Source: a virus
Reading direction: 5' to 3' (one strand)
IMG/VR virus record: IMGVR_UViG_3300044535_002275
Location: 64,001-128,000 of that record
Length of the DNA stretch: 64,000 nucleotides
Shown: piece after piece, positions 1-64,000 of the stretch
How the letters are laid out: every line of letters starts with the position of its first letter
Position numbering within the stretch: position 1 is the first letter of the stretch
Notes under the pieces: model-generated
The model's input: the letters and a program-made list of their open reading frames with translations, nothing else
What the model was told of the DNA's origin: nothing
Database searches by the model: none
Position numbers and translations under genes: made by a program

Positions 1-7
1 CCAGGAC

Positions 8-1675
8 TTGCAGGAGCGATATCCTCACATTCAACGAGTACGGTATGTTAATTCTATAATGGATACAATTAACCGTTGTTTATCCAAGTCAAAGACTAAT
101 CGTTTTTGGGTAATAGGCAGCGAAAATGTCTATGACAATTTTGATTTTGCGTGGCATGCCCAACCGTGGCAGAGCTCGATGACTCATGTTTTTGGTTCTC
201 AATGGAACAAATGGAGCGACACATTTCTAATTAACAAATGGGAATTTGAACGTCATGCCAAATGGGCCAAGGGCATTGAACAGTTTCCCAATTTGAATTT
301 TGTGTCGGATCAAACAGTAACTGCACCGGCTGATGCTGCTGACATTTACGTTATTGATCACGGAAACTCGGAAAACAAACAGGTACTTGAATTCCTACAG
401 CAACGTTATCGTGTGGTCAAGCAAGCTCGTTACTTTGATAATTATCTCGACACATTAAAAAGACTATTACAGGATGTTTCTGCTGAACATGTATGGGTAG
501 TTTCTAGTATTTGTGATTATAGTAGATTTGATTTTAGTTGGCAACCAGAGGCATGGCAGCGAGACATGCTGCATGTCTTTCCTAGTAAAGAACAAAAGTT
601 TGGTGACACATTTTATGTGCCAGTGGCAGCATTGCGAAATCAGATTACAAAATTGGAATTGCTTGATTGGTTTGACACTATAAACTACTGTAACGATCAG
701 TGTGTACCTAGGTGGGACATGCCAGTCTTTATACATCAGCAGGATTCGCATGTTGATTTTGTTAAGACAGTAAACGTTGCAGCACCCTTGGTTTTGATCA
801 GCAACAGAGAAATAAAACAACAGGATTTACCTACTGTTAATCTCTGGAGAGAAAAGACCAAAACAATTGTGCCACTCGATGCCGGAGGCACAGCAGTAAT
901 TGTGCCACGCACAGCCATTGGATCAATACAACAACAATTCTACGATTATCCTTATATAGATAAGAGTTATCGGAGACTAGAAGATCACCTGCTGGATATC
1001 GTATTTCTAAGTAACGGTGAACCCAATGCCGGTGCCAACTGGCATCACTTGCAAAACATTGCAGCAGGCCGCGGCAATCGTTGTATAAGAATCGACGGTG
1101 TCAATGGACGAAGTGCAGCATATAAAGCAGCAGCCGCGGCCAGCGAAACACCTTGGTTCTTTTCTGTGTTTGCCAAATTGGAAATTGATCCTACTTTTGA
1201 TTTTACATGGCAACCAGATCGAATGCAACAGGCCAAGCATTACATCTTTAATTCCAGGAATCCAGTAAATGGATTAGAGTATGGTCACCAAGGTCTGATT
1301 GCTTACAATAAAAAGTTGGTATTAGCAACTGAAGAAATACAGGGATTAGATTTTACCCTGAGTCAGCCGCACGGCGTAGAACCTATACTAAGCGGTGTAG
1401 CACATTACAACAGTGATCCTTGGAGCACATGGCGTACTGCATTTAGAGAAGTTGTTAAACTACGACACTATTACAAAACCACGCCAGATGTTGAAACAGA
1501 GTACAGACTAGATGTATGGCAAAAACGTGCAGAAGGCGATTATGCCGAATGGAGTCTACGCGGAGCGCAAGACGCTATGGATTATTATGATTCGGTGTCG
1601 GGAAATTATGACAGCTTGTTGCTGACGTTTGAATGGGCTTGGCTACGTGACTATTTCAATAATCTTACAACTTGA
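8..1675 (+). CDS. Glycosyltransferase-like protein with three tandem GT-A-like domains (probably 5'-truncated by the window edge)
   Basis: Repeated FDFxW(x)P...H(V/Y)(F/I) motif three times; DIVFLSNGEPNA domain start; sits beside sugar-nucleotide genes. Confidence 0.55.
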   Translation: MQERYPHIQRVRYVNSIMDTINRCLSKSKTNRFWVIGSENVYDNFDFAWHAQPWQSSMTHVFGSQWNKWSDTFLINKWEFERHAKWAKGIEQFPNLNFVSDQTVTAPADAADIYVIDHGNSENKQVLEFLQQRYRVVKQARYFDNYLDTLKRLLQDVSAEHVWVVSSICDYSRFDFSWQPEAWQRDMLHVFPSKEQKFGDTFYVPVAALRNQITKLELLDWFDTINYCNDQCVPRWDMPVFIHQQDSHVDFVKTVNVAAPLVLISNREIKQQDLPTVNLWREKTKTIVPLDAGGTAVIVPRTAIGSIQQQFYDYPYIDKSYRRLEDHLLDIVFLSNGEPNAGANWHHLQNIAAGRGNRCIRIDGVNGRSAAYKAAAAASETPWFFSVFAKLEIDPTFDFTWQPDRMQQAKHYIFNSRNPVNGLEYGHQGLIAYNKKLVLATEEIQGLDFTLSQPHGVEPILSGVAHYNSDPWSTWRTAFREVVKLRHYYKTTPDVETEYRLDVWQKRAEGDYAEWSLRGAQDAMDYYDSVSGNYDSLLLTFEWAWLRDYFNNLTT

Positions 1676-2736
1676 TCGGCAATGTATTCTACTTCTGTAT
1701 CGGTTAGTTCTGGATAGATCGGCAAGCTTAAAACCCTGCGACTTAATGCACTAGAGCAACTCAGCAATGAGTTTGGCCCTTGATAATAATCATACAGCGG
1801 TTCTTCGTGTAAGGGCTTGGCATAGTGTACTTTGGCTTCAATACCACGAGTGAGAAGATCTTGTTGTACCAGATCTCGATTGTCGATTTCGATAACAAAT
1901 TTATGAAAGCAGTGATGATACATCATGTCGCCTGAGATCAGGGTCTTTACTGCAGCTTCTTTGAAGCAACTATTATAATAAGCAGCAATTTGCTGACGTC
2001 GATTTTGCCAATCGTGTATATGATTGGCTTTGATCATCATTAACGCACAATCCAGCTCGCTCATCCTACTATTGGTACCTACAGTGGTACCGCTGGTCAC
2101 AGAGTTTGTTCTCCATTGACGTACAAACTCTGCTAGTTTACTGTCTCTGGTGACAACAGCGCCACCGTTACCGTAGCAGGCCAAATTCTTGGTGGGATCA
2201 AAACTAACAGCAGTTGCTGATCCCACACGATTACCGCTATCAGCTAGCCAGTGTTGAGCACCATCTTCAATTATTATGACATCTCTATAAAGCCAATCTT
2301 GCCATTGCTTCACATAGCCCATGTGCCCCACACTAGCACCATACAAGCCCACTATGACTACAGCTTCGTAATCGATCTTTTCGGGCAAAGAATCAAAATT
2401 CAATAGCCCGTATCGGTCGGTATCAACAAAACGTATGTTCCACCCTGCACGTATGAATGCATTGGCAGTGGCGCGATATGTAAGTGCAGGAATTAAAACT
2501 GTAGGAGTATATGGAAACTTTTTTCTATAAAATTCAGCAGTGGCTTCTAGTGCATGTGTTCCTGAATGCACAGTTACGGCATGTTTACTGCTGTTGTATT
2601 TTGCAAGCCACTGTTCGAATTCTTCAGTATACTGACCATTCATAAGATAGCCCGAAGCGTAAACTTGGGCCACTACAGGATCGATTTCGTCTTTTAATGA
2701 AAGGTACTGACGATCTAACCCGTTGAACTTGATCAT
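1651..2736 (-). CDS. DegT/DnrJ/EryC1/StrS PLP-dependent sugar aminotransferase
   Basis: HSGTHAL, IIEDGAQ, SFDPTKNL (PLP lysine) GNGGAV, LSLPIYP motifs. Confidence 0.9.
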   Translation of the reverse strand: MIKFNGLDRQYLSLKDEIDPVVAQVYASGYLMNGQYTEEFEQWLAKYNSSKHAVTVHSGTHALEATAEFYRKKFPYTPTVLIPALTYRATANAFIRAGWNIRFVDTDRYGLLNFDSLPEKIDYEAVVIVGLYGASVGHMGYVKQWQDWLYRDVIIIEDGAQHWLADSGNRVGSATAVSFDPTKNLACYGNGGAVVTRDSKLAEFVRQWRTNSVTSGTTVGTNSRMSELDCALMMIKANHIHDWQNRRQQIAAYYNSCFKEAAVKTLISGDMMYHHCFHKFVIEIDNRDLVQQDLLTRGIEAKVHYAKPLHEEPLYDYYQGPNSLLSCSSALSRRVLSLPIYPELTDTEVEYIADQVVRLLK

Positions 2737-3701
2737 GCTTTGAGTTTCTGTTGCCAGTAAGAAGAATTCTTAAGCCATTGGTAATAGATATCGAAACCTT
2801 CTTCCATGTCCACTCGAGGATTGTAGCCCAGGTCGGCTCTGGCAGCATCGATGTTTAAAGCACCGCGGCTAGGAAAATCCAAGTCGCGATCTCTCACATT
2901 GATTGACCCTTTTCCGGCAATCTTGACTGCCAGTTCAGCAGCTTCTAGTAATGTCTTGCTATGGCTCTTGGTAATGTTGTAGGTTCGGTTGTTGGCAATA
3001 TCTAACGTGGTAGCAGCCGCAATGCCATCAGCGGCATCGTCAACATAGGTAAAGTCTAGTGTTTCGTTAGCACCGTTGACATTAAGTGTTTCGCCACGCA
3101 TGGCTGTCAACAAGAACTTGCTGATTACGCGATCGTTTACATCTAATGGTCCGTACACAGCACTGGGACGAATGATCACATGTGCCATGCCGGTTTTTCT
3201 AGTATAGTCCTTGACCAGCCATTCTCCGGCTAACTTTAAGATACCGTATTGTCCTTGAGGACGACACGCAGCATCTTCACGTACTTGATCGGTAAAATCG
3301 CCGTAGACCATACTGCTACTGATATAAACAAACTTCTTTACTTGATGTTGAGTAGCCAGTTCTAACAAGTTTAGCAAACCTTCACTCATGGTCTGACTAC
3401 CCAATTGTGGATTTACATTTACAACCTTTTGTCGCGGAAAGCTGGCCAAGTGAACAACAGTGTCAATCTTGTGTTGTTCGATTAGATTGCTCATGGCCTC
3501 GGCTGCAATGTCTGTGCGATAAATCTGACCAGTAGTGATTTTCTGTCGACGTTCGGCAAACAGGTAGTCCATTTCGTCTTTGGGAATAAGACCGTAGTCG
3601 GTGAAGTTGTCAGCAATGACAACTTCTTGTCCTTGTGATTCTAAACGTTGCACTACATTGTGTCCGATAAGCCCAAGCCCGCCAGTTACTAGTATTTTCA
3701 T
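2733..3701 (-). CDS. NAD-dependent epimerase/dehydratase
   Basis: ILVTGGLGLIG Rossmann motif, SSSMVYG, YGILK (YxxxK), DFTYVDD. Confidence 0.9.
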   Translation of the reverse strand: MKILVTGGLGLIGHNVVQRLESQGQEVVIADNFTDYGLIPKDEMDYLFAERRQKITTGQIYRTDIAAEAMSNLIEQHKIDTVVHLASFPRQKVVNVNPQLGSQTMSEGLLNLLELATQHQVKKFVYISSSMVYGDFTDQVREDAACRPQGQYGILKLAGEWLVKDYTRKTGMAHVIIRPSAVYGPLDVNDRVISKFLLTAMRGETLNVNGANETLDFTYVDDAADGIAAATTLDIANNRTYNITKSHSKTLLEAAELAVKIAGKGSINVRDRDLDFPSRGALNIDAARADLGYNPRVDMEEGFDIYYQWLKNSSYWQQKLKA

Positions 3702-4012
3702 TTGAATTTCAATTTAAAAAATAATTCGTGTTGTTCAGTTAATCTTGCTGTAATACAGTACCGATACGAGTAGTAACCGACACAGCGACGCCATTGCGGC
3801 TGTTCTACGCTGTGTTCCATAACCCATTTACCAGCTTCGCTATGTTGCCACGCTAGCAAAGGTTCAGCAGCATAGACATCGGGATCTTCAACGTCGCCTA
3901 CGGAGAATTCATGCACGACAACTGTAGATATCTTAACTGGTTTGCTGTTTACTAGTTGCCACTGCGGCTCTTCATGAACGTTGCTAACAGGAAACTGATT
4001 AGTATAAGCCAT
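3698..4012 (-). CDS. Hypothetical phage protein (C-terminal FFKLKF, like the FxLxW family)
   Basis: ORF overlaps the next gene by 4 nt. Confidence 0.6.
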   Translation of the reverse strand: MAYTNQFPVSNVHEEPQWQLVNSKPVKISTVVVHEFSVGDVEDPDVYAAEPLLAWQHSEAGKWVMEHSVEQPQWRRCVGYYSYRYCITARLTEQHELFFKLKFK

Positions 4013-4039
4013 ATTTTTATGTTAACACATTTGGCATTC

Positions 4040-4726
4040 TTATACAACCGGTACTAGATTTTTAGCCATTGGAAAAATTTCTGCAATAACCTTTGCACAA
4101 GCCAACGCAACCAATTGATGTTCTTTTTGTGTACCATTGGCGCTTCTTAATTCAATAAAATGAATCCAAGATCTTAAGGTGCCATTCATGTATAGTCGAC
4201 TTACGGTATTACCTTCGGGCAATACTGCACGAGCTTGCTCTTTGGCAATACCATTATGCACCGCCCAAGTGTAGGCTTCTTTGGCAGCCGCAATCACTGC
4301 CTGTTGTTTTTCTACCCATATGTTATTCAACTCACGTTGATTGGGATCAGCGAGGTCAAGATCAACTGAGTTCTGTCGATTTTTTGTATCTTGAAAACGT
4401 GCTTCTCGAATTTCGAAATCTAGATCTTTAGTGGGATCCGCATAACGCTGACTAAACTCTTGGAAAGCAAAGCTACGATGACGTAAGATTTGTCGAGCAA
4501 TATCTCGAGTAGTTGTAATTTCAACACAGGCCGAAACCATTTCCAAAGGCGACCAATGAGCATGTTTGACCAAATAATTGATCAGTTTTTCGCTTGTTTC
4601 GGTGTTGAGTTGATTTGATGGGTTACTGACCCGGGCGCAAAATGCAATAAGTTCTTGCACGTTGTCAATTCCCAAGTCAGCAAACTCCACTGTGGGAGCA
4701 GAGCTTGAGACTAGGCGTACTTGCAT
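4040..4726 (-). CDS. thyX: FAD-dependent thymidylate synthase
   Basis: RHRSFAFQEFSQRY ThyX signature; HWSPLE; QARAVLP. Confidence 0.95.
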   Translation of the reverse strand: MQVRLVSSSAPTVEFADLGIDNVQELIAFCARVSNPSNQLNTETSEKLINYLVKHAHWSPLEMVSACVEITTTRDIARQILRHRSFAFQEFSQRYADPTKDLDFEIREARFQDTKNRQNSVDLDLADPNQRELNNIWVEKQQAVIAAAKEAYTWAVHNGIAKEQARAVLPEGNTVSRLYMNGTLRSWIHFIELRSANGTQKEHQLVALACAKVIAEIFPMAKNLVPVV

Positions 4727-5028
4727 TAGATACCTCTTAGAAGTTTGTCGGTTTCGGGTTGTATAATCTCAGCAACAGCTTCGACATCCAATACCAATTC
4801 CATCGAAGCAATTAGTCCATCATTGTCGCTGATATATGTTGTAACTGCATGTTCAATGCTGTCGTTGTCGAATCCTTGTTTGCGTAATTGACGCAAGTTG
4901 ATGGTTTTTTGTTTACGATCGGTAGTTTTAAAAACTACTTTTTTAACACATTCGATTGGACAATGATTTTTGTCAACATCGTTGACTATTTGTTCCCACC
5001 GTTGTAAGAAATCTCGATCAAGCTGCAT
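4726..5028 (-). CDS. Hypothetical protein
   Basis: Tightly packed ORF in operon. Confidence 0.6.
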   Translation of the reverse strand: MQLDRDFLQRWEQIVNDVDKNHCPIECVKKVVFKTTDRKQKTINLRQLRKQGFDNDSIEHAVTTYISDNDGLIASMELVLDVEAVAEIIQPETDKLLRGI

Positions 5029-5692
5029 CGACAGTTTTCACCTTCTTCTGCCGTCCGCGTTTGGGTTTAGGTGCTCCGCCGGCCATAGCTTCGGCTTCAG
5101 CTTTAAGCCTGGCACTTTCAGCCAGCAGGCCACGTGCTTCTGCTTCCATGCGTGTGGCCTGGGCCAGACGATCTTTAGCTAACGCAGCATCATCAAGAGC
5201 TTTAGCAGCATCAGAACCAGCAACTTCAGACAATCGTTGTGGCGCCGGTGCACCAACTTCTCTTCCGTAATCATCACGTCGTCGTGCTTTACCAGTCATG
5301 CCACGATTAGAATCCAGCTCGGCCATTTCTCGAATAGCAGATTCGCCCATCTTCATTTTACGAATAATCTGATTCATCTCGTCAAGATTAACTGAACTGC
5401 TGGGAGTAGGAGTAACAGTTACTTGTTTGGCTTGTACTTTTTTAATCATGCCTTCAGTATGTAAGGTCTGCAACATAGGACGTCCATCTGGTAATAGATT
5501 GCGAAACAAAGCATCGCCTAAGTTTTCTGCAGTTTGTCCTTCGGCAGATTCGATTACTCGCATAATCGAATCGTGCATATGTACCGGCATGATGTCAGGA
5601 TAGACAACTAATGCCATATGATCTTCTCCGGGAACTTCTCTAAATACAATAGCAACCTTTCGATCACCGTGTTTTCCAATATGTTTAATCAT
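5018..5692 (-). CDS. Hypothetical protein with Ala-rich coiled coil and basic tail
   Basis: 224-aa ORF, translationally coupled to neighbours. Confidence 0.65.
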   Translation of the reverse strand: MIKHIGKHGDRKVAIVFREVPGEDHMALVVYPDIMPVHMHDSIMRVIESAEGQTAENLGDALFRNLLPDGRPMLQTLHTEGMIKKVQAKQVTVTPTPSSSVNLDEMNQIIRKMKMGESAIREMAELDSNRGMTGKARRRDDYGREVGAPAPQRLSEVAGSDAAKALDDAALAKDRLAQATRMEAEARGLLAESARLKAEAEAMAGGAPKPKRGRQKKVKTVDAA

Positions 5693-5886
5693 TTTGCTTC
5701 TCCTTGTTGGGCGGACTCGGCTGTAGCAACTATATGCTCTAAAAAGCCAGTCAGTTTGTCGTAAAGTTCTCCGACAGTGGTCATTTCCTCAGCACGAAAT
5801 GCGCCGCGTTCGCATGCAACGCTGATAAGGTTTTTAACCACAGCTAAATCGTTAATTGTAATTTGGGGTGTTTGGTGTTCATCCAT
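5689..5886 (-). CDS. Small hypothetical protein (MDEHQTPQ...RGAFRAEEM)
   Basis: Likely start 5886, just after a late TAAATA motif and terminator; the longer track ORF crosses the terminator. Confidence 0.6.
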   Translation of the reverse strand: MDEHQTPQITINDLAVVKNLISVACERGAFRAEEMTTVGELYDKLTGFLEHIVATAESAQQGEAK

Positions 5887-5902
5887 GTAAATATTTAACA
5901 GT

Positions 5903-5937
5903 AAAAAGAAACCCCGAATTAAAATATTCGGGGTTTT
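5903..5937 (-). terminator. Intrinsic terminator
   Basis: AACCCCGAAT/ATTCGGGGTT inverted repeat with T tract, after the VWA gene. Confidence 0.75.
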
Positions 5938-5950
5938 GGACAAATTACTT

Positions 5951-7216
5951 TTACTCGTACAAAGCCCAAACTCCGAAAGGAGGATCGGGATTACGATCAC
6001 CGTGAATGACCCAGGTAGTGTCGCAGTAGTTCGGATCACCCCAACTACCACAGGGATAGCCATCTGTAAACACAATCAACTTCTTGGGTTCAATATCTTC
6101 GCGTTTTAGAAAGTCAAAGATAGCATCAAAATCAGTGCCACCGCCACCTTTAATTTCATAATTAGAAATATCTTCGAGATTATCGCTGGTAAACAACTGC
6201 ATATTATAAACTTCGGTGTCGAAACAGGCTACATGAATACGATAGTCTTCAAATGTTTCCATGATACCCTTGATTTCGCTAATGAAATCTCGCCCTTGTT
6301 CATCGCTGATTGATCCAGACATGTCAATAAACACAGCAATATCAATAGCATCTTGTGTACGCATACCAGGCATAACAGCATCCATTTCCCATCCTTTTCG
6401 GCTGCTCTTCATCCAAGTATAATCGCTCTTAACTGTACTTTGTATTTGCTGCAGAATGAGTTCGCGCCAGTTTAGCTTGGGCTCTGTTAGTGTCTCAATC
6501 ATGCGTTTGACGCCAGCTGGGATATTGCCGGCATCGCAGGTCTGTGCAGCACTGAGCATGGCTTCTTTGATTTCGTCGCGAATAGCAGCACGTTCTTCTT
6601 CGGTTAGTCGTGGACGTCCTTTGCCGTTCTTGCTGTCTTTTCCTTCTTGCCCGTCGGCATCGTCGCCGTCGATATGATCATCTAACATCTTGTCAATGAG
6701 ATCATTGATGTCGATTTTTTCAGCGTTTTCGTACAAGTCGTCGTAGACTTGTTCTGCACTCATACCATCATATTTTTTGTCGTATAGACAAGGCACCGAA
6801 GTTATAAAGTCGCCAATTCGGTGTTTCTTTAGATCAGCATTGTTGCAGAAATCTGCAGCAATATTCCATAGTCTAGGATCTCGACTACCTCTACGACCAA
6901 AATGGTCGTAGATCACATGCAAAACTTCATGCCCAAACAAGAATTCAATTTCTTTAGTTTTGAGCATTTTAATAAAACGAGTATTGTAATAAAAGTTTCG
7001 ACCGTCAGTGGCAGCAGTAGCGCACCACTCGTCGGCATTGACCAATTTCAAACGAGTAGCTAAGTTACCAAAAAAACTAGCCTTTAGTAGCATGCCAACT
7101 CTGGCCGTGATCAGCAATTCTCGGACTTCACGATCAAGCTTGGGGTCAGTTGGACCAATCAATTCAGCAAACCGCTTGGCGTCATCTTTGTTGGAAGTGT
7201 CTGTTGCTGTAGTCAT
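5951..7216 (-). CDS. Putative metallopeptidase plus VWA domain protein (DUF2201-like)
   Basis: HEVLH zincin motif; DMSGS MIDAS, GGGTDF and FTDGY VWA motifs; start MTTATD after a sigma70 promoter at 7246-7274. Confidence 0.85.
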   Translation of the reverse strand: MTTATDTSNKDDAKRFAELIGPTDPKLDREVRELLITARVGMLLKASFFGNLATRLKLVNADEWCATAATDGRNFYYNTRFIKMLKTKEIEFLFGHEVLHVIYDHFGRRGSRDPRLWNIAADFCNNADLKKHRIGDFITSVPCLYDKKYDGMSAEQVYDDLYENAEKIDINDLIDKMLDDHIDGDDADGQEGKDSKNGKGRPRLTEEERAAIRDEIKEAMLSAAQTCDAGNIPAGVKRMIETLTEPKLNWRELILQQIQSTVKSDYTWMKSSRKGWEMDAVMPGMRTQDAIDIAVFIDMSGSISDEQGRDFISEIKGIMETFEDYRIHVACFDTEVYNMQLFTSDNLEDISNYEIKGGGGTDFDAIFDFLKREDIEPKKLIVFTDGYPCGSWGDPNYCDTTWVIHGDRNPDPPFGVWALYE

Positions 7217-7254
7217 ATGGTTACTCCGTTGTTTCAGTATAATACATTGTAGCA

Positions 7255-7635
7255 TTAATGGTTTTTCTGGTCAACCGGGTGTGCCAAGCAAAACAAAGTA
7301 AGTTCCTGTTGTGTTGCCACATATATACGGTATTCTCCATCTACCCCGTTTGTCCACGACCATAATGGGTTGCATTCCGCAGGTATCGAGTCTTGGCCAA
7401 CAGGTGCAGCAATAGACCATTTTTTAGCAGCAACATAGTTGGTATACCAGTCGTGTATCTTGCGATACAAGCGGACTTCGGCACTCCAACCATATGTATT
7501 GGTAAACCATTGTTGAGCTCGGCAAAACAATAAGGGGCCTTCGTTTTGTGCCATTCCGCCCGAGAATCCAATGTAATACTTGAAATATTGATGGTGCGTG
7601 TGGCGTTGATCCATCTGCCGTATAGTGTACATCAT
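7255..7635 (-). CDS. Hypothetical protein
   Basis: ORF between the ATPase and VWA genes. Confidence 0.55.
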   Translation of the reverse strand: MMYTIRQMDQRHTHHQYFKYYIGFSGGMAQNEGPLLFCRAQQWFTNTYGWSAEVRLYRKIHDWYTNYVAAKKWSIAAPVGQDSIPAECNPLWSWTNGVDGEYRIYVATQQELTLFCLAHPVDQKNH

Positions 7636-7919
7636 AATGAGTATTTAAGGCCGAACAAGGTTGCATCTCGTGGATCAGAGAAGAAAAATTTCAGTGCCCA
7701 GGTGTTTACTTCGTTGTAAGATTCTGTTTCGAAATACCATCTACCGCGATTGGCTGGTCCAAAGTCTCGGGTTATTTCTCTTAGATATCGGCTAACTTCT
7801 AAATAATTATAAGGATCGAACACGATCCTTATAGTAGAAAGGGACGGTACTGGATCCAACGTAGTTCCATGTTCGATGAAATTGGTCGGATCCACCTCTA
7901 TACTCTTACGAGTTGGCAC
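7632..7919 (-). CDS. Hypothetical protein (C-terminal FGLKY, FxLxW-like family)
   Basis: Coupled ORF. Confidence 0.55.
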   Translation of the reverse strand: MPTRKSIEVDPTNFIEHGTTLDPVPSLSTIRIVFDPYNYLEVSRYLREITRDFGPANRGRWYFETESYNEVNTWALKFFFSDPRDATLFGLKYSL

Positions 7920-8994
7920 TCAAGATGTACTTGCCAAACCGCTGGTGAAACTCGTCAAAATTCTTTAGTTTGGTTGGTTTGAACGGTAATGCATAAGTGG
8001 TAAGAGCAATCCTAGCACCCATGACAACCAGTTCGGTCTCAAAGTTCTTCATCATGTAAGCAAAGAAGTTGTCGGCCATTTCGTGAAACTTTTCGTCAGT
8101 TTCTTTGCGATCAAGTGCATCTTTGAGTTCGTAGCATAAACTAGTGACCAACGAGTACATGGCCGATACTTCTTTAACGTCAAGATCTTTGACCTTGCCC
8201 GACAAAATGTCTTCGGGCTTGGGCAAACGACTAGAAATCTTGCGATGTGCCATGAACTTGACAGCTAACCCTTCGCCGACTGTACCAGCAATCAAGTCGG
8301 TAGCAGTGACATCATCTAAATCCTCGTCTGCCAACAGCTCGCTTACAAAGAACCACGAGCGTGGTGTAGCAAAAGCACGTGAACTAGATTTAGCATCAAA
8401 ATCGTAGAGATCTTGCTTGGCAAAACTTATGTAACCCACAACATCTTTGTGAGTCTTGTTTTGCACAGCCCATTCGTGCCAGCTAGGAAAGTCTACTTTC
8501 ATTTCCAAGTGTACAAAGCGGTTAGACAACGGAGTAGGCATACGATAAGTAACACCCTTGTCGCTTTCACGATTACCGGCAGCAATCATGACCACATTGT
8601 CGGGCAATACATACTTGCCGCAGCGACGGTTAAGGATCAACTGATAAGCAGCAGACTGTACACCGGGCGGAGCCGAGTTCATTTCATCCAAAAATAACAC
8701 TATTACAGGGTACTGACTGGCTAGTTCTTCGTCAGGCAAATCAATTGGGGGAGCCCAATCCATTTTGCCAAGTTCTTTGTTATAGAAAGGAATACCACGA
8801 ATATCCGTGGGATCCATTTGTCCCAAACGCAGATCGATCATGAAACCTCCTAGTTCTTGAGCAATGTCAGCAACAACTTCGCTCTTGCCAATACCCGGAG
8901 GACCCCACAAGAATACAGGGCGTTTGGTTTTGAAGCATTTAACAATGCTCTTGCGGGCACCAACTGCTGTAACTGTACGGGTATCTACTGACAT
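7906..8994 (-). CDS. MoxR-like AAA+ ATPase
   Basis: Walker A GPPGIGKS, Walker B LFLDE, AAGN sensor, NRF arginine finger; near a VWA gene. Confidence 0.9.
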   Translation of the reverse strand: MSVDTRTVTAVGARKSIVKCFKTKRPVFLWGPPGIGKSEVVADIAQELGGFMIDLRLGQMDPTDIRGIPFYNKELGKMDWAPPIDLPDEELASQYPVIVLFLDEMNSAPPGVQSAAYQLILNRRCGKYVLPDNVVMIAAGNRESDKGVTYRMPTPLSNRFVHLEMKVDFPSWHEWAVQNKTHKDVVGYISFAKQDLYDFDAKSSSRAFATPRSWFFVSELLADEDLDDVTATDLIAGTVGEGLAVKFMAHRKISSRLPKPEDILSGKVKDLDVKEVSAMYSLVTSLCYELKDALDRKETDEKFHEMADNFFAYMMKNFETELVVMGARIALTTYALPFKPTKLKNFDEFHQRFGKYILSANS

Positions 8995-9067
8995 AGTGTT
9001 TCCTTAGGGAGAGGGATAAAATTAAATTCTGTATTGCTAGTGAAATACTATTATAGCGTTTCGTAGA

Positions 9068-9274
9068 TTACTGGTCAACTAGACCTTTACCTACTTCGGT
9101 TTGTTCGATGTAGTTGGCTAGCGTATTAACAACAACCATGACCGCAGTCATGACAGCCGCAGGATTATCTGTGCCTTTGGCAATACTGTAAGCATAGTCC
9201 AAAGCTTCGTCGAAGGAGGCACGGTCTGCAAAAAGATTATTTCGGATGGATTCGGCAAGTCCAGTCGGTGTCAT
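9068..9274 (-). CDS. Hypothetical protein
   Basis: Packed early-type ORF. Confidence 0.55.
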   Translation of the reverse strand: MTPTGLAESIRNNLFADRASFDEALDYAYSIAKGTDNPAAVMTAVMVVVNTLANYIEQTEVGKGLVDQ

Positions 9275-9275
9275 A

Positions 9276-9497
9276 TTAGGCCTCTACTGACAAGTCTGAC
9301 ATGTTGGGAAAACGACCAGTGGCCTTGTAAGTATTCACAGCTGAATAACCTGCTTCTAAGGCATAGTCAGCGTCGGGGAAAATAGCCGCGCTGGTGAATA
9401 CCGCAATATCACCGTGACGGTCAAATACTTCAATAGACACTTCATAACGATCAACAGCTTCGTTTAGCTTGATTTCGGTGACTTGAGCTTGACGCAT
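9276..9497 (-). CDS. Hypothetical protein (start MRQAQV)
   Basis: AAGGAG Shine-Dalgarno before the ATG at 9497. Confidence 0.55.
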   Translation of the reverse strand: MRQAQVTEIKLNEAVDRYEVSIEVFDRHGDIAVFTSAAIFPDADYALEAGYSAVNTYKATGRFPNMSDLSVEA

Positions 9498-9507
9498 TGA
9501 GTACTCC

Positions 9508-9786
9508 TTAGATACGAGTAAGATTAATAACACGCCCAGGATAGTCGTTGTAGGAAACTCTAAGTGGAACAAACACAATTTCGCCAACGCGGCTACCATA
9601 GCCGCGTTCTTCAAATCGCTTGCCGTCAAACTCATCTACCAGCACACGGATTTTGACGGCAGCATAGCCTGGCTCATTTGTCATCTCAAGCACACGGCCT
9701 TCGACAAAACAGTCGGAACGGCCGTACATGGGTTTAAAATCATATGAACGAATAACATCGTTCTTTTCAATTTTTTCTACTAGCAT
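9508..9786 (-). CDS. Hypothetical protein (start MLVEKI)
   Basis: GGAG Shine-Dalgarno and a promoter immediately upstream. Confidence 0.6.
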   Translation of the reverse strand: MLVEKIEKNDVIRSYDFKPMYGRSDCFVEGRVLEMTNEPGYAAVKIRVLVDEFDGKRFEERGYGSRVGEIVFVPLRVSYNDYPGRVINLTRI

Positions 9787-9816
9787 GATCTGCTCCGTTT
9801 TGTTCACTGTAAATAC

Positions 9817-9897
9817 ATTATAGCAAATGGTGTATTTCCGGTCAACCAAAAGAAAGCCCCAAATTGCGGAGCTTTTTAGTGTTGTAAAAAAACAACA
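9817..9897 (-). promoter_or_regulatory. Sigma70-type promoter with upstream 18-bp palindrome
   Basis: TTGACC(9845-9840)-17-TATAAT(9822-9817); TGTTGTAAAAAAACAACA at 9880-9897. Confidence 0.75.
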
Positions 9898-10057
9898 GTT
9901 ATCTAACAGATTATAAATATATTTGTTAGCGCCGATTATCGCAATTGACGCAGAATATATCAAAACGCCTGGCACGTTATGCCTTTACTGTAGTGTTGCT
10001 ACAGAACGCCAACAAAATAAATCGTATTATCAATTACCTCTAATATAAAATCATTCA

Positions 10058-11386
10058 ATGATAGAGCCATTTGTTTTTTGGACAACAGGAATAGTGTCAG
10101 GAATCGCAACCGGGATTCTGCCTGGCATTGGACCATTGGCTTTGGTAATACTTTTTTATCCTGTACTGATGTCCACTGATGTGCTATCAATCATGCTTTT
10201 TTACAGTGGCATGCTGGTGGCAGCACAATACACCGGTGCTGTCATTGGAGTTGTGGCCGGAGTACCGGGTGAAATATCGTCCACTGTAGCAGCAACATCT
10301 GGACATAAACTATTCAAAAAAGGCAAAGGATTTGACGCCTTGGGAATTGCTGCTATTGGTGGCACAACAGCATCGTTGATTGCTGTTTTTCTTGTTCCAA
10401 CAATTGCAAACTTATTTTACAATAATGCCAAGTTCTACAGTATTTTTGTGCAAGTGTTTATATTTTTGTCTATTATTATTTTGATGATCGTTTACAACAA
10501 AAATTATCTTGTTAATCTGGCATTGATAGCAACTGGATTTACCGCGGGATTGATTGGATATCATCCTAGTTTTGGATCCATAATGACATTCAATTCAATG
10601 ATTTTGGATCCTGGGATATCCATAACAGTTTTTTTATTTTGTATTTTTATTGTGCCTCAACTGTTGATGTTTGGTCGAATCAAATTCAACACAGCTAATT
10701 TACCCGGCAGACACAGTATGCGTCAGATAGTAAAACTTGCGGTCAATCGATATCAATCCATTCTCAGAGGATCGTTGATGGGAGTTTTGTTAGGGCTAAT
10801 ACCAGCTGTGGGCACATCTATTTGTAGCAATGTTGCGGCGTTTGTTGAGAAAAGAATCAATCGTCAGCAGTCCAAACAGTTGTCATCCGCAGAAGCAGCC
10901 AATAATTCTTCTGCAATCAGCAGTATGATTCCTTTGGTAGCATTTGGTATTCCGATTACTGCGTCCGAAATGGTAATTTACAATGTAATCAGTACCAGTA
11001 CTCCGTCGTTTGGATATGCATGGTTCCAAACATTGGCATTTGGAAATTTTACCAACCTGGATATCTTGTTATGCAGTCTTGTTATAGGTTCTGTTATTAT
11101 GACCTTTGTGGCTTGGAACTGTGCATCAACCATAATTAAAATAATATCCAAAATTTCTTTCTTACACATATACTCAACTGTTGTTGTAATTATTGTAGGT
11201 GCCATAATTTACCAAGCAATTGATCAATATCGAATCGACACTGACTTTATTTCTTTGTTGGTGTTGTTACCCATCGGATGGATTTGTTACAAGAAAAATA
11301 TCGACACATTGCCGGCAGTGTTGGCTTTTATGATAGCTAAACCGTGCTTGTCAGCAATGTCTATAGCAGTTCAATTATTAAATTAA
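10058..11386 (+). CDS. TctA-like tripartite tricarboxylate transporter permease
   Basis: Polytopic membrane protein with GILPGIG, GVPGE, GLIPAVG, EAANNS and FGIP motifs typical of TctA. Confidence 0.8.
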   Translation: MIEPFVFWTTGIVSGIATGILPGIGPLALVILFYPVLMSTDVLSIMLFYSGMLVAAQYTGAVIGVVAGVPGEISSTVAATSGHKLFKKGKGFDALGIAAIGGTTASLIAVFLVPTIANLFYNNAKFYSIFVQVFIFLSIIILMIVYNKNYLVNLALIATGFTAGLIGYHPSFGSIMTFNSMILDPGISITVFLFCIFIVPQLLMFGRIKFNTANLPGRHSMRQIVKLAVNRYQSILRGSLMGVLLGLIPAVGTSICSNVAAFVEKRINRQQSKQLSSAEAANNSSAISSMIPLVAFGIPITASEMVIYNVISTSTPSFGYAWFQTLAFGNFTNLDILLCSLVIGSVIMTFVAWNCASTIIKIISKISFLHIYSTVVVIIVGAIIYQAIDQYRIDTDFISLLVLLPIGWICYKKNIDTLPAVLAFMIAKPCLSAMSIAVQLLN

Positions 11387-11401
11387 AAGGAAATTTTTAC
11401 A

Positions 11402-12280
11402 ATGAAAAAATTAATTATTGCGTTTTTTATCGCAGCATCGTCGGTGGTTGGTGCTGCAGATCTAACCTATTATCAACTGTCGTCCCGTACTGAGCCCACT
11501 GTGTTGATTCAGGATGCATGGCTTGATAGCCTGAAATCCACAGGCATCTCGGTCACCGCCAAACGAGGAATGGGTTGCGGAGGTATGACCGCTTACCAAG
11601 CTGATCCTGCTGCCAAATTAGTTTATTTTTCAGGCGGTCGTTACTGGCTCAGTCTGCAAAAAAATGAAACAGCTTGTGTCATCGACTTGGACTCAATTGA
11701 ATGGGTGGCCACTGTGTCTGATCCGTATTTGATGTGCTCACTGACAGATTCCCCAATTCGGGATAGAGATTCTTTTAGACAAAAAAAGCAACTGACCATT
11801 GGCAGTACCGGCGCAGCGCCATTTGGTAGTTGGATCAGCGATTACAATCGCAAAAATCACACAACTCACAAATCTATTTCTTTTGGCAACAGCACTGAAG
11901 CAGCAATGGCCCTACTGGCCCGAGATATACAGGTGGCTGTGTTGCAGGCTATTGCTGCCAAAAAACACATATCAAGTGGAAAAATAAAATGCTTTGCCTC
12001 AACAGCAACATCTTCTGACCTGGCGAATTTCTCCAGTTTGCACCCTACAGGGGATAAAGTAATAAATGAATACACATCAACATTTGCGTTAGGAGCAGTT
12101 GGATTATCGCATGATATGTTATTGCGTGTGAGACAAGCAATAAGCAGCACATCGGTTGATGTCAGCACAACTGGTTTTAAAATTCGTTATATCACAACCG
12201 ACAAAGAACAACAGGACGGTAAGAAAATGATTAAATCGTTGATCACCGACGTGTTGCAAATTACAAAAACAAGCAGATGA
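11402..12280 (+). CDS. TctC/Bug-like periplasmic substrate-binding protein
   Basis: Signal peptide; EAAMALLARDIQV resembles Bug-family segments; adjacent to tctA-like gene. Confidence 0.55.
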   Translation: MKKLIIAFFIAASSVVGAADLTYYQLSSRTEPTVLIQDAWLDSLKSTGISVTAKRGMGCGGMTAYQADPAAKLVYFSGGRYWLSLQKNETACVIDLDSIEWVATVSDPYLMCSLTDSPIRDRDSFRQKKQLTIGSTGAAPFGSWISDYNRKNHTTHKSISFGNSTEAAMALLARDIQVAVLQAIAAKKHISSGKIKCFASTATSSDLANFSSLHPTGDKVINEYTSTFALGAVGLSHDMLLRVRQAISSTSVDVSTTGFKIRYITTDKEQQDGKKMIKSLITDVLQITKTSR

Positions 12281-13371
12281 AATACGGATATTACGAAGTA
12301 GCTGGTAAACAGTACGCCAGCAAATTGCAGGCAATAGAAGAGGCTACCCCAAACGGCTGGTGGCCTCATTGGAATTTCCATGAAAAATATTTTTCGTCAG
12401 TGGATTGGTCTGTTGAACCAGAGGAATCTCTGTCGGTATTATATCAACGTCGTGCAAAAGAAATCAGAGAACAACACAGTCGTGTGTACCTGCACTACAG
12501 CGGTGGATCGGACAGCTGGCAGGTTGCATATTCATTCTTGACTGCTGGATTGAAAATTGATCGTTTGATTTACCGGTCGTATGAATTTGTAAAAGATTTC
12601 AAAACAATAGGAGCAGAAAATTTAAATGCCGAAGGCAAATTATCAGCTTATCCATCCTACAAGGCCTTGCTGGAACTAGATCCCACTCTCAAATGGGAAA
12701 CTTGGGAAACAGGCGACGACATGTTAAAATTATGGGCAAACACAAAGCTTGATACCACTTTATTGAATATACCGCAACCATCAATTATTTCTAGATTAAA
12801 TTTGATCAAAAACTCATTTAATCTAACAGACCAATCAACTGCCAACATATATGGCATTGAAAAACCGAATCTGTATTACGAAGATGGCAATTTTTATCTA
12901 TTTTTTCCAGATCATGCAGTGAACTTTCAGTGCTTTAACGAAAACAATCAAAACAATATTTTGTTTTTTTGGGACAACACTCCGGCTGCAATCGACATAT
13001 TGAAAAAACAAGTACATCTAGTTAAGAAATGGTTTTTAAAAAATCCACAACATATACACAAGATTGCAAGTCGTAAATCTCGTGATGCTGATTGGTATAA
13101 TCGTGTTGTTGCCAACATTGTTTATCCAGATTACAAATTGACCTGGCAAACAAAAAAACCTGCTCGAATTGTTAAAATTGAAACTACTAATTGGTTTTAT
13201 CAAATAAGCCCAGATCAGCCGGAATGGAAAGCATACCAGGCATGGCGCAGATACGTGGTCGAACAAAGCGAACGCATTAAAATAGCCATGAAAGACTTCC
13301 CGGAATTTCAGAAGAAAGAGGAAGATTTGAATGTTCTTCCTACGTCGTGGAGTAAGTTATACAAAGTATAA
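12277..13371 (+). CDS. PP-loop (adenine nucleotide alpha hydrolase-like) protein
   Basis: YSGGSDS PP-loop motif. Confidence 0.6.
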   Translation: MKYGYYEVAGKQYASKLQAIEEATPNGWWPHWNFHEKYFSSVDWSVEPEESLSVLYQRRAKEIREQHSRVYLHYSGGSDSWQVAYSFLTAGLKIDRLIYRSYEFVKDFKTIGAENLNAEGKLSAYPSYKALLELDPTLKWETWETGDDMLKLWANTKLDTTLLNIPQPSIISRLNLIKNSFNLTDQSTANIYGIEKPNLYYEDGNFYLFFPDHAVNFQCFNENNQNNILFFWDNTPAAIDILKKQVHLVKKWFLKNPQHIHKIASRKSRDADWYNRVVANIVYPDYKLTWQTKKPARIVKIETTNWFYQISPDQPEWKAYQAWRRYVVEQSERIKIAMKDFPEFQKKEEDLNVLPTSWSKLYKV

Positions 13372-13389
13372 ACTAAGACACTGCGATTT

Positions 13390-13992
13390 TTACATTGCAG
13401 GGCCGTTACCGTTCCTAAAACCCACTACCCCACCTTCGGCTTCGATACGTTTGATTGCGTCTTCAAAAAGAATAGGTGCAAAATCAGTTTGTTCAACACA
13501 AACACAGTGATATCTAGGATCAATTTGATCGCTGTAAAGGACCTCTCCGGTACGAGCATCAACCCCGCGCGGTTTCATAACACGATTGGCATGGAGGTGA
13601 CCGTGTATGTTTACACCAAATCGTCCAAGGCTCTCAGGATGGACAGGAATATGACTAAGAATCATTCCGTTCATGACATGGTATGCACGAAGTTCGCGGA
13701 AGTACTGTCTGTATTCGTCATCCCGAAAGATGTCGTGATTACCGCGAATAAGCACTTTATCGCCGTTGAGACGGGCAAGTGTAGACATTGCTCGTCGGTT
13801 AATGACTACATCTCCGAGATGGTATACTTTGTCATTTGGACGCACACGTTCGTTCCAACGCTCAATCATGGCTTCATCCATTTCTGCCGGATCGTCCCAC
13901 GGACGAAGTTTAGTCACACCGTCGTTGCGCACAAAGCGACACACGCCAGCATGCCCAAAATGTGTATCACTTACAAGAAAAACTGCTGGCAT
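13390..13992 (-). CDS. Calcineurin-like metallophosphoesterase
   Basis: DTHFGH, HLGD, GNHD, HGHLH motifs. Confidence 0.9.
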   Translation of the reverse strand: MPAVFLVSDTHFGHAGVCRFVRNDGVTKLRPWDDPAEMDEAMIERWNERVRPNDKVYHLGDVVINRRAMSTLARLNGDKVLIRGNHDIFRDDEYRQYFRELRAYHVMNGMILSHIPVHPESLGRFGVNIHGHLHANRVMKPRGVDARTGEVLYSDQIDPRYHCVCVEQTDFAPILFEDAIKRIEAEGGVVGFRNGNGPAM

Positions 13993-14004
13993 GATTGCCT
14001 CCTT

Positions 14005-14274
14005 TTATTTTTTACTTGAGTTGGATGCCAACAATGCCATGGTTGCCATGGCCTCTGACTTTACCCCAATCCAATAAACTTTAAACCCATCTCGAGCTGC
14101 TCGATAACCAAATTTTGACTTCCACGGTGAATCTCGCCTGTACTGACCGCCAAAATGGCGTTCCATTGTCCGTTCCATATTGCCAGCCACAACACTGTAG
14201 TGGCTGAAACGAAAAGCATGAGTATAACCATCACGGTACAGACTGTGAGTTTTGTTTAGTTTTATCAACTTCAT
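14005..14274 (-). CDS. Hypothetical protein
   Basis: Packed ORF. Confidence 0.5.
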   Translation of the reverse strand: MKLIKLNKTHSLYRDGYTHAFRFSHYSVVAGNMERTMERHFGGQYRRDSPWKSKFGYRAARDGFKVYWIGVKSEAMATMALLASNSSKK

Positions 14275-14378
14275 TTTATTGACTCAGTTTAATTGCTGCC
14301 CATATAAGAACAGCAGCAACAAGACCAGATACTACAAGAGCAGCAATCACAATTAGCGCAGCCACTATCAAGTCCACG

Positions 14379-14579
14379 CTACACCATCTGCTCGTAAAAT
14401 CCGTACCGGGCAGAGTAAGCATCGAGTGCTTCCAACTCACGCACCAAGGTCCAGCGTCCTACACCAGCCATGCGTTTACGAAATCCGTGTACAGACTTAT
14501 GATAGTCTGACAAAATTTCAGCTAGATCAGCATCGCTGTATTGACTCTTAAACCAATCAATCTTGTTTGATGATTGCAT
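14379..14579 (-). CDS. Hypothetical protein (start MQSSNK)
   Basis: AAGGAG Shine-Dalgarno; SDYHKSVHGFR segment. Confidence 0.55.
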   Translation of the reverse strand: MQSSNKIDWFKSQYSDADLAEILSDYHKSVHGFRKRMAGVGRWTLVRELEALDAYSARYGFYEQMV

Positions 14580-14601
14580 TACATTTCTCCTTGGTCCGAG
14601 A

Positions 14602-15060
14602 TTAAACAGCAACTTCGTCGTTGTCTTGAGCAACCTGGCTCATGGGGTTTGGGTAGTAGGCCATACCGCCGTTGCCAACTGGGAAAGCAATAAACTGCAT
14701 GGCAGCCAATTCCTTGGCAGTAAGTTCACGTGGCTCTGATGCCGCCGTCTTTTTAGACTTGGTTACTTTGACTTTGACACGGACTTCTCGTTTGGCTTTA
14801 GGAGCCTTGGCAAAAGGATTCTCATCCTTGACCTGAGCTGTCAAAAATGCAGTAACTTCTGCTTCGGCATTGCTGTACAGTTGGATAACAGCCTTTACAG
14901 CTTCGTTTTTTGTAGAAACTGGCACAGCCAACTTGATGATGTTGATATCAGTGTCGCCTAACTTGGCCAACTGCTCAATGCGCTTTTCGTCAGTGGCAGT
15001 ACGGAATTTGAGCTCGCCTGCTACACGGCTATAACCTGCAAAAGAGATTAGTTTAGACAT
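14602..15060 (-). CDS. Hypothetical early protein, Lys/Ala-rich
   Basis: GGAG Shine-Dalgarno and tandem promoters upstream. Confidence 0.65.
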   Translation of the reverse strand: MSKLISFAGYSRVAGELKFRTATDEKRIEQLAKLGDTDINIIKLAVPVSTKNEAVKAVIQLYSNAEAEVTAFLTAQVKDENPFAKAPKAKREVRVKVKVTKSKKTAASEPRELTAKELAAMQFIAFPVGNGGMAYYPNPMSQVAQDNDEVAV

Positions 15061-15090
15061 TTACTGCTCCTGTTTTGTTAGTGTAAGTAC

Positions 15091-15310
15091 ATTATAACCG
15101 AAAGGGCTTTTCTGGTCTACCAAAATATGCAAAAAAGCAACATAAAAACTAGGAAAAACTCTGCTACGCCCATTAAAACAAGTGTGGCAAAATTACAACA
15201 TACGCTGTTGAGGTGCTTTTTAGCATGTTCTTAGTATAACAAACACACGATTTTAAGTCAATAAAAAAAGCCCCATTTTGGGGCTTGATTTTTGTTGCAT
15301 TTTTACAACA
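15091..15310 (-). promoter_or_regulatory. Two tandem sigma70-type promoters, three palindromic boxes and a terminator
   Basis: TAGACC-17-TATAAT (15119-15091); TTGACT-17-TATACT (15261-15233); boxes at 15125, 15183, 15293; hairpin AAGCCCC/GGGGCTT with T tract at 15263-15286. Confidence 0.7.
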
Positions 15311-15313
15311 TTA

Positions 15314-15652
15314 TTACTCAGTATCGGTTACAATAGTACCCAAATAAGTCCAACCGGCTGCTTCATCGGCAGCAAGAGCTGCACTGTCACTGTATCCATA
15401 TGACACTCTTATTGCTTCATATTCATCGCCGTTAGTTACATGCTTATTAATGGATAAAATGAACGTTTCCTGATCCCACTCGTACGTGATTGGCTCTAAC
15501 AAAACTCCGTCAGCAAGTGCAGCATTATTGCCTTCTGTTACAGATAGTTCTAGTTCCGCTGGGTATAAAGAATTTTTATTGGCATACGCTTCGTTGCCAT
15601 CTACAAAGATTGCATTATCTTTCTCGTATTGTATTTTCAATAATTGTGACAT
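15314..15652 (-). CDS. Acidic hypothetical protein (late promoter)
   Basis: ATAAATA motif about 30 nt upstream, AAGGA Shine-Dalgarno. Confidence 0.6.
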   Translation of the reverse strand: MSQLLKIQYEKDNAIFVDGNEAYANKNSLYPAELELSVTEGNNAALADGVLLEPITYEWDQETFILSINKHVTNGDEYEAIRVSYGYSDSAALAADEAAGWTYLGTIVTDTE

Positions 15653-15721
15653 AGAATATCCTTAACAGTGTTATGAAATTATTTATGATTGGTTTAATAA
15701 AGAAAACTAACATGTTGTTTG

Positions 15722-16141
15722 TTATTTTGTTCTATCAACAATATCCTTGTATCCGGACCAACTGGGATGAATCCCGTCTTTCTGTAATCCGCGAATTGGT
15801 AAAACTGTATCTCCGTATTCAGCAGCCACAGCCTTTACATAATCTTGAATTGTTTCAATTGGTACTTCACTGCCTTTTAAGTTGCCAGCTGGCAGTACCC
15901 AAAAGACTCGATTGCTTTTGACACGAGCCCGCATCTTACGCAATTCTTGCGTTGTCTTAATGTATTTGTGATCATTAGTTGCCAGACTGATAATAACAAC
16001 ACTGGCTGTTAAATTAGCAGCAGAATACATGTTATTCCATTGCCATGTATTGATACCGCCTTTGCCTACTAGTTCGCATTGTGGTGCAAATTGTTTGGTA
16101 CCTACTGCAATTGAGTCACCTAATATTAAACATTCCAGCAT
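15722..16141 (-). CDS. SGNH/GDSL hydrolase-like protein
   Basis: GDSIA block I, ATND block III, DGIHP block V. Confidence 0.8.
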   Translation of the reverse strand: MLECLILGDSIAVGTKQFAPQCELVGKGGINTWQWNNMYSAANLTASVVIISLATNDHKYIKTTQELRKMRARVKSNRVFWVLPAGNLKGSEVPIETIQDYVKAVAAEYGDTVLPIRGLQKDGIHPSWSGYKDIVDRTK

Positions 16142-16162
16142 AATCGTCCCCGTAAAAATATA

Positions 16163-16438
16163 TTATAACATAATTACAGCGATCAGTGCTTGTCTATTAT
16201 CCCAAAATGCCCAATACCATTTTTGATGCGTGTCTCTTGATAAAAACACCGGCTTGGCATTGTATTTTTCTAAAAGTTGGTTGGCATCGTCCCAGGTTGT
16301 ATTTCGTCGATGCCGGTCTAAAATGTCAATTTCTAATAAGACTTGAGGCGGATCGACTGAGTATTGAGCCCTCAGTCGATCCGCCTCATAGTAAGGAATA
16401 TGCTGTTCTAACCAGATATTCCAGTCATAAACTCGCAC
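16163..16438 (-). CDS. Hypothetical protein
   Basis: Packed ORF. Confidence 0.5.
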   Translation of the reverse strand: MRVYDWNIWLEQHIPYYEADRLRAQYSVDPPQVLLEIDILDRHRRNTTWDDANQLLEKYNAKPVFLSRDTHQKWYWAFWDNRQALIAVIML

Positions 16439-16450
16439 ACTGCGTTCCTA

Positions 16451-16894
16451 TTACTCGCCTGCTTCTGCTTTGTATGCGTCTAATGCTCGCTGATAGCGAT
16501 TGGCATGTGAGCGTTCTGCTTTGGCCAAAGTCTCAAACCAGTCAGCGACTTCGTCAAAGCCTTCGTCGCGAGCAGTTTTGGCCATGCCTGGGTACATGTC
16601 GGTGTACTCGTGTGTTTCACCGTGAATTGCTGCTTCCAATGCTTCCTGTGGTGTTGTACCTGGCATGCCTGTTCCGGGTTCGCCTGCTCCGCCGTTGATC
16701 AAGAATTCCATGTGACCGTGTGCATGTCCTGTTTCGCCTTCGGCTGTGGAACGGAACAAAGCTGCTACATCAGGAGCACCTGCTACATCACACAAGTTTG
16801 CAAAATACAAATAACGGCGATTGGCCATTGATTCACCTGCAAATGCTTCTTTTAGGCACTCTGCTGTTTTACTACCTTTTAGACTTTCTGACAT
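16451..16894 (-). CDS. Rubrerythrin-family ferritin-like protein (no rubredoxin domain)
   Basis: [37 protein letters not shown] di-iron motifs. Confidence 0.92.
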
Positions 16895-16949
16895 GTAATA
16901 CTCCTTGTGATATAAAATGTGTGTATCAGTATTACTACTGACTTGAACT

Positions 16950-17038
16950 ATTATATATGATTTTAACTCTATAAGTCAATGTATTTTTATAGGTTTTTTC
17001 TATTGTATTTTTTAATAGGCAACATTGATGTTTTCTAT
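16950..17038 (-). promoter_or_regulatory. Rubrerythrin promoter with OxyR/LysR-like boxes
   Basis: TTGACT-18-TATAAT; ATAG-N7-CTAT at 16989-17003 and ATTG-N7-CTAT at 17024-17038. Confidence 0.55.
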
Positions 17039-17101
17039 GTACACTGAAGACAAACTTGTGTTGACTAAATATTAGTGGAGCACTTAAAAAAAGAGAACAA
17101 T

Positions 17102-17383
17102 ATGAACGAAATATTCAAACTGATTTCAGATCTGGGATTTCCCATTGCCGCTGCTATTGCCGGCGGATACTTTGTATATCTAACTATTAAACTGTTACTG
17201 GCCGGTGTACTGTCTGCTGTCAAAGGCATGGCTGGCATCATCACTGCTTTAGATAACCGTGTCAAAACTATGAACCACGACGTGGTGCGCATTGACGCAG
17301 TGGTATCAAATGCCTTGGGTCTCAGACCAGATGTTGAGCGTATTGCCCGAGCTGACGGCAAGAACGACGCACGTCGAGATTGA
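17102..17383 (+). CDS. Small membrane protein, YvrJ-like N-terminus
   Basis: LISDLGFPIAAA TM segment plus coiled coil; paralog of 17543-17842. Confidence 0.6.
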   Translation: MNEIFKLISDLGFPIAAAIAGGYFVYLTIKLLLAGVLSAVKGMAGIITALDNRVKTMNHDVVRIDAVVSNALGLRPDVERIARADGKNDARRD

Positions 17384-17568
17384 TCATGGTAAGAGAAGAT
17401 TGGATAGCCGAACTTCGCGACTTGGCAAAGCGCATTGATTTAGCTGGCCAGCCGCACATTGCCAACAGCATGAGATACGACGCTGATCGACTGGAAATGA
17501 TAGTAGAAAAAACAAAAATAACTCAAACAAAGGAAGAAATCAATGGGCGACATAGCAGATTTAATTAG
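17380..17568 (+). CDS. Hypothetical protein
   Basis: Bridges the two YvrJ-like paralogs. Confidence 0.4.
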   Translation: MIMVREDWIAELRDLAKRIDLAGQPHIANSMRYDADRLEMIVEKTKITQTKEEINGRHSRFN

Positions 17569-17842
17569 CAAGTACGGATTTCCTATCGTAGCAGCAGTAG
17601 GCATGGGCATGATGATCAAGTATGTGTGGACCTGGGCCACAACCGAAATTAAGCCGGTTATCAGCGATGCCAACACAGTTCTTATTGCCTTAATCGATCG
17701 CATTCGTATGTTAGACAACGACTTGATTCGATTGAATCAAAAGGTCAATACTGTGCTACATTTACGCGGCAAAACAATCGAACACGAGCGTGTGCAAGCA
17801 GAAGAAGAAATCAATCAAAAAATCACGGAAGATAAAAAATGA
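17543..17842 (+). CDS. Small membrane protein, YvrJ-like N-terminus
   Basis: LISKYGFPIVAA TM segment; LIDRIRMLDNDLIR resembles LDNRVKTMNHDVVR of its paralog. Confidence 0.6.
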   Translation: MGDIADLISKYGFPIVAAVGMGMMIKYVWTWATTEIKPVISDANTVLIALIDRIRMLDNDLIRLNQKVNTVLHLRGKTIEHERVQAEEEINQKITEDKK

Positions 17843-18180
17843 AATATCTTACTGCAGCATTATTAGCCGTAACCTTAACTGGCTGTAGCTTACTACCGCG
17901 AGCACATGATCCTGTTATGTTTGGACAATTGGTAGTATTAAGCCTGCAAGTTGAATCTGTAGATTGCGATCGACCCAATTGGCAACCGGCTGTGCAGCAA
18001 TCACAGGCTTTGTCACGTTATACAGCCTGGCGACGAGATCCGCAGGCCGACAATCTTGCAGGGCTACATAAGCATGTAGAACGCATGAATCAAGGTGGTA
18101 GCAAAACATTCTGCGAACTGGGAAAGCAAACAGCAGCAGGAAGAATTTCAGCAGCTCGAACAGCATGGGAAGGAAGATGA
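17839..18180 (+). CDS. Lipoprotein
   Basis: Lipobox LTGC. Confidence 0.65.
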   Translation: MKYLTAALLAVTLTGCSLLPRAHDPVMFGQLVVLSLQVESVDCDRPNWQPAVQQSQALSRYTAWRRDPQADNLAGLHKHVERMNQGGSKTFCELGKQTAAGRISAARTAWEGR

Positions 18181-18419
18181 TAAATTCAATTGACGTGTTA
18201 GAACAACTCAAACTGGTAGATCCGGTGTTTACCGGCATTGCAACAGAAATGCAAGCAATTGAGGATGCGTATGCCCGCGGTGATCTGTCTGCTGAAGAAC
18301 GACATCATTTAATATCCGAAATGCGTGACGTTCGTGCTGCCGAAGTCTGCGCCGGTAATGAAATTGCATTCCGTCACTTGGTACAGGTCTGTACACTGAT
18401 ACTAAGCGTGGTCAAGTGA
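18177..18419 (+). CDS. Hypothetical protein
   Basis: ATGA-coupled to the lipoprotein gene. Confidence 0.5.
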   Translation: MINSIDVLEQLKLVDPVFTGIATEMQAIEDAYARGDLSAEERHHLISEMRDVRAAEVCAGNEIAFRHLVQVCTLILSVVK

Positions 18420-20471
18420 TTACTTGCTTTGTGCTATAAACACGCCGTTCCAGTCGCCGGGCAGTCGCTGTGTCTTTTGAAACTCGCAGCGTTCAATCCA
18501 CATGGTATAGTAATCAGTCATTCGACCATCAAACTCTGATTTCAGCTGTTCACACATTTCGATTGCTTGATCAAATTTCTGAGCACGATACAGACGGTGC
18601 ATTTCGTCGTGTTCTCTTTGTGATCTAACCTGTCGCAGTGTAGCATCACCAATGGCACTTAACACAGTGTAGATACCAACCCCAACTGACTTGCCTTTCA
18701 CGGCCAAGTCATCTATCTTGAGAAACAAGAACGCATCTCCGCACTGTTTGACTGTGTTCTCTCCAACCAACAGTACACAACCATATTCTTTACACTTGCT
18801 TTCAATGCGAGCTGTAGTACTCACAGCATCACCTAACACATCATAACTGTGTCGTGCAGTTGATCCCATTTCACCTATGTAGCCTAATCCTGTATTGATA
18901 CCAGCACCCATCTTAACACCTGGACGACCTCGAGCTTCTAATTCTCGACTAAACTCTTTGACTGCTTGAACCATTTTGAGTCCCACTGCCACAGCAGTCC
19001 GAGCGTGGTCGGGATCATCAATAGGAGCATTGTGTATGTGCATTGACGCATCGCCGATGTACTTGATGATCATACCGTTGGCTTCTAATACTGGTCGAGT
19101 GATAGCATCCATGTAGCCGTTCATGACTTCTGTCAAGCCTTTAACATCGTCTCCGAAACTTTCTCCTAATGGTGTAAAGCCGCGCAGATCACTGAAGCAG
19201 ATTGATACTTCTTTTTTAACACCCTTCTTGATCAGGTCAGGATTCTCTTGCAGCAGACGAACCACAGTAGGGCTGGCATAACCAGCAAATTGTTTCTTGA
19301 TGGCTTGCTTCTGTAGGAACTCGCTTACAAACTTAACACCATAAGCATGCAGAAGAACAAGACCCAGGCCCACAGCGATAGCAGTACTATCCACGAGCCA
19401 ACTATAAGCAGAAAACAGATATACACTACCACCGATACTGCCAGCAAGCACGACAACAGCAGAAATAATTCCAACATAAACCCACCTTGTTAACATTAAT
19501 AATATGATACTCAACACAACCAGTGCTACAATTTCGGCACCATCTGCCCAGTCAGGTCTTTGAATCGCAACACCGTTTAACAGTGTACCTACTACAGCGG
19601 CCTGTACTGCATGCGGATGAACAGCACCTAGACCGGTTGCCACTGGATTACTGATACCAGCAGCAGTTGGGCCCACAATGACCAAGGCACCATCAAACGA
19701 TTCGGGCAATGCAGTCATGGTGGCCGAATGTGCAGTCTGGCTCCAGTCGATCCATACACGGCCCAGGCTGTCGGTAGCAACAGGGCCAAACTTGGGAATA
19801 CGTATGCGTTCTACTCCTGACTCATTTAGTTTGACTTGGAATGTGGTATCGGATGCAGCCACTCGCATGATTTCAAATGCCAGGCTGGGGTACAAGCGAT
19901 CGCCCACAGCAATCACCAACGGCATGCGTCTATTGACACCGTCTAATTCAGGCAAGGTATGGACAGTGCCTACTCCCCGTGCTGGTCGTTCTAATTCTGG
20001 GATGTTGGCGATCATGCCAGGATATGACACAATGCGATCCAAGTATTGCGATCCAATCACAGCAGATCCAGGTCTACGTGGAGTATTTTTATTTTGTTCT
20101 GCTGGGATGTTGGGCAAGATTACCAGGTGCTTTTGCATTACAGACGACAATGCAGCATCGCCGCCGGCACGATCTGTTTCCGGCATCAGTACATTGAATA
20201 CCACTAGCCCAGCATCACGACGATACAGTTCTTCGATCAACTCAGCATAAACTGTTCTGGGAAAGGGCCATTGGCCATGTTTATTGATTGCAGCTTCGTC
20301 TATGTCCACAGTCCAAATTTCATTAACAGTGGGAGCCTGATTAACAATAAGCGTATCAAAGTATCTCAAGCGAACGCTTTCAACAAATGCAGGATCTGCT
20401 GCACGAATAACCACAATCAAGGCCAAAGTAACAACAGCAGTCCAAGGACTTAGCAAGATCTTTTTTATCAT
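18420..20471 (-). CDS. CHASE2-domain class III adenylate/guanylate cyclase
   Basis: GQWPFPR and DGVNRR CHASE2 motifs, TM helices, FSDLRGFT, KYIGDA and GDAVSTTARIE cyclase motifs. Confidence 0.93.
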   Translation of the reverse strand: MIKKILLSPWTAVVTLALIVVIRAADPAFVESVRLRYFDTLIVNQAPTVNEIWTVDIDEAAINKHGQWPFPRTVYAELIEELYRRDAGLVVFNVLMPETDRAGGDAALSSVMQKHLVILPNIPAEQNKNTPRRPGSAVIGSQYLDRIVSYPGMIANIPELERPARGVGTVHTLPELDGVNRRMPLVIAVGDRLYPSLAFEIMRVAASDTTFQVKLNESGVERIRIPKFGPVATDSLGRVWIDWSQTAHSATMTALPESFDGALVIVGPTAAGISNPVATGLGAVHPHAVQAAVVGTLLNGVAIQRPDWADGAEIVALVVLSIILLMLTRWVYVGIISAVVVLAGSIGGSVYLFSAYSWLVDSTAIAVGLGLVLLHAYGVKFVSEFLQKQAIKKQFAGYASPTVVRLLQENPDLIKKGVKKEVSICFSDLRGFTPLGESFGDDVKGLTEVMNGYMDAITRPVLEANGMIIKYIGDASMHIHNAPIDDPDHARTAVAVGLKMVQAVKEFSRELEARGRPGVKMGAGINTGLGYIGEMGSTARHSYDVLGDAVSTTARIESKCKEYGCVLLVGENTVKQCGDAFLFLKIDDLAVKGKSVGVGIYTVLSAIGDATLRQVRSQREHDEMHRLYRAQKFDQAIEMCEQLKSEFDGRMTDYYTMWIERCEFQKTQRLPGDWNGVFIAQSK

Positions 20472-20475
20472 AAGT

Positions 20476-20865
20476 TTATTTTGTAGTAGAGTCGCTGAAC
20501 ACGTACACACGTATTGGTGTACCTGACTTTGCGGCACGAGCACTTCTATGATGCCCGTCTAATATATAAAGCCTGCGGTCTTTTTTGTACACCACAGGTA
20601 AATCTTCATATTCGTCAAACAAGGCTCCGTCACTACCGTAGTTGCTGAGCCAGTCTTGTGTGGCAAACAACTGAGCAGGATTTACTGTAGCTACTTGTGG
20701 TTCGACGCCGGCTGCTATCTGTGCTTCCACCGCGTTGTGTAATAGGCCTGCATCTAGATAATCATCTGCTTTTTCAAATTCAGCAGTGCTAGGATCCAAA
20801 TATTGACCTATACGTAAATTGGTGCGCCATATATTGGGGTCTTGAGTAATTTCTGTTATTCTCAT
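20476..20865 (-). CDS. ParB/sulfiredoxin-like domain protein
   Basis: PVVY...YILDGHHR motif; late TAAATA motif upstream. Confidence 0.65.
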   Translation of the reverse strand: MRITEITQDPNIWRTNLRIGQYLDPSTAEFEKADDYLDAGLLHNAVEAQIAAGVEPQVATVNPAQLFATQDWLSNYGSDGALFDEYEDLPVVYKKDRRLYILDGHHRSARAAKSGTPIRVYVFSDSTTK

Positions 20866-20884
20866 AGTAGCAATATTTAGTCAC

Positions 20885-20906
20885 AAAGAAGCCCCAAAAG
20901 GGGCTA
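20885..20906 (-). terminator. Intrinsic terminator after pstS
   Basis: AGCCCC-TTTT-GGGGCT followed by TCTTT. Confidence 0.7.
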
Positions 20907-20959
20907 ATTACTGGTTACGAGTTCCAGTGTGTACTCTATCTTGTACCCGGTTTACTTGA

Positions 20960-21970
20960 TTATTTTGCGATCTTGGACCAAACTTTATTACGAATTTGGT
21001 CGGTTAGCGTGTCAGGCAGTGCTACATAGTCCAGCTCTGATGCCAAGGCTTTGCCGTTCTTGAATGCCCAGTCAAAAAACTTGATGACTTCTGCTGAAGC
21101 TTTTGGGTCAGCGGGCTTGGCATACACTAGAATAAAACTGGCACCAGCAATGGGCCAGCTCTTAGCACCTGTGGCATCAATAATGCTTATGCCCATGCCT
21201 GGCTTACTGAACCAATCAGCATCGGCTGCTGCTGCGGCAAAGGATTCTTCGTTGGGATTTACATAGTGTCCATCACGATTCTGCAATTGAAGATGTTTGA
21301 TGTTGTTCTTTTTAGCGTAGGCATATTCTACATAACCAATGGCGCCAGCAACTCGTCTCACATTAGCAGCTACACCTTCGTTGCCTTTACCGCCAACTGA
21401 ACTGGCTGCGGGCCATTTGACAGCATTGCCTTTGCCAATCTTGTCTGCCCAGTCCTTGGATACTGTAGCAAGATAGTCGGTAAAGTGGTAAGTAGTGCCC
21501 GAACCGTCAGCACGATGTACCACGGTGATATTTTGATTGGGCAACTGCTTGCCGGGATTCAGTGCTGCTATCTTGGCATCATTCCATTTGAGGATGTTGC
21601 CTTGATAAATTTCAGCCAACACTGCACCAGTTAGTCGCAGTTCGCCTGGCTTGAATCCATCCAAATTGGCTATTGGCACCACACCGCCTAAGATAGCTGG
21701 GAATTGCAACAAGCCCAGCTTGTCCAAAGTGTCACCTGCTACTGGAGCATCTGACGCACCAAAGTTTACTGTTTTGTTGGTGATTTGACGAACACCACCA
21801 GAACTACCAATACTTTGATAATTGAATCTTACGCCGGTTTCTTTGTTGTAAACTTCTGCCCACTTGGCATAGATGGGATAGGGGAATGTTGCACCAGCAC
21901 CTGTGATTTGTTGTGCTGATACTGCAAAACTTGATACTGCTAATAATAGTACAGCTACTATTTTTTTCAT
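20960..21970 (-). CDS. pstS: Phosphate ABC transporter substrate-binding protein
   Basis: ITGAGATFPYP, YQSIGSSGG, FGASD, HRADGSGTT, GKGNEGV. Confidence 0.96.
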   Translation of the reverse strand: MKKIVAVLLLAVSSFAVSAQQITGAGATFPYPIYAKWAEVYNKETGVRFNYQSIGSSGGVRQITNKTVNFGASDAPVAGDTLDKLGLLQFPAILGGVVPIANLDGFKPGELRLTGAVLAEIYQGNILKWNDAKIAALNPGKQLPNQNITVVHRADGSGTTYHFTDYLATVSKDWADKIGKGNAVKWPAASSVGGKGNEGVAANVRRVAGAIGYVEYAYAKKNNIKHLQLQNRDGHYVNPNEESFAAAAADADWFSKPGMGISIIDATGAKSWPIAGASFILVYAKPADPKASAEVIKFFDWAFKNGKALASELDYVALPDTLTDQIRNKVWSKIAK

Positions 21971-22002
21971 TGTAAATCTCCTTGTGAAAAGTATTTACAA
22001 TA

Positions 22003-22036
22003 ATAGTAGCATATTATTATTACAGTTGCGTGACAA
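22003..22036 (-). promoter_or_regulatory. Pho box promoter of pstS
   Basis: TTGTCAC-GCAA-CTGTAAT (22036-22019), 10 nt upstream of a TACTAT -10; matches PhoB box geometry. Confidence 0.75.
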
Positions 22037-22049
22037 AAGCAGCTTTTGT

Positions 22050-22337
22050 CTATTTTGTTTTTGTAGTGTGACCAGTTCCTAACCCAATTACACAGACCAT
22101 GTCGGTGTTAAATTGTATAAGAGTCCACCCACCAGTTTTTTCGTCCACCAATAAGGCATAACGACTTGAGACACCTGAGCCAATCCAAAAAGGTCGTTCA
22201 GTAGGGTTGGCTTCGATCAAGGCTCGAAATGCAACTTCGGGTGTTTCGCATATAACTTTTTTGTCTACAGTCACAGGTCCCGATTGGGCCAAACTCAGGG
22301 CAGGCAACAGTAGAATACTAGCCAATAAATGTTTCAT
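22050..22337 (-). CDS. Secreted hypothetical protein
   Basis: Signal peptide; late TAAATA motif upstream. Confidence 0.6.
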   Translation of the reverse strand: MKHLLASILLLPALSLAQSGPVTVDKKVICETPEVAFRALIEANPTERPFWIGSGVSSRYALLVDEKTGGWTLIQFNTDMVCVIGLGTGHTTKTK

Positions 22338-22411
22338 AGTATTCTCCGTGTTACTGCTATTTACCCTAAACCACTGTTATCGCACTGCAATTTGCAGCAC
22401 AAAAACGTTGT

Positions 22412-23503
22412 TTATTTTTGTACGATTGTAATTGCAGTGTTACCACCTTGGTTAACTTGTTGTCTAACTTGTACTCCGCCTTGATTTATGTTGATCACAG
22501 CATTGGACTCGGTGCCGACAGTGACTTCGGCAATGTGATCGGTCCTACGATACAAAGTGATCTTGCTTTTGTCATCATTGAAATAGTATCCGATGTTGGT
22601 GGCAGGATTATAATTGGGCAAGATATTTTTTTCAAAGGCACTGCCCAGTGCTGTTTTATTCTGTGCTGATAGTTCGTCTGTTTCGGCCAAGGCCAGGAGA
22701 TCAATGTCTAAATCATTACGATCGATCTCTTTCTTTTCGTCTAGTTCGTTTTTATCCAAGTCCTTGAACGCCAATAAATCCACATCAAGATCGTTTTTAT
22801 CCAACTCAGTCTTGTCCGACCGATACGCAGTTTCTTTAATTTCCACCGGCGGACTTATGATCAACATGTTGTTGATGTTGGCCTGATCGATTGAAATCAC
22901 AGTGGGATTAGATGGAGCAGAGGTCAAACTGTTGACCACAGTGGCTTGATAAGCCACATCCAACAACACACTTCCTGCTTCGTTGGAAACTTCGATAGCA
23001 CCAGTCACACACCCTTTCTTGTCGCAGCTGGGCAATAGCATGACCAAGCTGCGACCCAATTCATCCACCGTCATAGAGAAGTCTGTGCCACGCACTGCTA
23101 CAGTAGCAGTGGGAGTTCGTACGTTGACTGCTTGTGGATTATTTTTAGCAATCTGACCAGACGCATAACGTGCTGTGCCTAGTGCAACTCGCATGGCCAG
23201 CTTGCCTGTTCCTTGCGAAGCGTCGTACACAAAGTCATCTATGACCAGTTTACTTTGCTCAGTTATTTTGACCGTGGTTTTATCTTCGAACGACAAAGTG
23301 ACACGACTCTTGGCAGTGGTCACTGTGTCCTGCATCTCGATTGCGGTGTTGATTGAACTCTCAACACTTTTTTTATTTCTGACAATTTCTGTAGGACCAG
23401 TCTGTTCAGTGACTCGCCCCACAGGAGCTGCAAAATTAGTTGGACTGATTGACAGTAATAGAGTTACTGTTACCAGTTGAAGTAATAGTTGCTTGTTGTA
23501 CAT
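22412..23503 (-). CDS. FecR-domain protein
   Basis: VRTPTATVAVRGTDF and GAIEVSN FecR motifs; curlin-like C-terminal tail. Confidence 0.85.
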   Translation of the reverse strand: MYNKQLLLQLVTVTLLLSISPTNFAAPVGRVTEQTGPTEIVRNKKSVESSINTAIEMQDTVTTAKSRVTLSFEDKTTVKITEQSKLVIDDFVYDASQGTGKLAMRVALGTARYASGQIAKNNPQAVNVRTPTATVAVRGTDFSMTVDELGRSLVMLLPSCDKKGCVTGAIEVSNEAGSVLLDVAYQATVVNSLTSAPSNPTVISIDQANINNMLIISPPVEIKETAYRSDKTELDKNDLDVDLLAFKDLDKNELDEKKEIDRNDLDIDLLALAETDELSAQNKTALGSAFEKNILPNYNPATNIGYYFNDDKSKITLYRRTDHIAEVTVGTESNAVININQGGVQVRQQVNQGGNTAITIVQK

Positions 23504-24047
23504 TGGTTCCGCCTTGTGTCAAGCTGATGGTATTGCCACTTAACGCTACTCCGCCAGTGACTGTTATGATTGCTGAGTGCGCACCAGAACCTGACGTGGT
23601 ATGTGTCACTGTGTTCTCATCACCGGTGATCAAGATCTCACTGTACTGAGTAGCAGATGCAACCAAGTTTTGTGTCACTGTGTTGTTGTCACCAGTGACT
23701 TGTTGCTTGATGAAACTGCTGCCGCATGTGGCACTGTTGGCAGTACCGCAATTGATCACCTGTGTGTTGTTGCTGCCGTTGGTGGTCACAGTTGCAGTAA
23801 TTGCAGCGCCGTTGATGATCATGTCCAAGGCATTCGAGCTACCAATTTGATCAATGGTTACTATATTGGCATCGCCTTTGATTATGGAAGGTGTGCCGTC
23901 AGCGCCTATCCTGTTGCTGTTGCCATCCTGTAGTATGGTGATAGCAGCACCATCACCTACCTGTTCTATATAAACATCATTTGCTTGAGCTGTAGGCACC
24001 CAAGCCAGGGCAGCGATTACTGCCATTATTCCAAAACGTTTAAGCAT
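23436..24047 (-). CDS. Curlin-repeat protein (CsgA/CsgB-like)
   Basis: Signal peptide; repeated I-x-Q-x-G-x-x-N units rich in N/Q/G/T. Confidence 0.75.
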   Translation of the reverse strand: MLKRFGIMAVIAALAWVPTAQANDVYIEQVGDGAAITILQDGNSNRIGADGTPSIIKGDANIVTIDQIGSSNALDMIINGAAITATVTTNGSNNTQVINCGTANSATCGSSFIKQQVTGDNNTVTQNLVASATQYSEILITGDENTVTHTTSGSGAHSAIITVTGGVALSGNTISLTQGGTNVQQATITSTGNSNSITVNQSN

Positions 24048-24066
24048 TTTTTGCTCCTTTTTATTA

Positions 24067-24837
24067 TTATTTTTTGAACCGCCATAAACCTGAACGTTCT
24101 CCGCTCATGATCATTTCATACACAGCCTGCTCAATTGCCACACGTACTGCATAAGTTGTGGGCTCATTCAAGGTTGCACCGTTTTCTAATTCTATGCTTT
24201 TAGTAGCAGAGTCAAAGAATTTAAGTGCGCCCAGAGTATGAGCTGTACTGTATATTGTTTTGGAGATACTGTTGCTGATCAACACTTCTCCTGAGTTGAC
24301 TGATATCAGTCTAATGCTGACTACCACTTCGTCAACTCGATACTGTTGGCTTCCGCCGATGCCTAGTATTCTAGCACCGCTTCCGCCTGTTCTGATGTTG
24401 CTGTCATAACCAATGATGCCACCTTCTATTATGAGTCCAGCCACTATCATGGGCTTGAGAGGTTTGGCATCCTTGCCTTCGTAAATTTCTCGCTGATTAC
24501 GTATCAGCTGACGTTCCTTGATCAAGTTGTCCAGGCCCACACGCTCGACCACACGGAACCAACCCGGCACATCCTTTAGGCTCTTGATCAAGAACACTTC
24601 AGCCCCTTGTGTCACTGCTTTGCTGAACACAGCCAACTTATCGTTGGGTTTCAGCTGTCCTGTCTTGTCAGCAAATCCGTACACTGCCACAGTGACAACA
24701 GGACCATCGAGAGGAGGAATCTTTTCAATGAGATTCACTCGTGGTTTGATCTCCACGGGTTCCTCGCGAGCTGCGCTCATGTGAATCTGAGCACACCCGC
24801 CGACTAAAGCAAGTAGTAAAACGGCTAGGATACGCAT
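24067..24837 (-). CDS. csgG: Curli secretion pore lipoprotein
   Basis: Lipobox VGGC; FADKTGQ, FSKAVTQGA, VVERVGLDNLIKERQLIR, GGIIGYDSN. Confidence 0.9.
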   Translation of the reverse strand: MRILAVLLLALVGGCAQIHMSAAREEPVEIKPRVNLIEKIPPLDGPVVTVAVYGFADKTGQLKPNDKLAVFSKAVTQGAEVFLIKSLKDVPGWFRVVERVGLDNLIKERQLIRNQREIYEGKDAKPLKPMIVAGLIIEGGIIGYDSNIRTGGSGARILGIGGSQQYRVDEVVVSIRLISVNSGEVLISNSISKTIYSTAHTLGALKFFDSATKSIELENGATLNEPTTYAVRVAIEQAVYEMIMSGERSGLWRFKK

Positions 24838-24838
24838 G

Positions 24839-25288
24839 TTAAAACGCAAAGCTCGCTATTGGTACAACAACTTCAGTTCTATTACCTGTGGTATCTAGTA
24901 TGGTTAGAGTCACCGTGCTGCCATTCTTGAGCCACGTGATGCTGCTGCCTTGAAAGTCCAAGGTGCCGGTGTTCTTGTCTGACTCACCGAACATGTTGTC
25001 GGCCAACTGTTTGCTCAACTGCGCATAGATTCTTGATTCCAAGTTTACAATAAACTTGGCCAAGGTGGTGTTCTTGGCATCACGCTCGGCCTTGTCTCGG
25101 GCTGCTTGTTCAGCATCGTTAATTTTTTGTCGACGTTGTGTTTCTAATTGTTCTATGGTCAACACATGTGCCGAATAGCCCTGGCCACTAAAGGCAGGGC
25201 TAGAAAATTGGTGCACCAATTCGCTGGCCTGTGTACTGCCGCCTACGACCGATAGTGCCAGCATGATTGCTGTCAACCCGGTTCTCAT
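24839..25288 (-). CDS. csgF: Curli assembly component CsgF-like
   Basis: Mature N-terminus ELVHQFSSPAFSG like the CsgF F-x-N-P-x-F-G-G peptide; directly upstream of csgG. Confidence 0.8.
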   Translation of the reverse strand: MRTGLTAIMLALSVVGGSTQASELVHQFSSPAFSGQGYSAHVLTIEQLETQRRQKINDAEQAARDKAERDAKNTTLAKFIVNLESRIYAQLSKQLADNMFGESDKNTGTLDFQGSSITWLKNGSTVTLTILDTTGNRTEVVVPIASFAF

Positions 25289-25360
25289 TGTAAACGCTCC
25301 TGTTATTTTTTACCTGCTTTATATTTAATCATACCGCGAAATTAGTTATGTACACACAAA

Positions 25361-25389
25361 GAAAAATCCTGCCGAGGCAGGATTTTCTT
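25361..25389 (-). terminator. Intrinsic terminator
   Basis: AAAATCCTGC/GCAGGATTTT inverted repeat. Confidence 0.75.
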
Positions 25390-25409
25390 GTACGCTAAAG
25401 AGTGTACGC

Positions 25410-25958
25410 TTACTTGATTGCAGTGATGACCACTCGTCGGTCGGGTGCCAGGCATGACTTGAGGCGTTCAAAGTTTTTCATTCCAGTACAAAGTTTTGTA
25501 CCTTCGGTTGGTTGTGTTGCTCCAACTCCTTGAGTGACAAACTTGCTCTTGAATCCCGACTTGGCATTCAGATAATCGCCTACCGCACCTGCACGTTGCT
25601 GACTCAATCGAAGATTGTAAGCAGCAGTGCCAATACGATCAGTGTGACCAACCACGGTCACTGTAGAACCTGGAGCAATGGTTGCAGCCAACTGATCCAG
25701 TGCTGCACGACCTACTGATGTAAGTGCTGCTGAATCAAATTCAAACAACACATCACCATTGATAGTGACAGGCGCACGTTCTGCAACAGGATCACATGCC
25801 TTGACTGCGTCAGCAGCGGTATAAGTTCCGGTATGCAAGCAAAGGCCTGAACCTGTACGAACAATCTGACCTGATCCATCTGTTACATATCCTGGAGTGC
25901 CTTGAGCAATGGCCAGGAATGCAACAGCGGATAACATGACGGCTAATAATGCTTTCAT
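25410..25958 (-). CDS. OmpA-family peptidoglycan-binding protein
   Basis: VLFEFDSA, GHTDRIG, YNLRLSQQRA, CLAPDRRV. Confidence 0.9.
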   Translation of the reverse strand: MKALLAVMLSAVAFLAIAQGTPGYVTDGSGQIVRTGSGLCLHTGTYTAADAVKACDPVAERAPVTINGDVLFEFDSAALTSVGRAALDQLAATIAPGSTVTVVGHTDRIGTAAYNLRLSQQRAGAVGDYLNAKSGFKSKFVTQGVGATQPTEGTKLCTGMKNFERLKSCLAPDRRVVITAIK

Positions 25959-25972
25959 TGTTATCCTTTAGA

Positions 25973-27145
25973 TTAGAACTGGTGACGCAAGCCAACACCG
26001 ACCACAGTGCTCTTGGCAGTGTCAACAGTGGCCAGGTTATCCATGTAACTCACGTAAGCATACGCATTGGTGCGCTTGGTGAAATCATATGTATAGCCCA
26101 GGTTGTAAGCTGACTGATTCTGTGCATTGTAAACATCTTTCATGTTGGTGTTGGGAGTCAACAAGGTCCAGCTGACCATAACACGGCTTGCGGCATTGAC
26201 GGGGACAGTAGCACCCAGCAGGTAGCTGTTGTAACCCATGTTCTGATCAAAGATCACTTCGCCATTGGCATTGGCCGGATTACCGTTTAAATTAATACCA
26301 GCACCTGTAGCGCCATTGCCCTGACCCAGGATGTAACCACCGCGTGTTTGGCCGTACGCTGCTGACAATTTGGCAACCTTAAGATCATACGCTCCGCCCA
26401 GGTTCCATGAACTGGGATTGCTGGCACTGATAGAACTGGTAGGTGCATAAATCTTGTCATATGACAAGGCAGTATAAACTGGACCATTGGTGTAGTTGGC
26501 ACCTAATGACAACTGACGCACGTTGTTGTTGGTTTCAAAGTTGTAGCCAGTAGAACCTACTCTTGAAACTCTTGCAGCAGCACCATCAATAGCTGTGTTG
26601 CTCATGCCATTGGCAAATGAGTAAGCAGCACCTGCACGGAATCCTGACATCAAAGGTGACTGGTACTTGATGGCATTGCTCATACGCAAAGTATTAGCTG
26701 CACCAAATGCTGCACCAATGTTGGCTTGTCCGAAGCCTTGACTAAACGGATCAATTGCGCCGAAATAGTCAGAGGCTAAGTTGTATTGACGGCCGATACG
26801 AGCCAAGCCCCAGGCGTTGTTTTCCACACCCAGATAAGCCTGACGACCAAACAGCCGGTTGGATTGACCACTAGTGCCATTTCCTAATTCAAATCCGCTT
26901 TCTAAAACAAAAGTAACGCGGTTACCGTTGCCAATGTCTTCAACACCACGCAGACCAAAACGGTTGCCACTTTGTACGCCATATGCAGCACCAAAGTTTG
27001 ATGCAGACGCATCTTGCAAACTCACTGTTTGATAACGAATTCCAGCATCTAGAATACCGTACAGTGTAACAGATGATTGAGCTGTAGCTGCAAAGCTCAG
27101 GCCCATTGCGGCCGTTAGTACTGCTAGTTTATGAGTAACTTTCAT
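25973..27145 (-). CDS. Betaproteobacterial-type general porin
   Basis: QSSVTLYGILDAG, NRFGLRGVEDIG, FGRQAYLG, C-terminal VGLRHQF. Confidence 0.93.
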   Translation of the reverse strand: MKVTHKLAVLTAAMGLSFAATAQSSVTLYGILDAGIRYQTVSLQDASASNFGAAYGVQSGNRFGLRGVEDIGNGNRVTFVLESGFELGNGTSGQSNRLFGRQAYLGVENNAWGLARIGRQYNLASDYFGAIDPFSQGFGQANIGAAFGAANTLRMSNAIKYQSPLMSGFRAGAAYSFANGMSNTAIDGAAARVSRVGSTGYNFETNNNVRQLSLGANYTNGPVYTALSYDKIYAPTSSISASNPSSWNLGGAYDLKVAKLSAAYGQTRGGYILGQGNGATGAGINLNGNPANANGEVIFDQNMGYNSYLLGATVPVNAASRVMVSWTLLTPNTNMKDVYNAQNQSAYNLGYTYDFTKRTNAYAYVSYMDNLATVDTAKSTVVGVGLRHQF

Positions 27146-27241
27146 TACTTCTCCTTTAAAGTTTTAAAAAATGTGTATATATTTTATAGACAAGTAATTA
27201 TATAGCGAATTGTGCAACGTGTCAAACATTTCGAACACATA

Positions 27242-27268
27242 AAGAAAAAAGCCCACCGAAGTGGGCTT
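27242..27268 (-). terminator. Intrinsic terminator after HNH gene
   Basis: AGCCCAC-TTCG-GTGGGCT followed by T tract. Confidence 0.85.
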
Positions 27269-27287
27269 GGTGATTTCTGTTACGAGG

Positions 27288-27683
27288 TCAGATCGAATAC
27301 GTATTGCCTTTGCTCATATTTTCCTTAGCTGGCAAATATTGCAGATTTTCTAAGACATGGAATCCGCTTACTAATTTTCCTCTTAGCGGGATTATATGGT
27401 CGACATGGTATCCTTCGGGACAATTTAGATAGAAGTTTTTAATCGCTTGCTTATCTGCCCAAGCCGGCATTCTTTGCAATCTAACTGCTCGTTCAGTTGC
27501 ACTTTTTAATCTAACTTTATCTCTATTATTTTTTTGCCACCGTCTGTATCGTTCTGACTGAGTTTTGGCATTAGACCGACGTTGAGCTTCTTGTTTACCG
27601 GGCTTGTTTAAATATTTTTGTTGGTAAGCTTTAAAACGTTCTTTTCGTTCTTCTTCGGTTTCTATTATTTTTTTGCGTCCCAT
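27288..27683 (-). CDS. HNH endonuclease (likely homing type)
   Basis: YHVDHIIPL...FHVLENLQYL...ENMSKGN; own GATAAATA late promoter, start MGRKK. Confidence 0.88.
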   Translation of the reverse strand: MGRKKIIETEEERKERFKAYQQKYLNKPGKQEAQRRSNAKTQSERYRRWQKNNRDKVRLKSATERAVRLQRMPAWADKQAIKNFYLNCPEGYHVDHIIPLRGKLVSGFHVLENLQYLPAKENMSKGNTYSI

Positions 27684-27706
27684 GATATTATTTATCATCG
27701 TTTGCT

Positions 27707-27732
27707 AAAAGAAAAGCCCGCCGAAGCGGGCT
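27707..27732 (-). terminator. Intrinsic terminator after tmRNA coding piece
   Basis: AGCCCGC-TTCG-GCGGGCT followed by TTTCTTT. Confidence 0.85.
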
Positions 27733-28045
27733 ACTATTTTCTGTTTCGAAGGATAGTTCCTCAATAACGGCTTAAGCGGCCGCTAAAAATAACTCATCAT
27801 TAGCTGCGGTTATTTGGTTGTTTACTTTTAACGACTATCTGTGTCGAGTTGTCCATGCCGTTACTTGTTGCCCAATCGAAACCTGGTCAGCCCCATCAGA
27901 AGCATACTATGGTGAAATAGACTTACAATGTAGAGGTCTTGGCTTACCATTCCTGATCTTTTTACAGATTTTAATATGCTTATGGTGGAGCTGGAGGGAA
28001 TCGAACCCTCGTCTTGAACACTTTTCTCTTTACTTCATACAACAA
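27733..28045 (-). ncRNA. ssrA: Circularly permuted (two-piece) tmRNA; tag AANDELFLAAA
   Basis: Acceptor piece (about 28045-27983, T-arm GAGGG-TTCGATT-CCCTC, CAGCTCC-A-CCA) precedes coding piece (5' GGGGCTG at 27894); G3-U70 pair; AAATAACC resume context; tag ORF 27807-27772. Confidence 0.92.
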
Positions 28046-28054
28046 TTCTTAAAA

Positions 28055-28213
28055 TCAATCCGGCTGTTTACGAGCATTGAGTTTATCAGATGCATAGGTA
28101 ACCAGCACCCATGGTAGTACAGCATGAATTACTAATGCACCTGCTATCTTTAACGCAAAAAATAAATGCTTGAAATATCCCACGTTGTTTTCTTTCAGAT
28201 GATCAATCACCAC
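28055..28213 (-). CDS. Small membrane protein (HLKENNVGYFKH...IHAVLPW), DUF6356-like
   Basis: 52-aa ORF read manually; below the track size cutoff. Confidence 0.5.
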   Translation of the reverse strand: MVIDHLKENNVGYFKHLFFALKIAGALVIHAVLPWVLVTYASDKLNARKQPD

Positions 28214-28268
28214 TGTACCCCTGTGTTTATACAATATTATACCCGTCTTTTTCGGGTATAATATTTAG

Positions 28269-28511
28269 TTAAGCATCAGAGTCCTGCGGCGGACGTTCCT
28301 TGCGATCCAATGTGCGTGGCTTTAACAAGTAATCACGCCCGATCAAGCCTGCTTCGATTTCTCGTAGTGCAGTAACTGGCAGATCATTGTTGCATTGAAC
28401 CCTGGGTAACCACCCGCGTTTAAGTTCTCTGACTCTACGCGAAGCAATTAACACCAGGTCGTATTTGTTGCCCACTGCTAAGGCAGCAGCGTCACTGGTA
28501 ATTCTGGCCAT
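28269..28511 (-). CDS. rpoZ: RNA polymerase omega subunit
   Basis: MARIT...NKYDLVLIASRRVREL...VTALREIEAG. Confidence 0.9.
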   Translation of the reverse strand: MARITSDAAALAVGNKYDLVLIASRRVRELKRGWLPRVQCNNDLPVTALREIEAGLIGRDYLLKPRTLDRKERPPQDSDA

Positions 28512-28565
28512 TTTATTTCCTTAAGAAAGTTTAAGTACAAATTATACAACAATATCAAAAATTTG

Positions 28566-29444
28566 TCAATTCCAGTTAGGATCAAACAATACTTGCCCGT
28601 CTGTATTGATATCAAATCCCTTAACTGTGTAGTTGTTAGCTTGTTCTTCGTACCCGGCATAACCGCGAGGATTGCACAGCACAGTAGTTTCTCCAATTTG
28701 ATATCGGAAATCATCATGTGTGTGACCATGTGTCCAAACTCTAATTTCGGGATGGTCCAGCATGAACTCGCTGAGATCACTAGAGTAACCACCGTTCATT
28801 AAATGGTCATCGGCATACTTGGGTTTGATACTGAGCTTGCTGGGTGCATGATGAGTAACCACAACTACCGGTCTAGGATCAGGTCTAGCACGATTGTTTT
28901 CTAACGCAATGCGAAAAAAAGTCAAGGTATCCTTGTGGTGACGATACGCAATTTCTGGCTGGAAACGATAGTAATCGTTGTTGTCATTTTGATAACGAAT
29001 GATCCTAAAATCGTTCATGCAGCTTTTGAGATGAAACATGGTGAGATCATCACCACCGTTCATGTCAGTCCACAAAGTAGCACCCAAAAACAACACACCG
29101 TCCAGCTCGATACTTTCTTTTTCCAGCAAGTACACGTTGGTGGGCAACTGGCTTTTGATGTGATCGTAGGTTTTGTTAAATGTAAAACTGTAGTGTTCGT
29201 GGTTGCCCATGACCCAGATCACATGGCGATATTTTTGACTACATTCTTCCAGTAAAAATCGATAGTAGCGATCAGGCCGTTTAGCAGCCGATTCAAAAGG
29301 TAATGTAACCTGCTCAGGGTTGTAGTCTTTTTCGCTGAGATTTTTGGCTTCAAATACATCACCAGACAGAATCAAGACATCACCCCCGGGCAAGGTCAAG
29401 TCACTAAATTCCAAATGAAGGTCACTAACTAGGTCCACGTGCAT
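28566..29444 (-). CDS. Metallophosphoesterase
   Basis: SDLHLEF, LSGD, GNHEHY, THHAP, HGHTH. Confidence 0.9.
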   Translation of the reverse strand: MHVDLVSDLHLEFSDLTLPGGDVLILSGDVFEAKNLSEKDYNPEQVTLPFESAAKRPDRYYRFLLEECSQKYRHVIWVMGNHEHYSFTFNKTYDHIKSQLPTNVYLLEKESIELDGVLFLGATLWTDMNGGDDLTMFHLKSCMNDFRIIRYQNDNNDYYRFQPEIAYRHHKDTLTFFRIALENNRARPDPRPVVVVTHHAPSKLSIKPKYADDHLMNGGYSSDLSEFMLDHPEIRVWTHGHTHDDFRYQIGETTVLCNPRGYAGYEEQANNYTVKGFDINTDGQVLFDPNWN

Positions 29445-29555
29445 TTTAATTTCTCCAAATACTCAGTAGAAACCATTAGTTTCTGCTGCAGTCGCATAAA
29501 TACTTTCATAGTAGAAACACTGAGTCTACTGCCATTTTAACACAAAACTTATATC

Positions 29556-29723
29556 ATGTCAATACTTAACTTACTAGAACGCCTTGCAGAAATGTTCCCT
29601 AACCAGGATTATCACTCACGCATGGAGCGTTATATACGGCTGTGTCGGCCACAATCAGCAGCAGAAGTAGATCATTGCCAGCGGCAATTTGAAAGAAACG
29701 AATTCAGGAGATTGGGATTATGA
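29556..29723 (+). CDS. Small protein MSILNLLERLAEMFP...
   Basis: 55-aa ORF read manually; first of three closely spaced small ORFs after a CATAAATA motif. Confidence 0.5.
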   Translation: MSILNLLERLAEMFPNQDYHSRMERYIRLCRPQSAAEVDHCQRQFERNEFRRLGL

Positions 29724-29812
29724 AAGCATTTTTTAAATCAATATTGAGCAGCATGCAAGACGCAATGGCATTGCGAGCAGAACTATATATTAAAACAAGA
29801 GGATGGGAATAA
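29720..29812 (+). CDS. Small protein MKAFFKSILSSMQDAMALRAELYIKTRGWE
   Basis: ATGA overlap with the previous ORF; AGGAG upstream. Confidence 0.45.
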   Translation: MKAFFKSILSSMQDAMALRAELYIKTRGWE

Positions 29813-29814
29813 TC

Positions 29815-29943
29815 GTGAAAATCTTAAAGAAAATTGCAGCTTTTTTTGAATTTTTTGGCCGAGCAAGATCTGCTGGTATATTGGCAAGACAAGGTCGACG
29901 CCAAGAAGCAATCGACCATATCCAAGGTTCAAGAATCGTTTAA
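29815..29943 (+). CDS. Small protein MKILKKIAAFFEFFGRARSAGILARQGRRQEA...
   Basis: GTG start 2 nt after the previous stop; amphipathic helix. Confidence 0.45.
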   Translation: MKILKKIAAFFEFFGRARSAGILARQGRRQEAIDHIQGSRIV

Positions 29944-29954
29944 CAGTTGAAGTT

Positions 29955-30314
29955 TTAAGACTGTGGTCCGTACTTGTTGTCACCGGGAGTTGGTGGAATA
30001 AAAATTAGAGCAATTGCCACAGCAAATCCCACATAGGGAATAAGATACAAAAATACCCAGCAACCGCTTTGGTCGAAGTCTCTTATACGTTGAGCTGAAA
30101 CAATCATGCTCATTACGTACAAGACAATGAATGCTGGTACCATGATGATGAGGCTAAGTCCGTAAGACAAAAATGCAAAAACGGTACCTACAATGACCAC
30201 TGCAATGGCCAGCGCGATCAATGCCACGTTGGCCAATACATAGCTCTTTCGACCGCGACGTCCTTCAAATTTAAACATGCTACCAAAAAAAGATTGTGCT
30301 TGAGTGTTGTCCAC
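29955..30314 (-). CDS. DUF805 inner-membrane protein
   Basis: FEGRRGRKSY, QRIRDFDQSG, GDNKYGP motifs. Confidence 0.85.
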   Translation of the reverse strand: MDNTQAQSFFGSMFKFEGRRGRKSYVLANVALIALAIAVVIVGTVFAFLSYGLSLIIMVPAFIVLYVMSMIVSAQRIRDFDQSGCWVFLYLIPYVGFAVAIALIFIPPTPGDNKYGPQS

Positions 30315-30391
30315 TGTGGGATCTCCTGATTAAGTTAATATATTTGTATTGTACTGTGTGATATATTACTGATCAACTGCTTTGGTGATAT

Positions 30392-30466
30392 TGGTGCCCC
30401 CACCCGGAATCGAACTGGGATTTGATGATTACAAGTCAACTGTAATAGCCGTTATACTATAGGGGC
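30392..30466 (-). tRNA. tRNA-Thr(TGT)
   Basis: Cloverleaf, loop CTTGTAA, CCA encoded. Confidence 0.92.
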
Positions 30467-30476
30467 GTGAAACTGT

Positions 30477-30683
30477 TTACTCAACTGATTCAACAGCTAC
30501 AACCTGTCCGATGTAGCTTTTTCGACTTTTTACAATCCGAATTCGATTGAGAATTTTTGCTTTAATTTTCTTTTTTCCTTCTTTTTCTAATACAGACTCT
30601 AGTTGACTCACTGTCAATCCACCAAGCCTAATTTTACCAGTTTTGGTTTTGTTTGGATCTCTAACTTGATTACGTTGCGACAT
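30477..30683 (-). CDS. Small basic hypothetical protein
   Basis: AAGGA Shine-Dalgarno; lies between tRNAs. Confidence 0.55.
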   Translation of the reverse strand: MSQRNQVRDPNKTKTGKIRLGGLTVSQLESVLEKEGKKKIKAKILNRIRIVKSRKSYIGQVVAVESVE

Positions 30684-30701
30684 TTTATTCCTTTAAAATT
30701 T

Positions 30702-30789
30702 TGGCGGGTAGTATAGGAGTCGAACCTATCCACCGGTTTCCCAGTGAGGGATTAGCAATCCCTTGCCTTAACCGCTCGGCCAACTACCC
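30702..30789 (-). tRNA. tRNA-Ser(GCT)
   Basis: Long variable arm, loop TTGCTAA, G73. Confidence 0.93.
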
Positions 30790-30801
30790 AATAATCTTAT
30801 T

Positions 30802-30996
30802 TTATAGCAAATCTTTTAAATTTGCAATCTGCGCTGGACTCAAAACCAATTCGAACTGTGTCTGCACACTTCCGTCTCTACGAGCATGATCCCATTCTGT
30901 TAGGAATCTAATTTGTTTGTGTCCTGCTGGTTTAGCTATGTCTCTGATTTCTAAAATAGTTCGAAATCCGTCGTTGTCATTAATAACTGTTTTCAT
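30802..30996 (-). CDS. Hypothetical protein
   Basis: AGGA Shine-Dalgarno. Confidence 0.5.
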   Translation of the reverse strand: MKTVINDNDGFRTILEIRDIAKPAGHKQIRFLTEWDHARRDGSVQTQFELVLSPAQIANLKDLL

Positions 30997-31003
30997 TTTA
31001 ATC

Positions 31004-31453
31004 CTAAGTATTTGCGTCTGTAAATAATTTAGTAAATTCTGGATCCTTGCTAAAGACTCGCACAGATGATGACAAACGAGCTACTAAATGTATTCCAGTT
31101 TCGGAATGTTCTTGGCACCATTCAAACACTTGGTCTTTCACGGGACGATTGGATAGTACCAACAACACATACCGATAGTTTTCAATCGATCTGTTTACTA
31201 AAATAACACCTGACTGATCCGGGCGCATCCATTCGGGTACACGGGTGTTTATTTTCCAGTGACATTTGAATGTTTGGCAGGGCGTTTCTGGTCGGATCAT
31301 GTAGATACCGCAACCTGATTGATTCAAGTAATGACAAGGTTTTCCGGGATAAAATTCGTGTCCGTATGCTTCGCCAGTTAACCAACCTTCACAACACATG
31401 CGGCAACTGCTGCAGGCTCGGTCTACGGACTTTTTACTAAGTATCGGTATCAT
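31004..31453 (-). CDS. YkgJ-like cysteine-cluster protein
   Basis: CxxCxxCC...PCxxL...CxIYxxRPxxPCxxFxC. Confidence 0.7.
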   Translation of the reverse strand: MIPILSKKSVDRACSSCRMCCEGWLTGEAYGHEFYPGKPCHYLNQSGCGIYMIRPETPCQTFKCHWKINTRVPEWMRPDQSGVILVNRSIENYRYVLLVLSNRPVKDQVFEWCQEHSETGIHLVARLSSSVRVFSKDPEFTKLFTDANT

Positions 31454-31494
31454 CCATTAATTATGCAAAATATATCAGGATGGTAAAATAAAAT

Positions 31495-31571
31495 TGGATG
31501 CAGGGGCTGGATTCGAACCAGCGACCTCCAGGTTATGAGCCTAGCGGGATGACCAACTTCCCTACCCTGCG
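31495..31571 (-). tRNA. tRNA-Met(CAT), initiator-like
   Basis: C1:A72 mismatch, loop CTCATAA; anticodon stem has AGG/CCT rather than GGG/CCC. Confidence 0.9.
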
Positions 31572-31581
31572 ATTGATTGTT

Positions 31582-31785
31582 CAATGGCCACTTGCGTCCC
31601 CGCTAGCCCCATTCTGAGTTGTCTACCCTGTCGATCCATTTATTTTTCTGGACAGGTTGGCTCCTGCCCTACGGTGTTTTCAAGACGCGGCGGTAATGCC
31701 GCCTTGAGGACTGACCGTATGTACCCTGCTGGTATGGCTGCAGCAATCGCCCCCTATACTTACGAGTAGGGATCCCGGGATTCTA
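31582..31785 (-). ncRNA. Candidate structured ncRNA (about 200 nt), family unknown
   Basis: GC-rich spacer between tRNAs with at least five hairpins or multiloops and no credible ORF. Confidence 0.6.
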
Positions 31786-31790
31786 AAAGT

Positions 31791-31868
31791 TGGCGACTCG
31801 GACGGGATTCGAACCCGTGATCTCTTGCGTGACAGGCAAGCGTATTAGGCCAACTATACTACCGAGCC
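31791..31868 (-). tRNA. tRNA-Asp(GTC)
   Basis: Cloverleaf, loop CTGTCAC, G73. Confidence 0.93.
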
Positions 31869-31872
31869 AATT

Positions 31873-31956
31873 TGGTGGAGGTGGTAGGGATCGAACCTAC
31901 CTGGCGTTAGCCCACGAATTTACAGTCCGCTGTCCCACCGTTGGAACATCACCTCC
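31873..31956 (-). tRNA. tRNA-Tyr(GTA)
   Basis: Loop CTGTAAA, variable arm, atypical D arm. Confidence 0.9.
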
Positions 31957-31986
31957 AAAAACTTTTGTGTTGCTATTATAGCAACG

Positions 31987-32150
31987 CCATATTGAAGCAC
32001 ACTGACTTCCACGGGATGACATCAGACGAATCTGCAACTTCCCCTTCAACGACAGTATCAGAGGGTGGAGTCGAACCACCACAGCGTGCTTCAATATGGC
32101 TCCCCAATCTTGTCACAGTTGTGTGCTACTATCAACTGAGCTATTGGAGA
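31987..32150 (-). ncRNA. Rearranged tRNA-like element: T-arm-less mini-tRNA followed by a long hairpin containing a T-arm
   Basis: TCTCCAA/TTGGGGA-G-CCA acceptor plus D arm (32150-32097); then GCCATATTGAAGCAC/GTGCTTCAATATGGC stem enclosing GGTGG-TTCGACT-CCACC. Confidence 0.5.
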
Positions 32151-32229
32151 ATAGTTTGTTTTTAAAGAAAACAAATTACTTACTGTAGTACTATTATAAC
32201 AAAAGTTGATTAACGTGTCAACTGTGTTG

Positions 32230-32652
32230 TTACATGATTTCTTTGTACAAAGAACCGTTGTATTTTCTCAACGCCTGATCAACATCTTGCTTCAGTAAAG
32301 CAACAACCTCGTCGGCAGATGAATAAATTAACCCTGCTTCTTCCAACGCAGATCGACGTAGCAATTCGCTAGCCTGAGTCCATCCCCAGACCGCACTGTC
32401 GGATCCAAATGCCAACTTAGGCCATCTTGTTTCAATCCAGCTCGACAGATGTTTTAATGCTGTTATAGTATTGGCCGGATGACTGCGAGAAATAGCAGAA
32501 AACCAATCGTTACTTAAAAGAGAAGAAAAAAAAGAACCAGGCTCTAGGCCGTGGATCAAATAACGATACATGGGACTGTAATATTCTGGCTCAACCTCCC
32601 ACTCACTAGCACTTTTTGCCAGCAGTAACTTTGAGTGTATTGTTAGGTTCAT
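32230..32652 (-). CDS. Hypothetical protein
   Basis: YLIHGLEPGSFFSSLLSND phage-type segment. Confidence 0.6.
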   Translation of the reverse strand: MNLTIHSKLLLAKSASEWEVEPEYYSPMYRYLIHGLEPGSFFSSLLSNDWFSAISRSHPANTITALKHLSSWIETRWPKLAFGSDSAVWGWTQASELLRRSALEEAGLIYSSADEVVALLKQDVDQALRKYNGSLYKEIM

Positions 32653-32665
32653 GGTATCAAAAATG

Positions 32666-32740
32666 TGGTACTCCGTAGGGGAGTCGAACCCCTCTTGCAG
32701 GAATGAAAATCCTGAGTCCTAACCGATAGACGAACGGAGC
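32666..32740 (-). tRNA. tRNA-Glu(TTC)
   Basis: Cloverleaf, loop TTTTCAT. Confidence 0.93.
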
Positions 32741-32746
32741 ATTAAG

Positions 32747-32820
32747 TGGAGCAGGGTAAGAGAATCGAACTCTCCGCATCAGCTTGGAAGGCTGAGGTAT
32801 TACCACTATACGAACCCTGC
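32747..32820 (-). tRNA. tRNA-Gly(TCC)
   Basis: Cloverleaf, loop CTTCCAA, U73; promoter TTGACA-17-TATAAT at 32869-32841. Confidence 0.93.
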
Positions 32821-32911
32821 TTGTTAATTACTATACTGCTATTATAACAACGGACTATTTAGTTGTCAATGATTTTCGATGCCTGTTGCATTTCTACAAC
32901 TAAATATTTCT

Positions 32912-33730
32912 ATGATAATATTATTTGGATGCAGTTGGGCAAGAAATGCCTGGGCACACACCAGTCAAGAATCTACATATGGTTATAAGCACTGGAGACT
33001 GCCTGATACCTGGGCAATAAATTCTCCCAACTGGTTGAATTCTTTTTTTACCAAAGACACAGTGGTAAATTTTGCTAGATACGCTAATACCAATGATTGG
33101 ATGATTAGAGATCTTTATCACGCTACCAACACTGTATCAAACTTTCCTGATCGAGTGGATTTCTTAGTGTTTCAAACAGATCCCTTGCGCATATTCGCTC
33201 CCAGACAAGACTACAATGATTACAACATTGTTTGGCCTAATTTTGTAGCTTGGGCCGAAAAGAAACAGTTTGATTGGCAAACTCGCTCATTTGATGATAT
33301 GCTGGAAGTCATTTATAGAGATTATTATCAAAACTTAGTAAGTTTTCAAAGTTCCAGTCAGTATATGAATCCCGGAAAAGATATAAATCTTTGGTTAGTA
33401 GGCGGTGTCAGTCGTGTGCATCCGTGTATCAAGGATTTTGATCTTTGTACAATCATCGATAGCTTAACTGGATTTTTTGGATTTGCCAACGACTGTTGCC
33501 TTGAGAATCGTGCTAGTCTTATTAGCCTCACAAAATTTTGGGGAGATAAGCTAACTGATCCGGCAAAAAAACATGCACTTCGGGAAGCATGGAAACACTA
33601 CGATGACTTATTACAACAGAAGGAAGATTTTTGGGTCGAAAATCAGGAACTCTTTGCTGGCCGGCATACAACCGAAAAAGCCATGCAACAAATCGCCAAA
33701 CACATAGAATCTCAAATAGGATTGGGGTGA
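32912..33730 (+). CDS. SGNH-like hypothetical protein
   Basis: N-terminal LFGCSW block; late CTAAATA motif just upstream. Confidence 0.55.
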   Translation: MIILFGCSWARNAWAHTSQESTYGYKHWRLPDTWAINSPNWLNSFFTKDTVVNFARYANTNDWMIRDLYHATNTVSNFPDRVDFLVFQTDPLRIFAPRQDYNDYNIVWPNFVAWAEKKQFDWQTRSFDDMLEVIYRDYYQNLVSFQSSSQYMNPGKDINLWLVGGVSRVHPCIKDFDLCTIIDSLTGFFGFANDCCLENRASLISLTKFWGDKLTDPAKKHALREAWKHYDDLLQQKEDFWVENQELFAGRHTTEKAMQQIAKHIESQIGLG

Positions 33731-33797
33731 CTAACGGGGTTCGAACCCGTGACGACAGATCCACAATCTGTAGTGTTGCCGCTACACTATAGTCACC
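33723..33797 (-). tRNA. tRNA-His(GTG)
   Basis: G-1 and C73, loop TTGTGGA. Confidence 0.93.
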
Positions 33798-33883
33798 ACT
33801 ATAAAACTAACTAACTTTTCTTTAGTTGAAATCTGCAGCTCTAAATCCATAAATACGTGACAACTATTTTTACAGGAGCTGTT

Positions 33884-34336
33884 ATGTCGAATAAAGACTA
33901 CAAAGAAATGAGTGCAAGCGAAAAGAAAAAAGAAGATTGGATGAATTCAAAATGGCGTCCAATGATGGGTTGGATGTACATGGCAGTGTGTATGGCTGAC
34001 TTTGTGCTGTTTCCAGTTCTCTGGAGCCTAGTACAAGCAGCACACGGCGGTAGCGTACAAACACAGTGGAACCCAATTACACTACAAGGCGCAGGCCTGT
34101 TCCACATGGCCATGGGTGCTATTTTGGGTATTGCAGCATTTGGTCGTACACAAGAAAAGATGGCCGGTGCTAACAATGGCGGAATTGCTGCAGCACCTGC
34201 AGCCAGTTCGTTCTCTGCACCACCAGCAACCAGTTTTAGCGCACCTACCCCTACCCCAGCACCTGCCAGTTTCAACAGCGGCGGAATTGCAGCAGGTAAA
34301 GCTCGCCCGGCTGAATTTGAGCATCCGGCAATTTAA
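33884..34336 (+). CDS. Holin-like membrane protein
   Basis: WRPMMGW and GIAAFGRTQEK motifs with TM segments; first gene of lysis cassette; late promoter CATAAATA. Confidence 0.7.
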   Translation: MSNKDYKEMSASEKKKEDWMNSKWRPMMGWMYMAVCMADFVLFPVLWSLVQAAHGGSVQTQWNPITLQGAGLFHMAMGAILGIAAFGRTQEKMAGANNGGIAAAPAASSFSAPPATSFSAPTPTPAPASFNSGGIAAGKARPAEFEHPAI

Positions 34337-34349
34337 TAAGGAAAACAAA

Positions 34350-34577
34350 ATGAAATTAATATACTCAACTATTTTAGCACTGAGCCTTGTTGCCGGTGTT
34401 CACGCACAAGACACCAAACCTGCTGCGAACAAAGGCGAAAAGAAAGAAGTCTGCACCGACGTCAAAGACAAGGCTGGTGCTGTGGTCAAGAACAAAGACG
34501 GCACGGTCAAACAAACTTGCAAAACCATCACTGTGCGTAAGAAGTACGAAGGTACTGCAGTTCCCGACAAAAAATAA
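34350..34577 (+). CDS. Small secreted basic protein with a Cys pair
   Basis: Signal peptide; AAGGA Shine-Dalgarno. Confidence 0.6.
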   Translation: MKLIYSTILALSLVAGVHAQDTKPAANKGEKKEVCTDVKDKAGAVVKNKDGTVKQTCKTITVRKKYEGTAVPDKK

Positions 34578-34587
34578 GGAGTACTAG

Positions 34588-35442
34588 ATGGCTTTTAATT
34601 TTAATTTTACTCAACAACAACTAGCGCAGTTAATTCCCGGCAACCCTTACGTAGCACAATGGTATTCTGCACTGAACATGATCTTGCCTGACTACGGAAT
34701 TGATACTGTGCCACGTGTAGCAGCGTTTGTTGCTCAATGTGCGCACGAAAGTGCCAACTTCAAGTTCTTGAAAGAAAACTTGAACTACAAGGCCGAAAGC
34801 CTGATGCGAGTCTGGCCCAGTCGTTTCCCTTCGATAGATGTTGCTCGTCAATATGCCATGCAGCCAGAAAAGATTGCCAATAAGGTCTATGGTGGCCGCA
34901 TGGGCAATGGCACAGAAGAAACCGGTGACGGATGGCGTTACGCCGGCAAAGGTCTTATTCAGTTGACTGGCAAGGACAACTACACACGCTTTGCTGAAAG
35001 TATTGACACCCCAGTGGAAGAAATTCCTGAATACCTACAGACATTTGAAGGTGCTGTGCAAAGTGCCTGTTGGTTCTGGGAAGTCAACAATTTAAATCAG
35101 TGGGCCGATGCCGGCGATATACTAACCTTGACCAAACGCATCAACGGTGGTGTCATTGGCCTGGAAGATCGCAAAAAGCACTATGCACATGCTTTGCATG
35201 TGTTGGGTGGCGATTCAGCACACCATGTTGCAGAAAGTTCTGCCGCTGTCAACACTGCTCAAGTTCTACGACGCGGCAGTCGTGGGGACACTGTGGCTGC
35301 CATGCAGATCAAACTGGGATTGAGCGGAGACGGTGACTTTGGTCCAGCAACAGAACGTGCTCTAATGGGTTGGCAGCGTGAAAACGGATTAGAACCCGAC
35401 GGCGTTGCTGGTCCCGCGACACTAGCCAAATTGTTGGCCTAA
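34588..35442 (+). CDS. GH19 endolysin with C-terminal peptidoglycan-binding domain
   Basis: AQCAHES, ENLNY, GKGLIQLTGKDNY, TKRINGG; DGDFGPATERA...DGVAGPAT PG-binding motif. Confidence 0.93.
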   Translation: MAFNFNFTQQQLAQLIPGNPYVAQWYSALNMILPDYGIDTVPRVAAFVAQCAHESANFKFLKENLNYKAESLMRVWPSRFPSIDVARQYAMQPEKIANKVYGGRMGNGTEETGDGWRYAGKGLIQLTGKDNYTRFAESIDTPVEEIPEYLQTFEGAVQSACWFWEVNNLNQWADAGDILTLTKRINGGVIGLEDRKKHYAHALHVLGGDSAHHVAESSAAVNTAQVLRRGSRGDTVAAMQIKLGLSGDGDFGPATERALMGWQRENGLEPDGVAGPATLAKLLA

Positions 35443-35446
35443 CATC

Positions 35447-35887
35447 ATGTGGCAAATCATGTGGATGCTGGGGTTGATACCAGCCTGGCTATGGCACGTA
35501 TTACTGGGAGTTTCCCTGGTGACCATAGCTGCCACATATTTTCTACGCATGATTCCATTCTTTGGCACAAACGCAATTCAGTTGCGTTTTGTTGCTACAC
35601 TGATATTGATTTTTACTGTCTGGATGGAAGGCGGCATAGCCAACGAAGCCAAGTGGCAACAACGTATTCAAGACTTGGAAGCCCGAGTAGCTGCTGCTGA
35701 AAAGCAGGCTGCTGAAACCAATACCAAAATTGAAACAGTTTATGTTGATCGAGTTCAAGTGGTCAAAGAAATACAATATGTAGTTCGCAAAGATATTGAA
35801 CGTGCTGCTACCGAACTGGATGCCAACTGTCGTGTTTCGCCTCGTGCTATTGAACTATTAAATCAAGCCACAGGTGTTAAGAAATGA
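35447..35887 (+). CDS. Inner-membrane spanin (Rz-like)
   Basis: TM segments plus coiled coil, downstream of endolysin. Confidence 0.65.
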   Translation: MWQIMWMLGLIPAWLWHVLLGVSLVTIAATYFLRMIPFFGTNAIQLRFVATLILIFTVWMEGGIANEAKWQQRIQDLEARVAAAEKQAAETNTKIETVYVDRVQVVKEIQYVVRKDIERAATELDANCRVSPRAIELLNQATGVKK

Positions 35888-36141
35888 AATTTATTGTCAT
35901 TGCTGTTTTACTAGTATTGACTGGTTGTGTTGCTCCGGTCAAACGAGAATTCCCTGTTATTCCACCCAGCTTGGAAAAGCCCTGTGGTAATTTATTAGAT
36001 GTTCCAACCACTACCCGACTCAGTAAAGTTCTTGAAGTAGTTACCGAAAACTATGCATTATATCGAGAGTGTCAGATCAAAAATGAAACTTGGCTAGATT
36101 GGTATCAAAAACAAAAGAAGATATTTGATAGTGTAAAATAA
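35884..36141 (+). CDS. Outer-membrane spanin lipoprotein (Rz1-like)
   Basis: Lipobox LTGC, Pro-rich, follows Rz-like gene. Confidence 0.7.
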   Translation: MKFIVIAVLLVLTGCVAPVKREFPVIPPSLEKPCGNLLDVPTTTRLSKVLEVVTENYALYRECQIKNETWLDWYQKQKKIFDSVK

Positions 36142-36142
36142 T

Positions 36143-36218
36143 TGGTGCGCAGTGACGGGCTCGAACCGCCGACATTCTGCGTGTAAAGCAGACACTCTAC
36201 CAACTGAGCTAACCGCGC
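36143..36218 (-). tRNA. tRNA-Val(TAC)
   Basis: Cloverleaf, loop TTTACAC. Confidence 0.93.
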
Positions 36219-36224
36219 CGTATT

Positions 36225-36308
36225 TGGTGCTCCAGGTCGGACTCGAACCGACACGCCTTTCGGCACTAGTTCCTAAGACTAGCGTGGCTACCATTACACC
36301 ACCGGAGC
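36225..36308 (-). tRNA. tRNA-Leu(TAG)
   Basis: Variable arm GCC-GAAA-GGC, loop CTTAGGA. Confidence 0.93.
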
Positions 36309-36338
36309 TTTATAAATATAACTCTTAGAGGAATACTT

Positions 36339-36779
36339 ATGAAAAAATTATTACTTGCATTACTATTTGTACCTGCGATTGCTGTATCTCAAACACCAAA
36401 AGAACCTGTGGGCGTCACATACGATGCTCAAATCATCCGCGTCAGCGACGGCGATACCATTGTGATTGCTGCTGCATTTTTGCCACCGCCCTTGAAGCCT
36501 GAGCTAGCTGTGCGTATCTACGGAGTTGACACTCCGGAAAAAGGACACAGAGCACAATGTCCTCAAGAAGCAGCACGAGCCGAACAAGCATCGGCTTGGA
36601 CCAAACAGCTGATTGCCAGCAGCACCAAGCGTCAAGTGATCTTATACAAGTGGGACAAGTTCGGCGGTCGTGTGATCGGCGACATCATCGTCAACGGTCA
36701 AAGTGTGCGTCGCGGACTTATTGCTAATGGTTTTGCCAGAGAATACTACGGCGAAGCAAAAACCAGCTGGTGTAACTAA
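36339..36779 (+). CDS. Secreted thermonuclease (SNase family)
   Basis: Signal peptide; RVSDGDT, RIYGVDTPE, DKFGGRV; TATAAATA late promoter at about 36311. Confidence 0.9.
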   Translation: MKKLLLALLFVPAIAVSQTPKEPVGVTYDAQIIRVSDGDTIVIAAAFLPPPLKPELAVRIYGVDTPEKGHRAQCPQEAARAEQASAWTKQLIASSTKRQVILYKWDKFGGRVIGDIIVNGQSVRRGLIANGFAREYYGEAKTSWCN

Positions 36780-37003
36780 TCTCTACGCATCTTCCAAGTG
36801 TAGTTTTCTCCGCTTGGAAGACGTCCATCTTTAACACTGTCAACACCCATGGCACCAACTTGGTTGGCATTTTCTCCAACCATAGCAACATAAGCTCGAC
36901 CTTGAGTGCGTAGACGATTGGCTTGTGTCAAGGCTTCGACCATTTCTGCATAATCTTCGCTGCATGCTGTTCCGTTAGGATCAGTCCAATAAACTTTGTA
37001 CAT
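36776..37003 (-). CDS. Hypothetical protein (start MYKVYW)
   Basis: Start placed outside tRNA-Phe. Confidence 0.55.
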   Translation of the reverse strand: MYKVYWTDPNGTACSEDYAEMVEALTQANRLRTQGRAYVAMVGENANQVGAMGVDSVKDGRLPSGENYTWKMRRD

Positions 37004-37018
37004 TACTTTCTCTTTATC

Positions 37019-37094
37019 TGGTGCCGACCCCCGGTTACGATCCGGATTCTCCAATTCTTCAGACTGGCGTGAGGACCACCTTCACCTGATCGGC
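37019..37094 (-). tRNA. tRNA-Phe(GAA), non-canonical (A8, T-loop ATCGTAA)
   Basis: Cloverleaf, loop CTGAAGA, CCA. Confidence 0.85.
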
Positions 37095-37102
37095 ATTAAT
37101 AT

Positions 37103-37192
37103 TGGCGGAAGTGGTAGGATTCGAACCCACGGTGCGTTTCCACACTTCAGTTTTCAAGACTGCTGCCTTAAGCCAGACTCAGCCACACTTCC
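37103..37192 (-). tRNA. tRNA-Ser(TGA)
   Basis: Long variable arm, loop CTTGAAA, G73. Confidence 0.93.
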
Positions 37193-37200
37193 TTTAAGGG

Positions 37201-37314
37201 TGAACAAAGATATCCTCACTGCCACGACCAGATTTCCTTCGGCAGGGGTACGCCACTAGGCGGTTAGTAAAGATAACCCGTGTGCATTTAACACTGCTCG
37301 GATATCTTCGTTCA
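37201..37314 (-). ncRNA. Candidate structured ncRNA (about 115 nt), family unknown
   Basis: 15-bp closing stem TGAACGAAGATATCC/GGATATCTTTGTTCA with four internal hairpins. Confidence 0.6.
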
Positions 37315-37319
37315 TTGGT

Positions 37320-37395
37320 TGGTGGTGAGAGAGGGACTTGAACCCCCGACCTTGCGAATATGAATCGCCTGCTCTACCAACTAAGCTATATCACC
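37320..37395 (-). tRNA. tRNA-Met(CAT), elongator-like
   Basis: Cloverleaf, loop TTCATAT; Met versus Ile2 not certain. Confidence 0.85.
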
Positions 37396-37560
37396 ATATT
37401 GAAACGTACTCTGACAAAATCCGGTAAGATTATGCGTTGATCGATCTACTTGAATACGTTTCACTATAATGACATTGATGAAATGCTTAATAAGAAAGAA
37501 GCATACCTTAATCTTGGTTATAAGTTTCATTTACAGCTGGATCATAAATTATTAGAAAAC

Positions 37561-37636
37561 TGGTAGGGGCACTGGGGTACGATCCCAGAAAGCGACATTA
37601 AAAGTGTCATATGATATCCATTTTCATCATACCCCC
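37561..37636 (-). tRNA. tRNA-Lys(TTT), non-canonical T-loop ATCGTAC
   Basis: Cloverleaf, loop CTTTTAA, CCA. Confidence 0.85.
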
Positions 37637-37762
37637 ACTGTCTTTAATCTTTACTTCTCTACGCAAGGCCTTGTTGCTCTTGCGGTGACTTCCTGCCCCT
37701 GTCTTTTGTAGTACCAGGCAAACGAAGGGGTTACGTTTGGGTACGGTCAGTTTAGACTTCAT
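37607..37762 (-). CDS. Small basic protein MKSKLTVPKRNPFV...GAGSHRKSNKALRR; stop codon lies inside tRNA-Lys
   Basis: AAGGAG Shine-Dalgarno at 37773-37768; 51-aa ORF read manually. Confidence 0.6.
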   Translation of the reverse strand: MKSKLTVPKRNPFVCLVLQKTGAGSHRKSNKALRREVKIKDSGGMMKMDII

Positions 37763-37777
37763 AACTACTCCTTAAAA

Positions 37778-38068
37778 TTATGTTACTTTTTGTTTGTTTT
37801 TAACGGCACTAAGCAATGTTGACGCACGTTTGAGGTCAAAGTTTTTGTGGCGGTACATGTAGGTTTTTTTACGTTCCGCTACTACTAGAGCTTGTGCCAA
37901 CATGTACTTCTCATTAAAATTTAGAGACCGCATCATGGCGTCTTGCATGTCCACGACATCTAGTGCATACTCCAGCCACTTCTCTGTTGCTTTAATGCTG
38001 TCGTAAGTGCTAAAGCCCGCAGACTTGTTGCTGGTGTTGTATTTGTTAATAAAGTTGCGAGCTTGCAT
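37778..38068 (-). CDS. Hypothetical protein (start MQARNF)
   Basis: AAGGAG Shine-Dalgarno; promoter TTGACC-17-TATAAT at 38127-38099 plus palindrome at 38134-38151. Confidence 0.65.
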   Translation of the reverse strand: MQARNFINKYNTSNKSAGFSTYDSIKATEKWLEYALDVVDMQDAMMRSLNFNEKYMLAQALVVAERKKTYMYRHKNFDLKRASTLLSAVKNKQKVT

Positions 38069-38156
38069 AATAAACTCCTTGTTGATTAACAAGCAAGTAT
38101 TATAGCACTCAGCGAGTTAGTGGTCAAATCAACCGTTGCGTAATTACAACAAGATG

Positions 38157-38230
38157 TGGCAGGCCCACAAGGGTTCGAACCTTGACTGACAGAATCAAAA
38201 TCTGTAGTGCTACCATTACACTATGGACCA
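38157..38230 (-). tRNA. tRNA-Gln(TTG)
   Basis: Cloverleaf, loop TTTTGAT, G73. Confidence 0.92.
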
Positions 38231-38236
38231 ACAAAA

Positions 38237-38311
38237 TGGCTCCCCAGGGTGGTTACGATCCACCGACCAAATGATTAACAGTCATCTACTCTACCGCTGA
38301 GCTACTGGGGA
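38237..38311 (-). tRNA. tRNA-Asn(GTT), non-canonical T-loop ATCGTAA
   Basis: Cloverleaf, loop CTGTTAA; promoter TTGACC-17-TATAAT at 38361-38333. Confidence 0.9.
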
Positions 38312-38362
38312 ATAAAACTTTACTATAACTCTATTATAACTAAAACTGCATTACCGGTCAAC

Positions 38363-38830
38363 CTACCGATAGTACTGATTGACATGCTGTTGTATTTTAT
38401 CGTGGCTGATTTTGTAGTGACCATGTCCGGGACTGCGTTGCCCACGCCCAGAAGCATCAAACCAGTTATCGTACGGAATTCCGAATCGATCAAAATTGAC
38501 ATCAACTGAATGATAAGCTCCTACAGTTATTGCATACACCGGTTTGACAGTGACCTGCTTTAATACTTGCTTCACTGCAACAGCGCCGGCACTAAAACCA
38601 TACAGCTCATATGGTTGATTTAACTGTTGAACAAAATCAACTGCCGCAGCAGATTCCTGCCAGTTGTACACCAGTGAACAGGCTGATTTTTGTTCAGCGT
38701 ACTGATCAAATGCTGCTTGATCAAACACACCGCCGGCACCACGGAATCCAACAACATACAGATTGCAGTCTACATCGGGTGTGACAGCCGGAGTAAAAAA
38801 CCATAAAAACACAGTGAGAAAAATATCCAT
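38363..38830 (-). CDS. Secreted alpha/beta-hydrolase-like protein
   Basis: YGFSAGA nucleophile elbow (GxSxG). Confidence 0.55.
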   Translation of the reverse strand: MDIFLTVFLWFFTPAVTPDVDCNLYVVGFRGAGGVFDQAAFDQYAEQKSACSLVYNWQESAAAVDFVQQLNQPYELYGFSAGAVAVKQVLKQVTVKPVYAITVGAYHSVDVNFDRFGIPYDNWFDASGRGQRSPGHGHYKISHDKIQQHVNQYYR

Positions 38831-38843
38831 GTGTTATTTAACT

Positions 38844-38920
38844 TGGCCGGTCCTGAGAGACTCGAACTCCCAACCTCCAGTTTCGAAGACTGGCACTCTA
38901 TCCAATTGAGTTAAGGACCG
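38844..38920 (-). tRNA. tRNA-Arg(TCG)
   Basis: Cloverleaf, loop CTTCGAA. Confidence 0.9.
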
Positions 38921-38925
38921 TGTTG

Positions 38926-39020
38926 TGGTAGTAGCGTAGAGATTCGAACTCTATCGTTGCAGCCCATCTGACCGCTCTCCCAGGTTTATAAAACCCGGCC
39001 GCATACCAATGCTCGCTACC
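38926..39020 (-). tRNA. Atypical 95-nt tRNA with anticodon TAT, long variable arm and 4-nt D-loop (amino-acid identity uncertain)
   Basis: GGTAGCG/CGCTACT-A-CCA; GCAT-TGGT-ATGC; CCGGGT-TTTATAA-ACCTGG; variable stem GCGGTC/GGCTGC; TAGAG-TTCGAAT-CTCTA. Confidence 0.8.
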
Positions 39021-39038
39021 GTTAATTAAATTGTGTTA

Positions 39039-39116
39039 TGGAGGACAGGGTCGGATTCAAACCGACGGTTGTAGAGATTTGCAGTCACTTGCCTTGGATC
39101 ACTCGGCCACCTGTCC
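39039..39116 (-). tRNA. tRNA-Cys(GCA)
   Basis: Loop CTGCAAA, U73. Confidence 0.9.
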
Positions 39117-39121
39117 ATATT

Positions 39122-39195
39122 TGGTGCTCCCAACAAGAATTGAACTTGTGATTCAGTCTTACCAAGACTGTGGTATACCACTTACCTATAGGAGC
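39122..39195 (-). tRNA. tRNA-Thr(GGT)
   Basis: Cloverleaf, loop TTGGTAA. Confidence 0.92.
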
Positions 39196-39244
39196 AAGAA
39201 AACCAAGGCGTACATTTCTGCAGAGGCCCTGGCCGTGTTTACTG

Positions 39245-39727
39245 CTATGCTGCTTGTTGCTGATTTAAAATTTCTTTTAAACGATCAGCACAGTAGGATG
39301 CAGCAAATGCCTGTGGTTTGACACGGGGAACTACATTACACATGCCACGTATGTAACCAATGGCTTCATTGACCACACAGCTGGATCCGTGCATTTCGTT
39401 GGGATTAATATCTAGGTGTACTTCTACTAGACGATCTTCTAGTACCTCATTTAATTTTAAATAAAGTTCAGCAATCTTGTACACTTCGTTCATAAGTCGC
39501 ATGCGTGGCTTGTCTTTCTTTTGATCCCAGTCACGTTCACGTTGTACTTCTCCAAAAATCTTACATCCGTTATTGCCATTGATATGCACCACAATGGCTA
39601 GGGTGTAATCAGCATACCAAGCACCGTTCAGTTGGAATCGTTCGCTGTCGCCACCGATGTAGATACGGGTAGCAGGACCTTGCGCAAGAACAAATTCCTT
39701 TACTTCTTCTATATTGATACTGCGCAT
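39245..39727 (-). CDS. RNase H-like YkuK-family protein
   Basis: IYIGGDS, RMRLMNEV, EVHLDIN, KPQAFAASYCAD motifs. Confidence 0.8.
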   Translation of the reverse strand: MRSINIEEVKEFVLAQGPATRIYIGGDSERFQLNGAWYADYTLAIVVHINGNNGCKIFGEVQRERDWDQKKDKPRMRLMNEVYKIAELYLKLNEVLEDRLVEVHLDINPNEMHGSSCVVNEAIGYIRGMCNVVPRVKPQAFAASYCADRLKEILNQQQAA

Positions 39728-39753
39728 GTAACACCTTTGTGGTTAAACTAATT

Positions 39754-39829
<76 letters not shown>

Positions 39830-39836
39830 ATAAACT

Positions 39837-39912
39837 TGGAGCGGCTAACCGGGTTCGAACCGATGACGTCTTGCTTGGCAAGCAAGTACTCTACCAACTG
39901 AGCTACAGCCGC
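39837..39912 (-). tRNA. tRNA-Gly(GCC)
   Basis: Cloverleaf, loop TTGCCAA, U73. Confidence 0.93.
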
Positions 39913-39955
39913 ATTAAATTATTTTACTACATAGCTGTGTATATAGTAACAAACT

Positions 39956-40029
39956 TGGTGGACCGTGAGAGAATCGAACTCTCAACTCCGGCTTGCAAAG
40001 CCAGTGTTATCCCATTTAACTAACAGCCC
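39956..40029 (-). tRNA. tRNA-Ala(TGC)
   Basis: G3-U70 pair, loop TTTGCAA. Confidence 0.93.
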
Positions 40030-40035
40030 ATAACT

Positions 40036-40111
40036 TGGTCTGAGTACAAGGATTTGAACCTTGGACGCCTGGTCCCAAACCAGGTATGTTACCAGACTAC
40101 ACTATACTCAG
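40036..40111 (-). tRNA. tRNA-Pro(TGG)
   Basis: C1-G72, loop TTTGGGA. Confidence 0.93.
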
Positions 40112-40119
40112 ATACGACT

Positions 40120-40193
40120 TGGTTCTCACGAGAAGAATTGAACTTCTGTCTATCGGTTATCAGCCGATTGCTCTACCATTGAGCTACATGAGA
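40120..40193 (-). tRNA. tRNA-Ile(GAT)
   Basis: Cloverleaf, loop CTGATAA. Confidence 0.92.
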
Positions 40194-40369
40194 ATAACTT
40201 TCAATTTATAAAGCACACTGACCTCAATGCGCTTTATAAATTGCACAGGCCTTCCCTGTGCTGCCTATTTTACTTTCGTTGTTACCGCCAACGATTTCAT
40301 CCAGGACTCCGCCCATTCGAACATGTTTAGCGTGGGCTCTGGGTTCTCGTTACCCATTCCACGTACTAC

Positions 40370-40452
40370 AAAAGCAAAAACCCCAGGGTTTTTAATCCTG
40401 GGGTCTTGGTTAAGAATATACGGACTGTGTATATGGTCTAACCAAGACCCCC
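40370..40452 (-). promoter_or_regulatory. Attenuator: mutually exclusive antiterminator and intrinsic terminator at the head of the tRNA array
   Basis: GGGGTCTTGGTTA(40451-40439)/TAACCAAGACCCC(40412-40400) overlaps terminator ACCCCAGG(40404-40397)/CCTGGGGT(40387-40380)+TTTTGCTTTT. Confidence 0.8.
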
Positions 40453-40578
40453 TGATGGCTCGCGATCGCTTGTAATCATCTCGACGGTTGCAAACCCGCA
40501 ATTTGACCAATAGGCTACTGTGCCTAGTTTGGGCTGTTGCGATATCTGCACGAAGTGATTAAGAGTGTTTATTTTCAT
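40438..40578 (-). CDS. Putative attenuator leader peptide (46 aa, contains all 20 amino acids)
   Basis: MKINTLNHFVQISQQPKLGTVAYWSNCGFATVEMITSDREPSGGLG*; ATG 9 nt after the -10 element; stop codon at the end of the antiterminator arm. Confidence 0.7.
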   Translation of the reverse strand: MKINTLNHFVQISQQPKLGTVAYWSNCGFATVEMITSDREPSGGLG

Positions 40579-40587
40579 ATTAAAGTA

Positions 40588-40616
40588 ATTGTACGTGTTT
40601 ATTTATACCTTGTCAA
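40588..40616 (-). promoter_or_regulatory. Dual early/late promoter of the tRNA leader
   Basis: TTGACA(40616-40611)-17-TACAAT(40593-40588) with TATAAATA (40607-40600) in the spacer. Confidence 0.85.
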
Positions 40617-40625
40617 CCAGTAATC

Positions 40626-40904
40626 CTACTTAGTCTGTTCAAATATTTTGCTGTATTTTCTCAATTTTTCTTCCTTGCGGAGCCAAGCACGTTGCAAACC
40701 TTCTTCGGATACTACACCGTCTTCGTGCAACAGTTCGATCATAAACATAACATCACCTATTTCCTGCTCTAAATGATCGCGGTGTAAGCGACCATCTGGG
40801 TGGCGGCTGTCAATACCAAATCTTCGGCACTTGCTGACTTCCTGTATCACTTCAGCACATTCCTCCTGAAGTATGTCTAAAATTTCTTGTATACGTTTAT
40901 TCAT
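40626..40904 (-). CDS. MazG-like nucleotide pyrophosphohydrolase
   Basis: EECAEVIQ...LEQEIGDV motif. Confidence 0.8.
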   Translation of the reverse strand: MNKRIQEILDILQEECAEVIQEVSKCRRFGIDSRHPDGRLHRDHLEQEIGDVMFMIELLHEDGVVSEEGLQRAWLRKEEKLRKYSKIFEQTK

Positions 40905-40942
40905 TTTTTATAATTTAAAAATTTTTCAATATTGCAGTAGCA

Positions 40943-41500
40943 TTATTTGCACATAAACCATGTGGGTTGCTTGCTGGCCCAATTATCGCCTGGTGCACAG
41001 TCGATAACATAAATGTCTCGTTGCTTACGTTCGGCAAAGATGTTTAAATTCTCAACCACTAGTGGCCAAGCAGTTTGATTATAATCATCACCGCTGAATA
41101 TACCACCGGGTTTTACTTTAGGCCACCAATCGTCAAAAGTCTGACCGTTTTCTTGTCCAGTATGTGCAAAGCCATCAATGTAAATCCAGTCAAAATAATT
41201 GTTCTCGAACACATTAACAACTTCGCTAAATTTCATCTTGATTATAGATGATCTATTTCTAAAAGGTATCAAATTTTGCATTGCGGCTTGGTAACGGCCG
41301 TCGTCTGGATCAAACATGTCTACAGTATAAAGATATTCTAAATCAGAATTTTCTAACACTTGCCGAGAAAAATCTCCCCCTGCTGTGCCCAATTCAATTC
41401 CTATACCTTGAGACTTCACCAGTTTAACAACATCGTGACGAGAACCAAATTTGTGAACAACTCCGTTCAATTCAAATTCTTTTACTGTGTGTATTTTCAT
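40943..41500 (-). CDS. Class I SAM-dependent methyltransferase (Methyltransf_24-like)
   Basis: IELGTAGG, FDWIYIDGFAH, KPGGIFSGDDY. Confidence 0.85.
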   Translation of the reverse strand: MKIHTVKEFELNGVVHKFGSRHDVVKLVKSQGIGIELGTAGGDFSRQVLENSDLEYLYTVDMFDPDDGRYQAAMQNLIPFRNRSSIIKMKFSEVVNVFENNYFDWIYIDGFAHTGQENGQTFDDWWPKVKPGGIFSGDDYNQTAWPLVVENLNIFAERKQRDIYVIDCAPGDNWASKQPTWFMCK

Positions 41501-41521
41501 AAGATTCTTATTTTAGAAATA

Positions 41522-41606
41522 TGGTGCGACGGGCCGGAATCGAACCGGCATGCTGTTAAGCGAGAGATTTTAAGTCTCTTGTGTCTACCTATTTCACCAC
41601 CATCGC
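41522..41606 (-). tRNA. tRNA-Leu(TAA)
   Basis: Variable arm, loop CTTAAAA. Confidence 0.93.
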
Positions 41607-41617
41607 ATTTTACTTTC

Positions 41618-41692
41618 TGGCCCGGCGTACAGGAATCGAACCCATATTCAGCGGGTAGAAGCCGCTTGTATTATCCATTATACTAACGCCAG
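41618..41692 (-). tRNA. tRNA-Arg(TCT)
   Basis: Cloverleaf, loop CTTCTAC. Confidence 0.9.
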
Positions 41693-41695
41693 TAT

Positions 41696-41772
41696 TGGTG
41701 CCCCCGGAGGGATTTGAACCCCCGACCAATCGATTATGAGTCGACTGCTACTGACCACTGAGCTACAGGGGC
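41696..41772 (-). tRNA. tRNA(CAT), probably Ile2 (lysidine type)
   Basis: GCCCCT acceptor and CGACTCATAATCG arm resemble proteobacterial Ile2. Confidence 0.85.
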
Positions 41773-41785
41773 GGAACTCTATTTA

Positions 41786-41965
41786 TTATACCGGAAACAC
41801 AGAACGGATCTGCACTTCGGTATTGTCACGCTCAAACATGGCTTTGATTTGCTTTTCAGCATAGTATCGCCCACCATCGCAAGTCACTGCCTGAGATCCT
41901 TCTGTTAATACTTCACCGCTGTTTTTACGATAAACAACATAATTGACATTAAATGTTTGGGACAC
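41786..41965 (-). CDS. Small hypothetical protein
   Basis: GTG start with AAGGA Shine-Dalgarno; promoter TTGACC-17-TACAAT at 42046-42018. Confidence 0.5.
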   Translation of the reverse strand: MSQTFNVNYVVYRKNSGEVLTEGSQAVTCDGGRYYAEKQIKAMFERDNTEVQIRSVFPV

Positions 41966-42035
41966 GATGTTTCCTTGATGTTTAATTACTGTTGATGTTG
42001 TCTACTACTGAAATACAATTGTAGTGCAATTGGTT

Positions 42036-42911
42036 TTACTGGTCAACTGGTTGTTTTAATCCGCGCCACCGATCCACTGCAGAATTACAGTTGATCCACC
42101 GTTCACCGTCCCAGCGTACAAATTCCACAGTGTCGTTGATGCTGCATTCGTACACACCCAAGTGTACCGGGTCACATGTTCCCGGCAACCACTCGGTGCG
42201 ATCGTCTTGGTCTATCACACGTTGCGCCCAAGTTTCTTCACCTTCTAACACATCCACTGCGTCGCTGCCCACACGGTAGATTTCGTAGTTGGCAGATTTA
42301 CCACGTGTGTCGTAAGCGTCGGCGCCGTCTAGATCTTCCCCGGCATACGAAACACTGTCCACAATGGGCCAACTGTTGTACACACTGTATCTGATCTGCA
42401 ATTGAGCAGGATCCCACGGTTGTGTCAGTTCAAATTCGGCACTGAAAAAGCAGCCTTTATCCACACTCTGTCCCACAAATACACAAGTACCAGACTCGAA
42501 ATCATCCAATTCGATATTTTCGAATTCTTCTAATTTGACGCCGTGGTTTTCCAAGTTCTCATGATCCAGTGTGGTGGAAAACAAAGTTTCCCCAGTCGAT
42601 TGATCCTCTACTGTGATCCAGCACAACCCACTCAACTCTATACCGTTGTTGTGCGCAATATCGTCGCAGTCGTGCCAGGCACCTCGAGCAAACGGTTGGT
42701 ACTTTTCTGGCACTGTCTCTGTTTCGTTGTCACTCCAGTCTGTGGCATATTCTTCCAGGTCGTCACAGCGATCTTGCCAGTATTCGTACACTGACTGAGA
42801 CACACGACCCATCACAATTTCACCGCCATAGCCGTGTAAAGTAATACAGATCTGTCTAGGTGTAAACTGCAATACCTTAATCAATTGATCTTGTTCTTGT
42901 GCCTTGGACAT
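42036..42911 (-). CDS. Acidic hypothetical protein
   Basis: 291-aa ORF. Confidence 0.65.
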   Translation of the reverse strand: MSKAQEQDQLIKVLQFTPRQICITLHGYGGEIVMGRVSQSVYEYWQDRCDDLEEYATDWSDNETETVPEKYQPFARGAWHDCDDIAHNNGIELSGLCWITVEDQSTGETLFSTTLDHENLENHGVKLEEFENIELDDFESGTCVFVGQSVDKGCFFSAEFELTQPWDPAQLQIRYSVYNSWPIVDSVSYAGEDLDGADAYDTRGKSANYEIYRVGSDAVDVLEGEETWAQRVIDQDDRTEWLPGTCDPVHLGVYECSINDTVEFVRWDGERWINCNSAVDRWRGLKQPVDQ

Positions 42912-42913
42912 GC

Positions 42914-43174
42914 CTAGTCCTTTTTAAGGTTGCGCATGATCTGATTCTGTTCCATTTCGTATACAGCACGACTAAAGCGATACCAAGCGATACCAGCATC
43001 AACTAAGGACATTGACACCCCGGTAATTAGCACATAAAAAGGCCAAGACCCAGGGCATCCGCTGACTAGCATGATTACAGCTAAGATTACAGTCACAAAT
43101 CCCCAAAAGCTCAAGCTCTTGTGACAATCTCGAAACTGCCAACGAATGAAACTCATATTTGTTTGTTTTTCCAT
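42914..43174 (-). CDS. Small membrane protein
   Basis: Two hydrophobic segments. Confidence 0.55.
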   Translation of the reverse strand: MEKQTNMSFIRWQFRDCHKSLSFWGFVTVILAVIMLVSGCPGSWPFYVLITGVSMSLVDAGIAWYRFSRAVYEMEQNQIMRNLKKD

Positions 43175-43362
43175 TATTCAACTCCAAAGTGTTGTTTAAG
43201 ATATGCTACATTGTCGCCCTGCTGTCTGGCAACATCAACGCACTCCTGTACAATGCGCTGTCCAAAACTGGCTAATTGTGCAGTATTAACTTCAGGATAG
43301 ATACTGCCGCCGGCTTCTAATGCAATACGATGCAGCACTTCTGTTAAATGACGATCACGCAT
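43174..43362 (-). CDS. Hypothetical protein
   Basis: AGGAG Shine-Dalgarno; promoter TTGACA-17-TATAAT at 43422-43394 plus palindrome at 43431-43448. Confidence 0.6.
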   Translation of the reverse strand: MRDRHLTEVLHRIALEAGGSIYPEVNTAQLASFGQRIVQECVDVARQQGDNVAYLKQHFGVE

Positions 43363-43448
43363 ATTGATCTCCTGATTTCTAATTTACACTACAATTATAC
43401 TGGATATTTTCTTATTTGTCAAGCAATTGCTGTAGCAAAAATGCAACA

Positions 43449-43787
43449 CTAACGCCAAGTTCTGTGACGTTCAGCAATCCATTCGTGTCCGTCGTATTCT
43501 TGTATAATCCAGTCAACATCAGCCGGTATTTCTATTATTTTAAGTTGAGAAAAATTATCTTCAGCACGTTCTCCCCATTCTTCAACTAATCGAACCAAAT
43601 AAGGATCGTCACGGTCGATGTCTTGATCAGTGAATTCGTCGTCGTCAATGCAGGCCATGCGTTTGTATTCTTCCAAGGCAGATTCGCTGAGACCGTACCC
43701 GCCAAAACAATCATTGATGACTATTTTGCGAATTCCCATAAGCTGCTGAATTAATCGATCTTTTTCTTCGGAGGTTGCCATTGACAT
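43449..43787 (-). CDS. Conserved phage-type hypothetical protein
   Basis: KIVINDCFGGYGLS, RDDPYLV, IQEYDGHEWIAERH. Confidence 0.7.
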   Translation of the reverse strand: MSMATSEEKDRLIQQLMGIRKIVINDCFGGYGLSESALEEYKRMACIDDDEFTDQDIDRDDPYLVRLVEEWGERAEDNFSQLKIIEIPADVDWIIQEYDGHEWIAERHRTWR

Positions 43788-45912
43788 GCAAATAAAAAAC
43801 TATCGCTTTTACGTTTAAAAACAAACGTAGTCGAGTCTGTGCTGAATTTAACACTCCATTCGCCAGATCTCAAATTCTGCCGGCACCAATCCATCATGGA
43901 GTCAATTTCATTATTGCTGTAGAGATCAAATGATATTTCTGTCATGACCATTTTAATAAAAAAGCAATGTATTCAGGTTCTAACATGTATACTTCTCCGG
44001 CTTGAGTACTTGCCATTACATATACATTTATGCCGTACCATTCAGCCATCCAAAGTTTAAATTGTTGACTGCCGACAGCAGCACTGGGGTCAATATGATT
44101 TTGCATACGACTGACTATGTCGTGCCAAAATTTGGGATACTGTTTGAGATTTACTCGTTTCATGACCACCGTAAAATAAACATTAGCAGCAATTCTTGAT
44201 TGTCAAAACCCACAGTCATGCCCATTTGAACAGCACCGGGATGGTCAGCACACCACGCATCTAACGCATCGGCATGATCTGTCCAGAAATAGATGTCGGT
44301 TAGTACTATCAAATGCGACACTGCATTGTCGTGCGCTATTGCAGATTCTACCACTATAAATCTTTGTTTTTTCCACTCAGAAAAAATGTCTTCTTGATAT
44401 TGATTAATTGTCATCCTGTATATATTCACTGTACTTTAACATAAAAAATGTTTTCTTTGCACTGTTGTACCAGTCCAAGTAAACACAACCTCGATAGTAG
44501 CCGAGATTGTCACGATTTTGAATCCAGTGAGCATGACGTCTAACAGTAAAGCCCAGTTCTCGTTGCATGACCGAGCGCATGATGATGTGGCTGGGAGGAT
44601 AGTCGCGTACCAAGCGTTCGCGAAGACGATTCCATTGTCCTGGGGTCAACTCAGTAGACTCTAACTCCAGCGAAGCTGAAACCATTCTGCGTCCTCGACT
44701 GTTTTAAATTCCCACCGCCAACTGCTGTTGCGGTACGCAATGCCAGTAGAATCTAACCATTGATTTATTTCGTTTTGTAATCGCCTGCCGCGCCACCAAT
44801 GGTCAACATCAGCCTGAACCACATTGACCACACAAGGCCATTCGTCTGGTGCCTCTAACACTGTCATGACGAATTTCATGCCCACCGCAATTGAAACAAC
44901 AAGGCCTGTTCGGCGTCTTCAAATTCTAACCAAGGATAAAATGTTTCCCTACGAACAGGAAACACTCCTTGCGTATATAGCCAGTAACTGAATTCGTCGT
45001 TGTTGAGGTTGTGATTTTCTATCCACCATTTGGCAGCATTGACCCAGTAAGGTTCAATAGGTAATTGTATCATAACCACTTCAATGTAAAAAATGCCGCA
45101 TCGCCGGAATTTTTAAACTCCCAGATACTATCCCTAATGCGCAGATTCCATTGATCACGGAACTCACCAAAGTGTTGCTCGCACCATTGAAACATAACGG
45201 GCATCTTTTTATAATCAACACCGGGCACATAAATTCTGACGATCACTTCCACCTCAATTGAAATAACACAACATCCTGATCGTCACCAAATTGATATTCA
45301 CACATCAGATCATTTGTAACAGAAAAGTCTGATACATCCTGTACCTCATAGGTAACAAAACTCTCGCAGTTTTCCTCAGCCCAGGCAGCGGCTGCTCGAA
45401 AATATTGTGATGCCACTCTTAGCGTCATTCCGGTATCGTTTAGTATGACGGTAATCATGACCACCTCAATATCCACGCAGTTGACTCGGGAGAATCGTTA
45501 AACTCTAATTGAAACCGTGGCATAAACGCCTGATCCAACCCCTCTTCCCATACAAATCGATAAGGTCCAGGGCATATCAGTCTAAACTGTTCCTCTATGC
45601 GTTCTCGTGTAATGTAGTCCCAAGGTTCAAACAGATACTGTTCGATGACTTCTGAGGCCATTTCAATATATTGCGGTGCGTCGCTCACGACCACCTCAAC
45701 GCAAACATAATGACAGTGTCTGGATCCACTAGATCAGTATCCAATTCAAATCTGACACGATGCTGCATTGGATTAATCTGCTGATAACTCATGCTCCATC
45801 CTTGCCCGCGTACATGATTACCGCCTGCATGCGGCAAGGCTTCGCCCACATTGTCCGTAAGCCATTGTACAATGGCACGAGCACGTTCAGTGTCCTGAGT
45901 ATCTACAATCAT
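43751..45912 (-). repeat. Tandem array of ten small paralogous ORFs, nine ending in (F/W)x(x)L(R/K)(W/Y)
   Basis: Track ORFs 43751, 43942, 44160, 44404, 44661, 44876, 45070, 45243, 45455, 45685 share the C-terminal motif and overlap head-to-tail. Confidence 0.75.
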
Positions 45913-46265
45913 CTACGTTCAAACTCTATCACTTGTTCCCAGTCAGGTCCCATGATCATTTGGGTCTTGTTGATCACAAAAATATGTTGAGGAAAACGCT
46001 GTTCTAGCACAGCAACAATTTCGTTGTGATCACGTCCCTGGGCCAAAAAGGTACCGTCGTCGTTGTCAAACCAATATATGATGTCGTTGATAACTTCTTG
46101 TTTGACCACATGCACACGTTGTTCCAGTTGTGCAATCTCCTGTTGTTCTTGATCGTGTTGATCCTGCAGCGAGGGCAAAATCAACCAGCGCAGTACCATG
46201 CGTCCCAAAACAACCCCCACAGCAAACCAGCCAATGGTACTTAAAATGCTTACTAAGATATCCAT
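45909..46265 (-). CDS. Membrane-anchored hypothetical protein
   Basis: N-terminal TM helix; FLAQG motif. Confidence 0.6.
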   Translation of the reverse strand: MDILVSILSTIGWFAVGVVLGRMVLRWLILPSLQDQHDQEQQEIAQLEQRVHVVKQEVINDIIYWFDNDDGTFLAQGRDHNEIVAVLEQRFPQHIFVINKTQMIMGPDWEQVIEFERR

Positions 46266-46273
46266 GCTGTTCC

Positions 46274-46510
46274 TTACAGGGATTGAATATGATCAATAAT
46301 TAATTGCGACTCTGACATGTCAACAAGCCCGTTATCGATGTCGGTATCGAATACTTCGAACATGACCATGCGGATCATGGCATGAGCCATAGGCTTGATG
46401 CTAGCAGGTAAAGATTCGAACCACTTGATTAGTTGTTCGGACGTGTTGCATGACCAAATTGCATCACATAATTCTTGTTGTAGAGGCGAAAGATTAGGAA
46501 TTGATATCAT
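46274..46510 (-). CDS. Hypothetical protein
   Basis: Packed ORF. Confidence 0.55.
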   Translation of the reverse strand: MISIPNLSPLQQELCDAIWSCNTSEQLIKWFESLPASIKPMAHAMIRMVMFEVFDTDIDNGLVDMSESQLIIDHIQSL

Positions 46511-46665
46511 ATTTTTTCCAGTCGTTGTTGGCGTCGGTACTCGTGTTTGAGAAAGTATTTAAATCTTTGAAAATATTCTGATCGGCTGAAGCGAGATTCG
46601 TGACACTGCTCGCGTTCGTCGCAGTTGTCAAACCATAGTTGTTCAATCCACACACGGAATTTCAT
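46507..46665 (-). CDS. Small hypothetical protein MKFRVWIEQLW...
   Basis: AGGAG Shine-Dalgarno; promoter TTGACT-17-TATAAT at 46714-46686 plus palindrome at 46724-46741. Confidence 0.55.
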   Translation of the reverse strand: MKFRVWIEQLWFDNCDEREQCHESRFSRSEYFQRFKYFLKHEYRRQQRLEKI

Positions 46666-46755
46666 TTCTGTCTCCTGATGCGTTAATTATACTACTAAAC
46701 TTGTTGCCAGTCAACAGAGAAAGTGTGGTTTTTTCACAACTGTTGTACATACGCC

Positions 46756-47118
46756 TTAGCGCGGAACACACCCATTTAGCCATGCCGTGAGGTCACCGTA
46801 CATGGTGGCCATCATGGCTTCTCGACTGCTAAAAAATACTATTTTTCGAGCACGGGAATCCAGGTAAAAAGGAAATGCAATCTTACGGTCCATGTCCAGC
46901 AACACACGCTTGGTTATGGTTTTGGGTTCGAACGGCAAATGCCAATGCTGTATTTCCAAGGTCTGACTCAATACTCTAAATCCCTCAGCAGTGAGTCTCA
47001 AGCCACCAGTATCTCTTATGTTGACATACCAATCAAATAGAGCCTCGTTTAATTCCGGAGCAGCAGCACCGGGCCAGGCACGAATAAGTTCTTGTGTGAT
47101 GTCACGCTTGTTTATCAT
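46756..47118 (-). CDS. Hypothetical protein
   Basis: GGLRLTAEG motif. Confidence 0.6.
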   Translation of the reverse strand: MINKRDITQELIRAWPGAAAPELNEALFDWYVNIRDTGGLRLTAEGFRVLSQTLEIQHWHLPFEPKTITKRVLLDMDRKIAFPFYLDSRARKIVFFSSREAMMATMYGDLTAWLNGCVPR

Positions 47119-47404
47119 CAGGATATATCTGTTGACCTTGAGTCAACAACACCACTGAGAATTTGTCAGTTTTGAATTGAGTGTTGAGTTTTTTGGCCAA
47201 GTTGACAGCATGTCCTTGATTACTGAACGATACTTTTTTATACTTGGGTCCAGGGTATTGAACCAACAGATTAGAAGTCTTGAGATTGATAGGCTTGCTA
47301 TCAAAGAACACAGCCCAGATACCTTGGGCTGCTAATACCTGTTCAGTTTTATAAGTAGATCTGTTGGTGATTTCTACTAGCACATCGGGTTTTGGTCTGC
47401 TCAT
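47102..47404 (-). CDS. Conserved hypothetical protein
   Basis: GGAG Shine-Dalgarno and late ATAAATA motif; PGPKYKKVSFSN. Confidence 0.7.
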   Translation of the reverse strand: MSRPKPDVLVEITNRSTYKTEQVLAAQGIWAVFFDSKPINLKTSNLLVQYPGPKYKKVSFSNQGHAVNLAKKLNTQFKTDKFSVVLLTQGQQIYPDDKQA

Positions 47405-47445
47405 TCATTAAACTCCTACATTTATTTATCTAAATGTAAGCCGTT

Positions 47446-47658
47446 TTAGAACGAGCCTCCATCTATTTCAATGTTACTGCTGGGTGCAGTAACAGGTGCA
47501 ATAGTGCGTTGTTCTTGTAAATTTTGCAGAGCTAGCAACAGTTTGGTAATGTCAGCATGTAGATCTTTGGCATCACTCATGCTCATAGTAAAGTCACGCT
47601 GAGATCTTGAATCAGCTGCTTTGATACGATCGATAAATCGATTTATATGCAAGCTCAT
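47446..47658 (-). CDS. Hypothetical protein
   Basis: Coupled ORF. Confidence 0.55.
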   Translation of the reverse strand: MSLHINRFIDRIKAADSRSQRDFTMSMSDAKDLHADITKLLLALQNLQEQRTIAPVTAPSSNIEIDGGSF

Positions 47659-47873
47659 TAGTCATTCCCGCAAATATTTCGAGCCGTTGCAACATGTTTA
47701 AATTCCATGTGCGGAGCAATGTCGTTGTCGAAAATCTGCGCCATAGTGTTCCAAAGATATGTGCGTTCCTCTATAGTCATACCAGAGAAGAAGCTGCCAG
47801 TTTCGGATTTTATTATACCGTAGTCGTGTCTGTAAGTGTAACACATGTTGGTGATGATATTTTCTCGATCCAT
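47658..47873 (-). CDS. Hypothetical protein
   Basis: MCYTYRHDYG...MAQIFDNDIAP. Confidence 0.55.
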   Translation of the reverse strand: MDRENIITNMCYTYRHDYGIIKSETGSFFSGMTIEERTYLWNTMAQIFDNDIAPHMEFKHVATARNICGND

Positions 47874-47875
47874 GA

Positions 47876-48244
47876 TTATTTTCTCAAATAAGGTGCTAAC
47901 TTAGGAGACTGCCAGTTCACAGGTTTTAGAACTTTTCCATCTTCGCGTTTACGAACTTTTCCAGTTAATCGATCAATCTTGGCAAAGTTTGTGCCTATAA
48001 CTTCTTTCCAGGCACCTTCGGCATCTGCTCCCATCGAATGAATAGCGCCAATAGCAACAACTAGTATGTCGATTAGTGCATCTAACTGTTCTACCATATC
48101 GCCTGCATTTTCGGCAGCTACTAGCTCTTTGTATTCTTCTTCGATGAGATTTTTATACATTGCAAATTGCTGTTCATTGAACTCATCAACTGATTGATCA
48201 CAAGCTCGCATGAATTTGTATTGATCTTTAAAGGGATTTGTCAC
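47876..48244 (-). CDS. All-alpha NTP pyrophosphohydrolase (PRA-PH/MazG-like)
   Basis: LIEEEYKEL, LDALIDILVV, REDGKVLKP. Confidence 0.82.
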   Translation of the reverse strand: MTNPFKDQYKFMRACDQSVDEFNEQQFAMYKNLIEEEYKELVAAENAGDMVEQLDALIDILVVAIGAIHSMGADAEGAWKEVIGTNFAKIDRLTGKVRKREDGKVLKPVNWQSPKLAPYLRK

Positions 48245-48677
48245 GTGACTGTTCCTCGGTATGATATGGGCCGCGATAAGCGTAGCGTTGCAAGGTAATC
48301 AGTTTGGGACAAAACACAGTTTCCCATTCGCGTCCTTGTTTGATTTGATACCAACCGGCTGCGTACCAGCTTTTGGATTTAGGTTCTTTGGTCCACAGCG
48401 GTACTTGGTGCTTGACGTCGTAGATGGCATTGTAGGCTCTACTGCTGGTACTGTAACCATGAACTGAATTTACCGATGTAGCGGACTTTCTCTTGATCAC
48501 AGGTTCAAAGTCGATTTGTACTCGCTGCTTGATTGTGTTGATGGTTTTAAAACGTTCAATCTGATTATTGATTTTTACTGAAAATCCCTGTGGTCCTGCT
48601 TCTATGTTTCCAATCTTGCGATCGTTTTCTTTTAAGATCCAGTATTGATTAGGAACTACTGTTTTTGCTACTATCAT
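48228..48677 (-). CDS. Hypothetical protein
   Basis: Packed ORF; FCPKLITL motif. Confidence 0.6.
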   Translation of the reverse strand: MIVAKTVVPNQYWILKENDRKIGNIEAGPQGFSVKINNQIERFKTINTIKQRVQIDFEPVIKRKSATSVNSVHGYSTSSRAYNAIYDVKHQVPLWTKEPKSKSWYAAGWYQIKQGREWETVFCPKLITLQRYAYRGPYHTEEQSRDKSL

Positions 48678-49671
48678 CGAGAACTCCTTGATATGTTTGA
48701 TTCAACCATCGAGCATATTGCTCAGCTGATTCACTGGCCTTGACCAAGTCATACTTGCCACAAAACTTCATAAATCTGATGCCTACTTGTCCAATATCTT
48801 TGTGACTAACCATACTTTGAATACTGTCATCGACCATTTGTTTAACTTCTACCGGTTGTGCATTTAAATCGATTAGCAAACGATTGCGCTCGTAATCGTC
48901 TAACACACGATGCTCTTCGCCATTATGGTCGGTCCAGCGTTGCAGCATGAGATTGTTCCAAGCATAACCCTGCCGGCTGCGATCTTCAAATGCTTCTGTT
49001 AGACCCACTTTGTTTTTAGTACCTTTGACACGCACACCCGGATAGGCCGAAAACACATTGTCACTAGTGTCGCCGCGCATGCACTTTTCAAACAGCAGCC
49101 ATTCTGGATTGGGTATGGTCTTGGGTAATTTGGTTTTTTTATCGATCACTGGACGATTTTTTGCGTCAAAAATTCCGCGGACAGTCAGTAATTCATCAGT
49201 GATTCCATTGTACTGATCTACGTTGTCGGCTAACAGTTGAACAAAGTCAGTGTCACTAGAAATAATTACATGATGGTCTTGGGGGTGTAAAGCTATCCAA
49301 CGTGCTATGATATCGTCGGCCTCGGCATTTTCGTTTCTGATTACTGAACAGTTTGTACCTTCAGCCAAGTATTTAGTCAAGTTATCAAAGGTTTCCCAGA
49401 ACAATTGATCTTCTTGTTGTTCTTTTTCAGTCTGCGCTGCTCTAGCGTCACTGCGATTACGCTTGTAAGGAGCATAAACATCCTTGCGCCAACTGCGTCC
49501 TTCGAGTGCAAATACCACATGATCTGCACCAAATTTTTGGTAGACCTTGTTAACTGCGCTAAGTGTGATATGCAAAGCATAACCTACTTTTTCCCAGTCA
49601 TCACTGGCTCTAAAAGCCACGTGTCTGGCACGGAAAAACAAATTAGCAGTATCAATAAGAATGTATTTCAT
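48649..49671 (-). CDS. rnh: T4 RNase H-like 5'-3' exonuclease
   Basis: LIDTAN, SWRK..Y..YKRNR, EADDIIA, SSDTDFVQL, GDTSDNV. Confidence 0.88.
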   Translation of the reverse strand: MKYILIDTANLFFRARHVAFRASDDWEKVGYALHITLSAVNKVYQKFGADHVVFALEGRSWRKDVYAPYKRNRSDARAAQTEKEQQEDQLFWETFDNLTKYLAEGTNCSVIRNENAEADDIIARWIALHPQDHHVIISSDTDFVQLLADNVDQYNGITDELLTVRGIFDAKNRPVIDKKTKLPKTIPNPEWLLFEKCMRGDTSDNVFSAYPGVRVKGTKNKVGLTEAFEDRSRQGYAWNNLMLQRWTDHNGEEHRVLDDYERNRLLIDLNAQPVEVKQMVDDSIQSMVSHKDIGQVGIRFMKFCGKYDLVKASESAEQYARWLNQTYQGVLDDSSKNSSS

Positions 49672-50425
49672 GTGCTTTTAAGTAGTTAGTTAAACTAGGA
49701 ATAAGAACCTGTTGGGTCCATTTTAAGTGACCATCAATGCTGGGATGGAATTGGTCTTCTGAAATTAGGTCGTGTTTAACTGACCAATTGTACAATGTTT
49801 CAGCATCTAAAAACATTTTACTATATTCTGTTCTTAAATGCAATGGTATTAAGTTGTTTATTTCAAAATCACTGTTTATATCATCTCTATTTGCATAGTT
49901 TAAAAAACAAAATCGATAACCTTTAGATTTTAAATAATGCCAGGTTGAATTTACATATAAAAAATTTTCTACAGACCGAGAATTTTTGTCTTTGGAATTT
50001 AATACTTTTCTTGACAAGACAATATCGACATTCCCTGAATCGTTGTGACCGGATAAACCAGTTTGCACTTTGTCATTGTATGCAAAAGAAAATGAATATG
50101 GTTTAATCGCATCCTTGGAAAATATAAAATCATCTCGATCGTTACCTGACCACATGACAATAACCAATGTATCTACAGGATTTAATTTTTCTAATTCTAA
50201 AGACCATTGTAGAGATTGAGATATATGATAATTTCCAGCTCCGGGCAAACTGCAGTCATACACTTGTTTAAAATTTGCCAAGTCTCTAAGATAGTAAGGC
50301 CAAGCACACAAATCAGATTCTGAATTGTTAAAAGTAAAACTGCAACCACTAACCACAAGATTTTTTATGTCAAAGTCAATGACAGAATCGAATTGTTTAT
50401 TCAGAGTTCTTTGTTTAAATGTCAT
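49652..50425 (-). CDS. SGNH-like hypothetical protein
   Basis: SGCSFT, PGAGN, VMWS, FHPS motifs. Confidence 0.6.
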   Translation of the reverse strand: MTFKQRTLNKQFDSVIDFDIKNLVVSGCSFTFNNSESDLCAWPYYLRDLANFKQVYDCSLPGAGNYHISQSLQWSLELEKLNPVDTLVIVMWSGNDRDDFIFSKDAIKPYSFSFAYNDKVQTGLSGHNDSGNVDIVLSRKVLNSKDKNSRSVENFLYVNSTWHYLKSKGYRFCFLNYANRDDINSDFEINNLIPLHLRTEYSKMFLDAETLYNWSVKHDLISEDQFHPSIDGHLKWTQQVLIPSLTNYLKAHEIHSY

Positions 50426-50431
50426 CGAGAA

Positions 50432-51139
50432 TCAAATCAATTTGTTAGCAATAATGTATTGTAGCATAAAACGACTCCATGCTGCATGTGCTTCCTTACC
50501 GAAATGGTATGAATTGGATGCAACTGTTTCGTATCTGTTGCTTAATAACCACTGACTGTAGGTCATTGTAGAATCGTAAGGACTGATATAACTGGTACCC
50601 CAGTCTCGCCGTTGTTTTTTCGAAACGGATCCAAAATGTGTGTTTCCGTTAAAGAATATGTGTTTAACACCCAGTTCAACCAGCTCCAAATGAAAGCTCC
50701 ATATATCATTATGTGCTTGTTCAGTTGTTGTGTTCCAATCAATAGAACTGACAAATTCTTTATACTTTTGTTGATGAGATTCAGGAAGGTGGTCTATACC
50801 GGACGCATTAACTTGAAACCAAGAATCATCGATTAGCCACTCTTGGCGCTCCCAAGTTGACCATTGTATGATCATTAAAGTATCAGACGTGTCAGAATGA
50901 TCTTTTAGCCATTCTCTGGTGGTTCTAATGATACGTTGATTAGAAGCAGCTGATTCAGCATCGCAGTAAAACGCAGCCTTTAATACTTCAGATAATCGTT
51001 TACCCCAGCTGACTGCCAGATTTTCAGGATGCGGTAGTCTTCCAAGATATCGCAAATCCCAGTCGTCTTCGGCAAATGCGCAGGCATTTACAGCTTCGGC
51101 ACCAGCGGTGTGACTATCGCCGTTGACATATAATTTCAT
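50432..51139 (-). CDS. SGNH-like hypothetical protein
   Basis: YVNGDSHTAG, ASNQRIIR, IQWSTWER, terminal HF. Confidence 0.6.
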   Translation of the reverse strand: MKLYVNGDSHTAGAEAVNACAFAEDDWDLRYLGRLPHPENLAVSWGKRLSEVLKAAFYCDAESAASNQRIIRTTREWLKDHSDTSDTLMIIQWSTWERQEWLIDDSWFQVNASGIDHLPESHQQKYKEFVSSIDWNTTTEQAHNDIWSFHLELVELGVKHIFFNGNTHFGSVSKKQRRDWGTSYISPYDSTMTYSQWLLSNRYETVASNSYHFGKEAHAAWSRFMLQYIIANKLI

Positions 51140-51609
51140 TTGCGCAGGTCCTTTTCGATTTCGGCCTGTACTACACGTTTACGTAAGCTGCTGCTACTAA
51201 ATGAATGATCTCGTTTATTAAAAATCAATTCAATGCCGCGGGCACAACACTCATGCGCTCCTGTAAATTCTTTATCGGCATATTCTACTCCTAAGATTCT
51301 AACATCAACTGGCAAGATCAACAGCAAGTCTACTAGATCCTGTTCAGTTTGATATATCACTATTTCGTCTACAAATCTAGTGGCCGACAACTGTATCTGT
51401 CGTTCTACTATGCTCTGCACCGGAGGATTTTTTGTGTCGGGTCGATCAATTGTGGGATCAGTTTGCAAGCCGGCAATCAAATAATCACAGTGATTTTTAG
51501 CTTCGGCTAACATGGCAATGTGTCCGGCATGCAGTAAATCAAATGTGCTGAAAGTGATGCCAATTCTCAGGCCCTGCTGCTTTAGTTCTTTAATTTTGTT
51601 GAATATCAT
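51136..51609 (-). CDS. Cytidylyltransferase (TagD-like)
   Basis: FDLLHAGH HxGH motif, RDHSFSSS. Confidence 0.88.
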   Translation of the reverse strand: MIFNKIKELKQQGLRIGITFSTFDLLHAGHIAMLAEAKNHCDYLIAGLQTDPTIDRPDTKNPPVQSIVERQIQLSATRFVDEIVIYQTEQDLVDLLLILPVDVRILGVEYADKEFTGAHECCARGIELIFNKRDHSFSSSSLRKRVVQAEIEKDLRK

Positions 51610-51655
51610 TTTAGTTTTAACATTAAAAATGGTGCTAACTCAGCATTAGCACTGG

Positions 51656-52048
51656 TTATGATACTTCTGTACGTCCGTTGCCTATGTCTCTGCTGCGTGT
51701 AAATCTGGTAGGGTTCATGGCCTGCTCTTGTTCCCAGGTTTCCATGACCACATGCCGGCACACATTTTGAAACCATTGATCCACAATGTCAGCATCGGTT
51801 TTGCCCACGTATCCGGCACGTATTAGATTGGCCACAAACTTTTCGTTCCAGTCCAATTCAAAGGCACCTTGGTGGATGTTTTCAGGATCAACGTCCATGC
51901 TGAGAATAGCCACATACGGATCTCCGCGTTCGGTAGCCAAATCTTTGTCGGACTTTTTGACACGTGATTTTTTGCCAGTCTTGGGAGTTTCTGCAGCAGA
52001 TTGGTCAGCTGTTGCTTTTACAAATTTCTTTTTAAAATATTCAAACAT
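51656..52048 (-). CDS. Hypothetical protein
   Basis: FELDWN motif; AAGGA Shine-Dalgarno before MFEYF. Confidence 0.6.
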   Translation of the reverse strand: MFEYFKKKFVKATADQSAAETPKTGKKSRVKKSDKDLATERGDPYVAILSMDVDPENIHQGAFELDWNEKFVANLIRAGYVGKTDADIVDQWFQNVCRHVVMETWEQEQAMNPTRFTRSRDIGNGRTEVS

Positions 52049-52050
52049 TA

Positions 52051-52521
52051 TTATTCCTTGATTTCTATCCATGTGTGGTCACCCAACCACTTGACTGCTG
52101 TAATATATTGATACCATGCAGGTGGACCTGCTGACCAACCATCAGGTCCCATGCCGCATAATATGATTTCGTTGCGTCTGGTATCTTGCACCAGCCAATA
52201 GATCTGTCCGTGAGCAATTTGAAAATCATAACGGGCAGCATGTACCATATCAGTTAAGTCTAATCTGCGCTTTATGTCAGCTGCCTGCTGCTGTAGTACA
52301 TCTACCAACTGCATGATTCTGTTGTACTCTTGCTCGGCATGCATGCGAGCAACATTCAGCATGATGTCTTTTTGTCGAGTAACAGGAACTAAATCAAATG
52401 CCGGCGCACCGGCTTCTGTGGGGTAAGGTGTAACGTTCCTATTAAAAAAATCAATCTGCGTGTTGCCAACTTCAACGTCAAAGCTGGTTCTTCCTTTAGC
52501 TCGATTAGATTTTTTAGACAA
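52051..52521 (-). CDS. Hypothetical protein (DUF2452-like)
   Basis: PYPTEAGAPAF, coiled coil, GQIYWL, DHTW. Confidence 0.55.
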   Translation of the reverse strand: MSKKSNRAKGRTSFDVEVGNTQIDFFNRNVTPYPTEAGAPAFDLVPVTRQKDIMLNVARMHAEQEYNRIMQLVDVLQQQAADIKRRLDLTDMVHAARYDFQIAHGQIYWLVQDTRRNEIILCGMGPDGWSAGPPAWYQYITAVKWLGDHTWIEIKE

Positions 52522-53376
52522 TCAAGTGCCCCACTCGTTCTTAAACAAAGGAACTTGCAGTCTATCACTGTAGCGCAAGCCATTTTTCATAGCAAACTCT
52601 GCTACACGGCGATTGTTGAGTACGTACACACTTTCCACTCCACCTACCGGCATCAAGTAGCAAGGTCCACTAAATCCAGCAGCACGATATACAGACAATG
52701 TTTCCAGTGCTTCAGCAGCATCCGCTTCTGTGGCAATCACAAACTTGAGGTAAGTGTAACCGATTTCCTGATACTCGCACACAACCTTGGGAAGAATAGC
52801 TTCCGACCGTTCTTCGCCTGAGCAGCTAAGTTTAGCACTGACACTGAAAGTTAACTTGTTGTAATCTCGACCAAACCGTGTAAATTCTGTAAACAAATAG
52901 TCTTTGAATTCTGTGGAGAGTTGTTGAGTGCCGTTTGTTTCGAATGTAATCTCTTTAAGATCTGCCATCTTGGGATGATTCAACAGATCAGGATAAGCAC
53001 GTTGCCAGCCCAACAGAGGTTCACCGCCTGTAATGACCAAATGTTCATCCTGCCATTTGTTAAACGGCAGTATTTCTGTAATACGATCAGCAATGGCATC
53101 AGTTGTCAACATAGGACTAAGATGCTTAAACTCTGGAGCCCACGAGGCGTACGAATCACATCCAGTTGATACCAACGGTAGTTCCTCGTAGCTTTTAAAA
53201 TTTATTGCTTGTTCAGCCACGCGATGACGTTCTTGTGTTTTTTCTCCCAACGGCATACCAAAACCGTCGCAAGTGAAGTTACAACCGAATGTTCTAAGGA
53301 ACACACTGGGGACACCCATGAAACGACCTTCGCCCTGGATGGAATAAAATAGTTCTGCGATTTTAATTTTGCTCAT
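52522..53376 (-). CDS. queE: 7-carboxy-7-deazaguanine synthase (radical SAM)
   Basis: ELFYSIQGEG, FLRTFGCNFTC...CD (insert in Cx3Cx2C), ITGGEP, ETNGT. Confidence 0.88.
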   Translation of the reverse strand: MSKIKIAELFYSIQGEGRFMGVPSVFLRTFGCNFTCDGFGMPLGEKTQERHRVAEQAINFKSYEELPLVSTGCDSYASWAPEFKHLSPMLTTDAIADRITEILPFNKWQDEHLVITGGEPLLGWQRAYPDLLNHPKMADLKEITFETNGTQQLSTEFKDYLFTEFTRFGRDYNKLTFSVSAKLSCSGEERSEAILPKVVCEYQEIGYTYLKFVIATEADAAEALETLSVYRAAGFSGPCYLMPVGGVESVYVLNNRRVAEFAMKNGLRYSDRLQVPLFKNEWGT

Positions 53377-53390
53377 GATTTATTATACAC

Positions 53391-53879
53391 TTATTTAGAA
53401 ATTTTTTCAACTATGATGCCGCTCTTTTTCAAGAATTCAACTCCAGCATCGCTACGATAATCTTCGCTGTAAAATACTCGTTTCACACCTGCTTGGAATA
53501 TCATCTTAGCACAATCTATACAAGGACTGTGTGTAATAAACATATCAGCATCCTGAGCACTGACAGTGCTTTTGGCCATTTTACTGACAGCATTGGATTC
53601 GGCGTGCAACACTTCCGGGCGTGTCTTTAATCTGTAGCAAGTGCCGTCGGGTTCTTGTAGGGGGAAGTAAAGGTCTGCCCATTCAGAATGTTTATCATAC
53701 CGGTCTGGATATTCTTTGTACTCGCAATCGTTATCCCACCCGGAAGGCATGCCGTTATAGCCGTAAGTGATAACATCGTCCTTAACAATCACAGCGCCTA
53801 CTTTTAATCTACGAGCATAGCTGAGTTCTGCTACTCTGTGTGCAATATCAATATAAGCTTGTATGTACTTTTCTTTCAT
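53391..53879 (-). CDS. dCMP deaminase
   Basis: GYNGMP, HAESNA, SPCIDC. Confidence 0.92.
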   Translation of the reverse strand: MKEKYIQAYIDIAHRVAELSYARRLKVGAVIVKDDVITYGYNGMPSGWDNDCEYKEYPDRYDKHSEWADLYFPLQEPDGTCYRLKTRPEVLHAESNAVSKMAKSTVSAQDADMFITHSPCIDCAKMIFQAGVKRVFYSEDYRSDAGVEFLKKSGIIVEKISK

Positions 53880-54208
53880 TGATGCTCTCTACGACCATCA
53901 AACACGCAAACAAAATACAAGTCCATTTCGCCGGTGTTGTGTACACGATGAAACACTCCGTTTTGTATAAGGATCATGTCACCGGGACCAACGGAAAACT
54001 TTTCGTTGTCCAGTTCCATTTCACCGAAACCGCGCAAGAAAAAATATACTTCTTCCTGCCCAACATGACAATGGCCGGACGTGCTTTTTTCTCTATGTAA
54101 ACAAGTTGAACTTACTACAAGATTTTTTAAGTCGGTATTATCAATCACAGTATAGCGATCATCTTGTTTGACAATCCGACCGGCAATATCGGCAGTCTTG
54201 AGTTTCAT
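53876..54208 (-). CDS. Cupin-domain protein
   Basis: HCHVGQEEVY...GD...HRVHN. Confidence 0.85.
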   Translation of the reverse strand: MKLKTADIAGRIVKQDDRYTVIDNTDLKNLVVSSTCLHREKSTSGHCHVGQEEVYFFLRGFGEMELDNEKFSVGPGDMILIQNGVFHRVHNTGEMDLYFVCVFDGRREHQ

Positions 54209-54738
54209 TGATGATTCTCCTTTGGATCCCAGCGACGCCACCATTCTTCCCAAGGGAACACTATCCATTGCGGATCATCTAGTTTGTTGATGGTTTCTGC
54301 AGCATAAGTCGGAGTTAGTTGACTCTCACTGGCTTGGTTATCATACAGCACAGCCACACGCACATTACCGGGCTTGCCCCAGATAAGTCTCCAATTCTCG
54401 CTGTTGGGCAAACACCCTGCGGGCCAGTCTTGTTTGATCCAGTTCAGTGTGGCACCGGAATCGTTGATGTCATCAACAATCAGGATGTTCTTGCCGTTGA
54501 ACGCATCTTCGGCCATCCACAAGTTGCTTTCGCAGTCATCTGCAGCACCGTCGCGCAGTCTGACCTTCAGTGTTTCCATGGGGCAATCAAGATACTGACT
54601 AATCAAGTTGGCCGGTGTTAAACCACCGCGGGTAATTCCTACTACGTAATCGGGTGTCCATTTGTCTAGCCACATTTGACGAACCAGTTCTTGAACTTGA
54701 CGCTGTACATCATTCCAGCTTACATATACCTTTTTCAT
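54205..54738 (-). CDS. Purine phosphoribosyltransferase
   Basis: GITRGGL and ILIVDDINDSGAT PRPP motif, WIVFPWE. Confidence 0.88.
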   Translation of the reverse strand: MKKVYVSWNDVQRQVQELVRQMWLDKWTPDYVVGITRGGLTPANLISQYLDCPMETLKVRLRDGAADDCESNLWMAEDAFNGKNILIVDDINDSGATLNWIKQDWPAGCLPNSENWRLIWGKPGNVRVAVLYDNQASESQLTPTYAAETINKLDDPQWIVFPWEEWWRRWDPKENHQ

Positions 54739-55457
54739 AATTCTATACCCAGTTGTTTAGCTAAGTCTGTCATTACCTGAACACGTATATCTGCGTCACG
54801 ACTTCCGTGAAAATGTAATATCTTAGCTTGACTGATATCACAGTTGTTCCAATGATTTCCTAGCTGTTGATTAAGACTAAAAGCCTGCCACGCCATAGCA
54901 GGATCTAACACATCTTCTAATTTTATGTTCTGACTCCAGAATTGATAGTTATGCACCAGTTGTCCCCAAGCCCAATTGCCTTCGCTGTGAGTGAACCAAC
55001 CCTCCATGTGTCTCTCCCCTACAGCCCATACTTCGGGATGCATTTTAGCAGGATAATAACGTATGTCGTCATTGAAATAGTTAGGGAACTCTGAATGAGA
55101 TTTTGGATCAGTGTAGTTGAACATCATCATGTTGTCATAACAACCAAACAGTTCAGTTGGCTTGATAAACAACGTATCAGCACCCATGGCCAAAATATTG
55201 CAAGGTTCTCGATGCCAAAGTTCTTTGATCACATACCATTGTGCAATTTGGTACATACGAGCATCGCGTACTGGCGCAGTGAACTTAATTTCTTCCCAGT
55301 CTCCTTGCAGAAATTTTCTTGCACTAGCTCGACTGATACGATACATGTCTTCGTATTTTTTATGTCCAGCAAGTGCTTGAGTTTCTTCCTCTTGAGTTTT
55401 CCAATAACCCCAAGTGGTGCTGACTGGTCTTACTGCTCCTACTAGGTAATTTTTCAT
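54735..55457 (-). CDS. Putative glycosyltransferase (GT-A-like)
   Basis: GADTLF, FNDD, ILHFHG; sugar-gene context. Confidence 0.5.
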   Translation of the reverse strand: MKNYLVGAVRPVSTTWGYWKTQEEETQALAGHKKYEDMYRISRASARKFLQGDWEEIKFTAPVRDARMYQIAQWYVIKELWHREPCNILAMGADTLFIKPTELFGCYDNMMMFNYTDPKSHSEFPNYFNDDIRYYPAKMHPEVWAVGERHMEGWFTHSEGNWAWGQLVHNYQFWSQNIKLEDVLDPAMAWQAFSLNQQLGNHWNNCDISQAKILHFHGSRDADIRVQVMTDLAKQLGIEL

Positions 55458-56548
55458 GTTTTTAACAAGTCTCTTACAGTTTTCATGGCACTACCAATTA
55501 CTTGATGCATGTCGTAATATCTATATTCTCCTAGCCTTCCACCTATTATAACATTGTTTAAGGTTTCTGCGCGATCTTGATATTGCCTAAATTTACTGGT
55601 ATTTGCTTCATCATTTACGGGGTAGTATGGAACCAAATTTCTATTCCATTCAACAGGTCTTTCCCAAGTAACAACTGTTTTTGAACTTTGTGTTTGAGCA
55701 AAATGTCGATGTTCGATAATTCTGGTATAATCTTGGTCAGGATCACAATTGTTAATCACTGCACATCCTTGGTAATTGTCGGTGTCCAGTACTTTTGTTT
55801 CAAAAGACAATGTGCGATATTCCAACTCACCGTATTCATAGTCGAAAAATTGATCAATTTTTCCAGTGTAAACAACACATTTGCCCTGTTGATCCCAGTA
55901 AGATTTATTTTCAAAATAATCCACGTTGGTTTTTACTTCGATACCTTTTAACATGTGTTGGAACAATGCGGTATATCCCGATTCTGGAATGCCTTGATAT
56001 CGGTCATTGAAATATCGATTGTCGTAAGTGTATCTAATAGGCAACCGTTTGATTATCCAAGGCGGCAACAGAGTTGGATCTCTTTGCCATTGTTTTTTAG
56101 TATAGTCCTTGATCAACAAATCGTAGACATCTTGTCCTACTAGACTTATTGCTTGCTCTTCAAGATTAGTTATTTCTTTTTTAGTTCTTTGCTGTTGTAT
56201 TTTGCTACGCACAATACTGGGATCAGTTTCTCCCCAGATCTCGTAGAATGTATTCATATTAAATGGCAAGCTATAAAGACGCTGGCCTCTAACAGCCTTG
56301 GGCATGTGAATATAGTTGTTGAAATCGGCAAACTTGTTTACAAATTCCCAAATTTCTCTGTTGTCAGTATGAAAAATGTGAGGACCGTACACATGTACAT
56401 CAATGCCCTCAATCTTGTCTGTGTAGGCATTGCCACCTATGTGTTGCCTGGACTCTAATACAAGGCAGCGTCGACCAGCATCGGTCATTAGTCTAGCAAA
56501 AGTTGCACCGTAAAAGCCTGCGCCAACAATAACGTAATCATACTTCAT
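55454..56548 (-). CDS. glf: UDP-galactopyranose mutase
   Basis: IVGAGFYG, HIGGN, YGPHIFHT, YFNDRYQGIP, GRLGEYRYYDM. Confidence 0.95.
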   Translation of the reverse strand: MKYDYVIVGAGFYGATFARLMTDAGRRCLVLESRQHIGGNAYTDKIEGIDVHVYGPHIFHTDNREIWEFVNKFADFNNYIHMPKAVRGQRLYSLPFNMNTFYEIWGETDPSIVRSKIQQQRTKKEITNLEEQAISLVGQDVYDLLIKDYTKKQWQRDPTLLPPWIIKRLPIRYTYDNRYFNDRYQGIPESGYTALFQHMLKGIEVKTNVDYFENKSYWDQQGKCVVYTGKIDQFFDYEYGELEYRTLSFETKVLDTDNYQGCAVINNCDPDQDYTRIIEHRHFAQTQSSKTVVTWERPVEWNRNLVPYYPVNDEANTSKFRQYQDRAETLNNVIIGGRLGEYRYYDMHQVIGSAMKTVRDLLKT

Positions 56549-57246
56549 CGATTGTCTACAAGTCCTATGCCCATGACACTGCCACGAATACGTAACAGCA
56601 CATCATCGTATTGATCAGTCCACTCATGCAGTTTTTCTTGAGGATATTGTTTCTGTAAATCTTGCCAAATTTGTTGAGTGCCTGGACAAAAGATATTTTT
56701 AATATCGTGAAAAGCCATCATTTTGGCATTGGAACAGACTGCTGCATAATCGCGTTTGACACCGCTGTAACTGTGATCTCCATCAATCAAGATCAGATCC
56801 CATTTCTTTGATTTAATCAAACTCACAAAAGACTCGTCGTGACTAGAGTCAGTGAGATAAGTGACGTTTGTGTTGAGTTTTGCATAGTCGTGCATAATGT
56901 CTCTGGGCCAATTATCAACGGCCAAACAACTTTCCATCTCGTTAAATCTGGCCAGGTATTCGCAAGTGATGATAAATGTACCACCTTTGTGGCATCCAAT
57001 TTCTACATAATTTTGAATTTTGCAACGGGACAAATAACACAAATATTTGCTGAACTGGTTAGGATATTGCCAGCTGTCGACACCAATGCCGCAGTAGCGG
57101 TGAAGATGCTCGGGATATTGATGCATGTGACGATCGTTTAGACCCAATTCAGGTAATAAACGATATTCCAGGTAAGCAGGATCGGATAGTTTTTCAATTG
57201 ATTCGTTACGAATGCGCTCAACAACATCTAATAATTTTTTATTCAT
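56545..57246 (-). CDS. SAM-dependent methyltransferase (Methyltransf_24-like)
   Basis: VEIGCHKGG, IDGDHSY, FHD. Confidence 0.82.
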   Translation of the reverse strand: MNKKLLDVVERIRNESIEKLSDPAYLEYRLLPELGLNDRHMHQYPEHLHRYCGIGVDSWQYPNQFSKYLCYLSRCKIQNYVEIGCHKGGTFIITCEYLARFNEMESCLAVDNWPRDIMHDYAKLNTNVTYLTDSSHDESFVSLIKSKKWDLILIDGDHSYSGVKRDYAAVCSNAKMMAFHDIKNIFCPGTQQIWQDLQKQYPQEKLHEWTDQYDDVLLRIRGSVMGIGLVDNR

Positions 57247-57250
57247 AATT

Positions 57251-58069
57251 TTAAGCTTTATCTATTCTAGATACTTGATTATTAACGTCCGCTGCTAGCA
57301 TTTTGTCCCAAGGATCAACTTTTTTAGACAGTACATCGTCCCATCGAGACATGTCTACTCCCTTTGATTTTAAATACTCAGCAATCACAGTAGCATCTTT
57401 AAACCTGGCTACTCTGTTAGAGACATGATTAAAATCTCTGGGATCGTTGATGTTGCCTTCGAAAATCTTACGTCTTTGATAAGTCGAATCGTTGTTGTTA
57501 CCTGTTAAATCAAAACGGTCGTGTTTGACCCGAACATCAATGCGTTGCATAATATCCAAGATCCAAGCAATTTGACTCAGCCAAGCATCATTCAATTGAT
57601 GCAGACTCAGATGCCCAACCACTTCAAACCATTCACGCGGCACAATAGGAAAAATACTGTAAGGATGTAAGTTATGCGTATCAAACGCCTGTAAGCAAAA
57701 TCGACCAGTGTAGCTGTTGATTACTGAGTCCCATCCTGGCGTCTCCATCACAGCATCGTCGTTCCAAAAAACAAACCAATTGCCCTCGGCTGCCGCAGCC
57801 AATGCATTAACATATTGATTTAGTCTTTCGTAGCCTAGTGGTGCAAATTGTAAACAGGTATATGTTCCACCTGATTCAATAATTTCGGGTATGACGTTAG
57901 TTTCAAACCAACGATACGACAACTGATCATCGGAGTCAAATCCAAATAACCATTCAATGGAAGTTGGATTGTCAGCAGTTGTAATTAAACTTTTAACACT
58001 GTGAGCCAATTGCTCGGTCCTACCGCGTGTGGGTAATAAAATACTAATTTTAGTTGAATTGTTGGACAT
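57251..58069 (-). CDS. Glycosyltransferase family 2-like
   Basis: ISILLPTRGR, FWNDD. Confidence 0.8.
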   Translation of the reverse strand: MSNNSTKISILLPTRGRTEQLAHSVKSLITTADNPTSIEWLFGFDSDDQLSYRWFETNVIPEIIESGGTYTCLQFAPLGYERLNQYVNALAAAAEGNWFVFWNDDAVMETPGWDSVINSYTGRFCLQAFDTHNLHPYSIFPIVPREWFEVVGHLSLHQLNDAWLSQIAWILDIMQRIDVRVKHDRFDLTGNNNDSTYQRRKIFEGNINDPRDFNHVSNRVARFKDATVIAEYLKSKGVDMSRWDDVLSKKVDPWDKMLAADVNNQVSRIDKA

Positions 58070-58880
58070 GTTGATGTAGAGAATTTAATTGAGTCACTAA
58101 CTTTTCTAATTGATTAAGCGGTATCATGTTAGGACCGTCACTGGGTGCCGATTCAGGATCTTGGTGTGTTTCAACAAACACTGCCGATACTGATCCAGTT
58201 GCTACAGCCGCCTGGGCCAATGGTGCGACCATCCGACGGTCGCCGCCTGAGCTTGAGCCAAGTGCTCCAGGCTGCTGAACGCTATGTGTTGCATCATAAA
58301 CCACGGGATAACCAGTATGTGCCATAGTAGGTAAACTGCGCATATCGACCACAAGATTATTGTATCCATGTGTGTATCCTCTTTCGCAAAGCATAATTCT
58401 TTGATTACCTGTGGAGGCAATCTTGGCTGCAACATTGGCCATATCTTGTGGAGCAAGAAACTGACCTTTTTTTACATTTACAACACAACCAGTAGCACCA
58501 GCAGCTAGCAGTAAGTCAGTTTGCCGACACAAGAATGCCGGAATTTGTAGGACATCGATGCCAGCATCGGCACAGATCTGTGCTTGATAGCTTTCGTGTA
58601 TGTCTGTCAATACCGGCACACCATACCTGTGTTTGATGCCGTTAAGAATTTTTAAACCCTCATCTATACCAACACCGCGAGGTGTGCCAGCACTGCTTCT
58701 ATTGGCTTTGTCGAAGCTGCTTTTGTAGATAAAAGGAATGCTTAAAGGACGAACAATATCTAAAATTGAACCCACTATATGTTGAGCATGCATTTCACTC
58801 TCAATTTGACAAGGTCCAGCAATCAGCACCAACGGGTTGTTACCACCAATGATCATGCGATTGATTTGGATTGTTTTCAT
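58050..58880 (-). CDS. kdsA: KDO 8-phosphate synthase
   Basis: IAGPCQIES, SFDKANRSS, QIPAFLCRQTDLL, KKGQF, DATHSVQ, SDGPN. Confidence 0.95.
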   Translation of the reverse strand: MKTIQINRMIIGGNNPLVLIAGPCQIESEMHAQHIVGSILDIVRPLSIPFIYKSSFDKANRSSAGTPRGVGIDEGLKILNGIKHRYGVPVLTDIHESYQAQICADAGIDVLQIPAFLCRQTDLLLAAGATGCVVNVKKGQFLAPQDMANVAAKIASTGNQRIMLCERGYTHGYNNLVVDMRSLPTMAHTGYPVVYDATHSVQQPGALGSSSGGDRRMVAPLAQAAVATGSVSAVFVETHQDPESAPSDGPNMIPLNQLEKLVTQLNSLHQHVQQFN

Positions 58881-58883
58881 ATA

Positions 58884-59411
58884 TTACCCTTCGTATGTGG
58901 CAGAATTTCCAGCATGTTCAAAAACTTCTACGCTCTTGATACGCACTGATGGATTTAATGGATACCGATGATTTCCATTCTTTAGCAACCAATCCATTTT
59001 TTCGTAGCACATTTTGGCAAACAATTCGCAGCCCACTCCTTCTACAATGCGTAGATCACACACACCGCTGCGGCGATATGGTTCAGTTTGCACTCTATTC
59101 GGATTTCCGTCATGCTCTGGATTACTACTCCATCCGGCCATTTCTTTAAATCTATCTAGTAGAGGATCATCGTGTGCAATCACAGTAGTATGATCAAACA
59201 TATTGTCGGCCCATGCTTTGAAGTCTTTTAAACCTCCAAAATCCATGCCCCAGTTTTTTTCGTCAAGAGTATCACATTCAAATACCAATTTAATACCAAT
59301 CGAGTAACCGTGGAGCAGCGAGCAATGACTGTGTGTGGCACGCCACTGTCTAAAACAGCATGACAGACCTCTATCGTTGCCGTATGTTTTTGTTGAAAGA
59401 TATTTTGCCAT
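58884..59411 (-). CDS. queD: 6-carboxytetrahydropterin synthase / PTPS family
   Basis: CSLLHGY, DFGGLK, FDHT, GCE, EVFEH. Confidence 0.82.
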   Translation of the reverse strand: MAKYLSTKTYGNDRGLSCCFRQWRATHSHCSLLHGYSIGIKLVFECDTLDEKNWGMDFGGLKDFKAWADNMFDHTTVIAHDDPLLDRFKEMAGWSSNPEHDGNPNRVQTEPYRRSGVCDLRIVEGVGCELFAKMCYEKMDWLLKNGNHRYPLNPSVRIKSVEVFEHAGNSATYEG

Positions 59412-59487
59412 TATGTTTTCCTATGTTATAGTATAGCATAGGCAGCAGAGTTTGTATAGCGGGATGAATGCCGGAAGGCCGCTGTAA
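59412..59487 (-). promoter_or_regulatory. Candidate preQ1-I-like pseudoknot riboswitch upstream of queD
   Basis: P1 AGCGG/CCGCT, A-rich tail ATACAAAC, loop CGGCA pairs with TGCTG, CCTATG/CATAGG hairpin hides the Shine-Dalgarno. Confidence 0.5.
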
Positions 59488-59493
59488 CATTAA

Positions 59494-60189
59494 TTATCTA
59501 GGCGCAAAGTCTTGCTGTAATTTAATATTATCAAAAAACTCTTTTTTGACCCCAGGATCGGTACCAAACACACCTTTAAGCACTGTGGTCTGTGTCAAAC
59601 TTGAGTGTGCCATAATACCGCGATTCTCGCAGCAACCGTGTGTAGCTTGAATGTAAACGCCGACATTCTCGCTATCAGTGGCTCGCATTATTTCTCTTGC
59701 AATATCGTTGCAGAGTTCTTCTTGCAAAGTACCACGGCGAGCACACCACTGAGCAATCCTAGTATACTTAGATAGCCCGATAAGTTTATTTGCGGCAATA
59801 ATTCCAATGTAGGCAACACCGCTAACAGGCTGATGATGGTGACTACACATACTGCGCAACTCACTGCGCACAACCAACATACCTTCATATCTATCCTCGC
59901 TATCATTGGGAAACGCTGTGGCATCAGGAGCAGGTTCATATCGACCAGACATGATTTCGTACACATACATCTTGGCCAATCTACGTGCTGTGCCTTGACT
60001 GTTGGGATCTGTGACTGTATCAATGACCAGGCTTTGTAGCACATCTTCGAACTTGAGTGTGAGTTCGTCTACTAGTTGAGTTTTTTCTTCTTTTGTGATG
60101 TGTGCTGAAATGTTGTCTCCCGCCCAGTATCTGACCTTACCTGCTTCTAAGCGTTGGCGAATCACTTGTGATAAATGTTTTTCTTGCAT
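59494..60189 (-). CDS. folE: GTP cyclohydrolase I
   Basis: SMCSHHHQP, IGLSKY, LQEE, HGCCENRG. Confidence 0.95.
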   Translation of the reverse strand: MQEKHLSQVIRQRLEAGKVRYWAGDNISAHITKEEKTQLVDELTLKFEDVLQSLVIDTVTDPNSQGTARRLAKMYVYEIMSGRYEPAPDATAFPNDSEDRYEGMLVVRSELRSMCSHHHQPVSGVAYIGIIAANKLIGLSKYTRIAQWCARRGTLQEELCNDIAREIMRATDSENVGVYIQATHGCCENRGIMAHSSLTQTTVLKGVFGTDPGVKKEFFDNIKLQQDFAPR

Positions 60190-60234
60190 TGTATTTCTCC
60201 GAGTTATAGGGTCGAGGATGACCAATCATACTGT

Positions 60235-60263
60235 AGTATACAGTTTATTTAGACCTAAGTCAA
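60235..60263 (-). promoter_or_regulatory. Dual early/late promoter of folE
   Basis: TTGACT-17-TATACT with CTAAATA in the spacer. Confidence 0.7.
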
Positions 60264-60848
60264 TTAGATAAAGTAAAATTTTCGTAAATCAGGATAGACT
60301 TGTTGTGTAACGGTTTTGGTTATTTTGTCTAAGCTCTCTAGTCCCTTAGCACAATCTTCTAGCGTGGGACAATAGTGATAGCCGGCGGCAAAATACTCTT
60401 GTTGGGTCCATGGAGAAACACGCAAATCACGCCCATCGCTGCGTTGTTGGCTCATGGTATTGTATGCAACAATATCATCTAATAACACAGCACCTACTCG
60501 TCCCAACTGCAAGGGTTTGCCGTTGCCGAAACTGACACACTGCATCTGTCCAGGCCGATACATGCCCGGCGTTAAGCGTCTGGCACTGTCCCAAATCCTA
60601 GTGCCGTGAAATTGGTATTCACCTTGTTCCGACCATACATCGTCGTTGAGCATGTATTTGATACCCAATTGCCGCATCAATTGCGGAACACTGAGATAAG
60701 TGAACGCTGAGAATTCTGTAGCTGTGACACGATCGTATCGCATACACAGTTCGATTGCATGTGTGCAACAATCGGTTAAGACCACATAAGGTGCTCCGGT
60801 GTACACAGATAACCGGCGTTCAAACTCAAACAGCGTATCAAATGTCAT
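60264..60848 (-). CDS. Short DegT-like PLP-dependent aminotransferase
   Basis: DCCTHAIEL, WDSA, SFGNGKPL. Confidence 0.7.
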   Translation of the reverse strand: MTFDTLFEFERRLSVYTGAPYVVLTDCCTHAIELCMRYDRVTATEFSAFTYLSVPQLMRQLGIKYMLNDDVWSEQGEYQFHGTRIWDSARRLTPGMYRPGQMQCVSFGNGKPLQLGRVGAVLLDDIVAYNTMSQQRSDGRDLRVSPWTQQEYFAAGYHYCPTLEDCAKGLESLDKITKTVTQQVYPDLRKFYFI

Positions 60849-61795
60849 CGACTGTACCAGGCCCATGCATGAGTTAACATGTCGTTGAGCGTGTACTGAG
60901 GCTGCCATCCTGTGGCCGATTTAAATCGATCGGCACTGGCAGTAAGTTCTGCCGGATCACCGGGTCTAGCAGCACCAGTGCTGATTGCAGGATGAACACC
61001 TGTTATTTCTTCAACTGCTGCAATAACTTCTTTGTTGCTGATGCCTTGCAAGTTACCGAGATTATAGATTCCTGTCGCACTTTTTTCAACTGCCAATAAG
61101 TGTGCTTCGGCAAGATCCTCAACATGGATATAGTCTCTGACACAGGTGCCATCGTTTGTGGGATAGTCAGTACCATATAGAACAAATTCAGAACCTGTTC
61201 TAACACTTTCTAACAAGCGACTCATAATGTGAGTGCCACCTGCAGCATTGCCGTGACGTCCCTGAGGATCGGCGCCAGCTACGTTAAAATATCTAAATGC
61301 AGTAAACTGTTGATGATAAGCATGGTAATATGATTTCAGCAAGAACTCTACCATAAGTTTACTTTCGCCGTAAGGGCTAATAGGAAAGGTAGGATCTTCT
61401 TCACTAACTGGAACCATGACAGGTTCGCCATACACTGCTGCGCTACTACTAAAAATAACTTGTATATCGGTCAATCGATTGGCTTTAAGGTAATCCAATA
61501 ACTGTTTGGTCTTGACAAAATTATTTTCGTAGTAGATATCAGGATCTGTAACACTGGGTCCAACCAAACTGGTTCCAGCACAGTGTACTATAGCCACAGG
61601 CTCGGATCTAGCAATCATATGCAGACAATTGGTATCTACAAAATCAGTTTGCCAGTTTTCATCGGCAATTCCTTCCAAGTGAGTTGGAATAGTTCTGCGA
61701 TCAATGCCAATGACTCGATAGCCTGCTGCCTTAAATCTCAATACTGTTTGACCGCCAATGAATCCAGCAGCTCCGGTTACTATCACTGTTTTCAT
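60845..61795 (-). CDS. galE: UDP-glucose 4-epimerase
   Basis: VTGAAGFIG, SSSAAVYG, PYGESK, RYFNVAGA, DGTCVRDYIHVEDLA. Confidence 0.9.
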   Translation of the reverse strand: MKTVIVTGAAGFIGGQTVLRFKAAGYRVIGIDRRTIPTHLEGIADENWQTDFVDTNCLHMIARSEPVAIVHCAGTSLVGPSVTDPDIYYENNFVKTKQLLDYLKANRLTDIQVIFSSSAAVYGEPVMVPVSEEDPTFPISPYGESKLMVEFLLKSYYHAYHQQFTAFRYFNVAGADPQGRHGNAAGGTHIMSRLLESVRTGSEFVLYGTDYPTNDGTCVRDYIHVEDLAEAHLLAVEKSATGIYNLGNLQGISNKEVIAAVEEITGVHPAISTGAARPGDPAELTASADRFKSATGWQPQYTLNDMLTHAWAWYSR

Positions 61796-63003
61796 TGATG
61801 TTCCTTGTCTTTTCTTGCATGATACTTGGGCTGGCTTACATGGTCTCTATAACGATTACCGGCGCGATTCCACTGTTCACCTTTGCCTTGTAAAATATCA
61901 ACGATCCGATCAACAGTGCTGTTAGTCCAGTCACTGATTAAACCCATGTTGTGATGCGGCTGCGACAACAACATCTGCATCTTGTGATAAGCATCATCTA
62001 TGGACCAAGGAATATACAATCTTTGAGGATCGTCTGCAAAAGTTTCAGGAAAACTGCGATATGCAGGATATAAAACATTACAACCAAGAGTGTCAGCTTC
62101 GCTGACTGTGTTAGAAACCCAATCCTGTAATGCACAATTGAATAACACACGGCTGTCATTGAGCAAATTGTAGTAATCGTTTTTCTTGAGATTTTCGTAA
62201 ATTGTTAGACGCCCTTCGCTTTGCATTCTACGAGCACGGTCAACGTACTCAGGATTATTACTACGAAGTGGACCACCGGACAATACAGCAAACTCACATG
62301 GTTCAGAAGTCAATTGACTGTACATGTCAATGAGATCCATAAAGAAACCCGGTTGTTTTTCTTGGTCAAATCTAGCAGCAAATACAACTCGACGTTTACG
62401 TTCTGCCCAAGGACGGATATTTCCGATACCGCCGATGCGTTCTAACACTTCCTCTTTTCCAAATGCAAGACCTGAGATGTTGTAGATAGGAGCTGTCCAC
62501 CCTGCAATACGCATGTGAGCGACCATTTCTTCATTGGTGGCCAGCACATGAACATTAGGAATCTGATTTACCATGCGTTCATAAGTTGACATCCAGCCAG
62601 CCATGCCCCATACATGTACAAAATCATCAGGATCAATTGCTTGAGCCAAACAACGTACATAGATCTGCGGGCGAAGATTTTCTGGAACCTGATCCATGAT
62701 GTAAGGCAAGCTTTCAATGCCGGGTTGAAACATATCCTCAAAGTAAACAACATCTTGGCTGGTTACTTCGCCGTTGCGCATCATTTGAACCAGATTCATC
62801 ATCTGACTCATTGAAAAATAGCTGCGGCCGTGTGCGTCTAAAACTTGCCCCACTGAAATGCTTTGACTGTCGTCAATGGTCGAACCCGGCACATATACAA
62901 CATCAAGTCCCTGTCGATCAAAAACACGACGGTTCCATTCTGTTAGTTGCAGAGTGTATCGAGCTTCGTACGACTCTAGTCCCATGTAAAATAGTTTACG
63001 CAT
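61792..63003 (-). CDS. GT-B fold glycosyltransferase
   Basis: FAARFDQEKQP and QDWVSNTVSEA..LGC..LYP..RSFPE GT4-like C-terminal motifs. Confidence 0.7.
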   Translation of the reverse strand: MRKLFYMGLESYEARYTLQLTEWNRRVFDRQGLDVVYVPGSTIDDSQSISVGQVLDAHGRSYFSMSQMMNLVQMMRNGEVTSQDVVYFEDMFQPGIESLPYIMDQVPENLRPQIYVRCLAQAIDPDDFVHVWGMAGWMSTYERMVNQIPNVHVLATNEEMVAHMRIAGWTAPIYNISGLAFGKEEVLERIGGIGNIRPWAERKRRVVFAARFDQEKQPGFFMDLIDMYSQLTSEPCEFAVLSGGPLRSNNPEYVDRARRMQSEGRLTIYENLKKNDYYNLLNDSRVLFNCALQDWVSNTVSEADTLGCNVLYPAYRSFPETFADDPQRLYIPWSIDDAYHKMQMLLSQPHHNMGLISDWTNSTVDRIVDILQGKGEQWNRAGNRYRDHVSQPKYHARKDKEHQ

Positions 63004-63005
63004 AA

Positions 63006-63218
63006 TTAGCGAACCCTGGGTGCGTCTTGCATCCACATGTCTTTGACATGTTTACCCTGCAGTCTTTTATTAAACTGTTGGAAAGCATAGCTTTTCCAGT
63101 TGTAAAGATCTGCTTCGTTATAGCGATATCCGTAGTCCCGACAAAATTCAAGATACAGTTCAAGGTCATCAAAAATTTGTTGAACTTTAGGATTGGACTT
63201 AATAGTTAGCTTAGCCAT
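63006..63218 (-). CDS. Hypothetical protein
   Basis: IFDDLE.Y.EFCRDYGY.YNEADLY. Confidence 0.6.
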   Translation of the reverse strand: MAKLTIKSNPKVQQIFDDLELYLEFCRDYGYRYNEADLYNWKSYAFQQFNKRLQGKHVKDMWMQDAPRVR

Positions 63219-63864
63219 ATATTTTCCTTGCGTGATTACAATTGTAGTGAGGTAAATTAAAATTGCTCTCCCACCATAAGGTATGGTAGTGTTGAGCTCG
63301 TGTTATATCTATGTTGATATTTAGATAATTGTTCCAGGTATCAATTAATTTTGATTCTGTTAAGTTTGGGTGCCATGCACATTGTATGCTTGTAGTTAGC
63401 ACATCATTGCTGATAAAGTAAGTATTGTACAAAGGAGGTTGGTAAAGATACGGTTGTTCTTCGTCGAGATAGTATGGATGCCCGCTGGTTCCTCCCAGCC
63501 GTTCTTGTCTTTCAAAAAGAAGTTTACGGTCTACATCGGTGTCTATAGTAATAATAATATATTTTTTGTTTTTGATCAAGTTTAATTCGTTGCGAAACGG
63601 GGCAAGTTCTCCAAAATGCCCGTGTATGATCCAATTTTTTTCAGGCTCTGCAGAAATATTTTCAAATAGATATTTGTGTACATTTCTACCGCCGGTGCTA
63701 TGCACAGTTCCAACTGGCTGAGAATCCGAAACCGGAGCATGCGCATGTTCGTATACTTCAGAATTAAGATCTCCGCTGTTGGCAAAGGATTGATCCAGAC
63801 ACAGTAAATTTTTAAAATGATTGCCACCGGCCATTGGTGGATACGATATAATTACAGCTGGCAT
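63211..63864 (-). CDS. Hypothetical protein (sulfotransferase/P-loop-like N-terminus)
   Basis: ISYPPMAGGNHF. Confidence 0.5.
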   Translation of the reverse strand: MPAVIISYPPMAGGNHFKNLLCLDQSFANSGDLNSEVYEHAHAPVSDSQPVGTVHSTGGRNVHKYLFENISAEPEKNWIIHGHFGELAPFRNELNLIKNKKYIIITIDTDVDRKLLFERQERLGGTSGHPYYLDEEQPYLYQPPLYNTYFISNDVLTTSIQCAWHPNLTESKLIDTWNNYLNINIDITRAQHYHTLWWESNFNLPHYNCNHARKIYG

Positions 63865-64000
63865 TATACTGAAACTTTCTGAGATTGATGAGTTTCATAT
63901 TTAATCAAGCAACCGTTTTCACCATCTTCGGCTACTTCTATCCAGACACTACGTCCAGGATATCTGTTGGCAATCTGCAGGTACAGATCGTCGGCAATCA
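63864..64000 (-). CDS. C-terminal part of a QueD/PTPS-like protein (partial)
   Basis: ...IADDLYLQI...IEVAEDGENG read manually; stop overlaps the next ATG. Confidence 0.5.
   Translation of the reverse strand, partial: IADDLYLQIANRYPGRSVWIEVAEDGENGCLIKYETHQSQKVSV

Follow-up and report, generated by a model that had tools for sequence, protein, structure and literature searches.

AUA is read almost everywhere in bacteria through lysidine, which is made by the essential enzyme TilS, and IleRS reads A35, U36, A37, A38 and A73. To our knowledge, only Leu, Ser, Tyr and Sec have long-armed tRNAs in bacteria, and we know of no bacterial class II tRNA that serves as an IleRS substrate. In bacterial tRNA-Sec (RF01852), a 6-bp D stem bears a 4-nt loop, the anticodon stem has 6 bp and the variable arm is long; the acceptor/T branch is 8/5, the discriminator is G73 and the anticodon is UCA.

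The Mycoplasma mobile tRNA-Ile2(UAU) carries UAU together with U33, A37, A38 and A73, and AUA is presumably read by it as Ile without lysidine; its body is of the ordinary class I type, and it works with a co-adapted IleRS (Arg865) and ribosome (PMC3575796). E. coli-type IleRS, whose wobble-contact site has a Trp conserved among tilS-bearing species, charges UAU tRNAs poorly, and on E. coli ribosomes a UAU tRNA reads AUG as well as AUA (PMC3575796). Because of this poor charging and AUG reading, a phage with a UAU tRNA in a tilS-type host needs a way round one or both problems.

Other tRNAs with a UAU anticodon have been described. The 8/4 allo-tRNA(UAU) of Acidobacteria and soil metagenomes combine this anticodon with a long variable arm and a D tetraloop; their anticodon stem is long, and they weakly resemble the tRNA-Sec model. 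As a group, allo-tRNAs branch 8/4 or 9/3, have G73 or U73 as discriminator and occur with many different anticodons. Their stems are often defective, they are linked to toxin-antitoxin loci, and those tested were inactive (PMC5389517). The nematode nev-tRNA-Ile(UAU), the only class II tRNA(UAU) that has been tested, has A73, coexists with a conventional AUA reader and takes Leu; nev-tRNAs are derived from tRNA-Leu(UAA), whose D and V arms they keep (PMC3333845). The Sinorhizobium jumbo phage AP-J-162 encodes a tRNA-Ile(UAU) that is reported to be of ordinary build, a phage-supplied reader for a codon commoner in the phage than in its host (PMC11242549).

Gene, fold and family of the phage tRNA(UAU)

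The window analyzed here is a stretch of 64,000 nt (positions 64,001 to 128,000) of the IMG/VR record IMGVR_UViG_3300044535_002275, a 159.5-kb virus record that is 44% complete according to CheckV. The source virus is a T4-like giant phage of lake water. ARAGORN identified a 95-nt tRNA(tat) on the minus strand, with the anticodon at position 31. The features of the gene are given below in window coordinates, where tRNA position i corresponds to coordinate 39021-i.

38926-39020, minus strand: whole tRNA(UAU) gene (ARAGORN, fold, family covariance model at 110.5 bits, covariation)
39014-39020, minus strand: 5' strand of the acceptor stem, positions 1-7, pairing with 38930-38936 (positions 85-91), with G1.U72 and U3-A70
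39001-39013, minus strand: A8 followed by the D arm, a 4-bp stem (9-12:17-20) with the tetraloop UGGU; pairs 11:18 and 12:17 covary
38980-38998, minus strand: anticodon arm, positions 23-41, a 6-bp stem with the 7-nt loop Y-U-UAU-A-A; five of six pairs covary
38954-38979, minus strand: variable region of 26 nt, positions 42-67, with a GAGA linker, a 6-bp V stem (46-51:57-62), the loop A-G-A-U-N and an AACGR linker (covariation, invariant positions)
38937-38953, minus strand: T arm, positions 68-84, a 5-bp stem with the loop UUCGAAU; four of five pairs covary, and 54:58 is swapped in some members
38926-38929, minus strand: discriminator A73, found in 68 of 68 homologues, and genome-encoded CCA

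In the window copy the anticodon loop is UUUAUAA, with the anticodon at 38988-38990, the V loop is AGAUG and the 3' linker is AACGA. The single base A8 separates the acceptor and D stems, and G21 and G22 form a hinge after the D arm. The minimum free energy fold of the 95-nt sequence has -34.6 kcal/mol (z = -2.9), and none of 200 shuffles was equally stable. The anatomy given in the preliminary description (95 nt, 7-bp acceptor stem, G1-U72, A73, TGGT loop, 6-bp anticodon stem, TAT and long arm) was confirmed by ARAGORN, this fold and covariation. The tRNA has the general features of an elongator: its acceptor/T branch adds up to 12 bp, its anticodon loop of 7 nt contains U33 and has a purine at 37, the D loop carries GG, and a T loop and a 3' CCA are present. 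It does not have a class I body with a short variable loop, as its 26-nt variable region contains a covarying 6-bp stem.

Rfam returned tRNA-Sec (RF01852) as the best match at 24.9 bits, below the gathering score of 47; RF00005 was not the retained match. The body had been called Sec-like, and the tetraloop, the 6-bp anticodon stem and the long arm agree with this, but the label itself depends on the sub-threshold RF01852 match. Compared with tRNA-Sec, the branch is 7/5 in place of 8/5, the D stem 4 bp in place of 6 bp, the discriminator A73 in place of G73 and the anticodon UAU in place of UCA. Membership of tRNA-Sec was ruled out by the score, the branch, the anticodon and A73.

The comparison with the UAU tRNAs gave a similarly mixed picture. 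The phage tRNA has the anticodon, U33, A37, A38 and A73 of the M. mobile tRNA, and for both of them, recognition by IleRS and misreading of AUG are problems. Unlike that tRNA, it meets foreign host enzymes, and its variable region spans 26 nt, its D loop 4 nt, its acceptor/D gap one base and its anticodon stem 6 bp. With the allo-tRNA(UAU) it shares the anticodon, the D tetraloop, the long V arm, the long anticodon stem and the weak similarity to the tRNA-Sec model, and its D stem is 4 bp. It differs from them in its 7/5 branch, A73, sole UAU anticodon, intact stems, location in phage tRNA operons and near-absence from cellular genomes. Membership of the allo-tRNAs was ruled out by the 7/5 branch, by A73 in all 68 homologues and by the finding of UAU alone even in an anticodon-free scan, and the likeness to allo-tRNAs and tRNA-Sec drawn earlier fails on the same three features. 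Like the nematode nev-tRNA, the phage tRNA is of class II type with UAU and A73 and coexists with a conventional AUA reader; unlike it, the phage tRNA has no likeness to tRNA-Leu (on the family model, the tRNA-Leu of the phage reaches 21.7 bits, in the range of unrelated tRNAs), and the AUA codons of these phages evolve as Ile. The AP-J-162 tRNA-Ile(UAU) is likewise supplied by a phage, but it is reported as an ordinary tRNA.

Homologues were collected with several patterns. An exact 19-mer of the anticodon arm matched 15 IMG/VR contigs, each with a 95-nt tRNA(tat). A V-arm pattern with the anticodon and D arm left free gave 43 loci, comprising 41 intact members, one split gene and one chance match; all 41 intact members carry UAU, and the type of D arm is the same in every one. 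A D-arm-plus-UAU pattern with the V arm left free placed the family in at least 119 IMG/VR contigs with at least 76 unique sequences, and the length was exactly 95 nt in 109 of 121 among the matches listed. Positions written into a search pattern are invariant by construction. In unconstrained scans, GAGA, G48, G49, G53, A54, G57-G61 and the AACG linker were fixed or nearly so, and GAGA, G53 and A54 were invariant in the scan that left them free.

In an alignment of 68 distinct 95-mers, the cloverleaf was paired in 98.5% of cells, double changes occurred at 19 of 30 pairs, and compensatory changes were present in all five helices. As a control, structures slid by 1-3 columns paired in only 30-44% of cells, and the covariation score of the family was matched by none of 500 shuffles. 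Double changes were found in five of the seven acceptor pairs. Pair 1:72 is G.U in 60 sequences, A-U in seven and G-C in one, and pair 3:70 is U-A in all 68. V-stem pair 46:62 was seen as C-G, G-C and U-A. Pair 28:36 (canonical 31:39), which adjoins the anticodon loop, is unpaired in 29 of 68 members, so the anticodon stem is better described as five solid pairs and one weak pair. UAU, A37 and A73 are present in 68 of 68 sequences and A38 in 65. Since pair 68:84 covaries through A-U, C-G, U-A and G-C and A8 does not change at all, the acceptor/T branch is 7/5 and not 8/4, and the 8/4 fold was ruled out on these grounds.

When a covariance model of the family was run on 0.89 Mb of related phage DNA, members scored 57-118 bits and every other tRNA 29 bits or less. 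Each genome examined had one copy of the family, and the same search found no paralogue with another anticodon in them. tRNA(UAU) is a real, strongly conserved tRNA family. ARAGORN misses the member in a 264-kb contig (G002, locus L031), in which pair 31:39 is A.C, and standard annotation therefore under-counts this tRNA.

Companion tRNAs and the decoding of AUA

The gene lies in a minus-strand array at 27.6-41.8 kb of the window that comprises 27 tRNA genes together with a permuted tmRNA, and CCA is encoded by all 27 tRNAs. tRNA(UAU) is located 18 nt after tRNA-Cys and 5 nt ahead of tRNA-Arg(UCG), a neighbor that was seen again in many related contigs. The sub-cluster to which it belongs probably forms a single precursor transcript. 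This sub-cluster and the two other isoleucine tRNAs of the array are as follows.

38844-39195, minus strand: sub-cluster Thr(GGU)-Cys-tRNA(UAU)-Arg(UCG), with spacers of 5, 18 and 5 nt (ARAGORN coordinates)
41696-41772, minus strand: tRNA-Ile2(CAU), a TilS-dependent AUA reader (full-length match to E. coli genes annotated tRNA-Ile, 85.7% identical)
40120-40193, minus strand: tRNA-Ile(GAU) (ARAGORN; Rfam RF00005, 74.1 bits)

The full-length identity to the E. coli genes supports the earlier assignment of a probable Ile2 to 41696-41772. A35, U36, A37, A38 and A73 are common to tRNA(UAU), tRNA-Ile(GAU) and tRNA-Ile2(CAU). The phage holds both a TilS-dependent and a TilS-independent candidate AUA reader, an arrangement that looks redundant.

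ATA amounts to 14.2 per 1000 codons and 24% of Ile codons in the source contig, and to 12-20 per 1000 codons in these phages. To determine how AUA evolves, ORFs of the contig were aligned to three relatives (G001, 235 kb and complete; G002; and G004), and the unambiguous codons opposite each codon were tallied; gene calls came from a simple ORF picker, and the codon counts pool several relatives per site and are thus non-independent. The residues opposite ATA rank I > V > L. This is the shape found for ATT and ATC, unlike that of Leu codons, in which L far exceeds I, and unlike that of Ser codons. Likelihood classification of 419 ATA sites placed Ile first, with lnL values of -61 for Val, -165 for Leu and below -270 for the rest. 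As a control, each codon was left out in turn, and the correct amino acid was recovered for every codon of the multi-codon amino acids. Sites at which two relatives agree gave I 11, V 8 and L 6. ATA sites are conserved less than ATT and ATC sites (self-alignment of 0.36 versus about 0.50), a gap that lies within the spread of other codon families, such as TCT versus AGT.

An independent protein gave the same picture. In the phage UDP-galactopyranose mutase (UGM), ATA occurs at the Ile of HIGGN, at the Ile of AISLVG and at two further positions; among structures 1i8t, 4mo2 and 4rpg, Ile occupies three of the four in every structure and the remaining one in two of the structures. The alignment of residues with ATA codons, which the preliminary description had put forward as a check, thus returned an Ile profile and not a Leu or Ser one. 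These patterns of substitution indicate that AUA is an isoleucine codon in these phages. This meaning could be due to the phage tRNA-Ile2(CAU) and that of the host instead of tRNA(UAU).

Several long ORFs of the contig contain no ATA (635-1720, 89973-91145, 92566-93444 and 151374-152219), which suggests that some genes, probably highly expressed ones, still avoid AUA. The ORF at 89973-91145 (window 25973-27145) encodes a Gram-negative porin (PF13609, E = 8e-44).

The domains PF00133 (class Ia, Ile/Leu/Val/Met type) and PF00587 (Ser/Thr/Pro/His type) were absent from five related phage genomes, three of which are complete. With neither domain in these genomes, host enzymes must charge tRNA(UAU). 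In the mechanism that we propose, a polycistronic precursor with an encoded CCA end would yield the mature tRNA, and host IleRS would presumably charge it with Ile. The UAU anticodon would pair with AUA and deliver Ile, and lysidine from host TilS would not be needed. Given an AUA frequency of about 14 per 1000 codons and the U34 tRNAs encoded for nearly every codon box, tRNA(UAU) would complete the set of readers of A-ending codons. On balance, it is probable, though well short of certain, that tRNA(UAU) is a TilS-independent tRNA-Ile(UAU), charged by host IleRS, that serves as an AUA reader of T4-like giant freshwater phages. Three options had been proposed earlier, insertion of Ser or Leu at AUA, bypass of TilS and action as a decoy, and bypass of TilS is the best supported of them.

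The extra arm and alternative readings

The conservation of tRNA(UAU) is unevenly distributed. Its core is near-constant while all stems drift by compensatory changes: pairwise identity is at least 74% (mean 91%) over A8-G22 and the variable region, and falls to as little as 25% in the acceptor and T stems. The core and the V-loop tip are also more conserved than the T loop. Three signals point to an L-shaped fold. The T-loop pair 54:58 is U:A in 48 of the 68 sequences and swapped to A:U in 19, the D loop has a GG resembling G18G19, and R67, the last base of the variable region, is identical to D-stem base 17 in all 68 sequences, being G where the pair is C-G or U.G and A where it is U-A. This tracking of pair 12:17 by R67 would fit a triple of the 13:22:46 type.

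The V-loop tip is AGAU in 113 and GGAC in four of the 117 contigs among the matches listed, and 52:55 switches from A:U to G:C jointly on two different backbones. On the simplest reading, A52 and U55 would pair across the loop, with the invariant G-A at the tip and the variable base 56 bulged out. The closing pair 51:57 is formed in 68 of 68, which makes the V loop a pentaloop. The V stem, at 6 bp, has the length of the anticodon stem.

That the extra arm is kept for some job tied to tRNA(UAU) is well supported. The core, which consists of A8, the tetraloop of the D arm, the GG hinge, both linkers (GAGA and AACGR) and the V hairpin with its invariant G-A tip, may fold into a module. This module would either stand in for the D-loop tertiary contacts that are missing or provide an extra handle for a partner. 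Candidate partners are IleRS, an enzyme that handles U34, and the ribosome. Such a handle could offset the two handicaps of UAU tRNAs, poor charging by IleRS and misreading of AUG, possibly through added IleRS affinity, control of the fate of U34 or changed behavior in the A site. A more specific proposal, tentative and on our estimate unlikely, is that the arm would be an identity or fidelity module added so that tilS-type host machinery accepts a UAU tRNA; in its boldest form, the module would be a second 'anticodon' arm that bears GAU and is read by IleRS.

This boldest form, a special case of the preferred explanation, holds that host IleRS reads GAU in the V loop instead of the poorly recognized UAU. 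GAU is the ordinary Ile anticodon, it is centered in the V loop in 113 of the 117 contigs among the matches listed and also in a second body type of this tRNA (loop CAGAUUA), and it is presented on a stem as long as that of an anticodon arm; in addition, E. coli-type IleRS is poor on UAU (PMC3575796). If the loop triplet set the amino acid, however, phages with GAC should read AUA as Val. In the four diverged phages with GAC (contigs of 138 kb in total), ATA is frequent at 12-20 per 1000 codons and still evolves as Ile, with I 195, V 94 and L 56 among 457 residues opposite ATA and an lnL of -150 for Val, which weakens the idea. GAC arose there through A52G and U55C together, as expected of a cross-loop pair, and the V loop is a closed pentaloop without equivalents of U33, A37 and A38. 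Class I synthetases, moreover, approach from the side opposite the variable arm. We therefore regard a GAU-reading arm as quite doubtful. If it existed, tRNA(UAU) would be the first tRNA to carry the signal for charging on one arm and the triplet for decoding on another, as well as the first isoleucine tRNA of class II. A cloverleaf in which the GAU hairpin is the true anticodon arm was ruled out, as the loop lacks U33 and is a closed pentaloop.

A role outside decoding is also rather improbable. The RNA would then act as a decoy or sponge for a host tRNA-cleaving defense enzyme, serve a phage enzyme as substrate or regulate the tRNA array, with the UAU loop and the extra arm as recognition sites. 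The unusual conservation of the single-stranded core and V-loop tip, beyond that of the T loop, is in keeping with this, as are the apparent redundancy with tRNA-Ile2(CAU) and the uncharacterized RNase H-like gene (PF04308) within 5 kb in 42 of 120 loci. On the other hand, every feature needed for translation is kept, including the 7/5 branch, CCA, A73, U33, A37, the 7-nt loop, the GG of the D loop and the 54:58 pair; the gene occupies an in-register place within a tRNA operon, and the phage has a real demand for AUA reading. We know of no anticodon nuclease aimed at AUA readers. Most allo-tRNA(UAU), for their part, are inactive in translation (PMC5389517), a precedent in favor of a non-decoding RNA.

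It is very improbable that tRNA(UAU) is a missense tRNA, that is, a substrate of host LeuRS (or SerRS) by virtue of its long arm and A73 that places Leu or Ser at AUA. The class II-like arm and A73 suit such a role, and A73 is the key LeuRS determinant. There are also precedents, as the nev-tRNA(UAU) with A73 takes Leu and not Ile (PMC3333845), and allo-tRNAs insert Ser in E. coli (PMC5389517). Nevertheless, in the classification given above (n = 419), Leu is 165 lnL units worse than Ile and Ser lies below every amino acid listed, and ATA is found at invariant Ile positions of UGM; the earlier suggestion of Ser or Leu at AUA was thus left unsupported. With 12-20 ATA per 1000 codons, nearly every phage protein would be affected. 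The D arm, with its 4-bp stem and 4-nt loop, and the V arm are unlike those of the phage tRNA-Leu and tRNA-Ser, which score 19-22 bits on the family model, as unrelated tRNAs do. The presence of A73 instead of G73 speaks against SerRS, and a fixed anticodon would not be required by an anticodon-blind synthetase. Leu or Ser decoding was rejected on the codon profiles and the UGM sites. Charging with an amino acid other than Ile would make the tRNA a natural recoding device of the phage.

A decaying pseudogene or gene-finder artefact, which the sub-threshold tRNA-Sec match as the sole Rfam result might suggest, has next to no probability and is effectively refuted by the covariation, given that compensatory changes affect each of the five helices in an alignment of 68 distinct sequences and that the length is nearly constant.

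Distribution and a second body type

A blastn search of the 95-nt sequence against 50,697 GenBank phage records (INPHARED) gave no match. A pattern scan of 185,579 bacterial and archaeal species (one genome each), with the anticodon left free, gave 27 hits, 26 of which were chance matches in coding DNA; the sole true member lies terminally on a 3-kb contig from a metagenome bin (MAG). From the blank in GenBank phages and this single true match, the family is confined to uncultured phages as far as the collections show. The contigs that carry it reach 465 kb, and a full-text literature search found no description of it. Judged from sequence, tRNA(UAU) is most likely an AUA-reading tRNA-Ile(UAU) on a new phage-specific, long-armed body, and it occurs widely among giant aquatic phages. 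Its wide occurrence, its restriction to phages, its long arm and its strict link to UAU together suggest that phages have found another route to AUA decoding. The tRNA makes testable how IleRS can accept U34 and how misreading of AUG is avoided, and it would be a compact, portable AUA decoder for codon-reassignment work.

The genes around the family loci are of T4 type and include RegA, clamp loader, RNase H, HNH endonuclease and Hsp20 genes. In the window, a gene for a 160-aa PF04308 'RNase H-like' protein (YkuK/DUF458, phrog_11311) lies at 39245-39727 on the minus strand, directly upstream of the Thr-Cys-UAU-Arg block. Its homologues are the most frequent neighbors, those counted above within 5 kb of tRNA(UAU) in 42 of 120 related loci. 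The protein may act in tRNA processing, or its gene may simply be syntenic.

In a 345-kb relative (G003, locus L188:667-1522, minus strand, the same as L037), the family gene is split inside the anticodon loop by an insert of about 760 nt. The insert contains an ORF for a 220-aa zinc-finger endonuclease (phrog_15137, E = 1e-11), followed by a second tRNA(UAU) that ARAGORN missed. This second tRNA is 100 nt long and long-armed, with an ordinary 8-nt D loop, G1.U72, A73 and the V loop CAGAUUA, and the same body type was found free-standing in a 363-kb contig. The insert looks like a free-standing homing endonuclease that carries its own replacement tRNA. Replacement of tRNA(UAU) rather than its loss suggests that the function is kept under selection. 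Since the second body type has an ordinary D loop, the trait shared by the two is the long arm and not the small D loop.

The remainder of the array showed several minor features. The array at 27681-41772 covers 19 amino acids plus initiator Met, Ile2 and tmRNA and has no tRNA-Phe, in a contig that is 44% complete; Phe(GAA) is present in one related locus (L008). An initiator-like tRNA at window 31495-31571 (minus strand), with a C1 x A72 mismatch, has U73, and its homologue in the relative G004 has A73. The Lys-UUU and Asn-GUU tRNAs at window 37561-37636 and 38237-38311 (minus strand) carry the T loop AUCGUAA with the reversed pair A54:U58, in place of the near-universal U54:A58; the reversed pair is the one also present in the 19 swapped members of the tRNA(UAU) family.

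Follow-up and report, generated by a model that had tools for sequence, protein, structure and literature searches.

The window analysed here is a stretch of 64,000 nucleotides from a virus record of 159.5 kb, about 44% complete, that represents an uncultured giant phage; all window features described below lie on its minus strand, and their ranges are given in that direction. A MazG-like gene, a methyltransferase gene and a Met/Arg/Leu tRNA trio occupy 41772-40626, and the same trio recurs upstream in four related loci (L093, L095, L101 and L198). No terminator is predicted in the window between the MazG-like gene and the leader ORF that follows, so upstream transcripts could enter the leader. 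A sigma70-type promoter (TTGACA-17-TACAAT, 40616-40588) matches the consensus at 11 of 12 positions, and its spacer holds the octamer TATAAATA (40607-40600), which resembles T4 late promoters and is, from its sequence, a candidate late promoter. Transcription is predicted to start about 3 nt 5' of the ATG, which would give a near-leaderless mRNA. The leader ORF (40578-40438) has 46 codons, contains all 20 amino acids and draws on 35 codon types, each used at most twice; no Shine-Dalgarno sequence was seen at this ORF. Promoter, octamer, ORF, residue content and codon count had all been claimed in an earlier, sequence-only reading of this DNA, and all were found as claimed. Within the ORF, a 5-bp hairpin over codons 18-23 (40526-40511) is a candidate polymerase pause or coupling hairpin; a hairpin occupies the same place in 28 of 29 loci, its stems changed yet paired.

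The last four codons and the stop constitute the 5' arm (40451-40439) of an antiterminator, which can form 13 bp with a 3' arm (40412-40400) whose last 5 nt double as the start of a terminator stem. This predicted, covarying intrinsic terminator (40406-40370) combines an 8-11 bp stem (40404-40380) and a 9-nt loop with a U tract (40379-40370). Pairing, stem and U tract lie where the sequence-only reading had placed them; a simple terminator scan overlooked the terminator because of its 9-nt loop.

On read-through, the first product would be a structured non-coding RNA of about 100 nt (40364-40262, ends approximate), always located between the terminator and the tRNA array. Its hairpin covaries, and it also has a third stem and, by prediction, a pseudoknot. 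At least 120 pattern matches to this motif were obtained in IMG/VR, and the full motif was present in 52 of the 80 inspected. RNAalifold returned one hairpin only, because of register shifts in the motif alignment, and anchored counts were used instead. No Rfam family matched the structured RNA, and neither GOLLD nor ROOL (Rfam) was matched in the whole window, nor locally at E-values up to 10; the RNA may function in antitermination, in processing or in trans. Before the first tRNA stands a 20-bp hairpin (40243-40202), a candidate RNase III processing stem, and 56 of 63 loci have a helix of at least 15 bp after the motif (a raw count, with no null).

The 25 tRNA genes for 20 amino acids that had been counted downstream were recovered, 24 by ARAGORN together with a low-scoring Phe(GAA) at 37094-37019. 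The first block (40193-38844) encodes Ile(GAT), Pro, Ala, Gly(GCC), Trp, Thr(GGT), Cys, Ile(TAT) and Arg(TCG), and has inside it a gene for an RNase H-like (YkuK-type) protein of 160 aa (39727-39245; PF04308, E 2.5e-16), which also occurs in L003 and L093; in L093 a release-factor-domain gene in the tRNA array (8414-8908; PF03462, PF00472) adjoins the RNase H-like gene. The Ile(TAT) tRNA (39020-38926) is an odd one of 95 nt, missed by Rfam and recurrent in many related arrays. The remaining 16 tRNA genes (38311-30392) are accompanied by near-consensus promoters at 38361, 38127, 32869 and 32221. The earlier caveat that internal promoters might restrict the direct target to the first block is relevant to much of the array: these four also feed 16 of the 25 tRNAs, bypassing the leader. 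No strong promoter was found between the leader and the end of the first block, and in this genome the RNA motif, nine tRNAs and the RNase H-like gene would have no evident source other than the leader gate. A permuted betaproteobacterial-type tmRNA (28075-27681) with its own promoter at 28569 lies at the array's far end. It is preceded by an 80-aa ORF that by eye resembles RNA polymerase omega (tmRNA and ORF together, 28511-27681), and a PF01192 gene is found within the tRNA arrays of L268 and L269.

Successive protein searches yielded 3, then 17, then 161 short homologues, with locus searches supplying the DNA; in every locus retrieved in this way the terminator is followed by a conserved non-coding motif. 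A pattern built from this downstream RNA motif gave 80 further viral loci, the leader not being consulted; a leader was assigned where a terminator stood upstream of the motif and an ORF had its stop 15-42 nt before the stem. By this fixed rule a leader was found in about 96 phage loci, which share the promoter, an ORF of 30-55 codons, the terminator, the conserved structured RNA and a tRNA array. Leader length in the alignable family is 39-55 codons, and the stop falls 18-32 nt before the terminator stem in all 64 representatives. A short ORF conserved in related phages, divergent in sequence and near-complete in amino-acid coverage, with a stop fixed relative to the switch, accords with what the sequence-only reading had predicted. 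No relatives were found among cultured phages; exact patterns of the window's stems had no match in IMG/VR, and a looser stem pattern matched there by chance only. Two apparent relatives were discarded, P0002 as a spurious repeat-protein match and L100 as a chance match.

A scan of GTDB with the motif gave mostly chance matches, with the full motif in 1 of 80 (L278) and a near-full motif with tRNAs in L335. The former, a 183-kb contig of a Haliscomenobacter MAG, carries a terminator, the motif, a tRNA array and a diverged leader whose 42 aa include all 20 amino acids, and is probably a co-binned phage contig. The latter, a Gallionellaceae MAG contig of 61% GC, has the RNA motif and eight tRNAs in the first 930 bases of its minus strand, in a bacterial-looking context. 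These are preceded by two tandem leader-ORF/terminator units, which encode 62 aa without His and 80 aa without Thr and Tyr, jointly covering all 20 residues; the leader/RNA module may not be confined to phages. Some loci (L161, L189, L190, L200, L134, L173 and L179) show an ORF of 2-21 codons at an upstream promoter, before the long leader; this may be an additional layer or mark another promoter.

Translation of the leader is suggested by the arrangement of its starts. The ORF begins 5-12 nt after a sigma70 -10 box in 38 of the 64 representatives, a TAAATA-type box stands 4-10 nt before the start, a leaderless placement, in 8, and a longer leader with an SD-like motif is present in 13, so that 59 of 64 in total have starts of leaderless type or with an SD-like motif (TAAATA within 45 nt of the ATG is seen in 37 of 64 loci). 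That several initiation routes lead to the same ORF argues that it is translated. Among close pairs pN/pS is about 0.56 (0.136/0.243) and in-frame indels are common; coding constraint is, on this measure, present, though weak for a protein. The ORF might instead be untranslated, the hairpins being a constitutive read-through or processing signal or a switch worked by a phage protein, in keeping with the missing Shine-Dalgarno sequence at the window locus and with upstream transcripts that may enter without leader translation. We consider this extremely unlikely, given a frame that is open, with its stop at the distance noted, in 64 of 64 representatives, an excess of synonymous change and the selected amino-acid coverage described below.

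The two stems of the switch covary, as had been predicted. Among 21 aligned short-type loci, compensatory changes affect 8 of the 13 antiterminator pairs and 5 of the 8 terminator pairs (95.8% of cells paired in the latter). None of 500 shuffles equalled either stem's covariation score, in a control that leaves relatedness in; owing to bulges, the antiterminator slid by +1 has almost the same score. The tail of the ORF pairs with the 5' arm of the terminator in 63 of 64 representatives, over a mean of 7.3 nt versus 4.0 for shuffled tails, a weak null, since chance alone gives 4 paired nt in 41 of 64. In the window the folding energies are -26.7 kcal/mol for the antiterminator and -17.0 kcal/mol for the terminator. 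For 19 of 64 loci, equilibrium folding without a ribosome favours the terminator, and there the model would need the antiterminator to form co-transcriptionally. Pairing that might serve as a 1:2 protector was sought; before its partner is made, the antiterminator arm pairs upstream weakly and variably.

When a masking ribosome is included in the model, the terminator emerges when the A site has moved beyond R39 to P41, the exact residue varying with the assumed footprint. The earlier claim that a stall at any codon would free the antiterminator is accordingly borne out by the folding model in its first part, the freeing itself, and fails in its "any codon", as the A site must be at or before R39/E40; codons 1 to about 39-40 form the modelled sensing zone. 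R39 is also the last first-time amino acid of the window leader, all 20 being present by that residue. New residue types avoid the unsensed tail (p<0.0005 for footprints of 7-10 nt, 0.08 for 13 nt), and a conserved DR sits either 9 or 14-17 residues from the leader end, matching two antiterminator lengths.

This last observation bears on whether the peptide acts itself, either by ligand-dependent arrest or as a small protein working in trans, with the conserved YW and DR as functional sites. W24, Y23, D38 and R39 are indeed conserved in the alignable family, and pN/pS is below 1. Against such a role, the W-to-DR spacing varies over 7-18 residues and the DR follows the position of the RNA arm, whereas arrest peptides of the TnaC/SecM type keep a fixed spacing from tunnel residue to arrest site. 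Selection is weak, in-frame indels are frequent, the leader peptide has no Pfam match, and leaders without recognisable homology hold the same coverage; we regard a function of the peptide as very unlikely.

How often 46 codons contain all 20 amino acids is a frequency that the sequence-only reading had proposed to compute, and it is 2.5-3.1% (gene windows or random ORFs), which makes the coverage of the window, taken singly, only suggestive. High codon diversity was rejected as evidence, 35 types being unexceptional given the peptide (p=0.20). The claimed sampling of isoacceptors proved weak, with Arg as CGC only and Leu without TTA and TTG; codon diversity is slightly raised family-wide (33.1 vs 31.1). 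The leader is complete for amino acids, not for isoacceptors. With the coverage of a single locus at this frequency and its codon diversity ordinary, the argument has to come from comparison.

Where loci were located from the motif alone, all 20 amino acids are present in 20 of 41 leaders below 60% identity and in 11 of 29 below 45%; about one complete leader is expected from gene windows or nucleotide resampling (0.7-0.95 for the set below 45%). In 98 alignable diverged leaders (<80% identity), all 19 non-Cys residues are found in 89. Column shuffling gives 37 (maximum 51), and tree simulation with site profiles gives 41 (maximum 66), or 48 at half rates, and never 89. Cys is optional, being absent from 32, and the singletons of Cys, Phe, Val and Lys shift between alignment columns. 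A control is provided by a 48-58 aa (53-aa) ORF between terminator and motif, which has 13-18 residue types and is complete in none of 36 versions. These 36 distinct versions (for example L119:4209-4355, L121:8219-8383 and L122:5235-5384) share a charged helical pattern; the ORF is absent from the window and has no real Pfam match. Judged by these nulls, amino-acid coverage in the leader is under selection.

The same switch could sense bulk translation or coupling only (ribosome shortage, antibiotics, failed initiation or the stage of infection), with the residue content incidental or inherited. The antiterminator outweighs the terminator and no strong protector hairpin is evident, so that any translation failure would turn the switch on; several conserved singleton codons overlap conserved RNA hairpins; and the toiL leader answers five antibiotic classes, with no claim of coverage (PMC12121999). 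Yet coverage exceeds column-shuffle and tree nulls that keep the conserved sites, the Cys, Phe, Val and Lys singletons change columns, and leaders of 39-55 codons are longer than bulk sensing needs. The content of the leader also follows the tRNA inventory, as set out next, and we find bulk sensing alone quite improbable.

Within 17 kb downstream, all 20 tRNA types are present in the arrays behind six of seven complete leaders, and likewise in the window; leaders that are incomplete mostly precede arrays that are too. Among the 26 residues that leaders lack, 20 have no tRNA downstream, against 10.1 for random residues and 6.6 for swapped leaders, comparisons whose p-values are optimistic, the loci being related. 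In the complete genome G001 the leader lacks Cys alone and so do its 42 downstream tRNAs, an absence that is supportive only, as the tRNA-Cys pattern search used there missed the window's own tRNA-Cys. A prediction set beforehand held in that the four further Cys-less leaders for which there was DNA show no tRNA-Cys within 6-10 kb downstream, a test that spanned at most 10 kb when tRNA-Cys can lie 12 kb from a leader. Exceptions, in which a residue is absent though its tRNA is present, are L135 (His), L206 (Val), L165 (Cys, Leu) and L127 (Glu, Val). Comparison of the loci shows that, for every amino acid with a tRNA in the array, selection retains one codon or more in the leader.

We consider it likely, from comparative sequence and folding models, that the element is a ribosome-coupled transcription attenuator which senses slow decoding of any amino acid and gates the structured RNA and phage tRNAs; we hold with high confidence that some form of translation-coupled attenuator is at work. 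Host RNA polymerase would start just before the ATG with a ribosome following. Under prompt decoding, the folding model has the ribosome reach the last codons and stop and cover the 5' arm, so that the terminator folds and transcripts end near 40375. A lag at any codon up to about R39/E40, or a lack of initiation, would allow a 15-bp antiterminator to form first and lead to read-through; the tRNAs then made would restore decoding and close a feedback loop. Translation, termination near 40375, induction by slow decoding and the feedback are the inferred parts of this scheme. An untranslated leader is likewise predicted to be on, so antibiotics or failed initiation would be expected to trigger the element as well.

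The natural signal for this codon-level switch could be host amino-acid starvation, acting through uncharged tRNA, rather than tRNA loss or cleavage, an alternative that overlaps with the favoured reading in mechanism and differs from it in purpose alone. Coverage by amino acid and not by isoacceptor would suit starvation, and amino-acid deprivation induces whiB7 (PMC10274678). The regulated genes, on the other hand, are tRNAs, which would not be expected to relieve starvation, and leader content follows the tRNA set. Compared with phage genes, in a tally that leaves relatedness in, the leaders also favour codons that have no exact counterpart among the phage anticodons (GCC, GCG, GAG, GAT, TAT and CGC). 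For these reasons we think starvation an unlikely purpose, if one that deserves serious weight.

A link of the attenuator to anti-phage tRNases is a plausible hypothesis. The window leader has codons for the Lys, Tyr and Glu tRNAs that are cut by PrrC or AriB, retron PtuAB and RloC; amino-acid starvation or lost host tRNA synthesis would trip the same switch. That leader content co-evolves with the phage tRNA inventory and that the array is induced specifically on depletion of host tRNAs, for example by tRNA-cutting defences, is a possibility we entertain while leaning slightly against it. If true, it would constitute an inducible, effector-independent counter-defence and direct evidence on why phages carry tRNAs.

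The purpose of phage tRNAs has been open for more than 50 years, the leading ideas being codon compensation and the replacement of host tRNAs cut by defences (PMC10264068); an array switched on by slow decoding would favour conditional rescue of the tRNA pool. The regulatory element is real and conserved, very probably a case of leader-peptide attenuation whose unusual design rule has statistical support, and it would extend such attenuation to tRNA genes and to phages. At 250 nt the element is testable in a plain reporter and could itself serve as a small, general-purpose reporter for shortage of tRNAs or amino acids, for which nature offers variants lacking chosen residues.

In the classical attenuators (trpL, hisL, pheL, pheST, thrL and ilvGMEDA), the leader carries runs of one to three amino acids, a 1:2 protector is present and the untranslated state is off. 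The phage element resembles these in its leader ORF, in mutually exclusive 2:3 antiterminator and 3:4 terminator pairings near the stop, and in its proposed feedback through charged tRNA. Unlike them, its leader has all 20 residues without codon runs, it is predicted to be on when untranslated, and tRNA genes lie downstream in place of biosynthetic or synthetase genes. T-box and other Rfam leaders gave no match at the gathering score (best E 0.04-0.7, well short of the thresholds). A literature search, with most subscription papers outside its reach, returned no report of attenuation of phage tRNA genes. In Anabaena, the trn operon of 26 tRNA genes is repressed by TrcR and silent until translation stress (PMC10272220); there, however, a repressor protein acts at the promoter, and that paper mentions no attenuation or leader. 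The toiL uORF of E. coli topAI senses translation stress and frees a ribosome-binding site (PMC12121999), and leaderless polycysteine sORFs likewise combine translation-stress sensing and a leaderless start with a freed ribosome-binding site (10.1101/834739), whereas the output in the phages is an intrinsic terminator before non-coding genes.

Closest is the whiB7 uORF of mycobacteria, in which stalling leads to the antiterminator and read-through, in response only to encoded amino acids; deleting one Trp codon strongly cuts Trp sensing (PMC10274678), which supports the idea that single codons suffice. In M. smegmatis this uORF contains every amino acid except Cys, and loss of its start codon raises expression (PMC10274678). 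Both systems have a long, diverse uORF overlapping an antiterminator, predicted and covarying in the phages, that competes with an intrinsic terminator. The whiB7 uORFs, however, are 25-40% Ala and often lack several residues, and their target is a transcription factor (PMC10274678), whereas Ala makes up 5.8% of phage leaders (6.8% of phage genes) and the place of whiB7 is taken in the phage by a non-coding RNA, by tRNAs and by an RNase H-like gene. In the phages, moreover, coverage itself is selected and the tRNA inventory matches the leader. The whiB7 uORF is the nearest published mechanism, and the phage element is not a member of that family.
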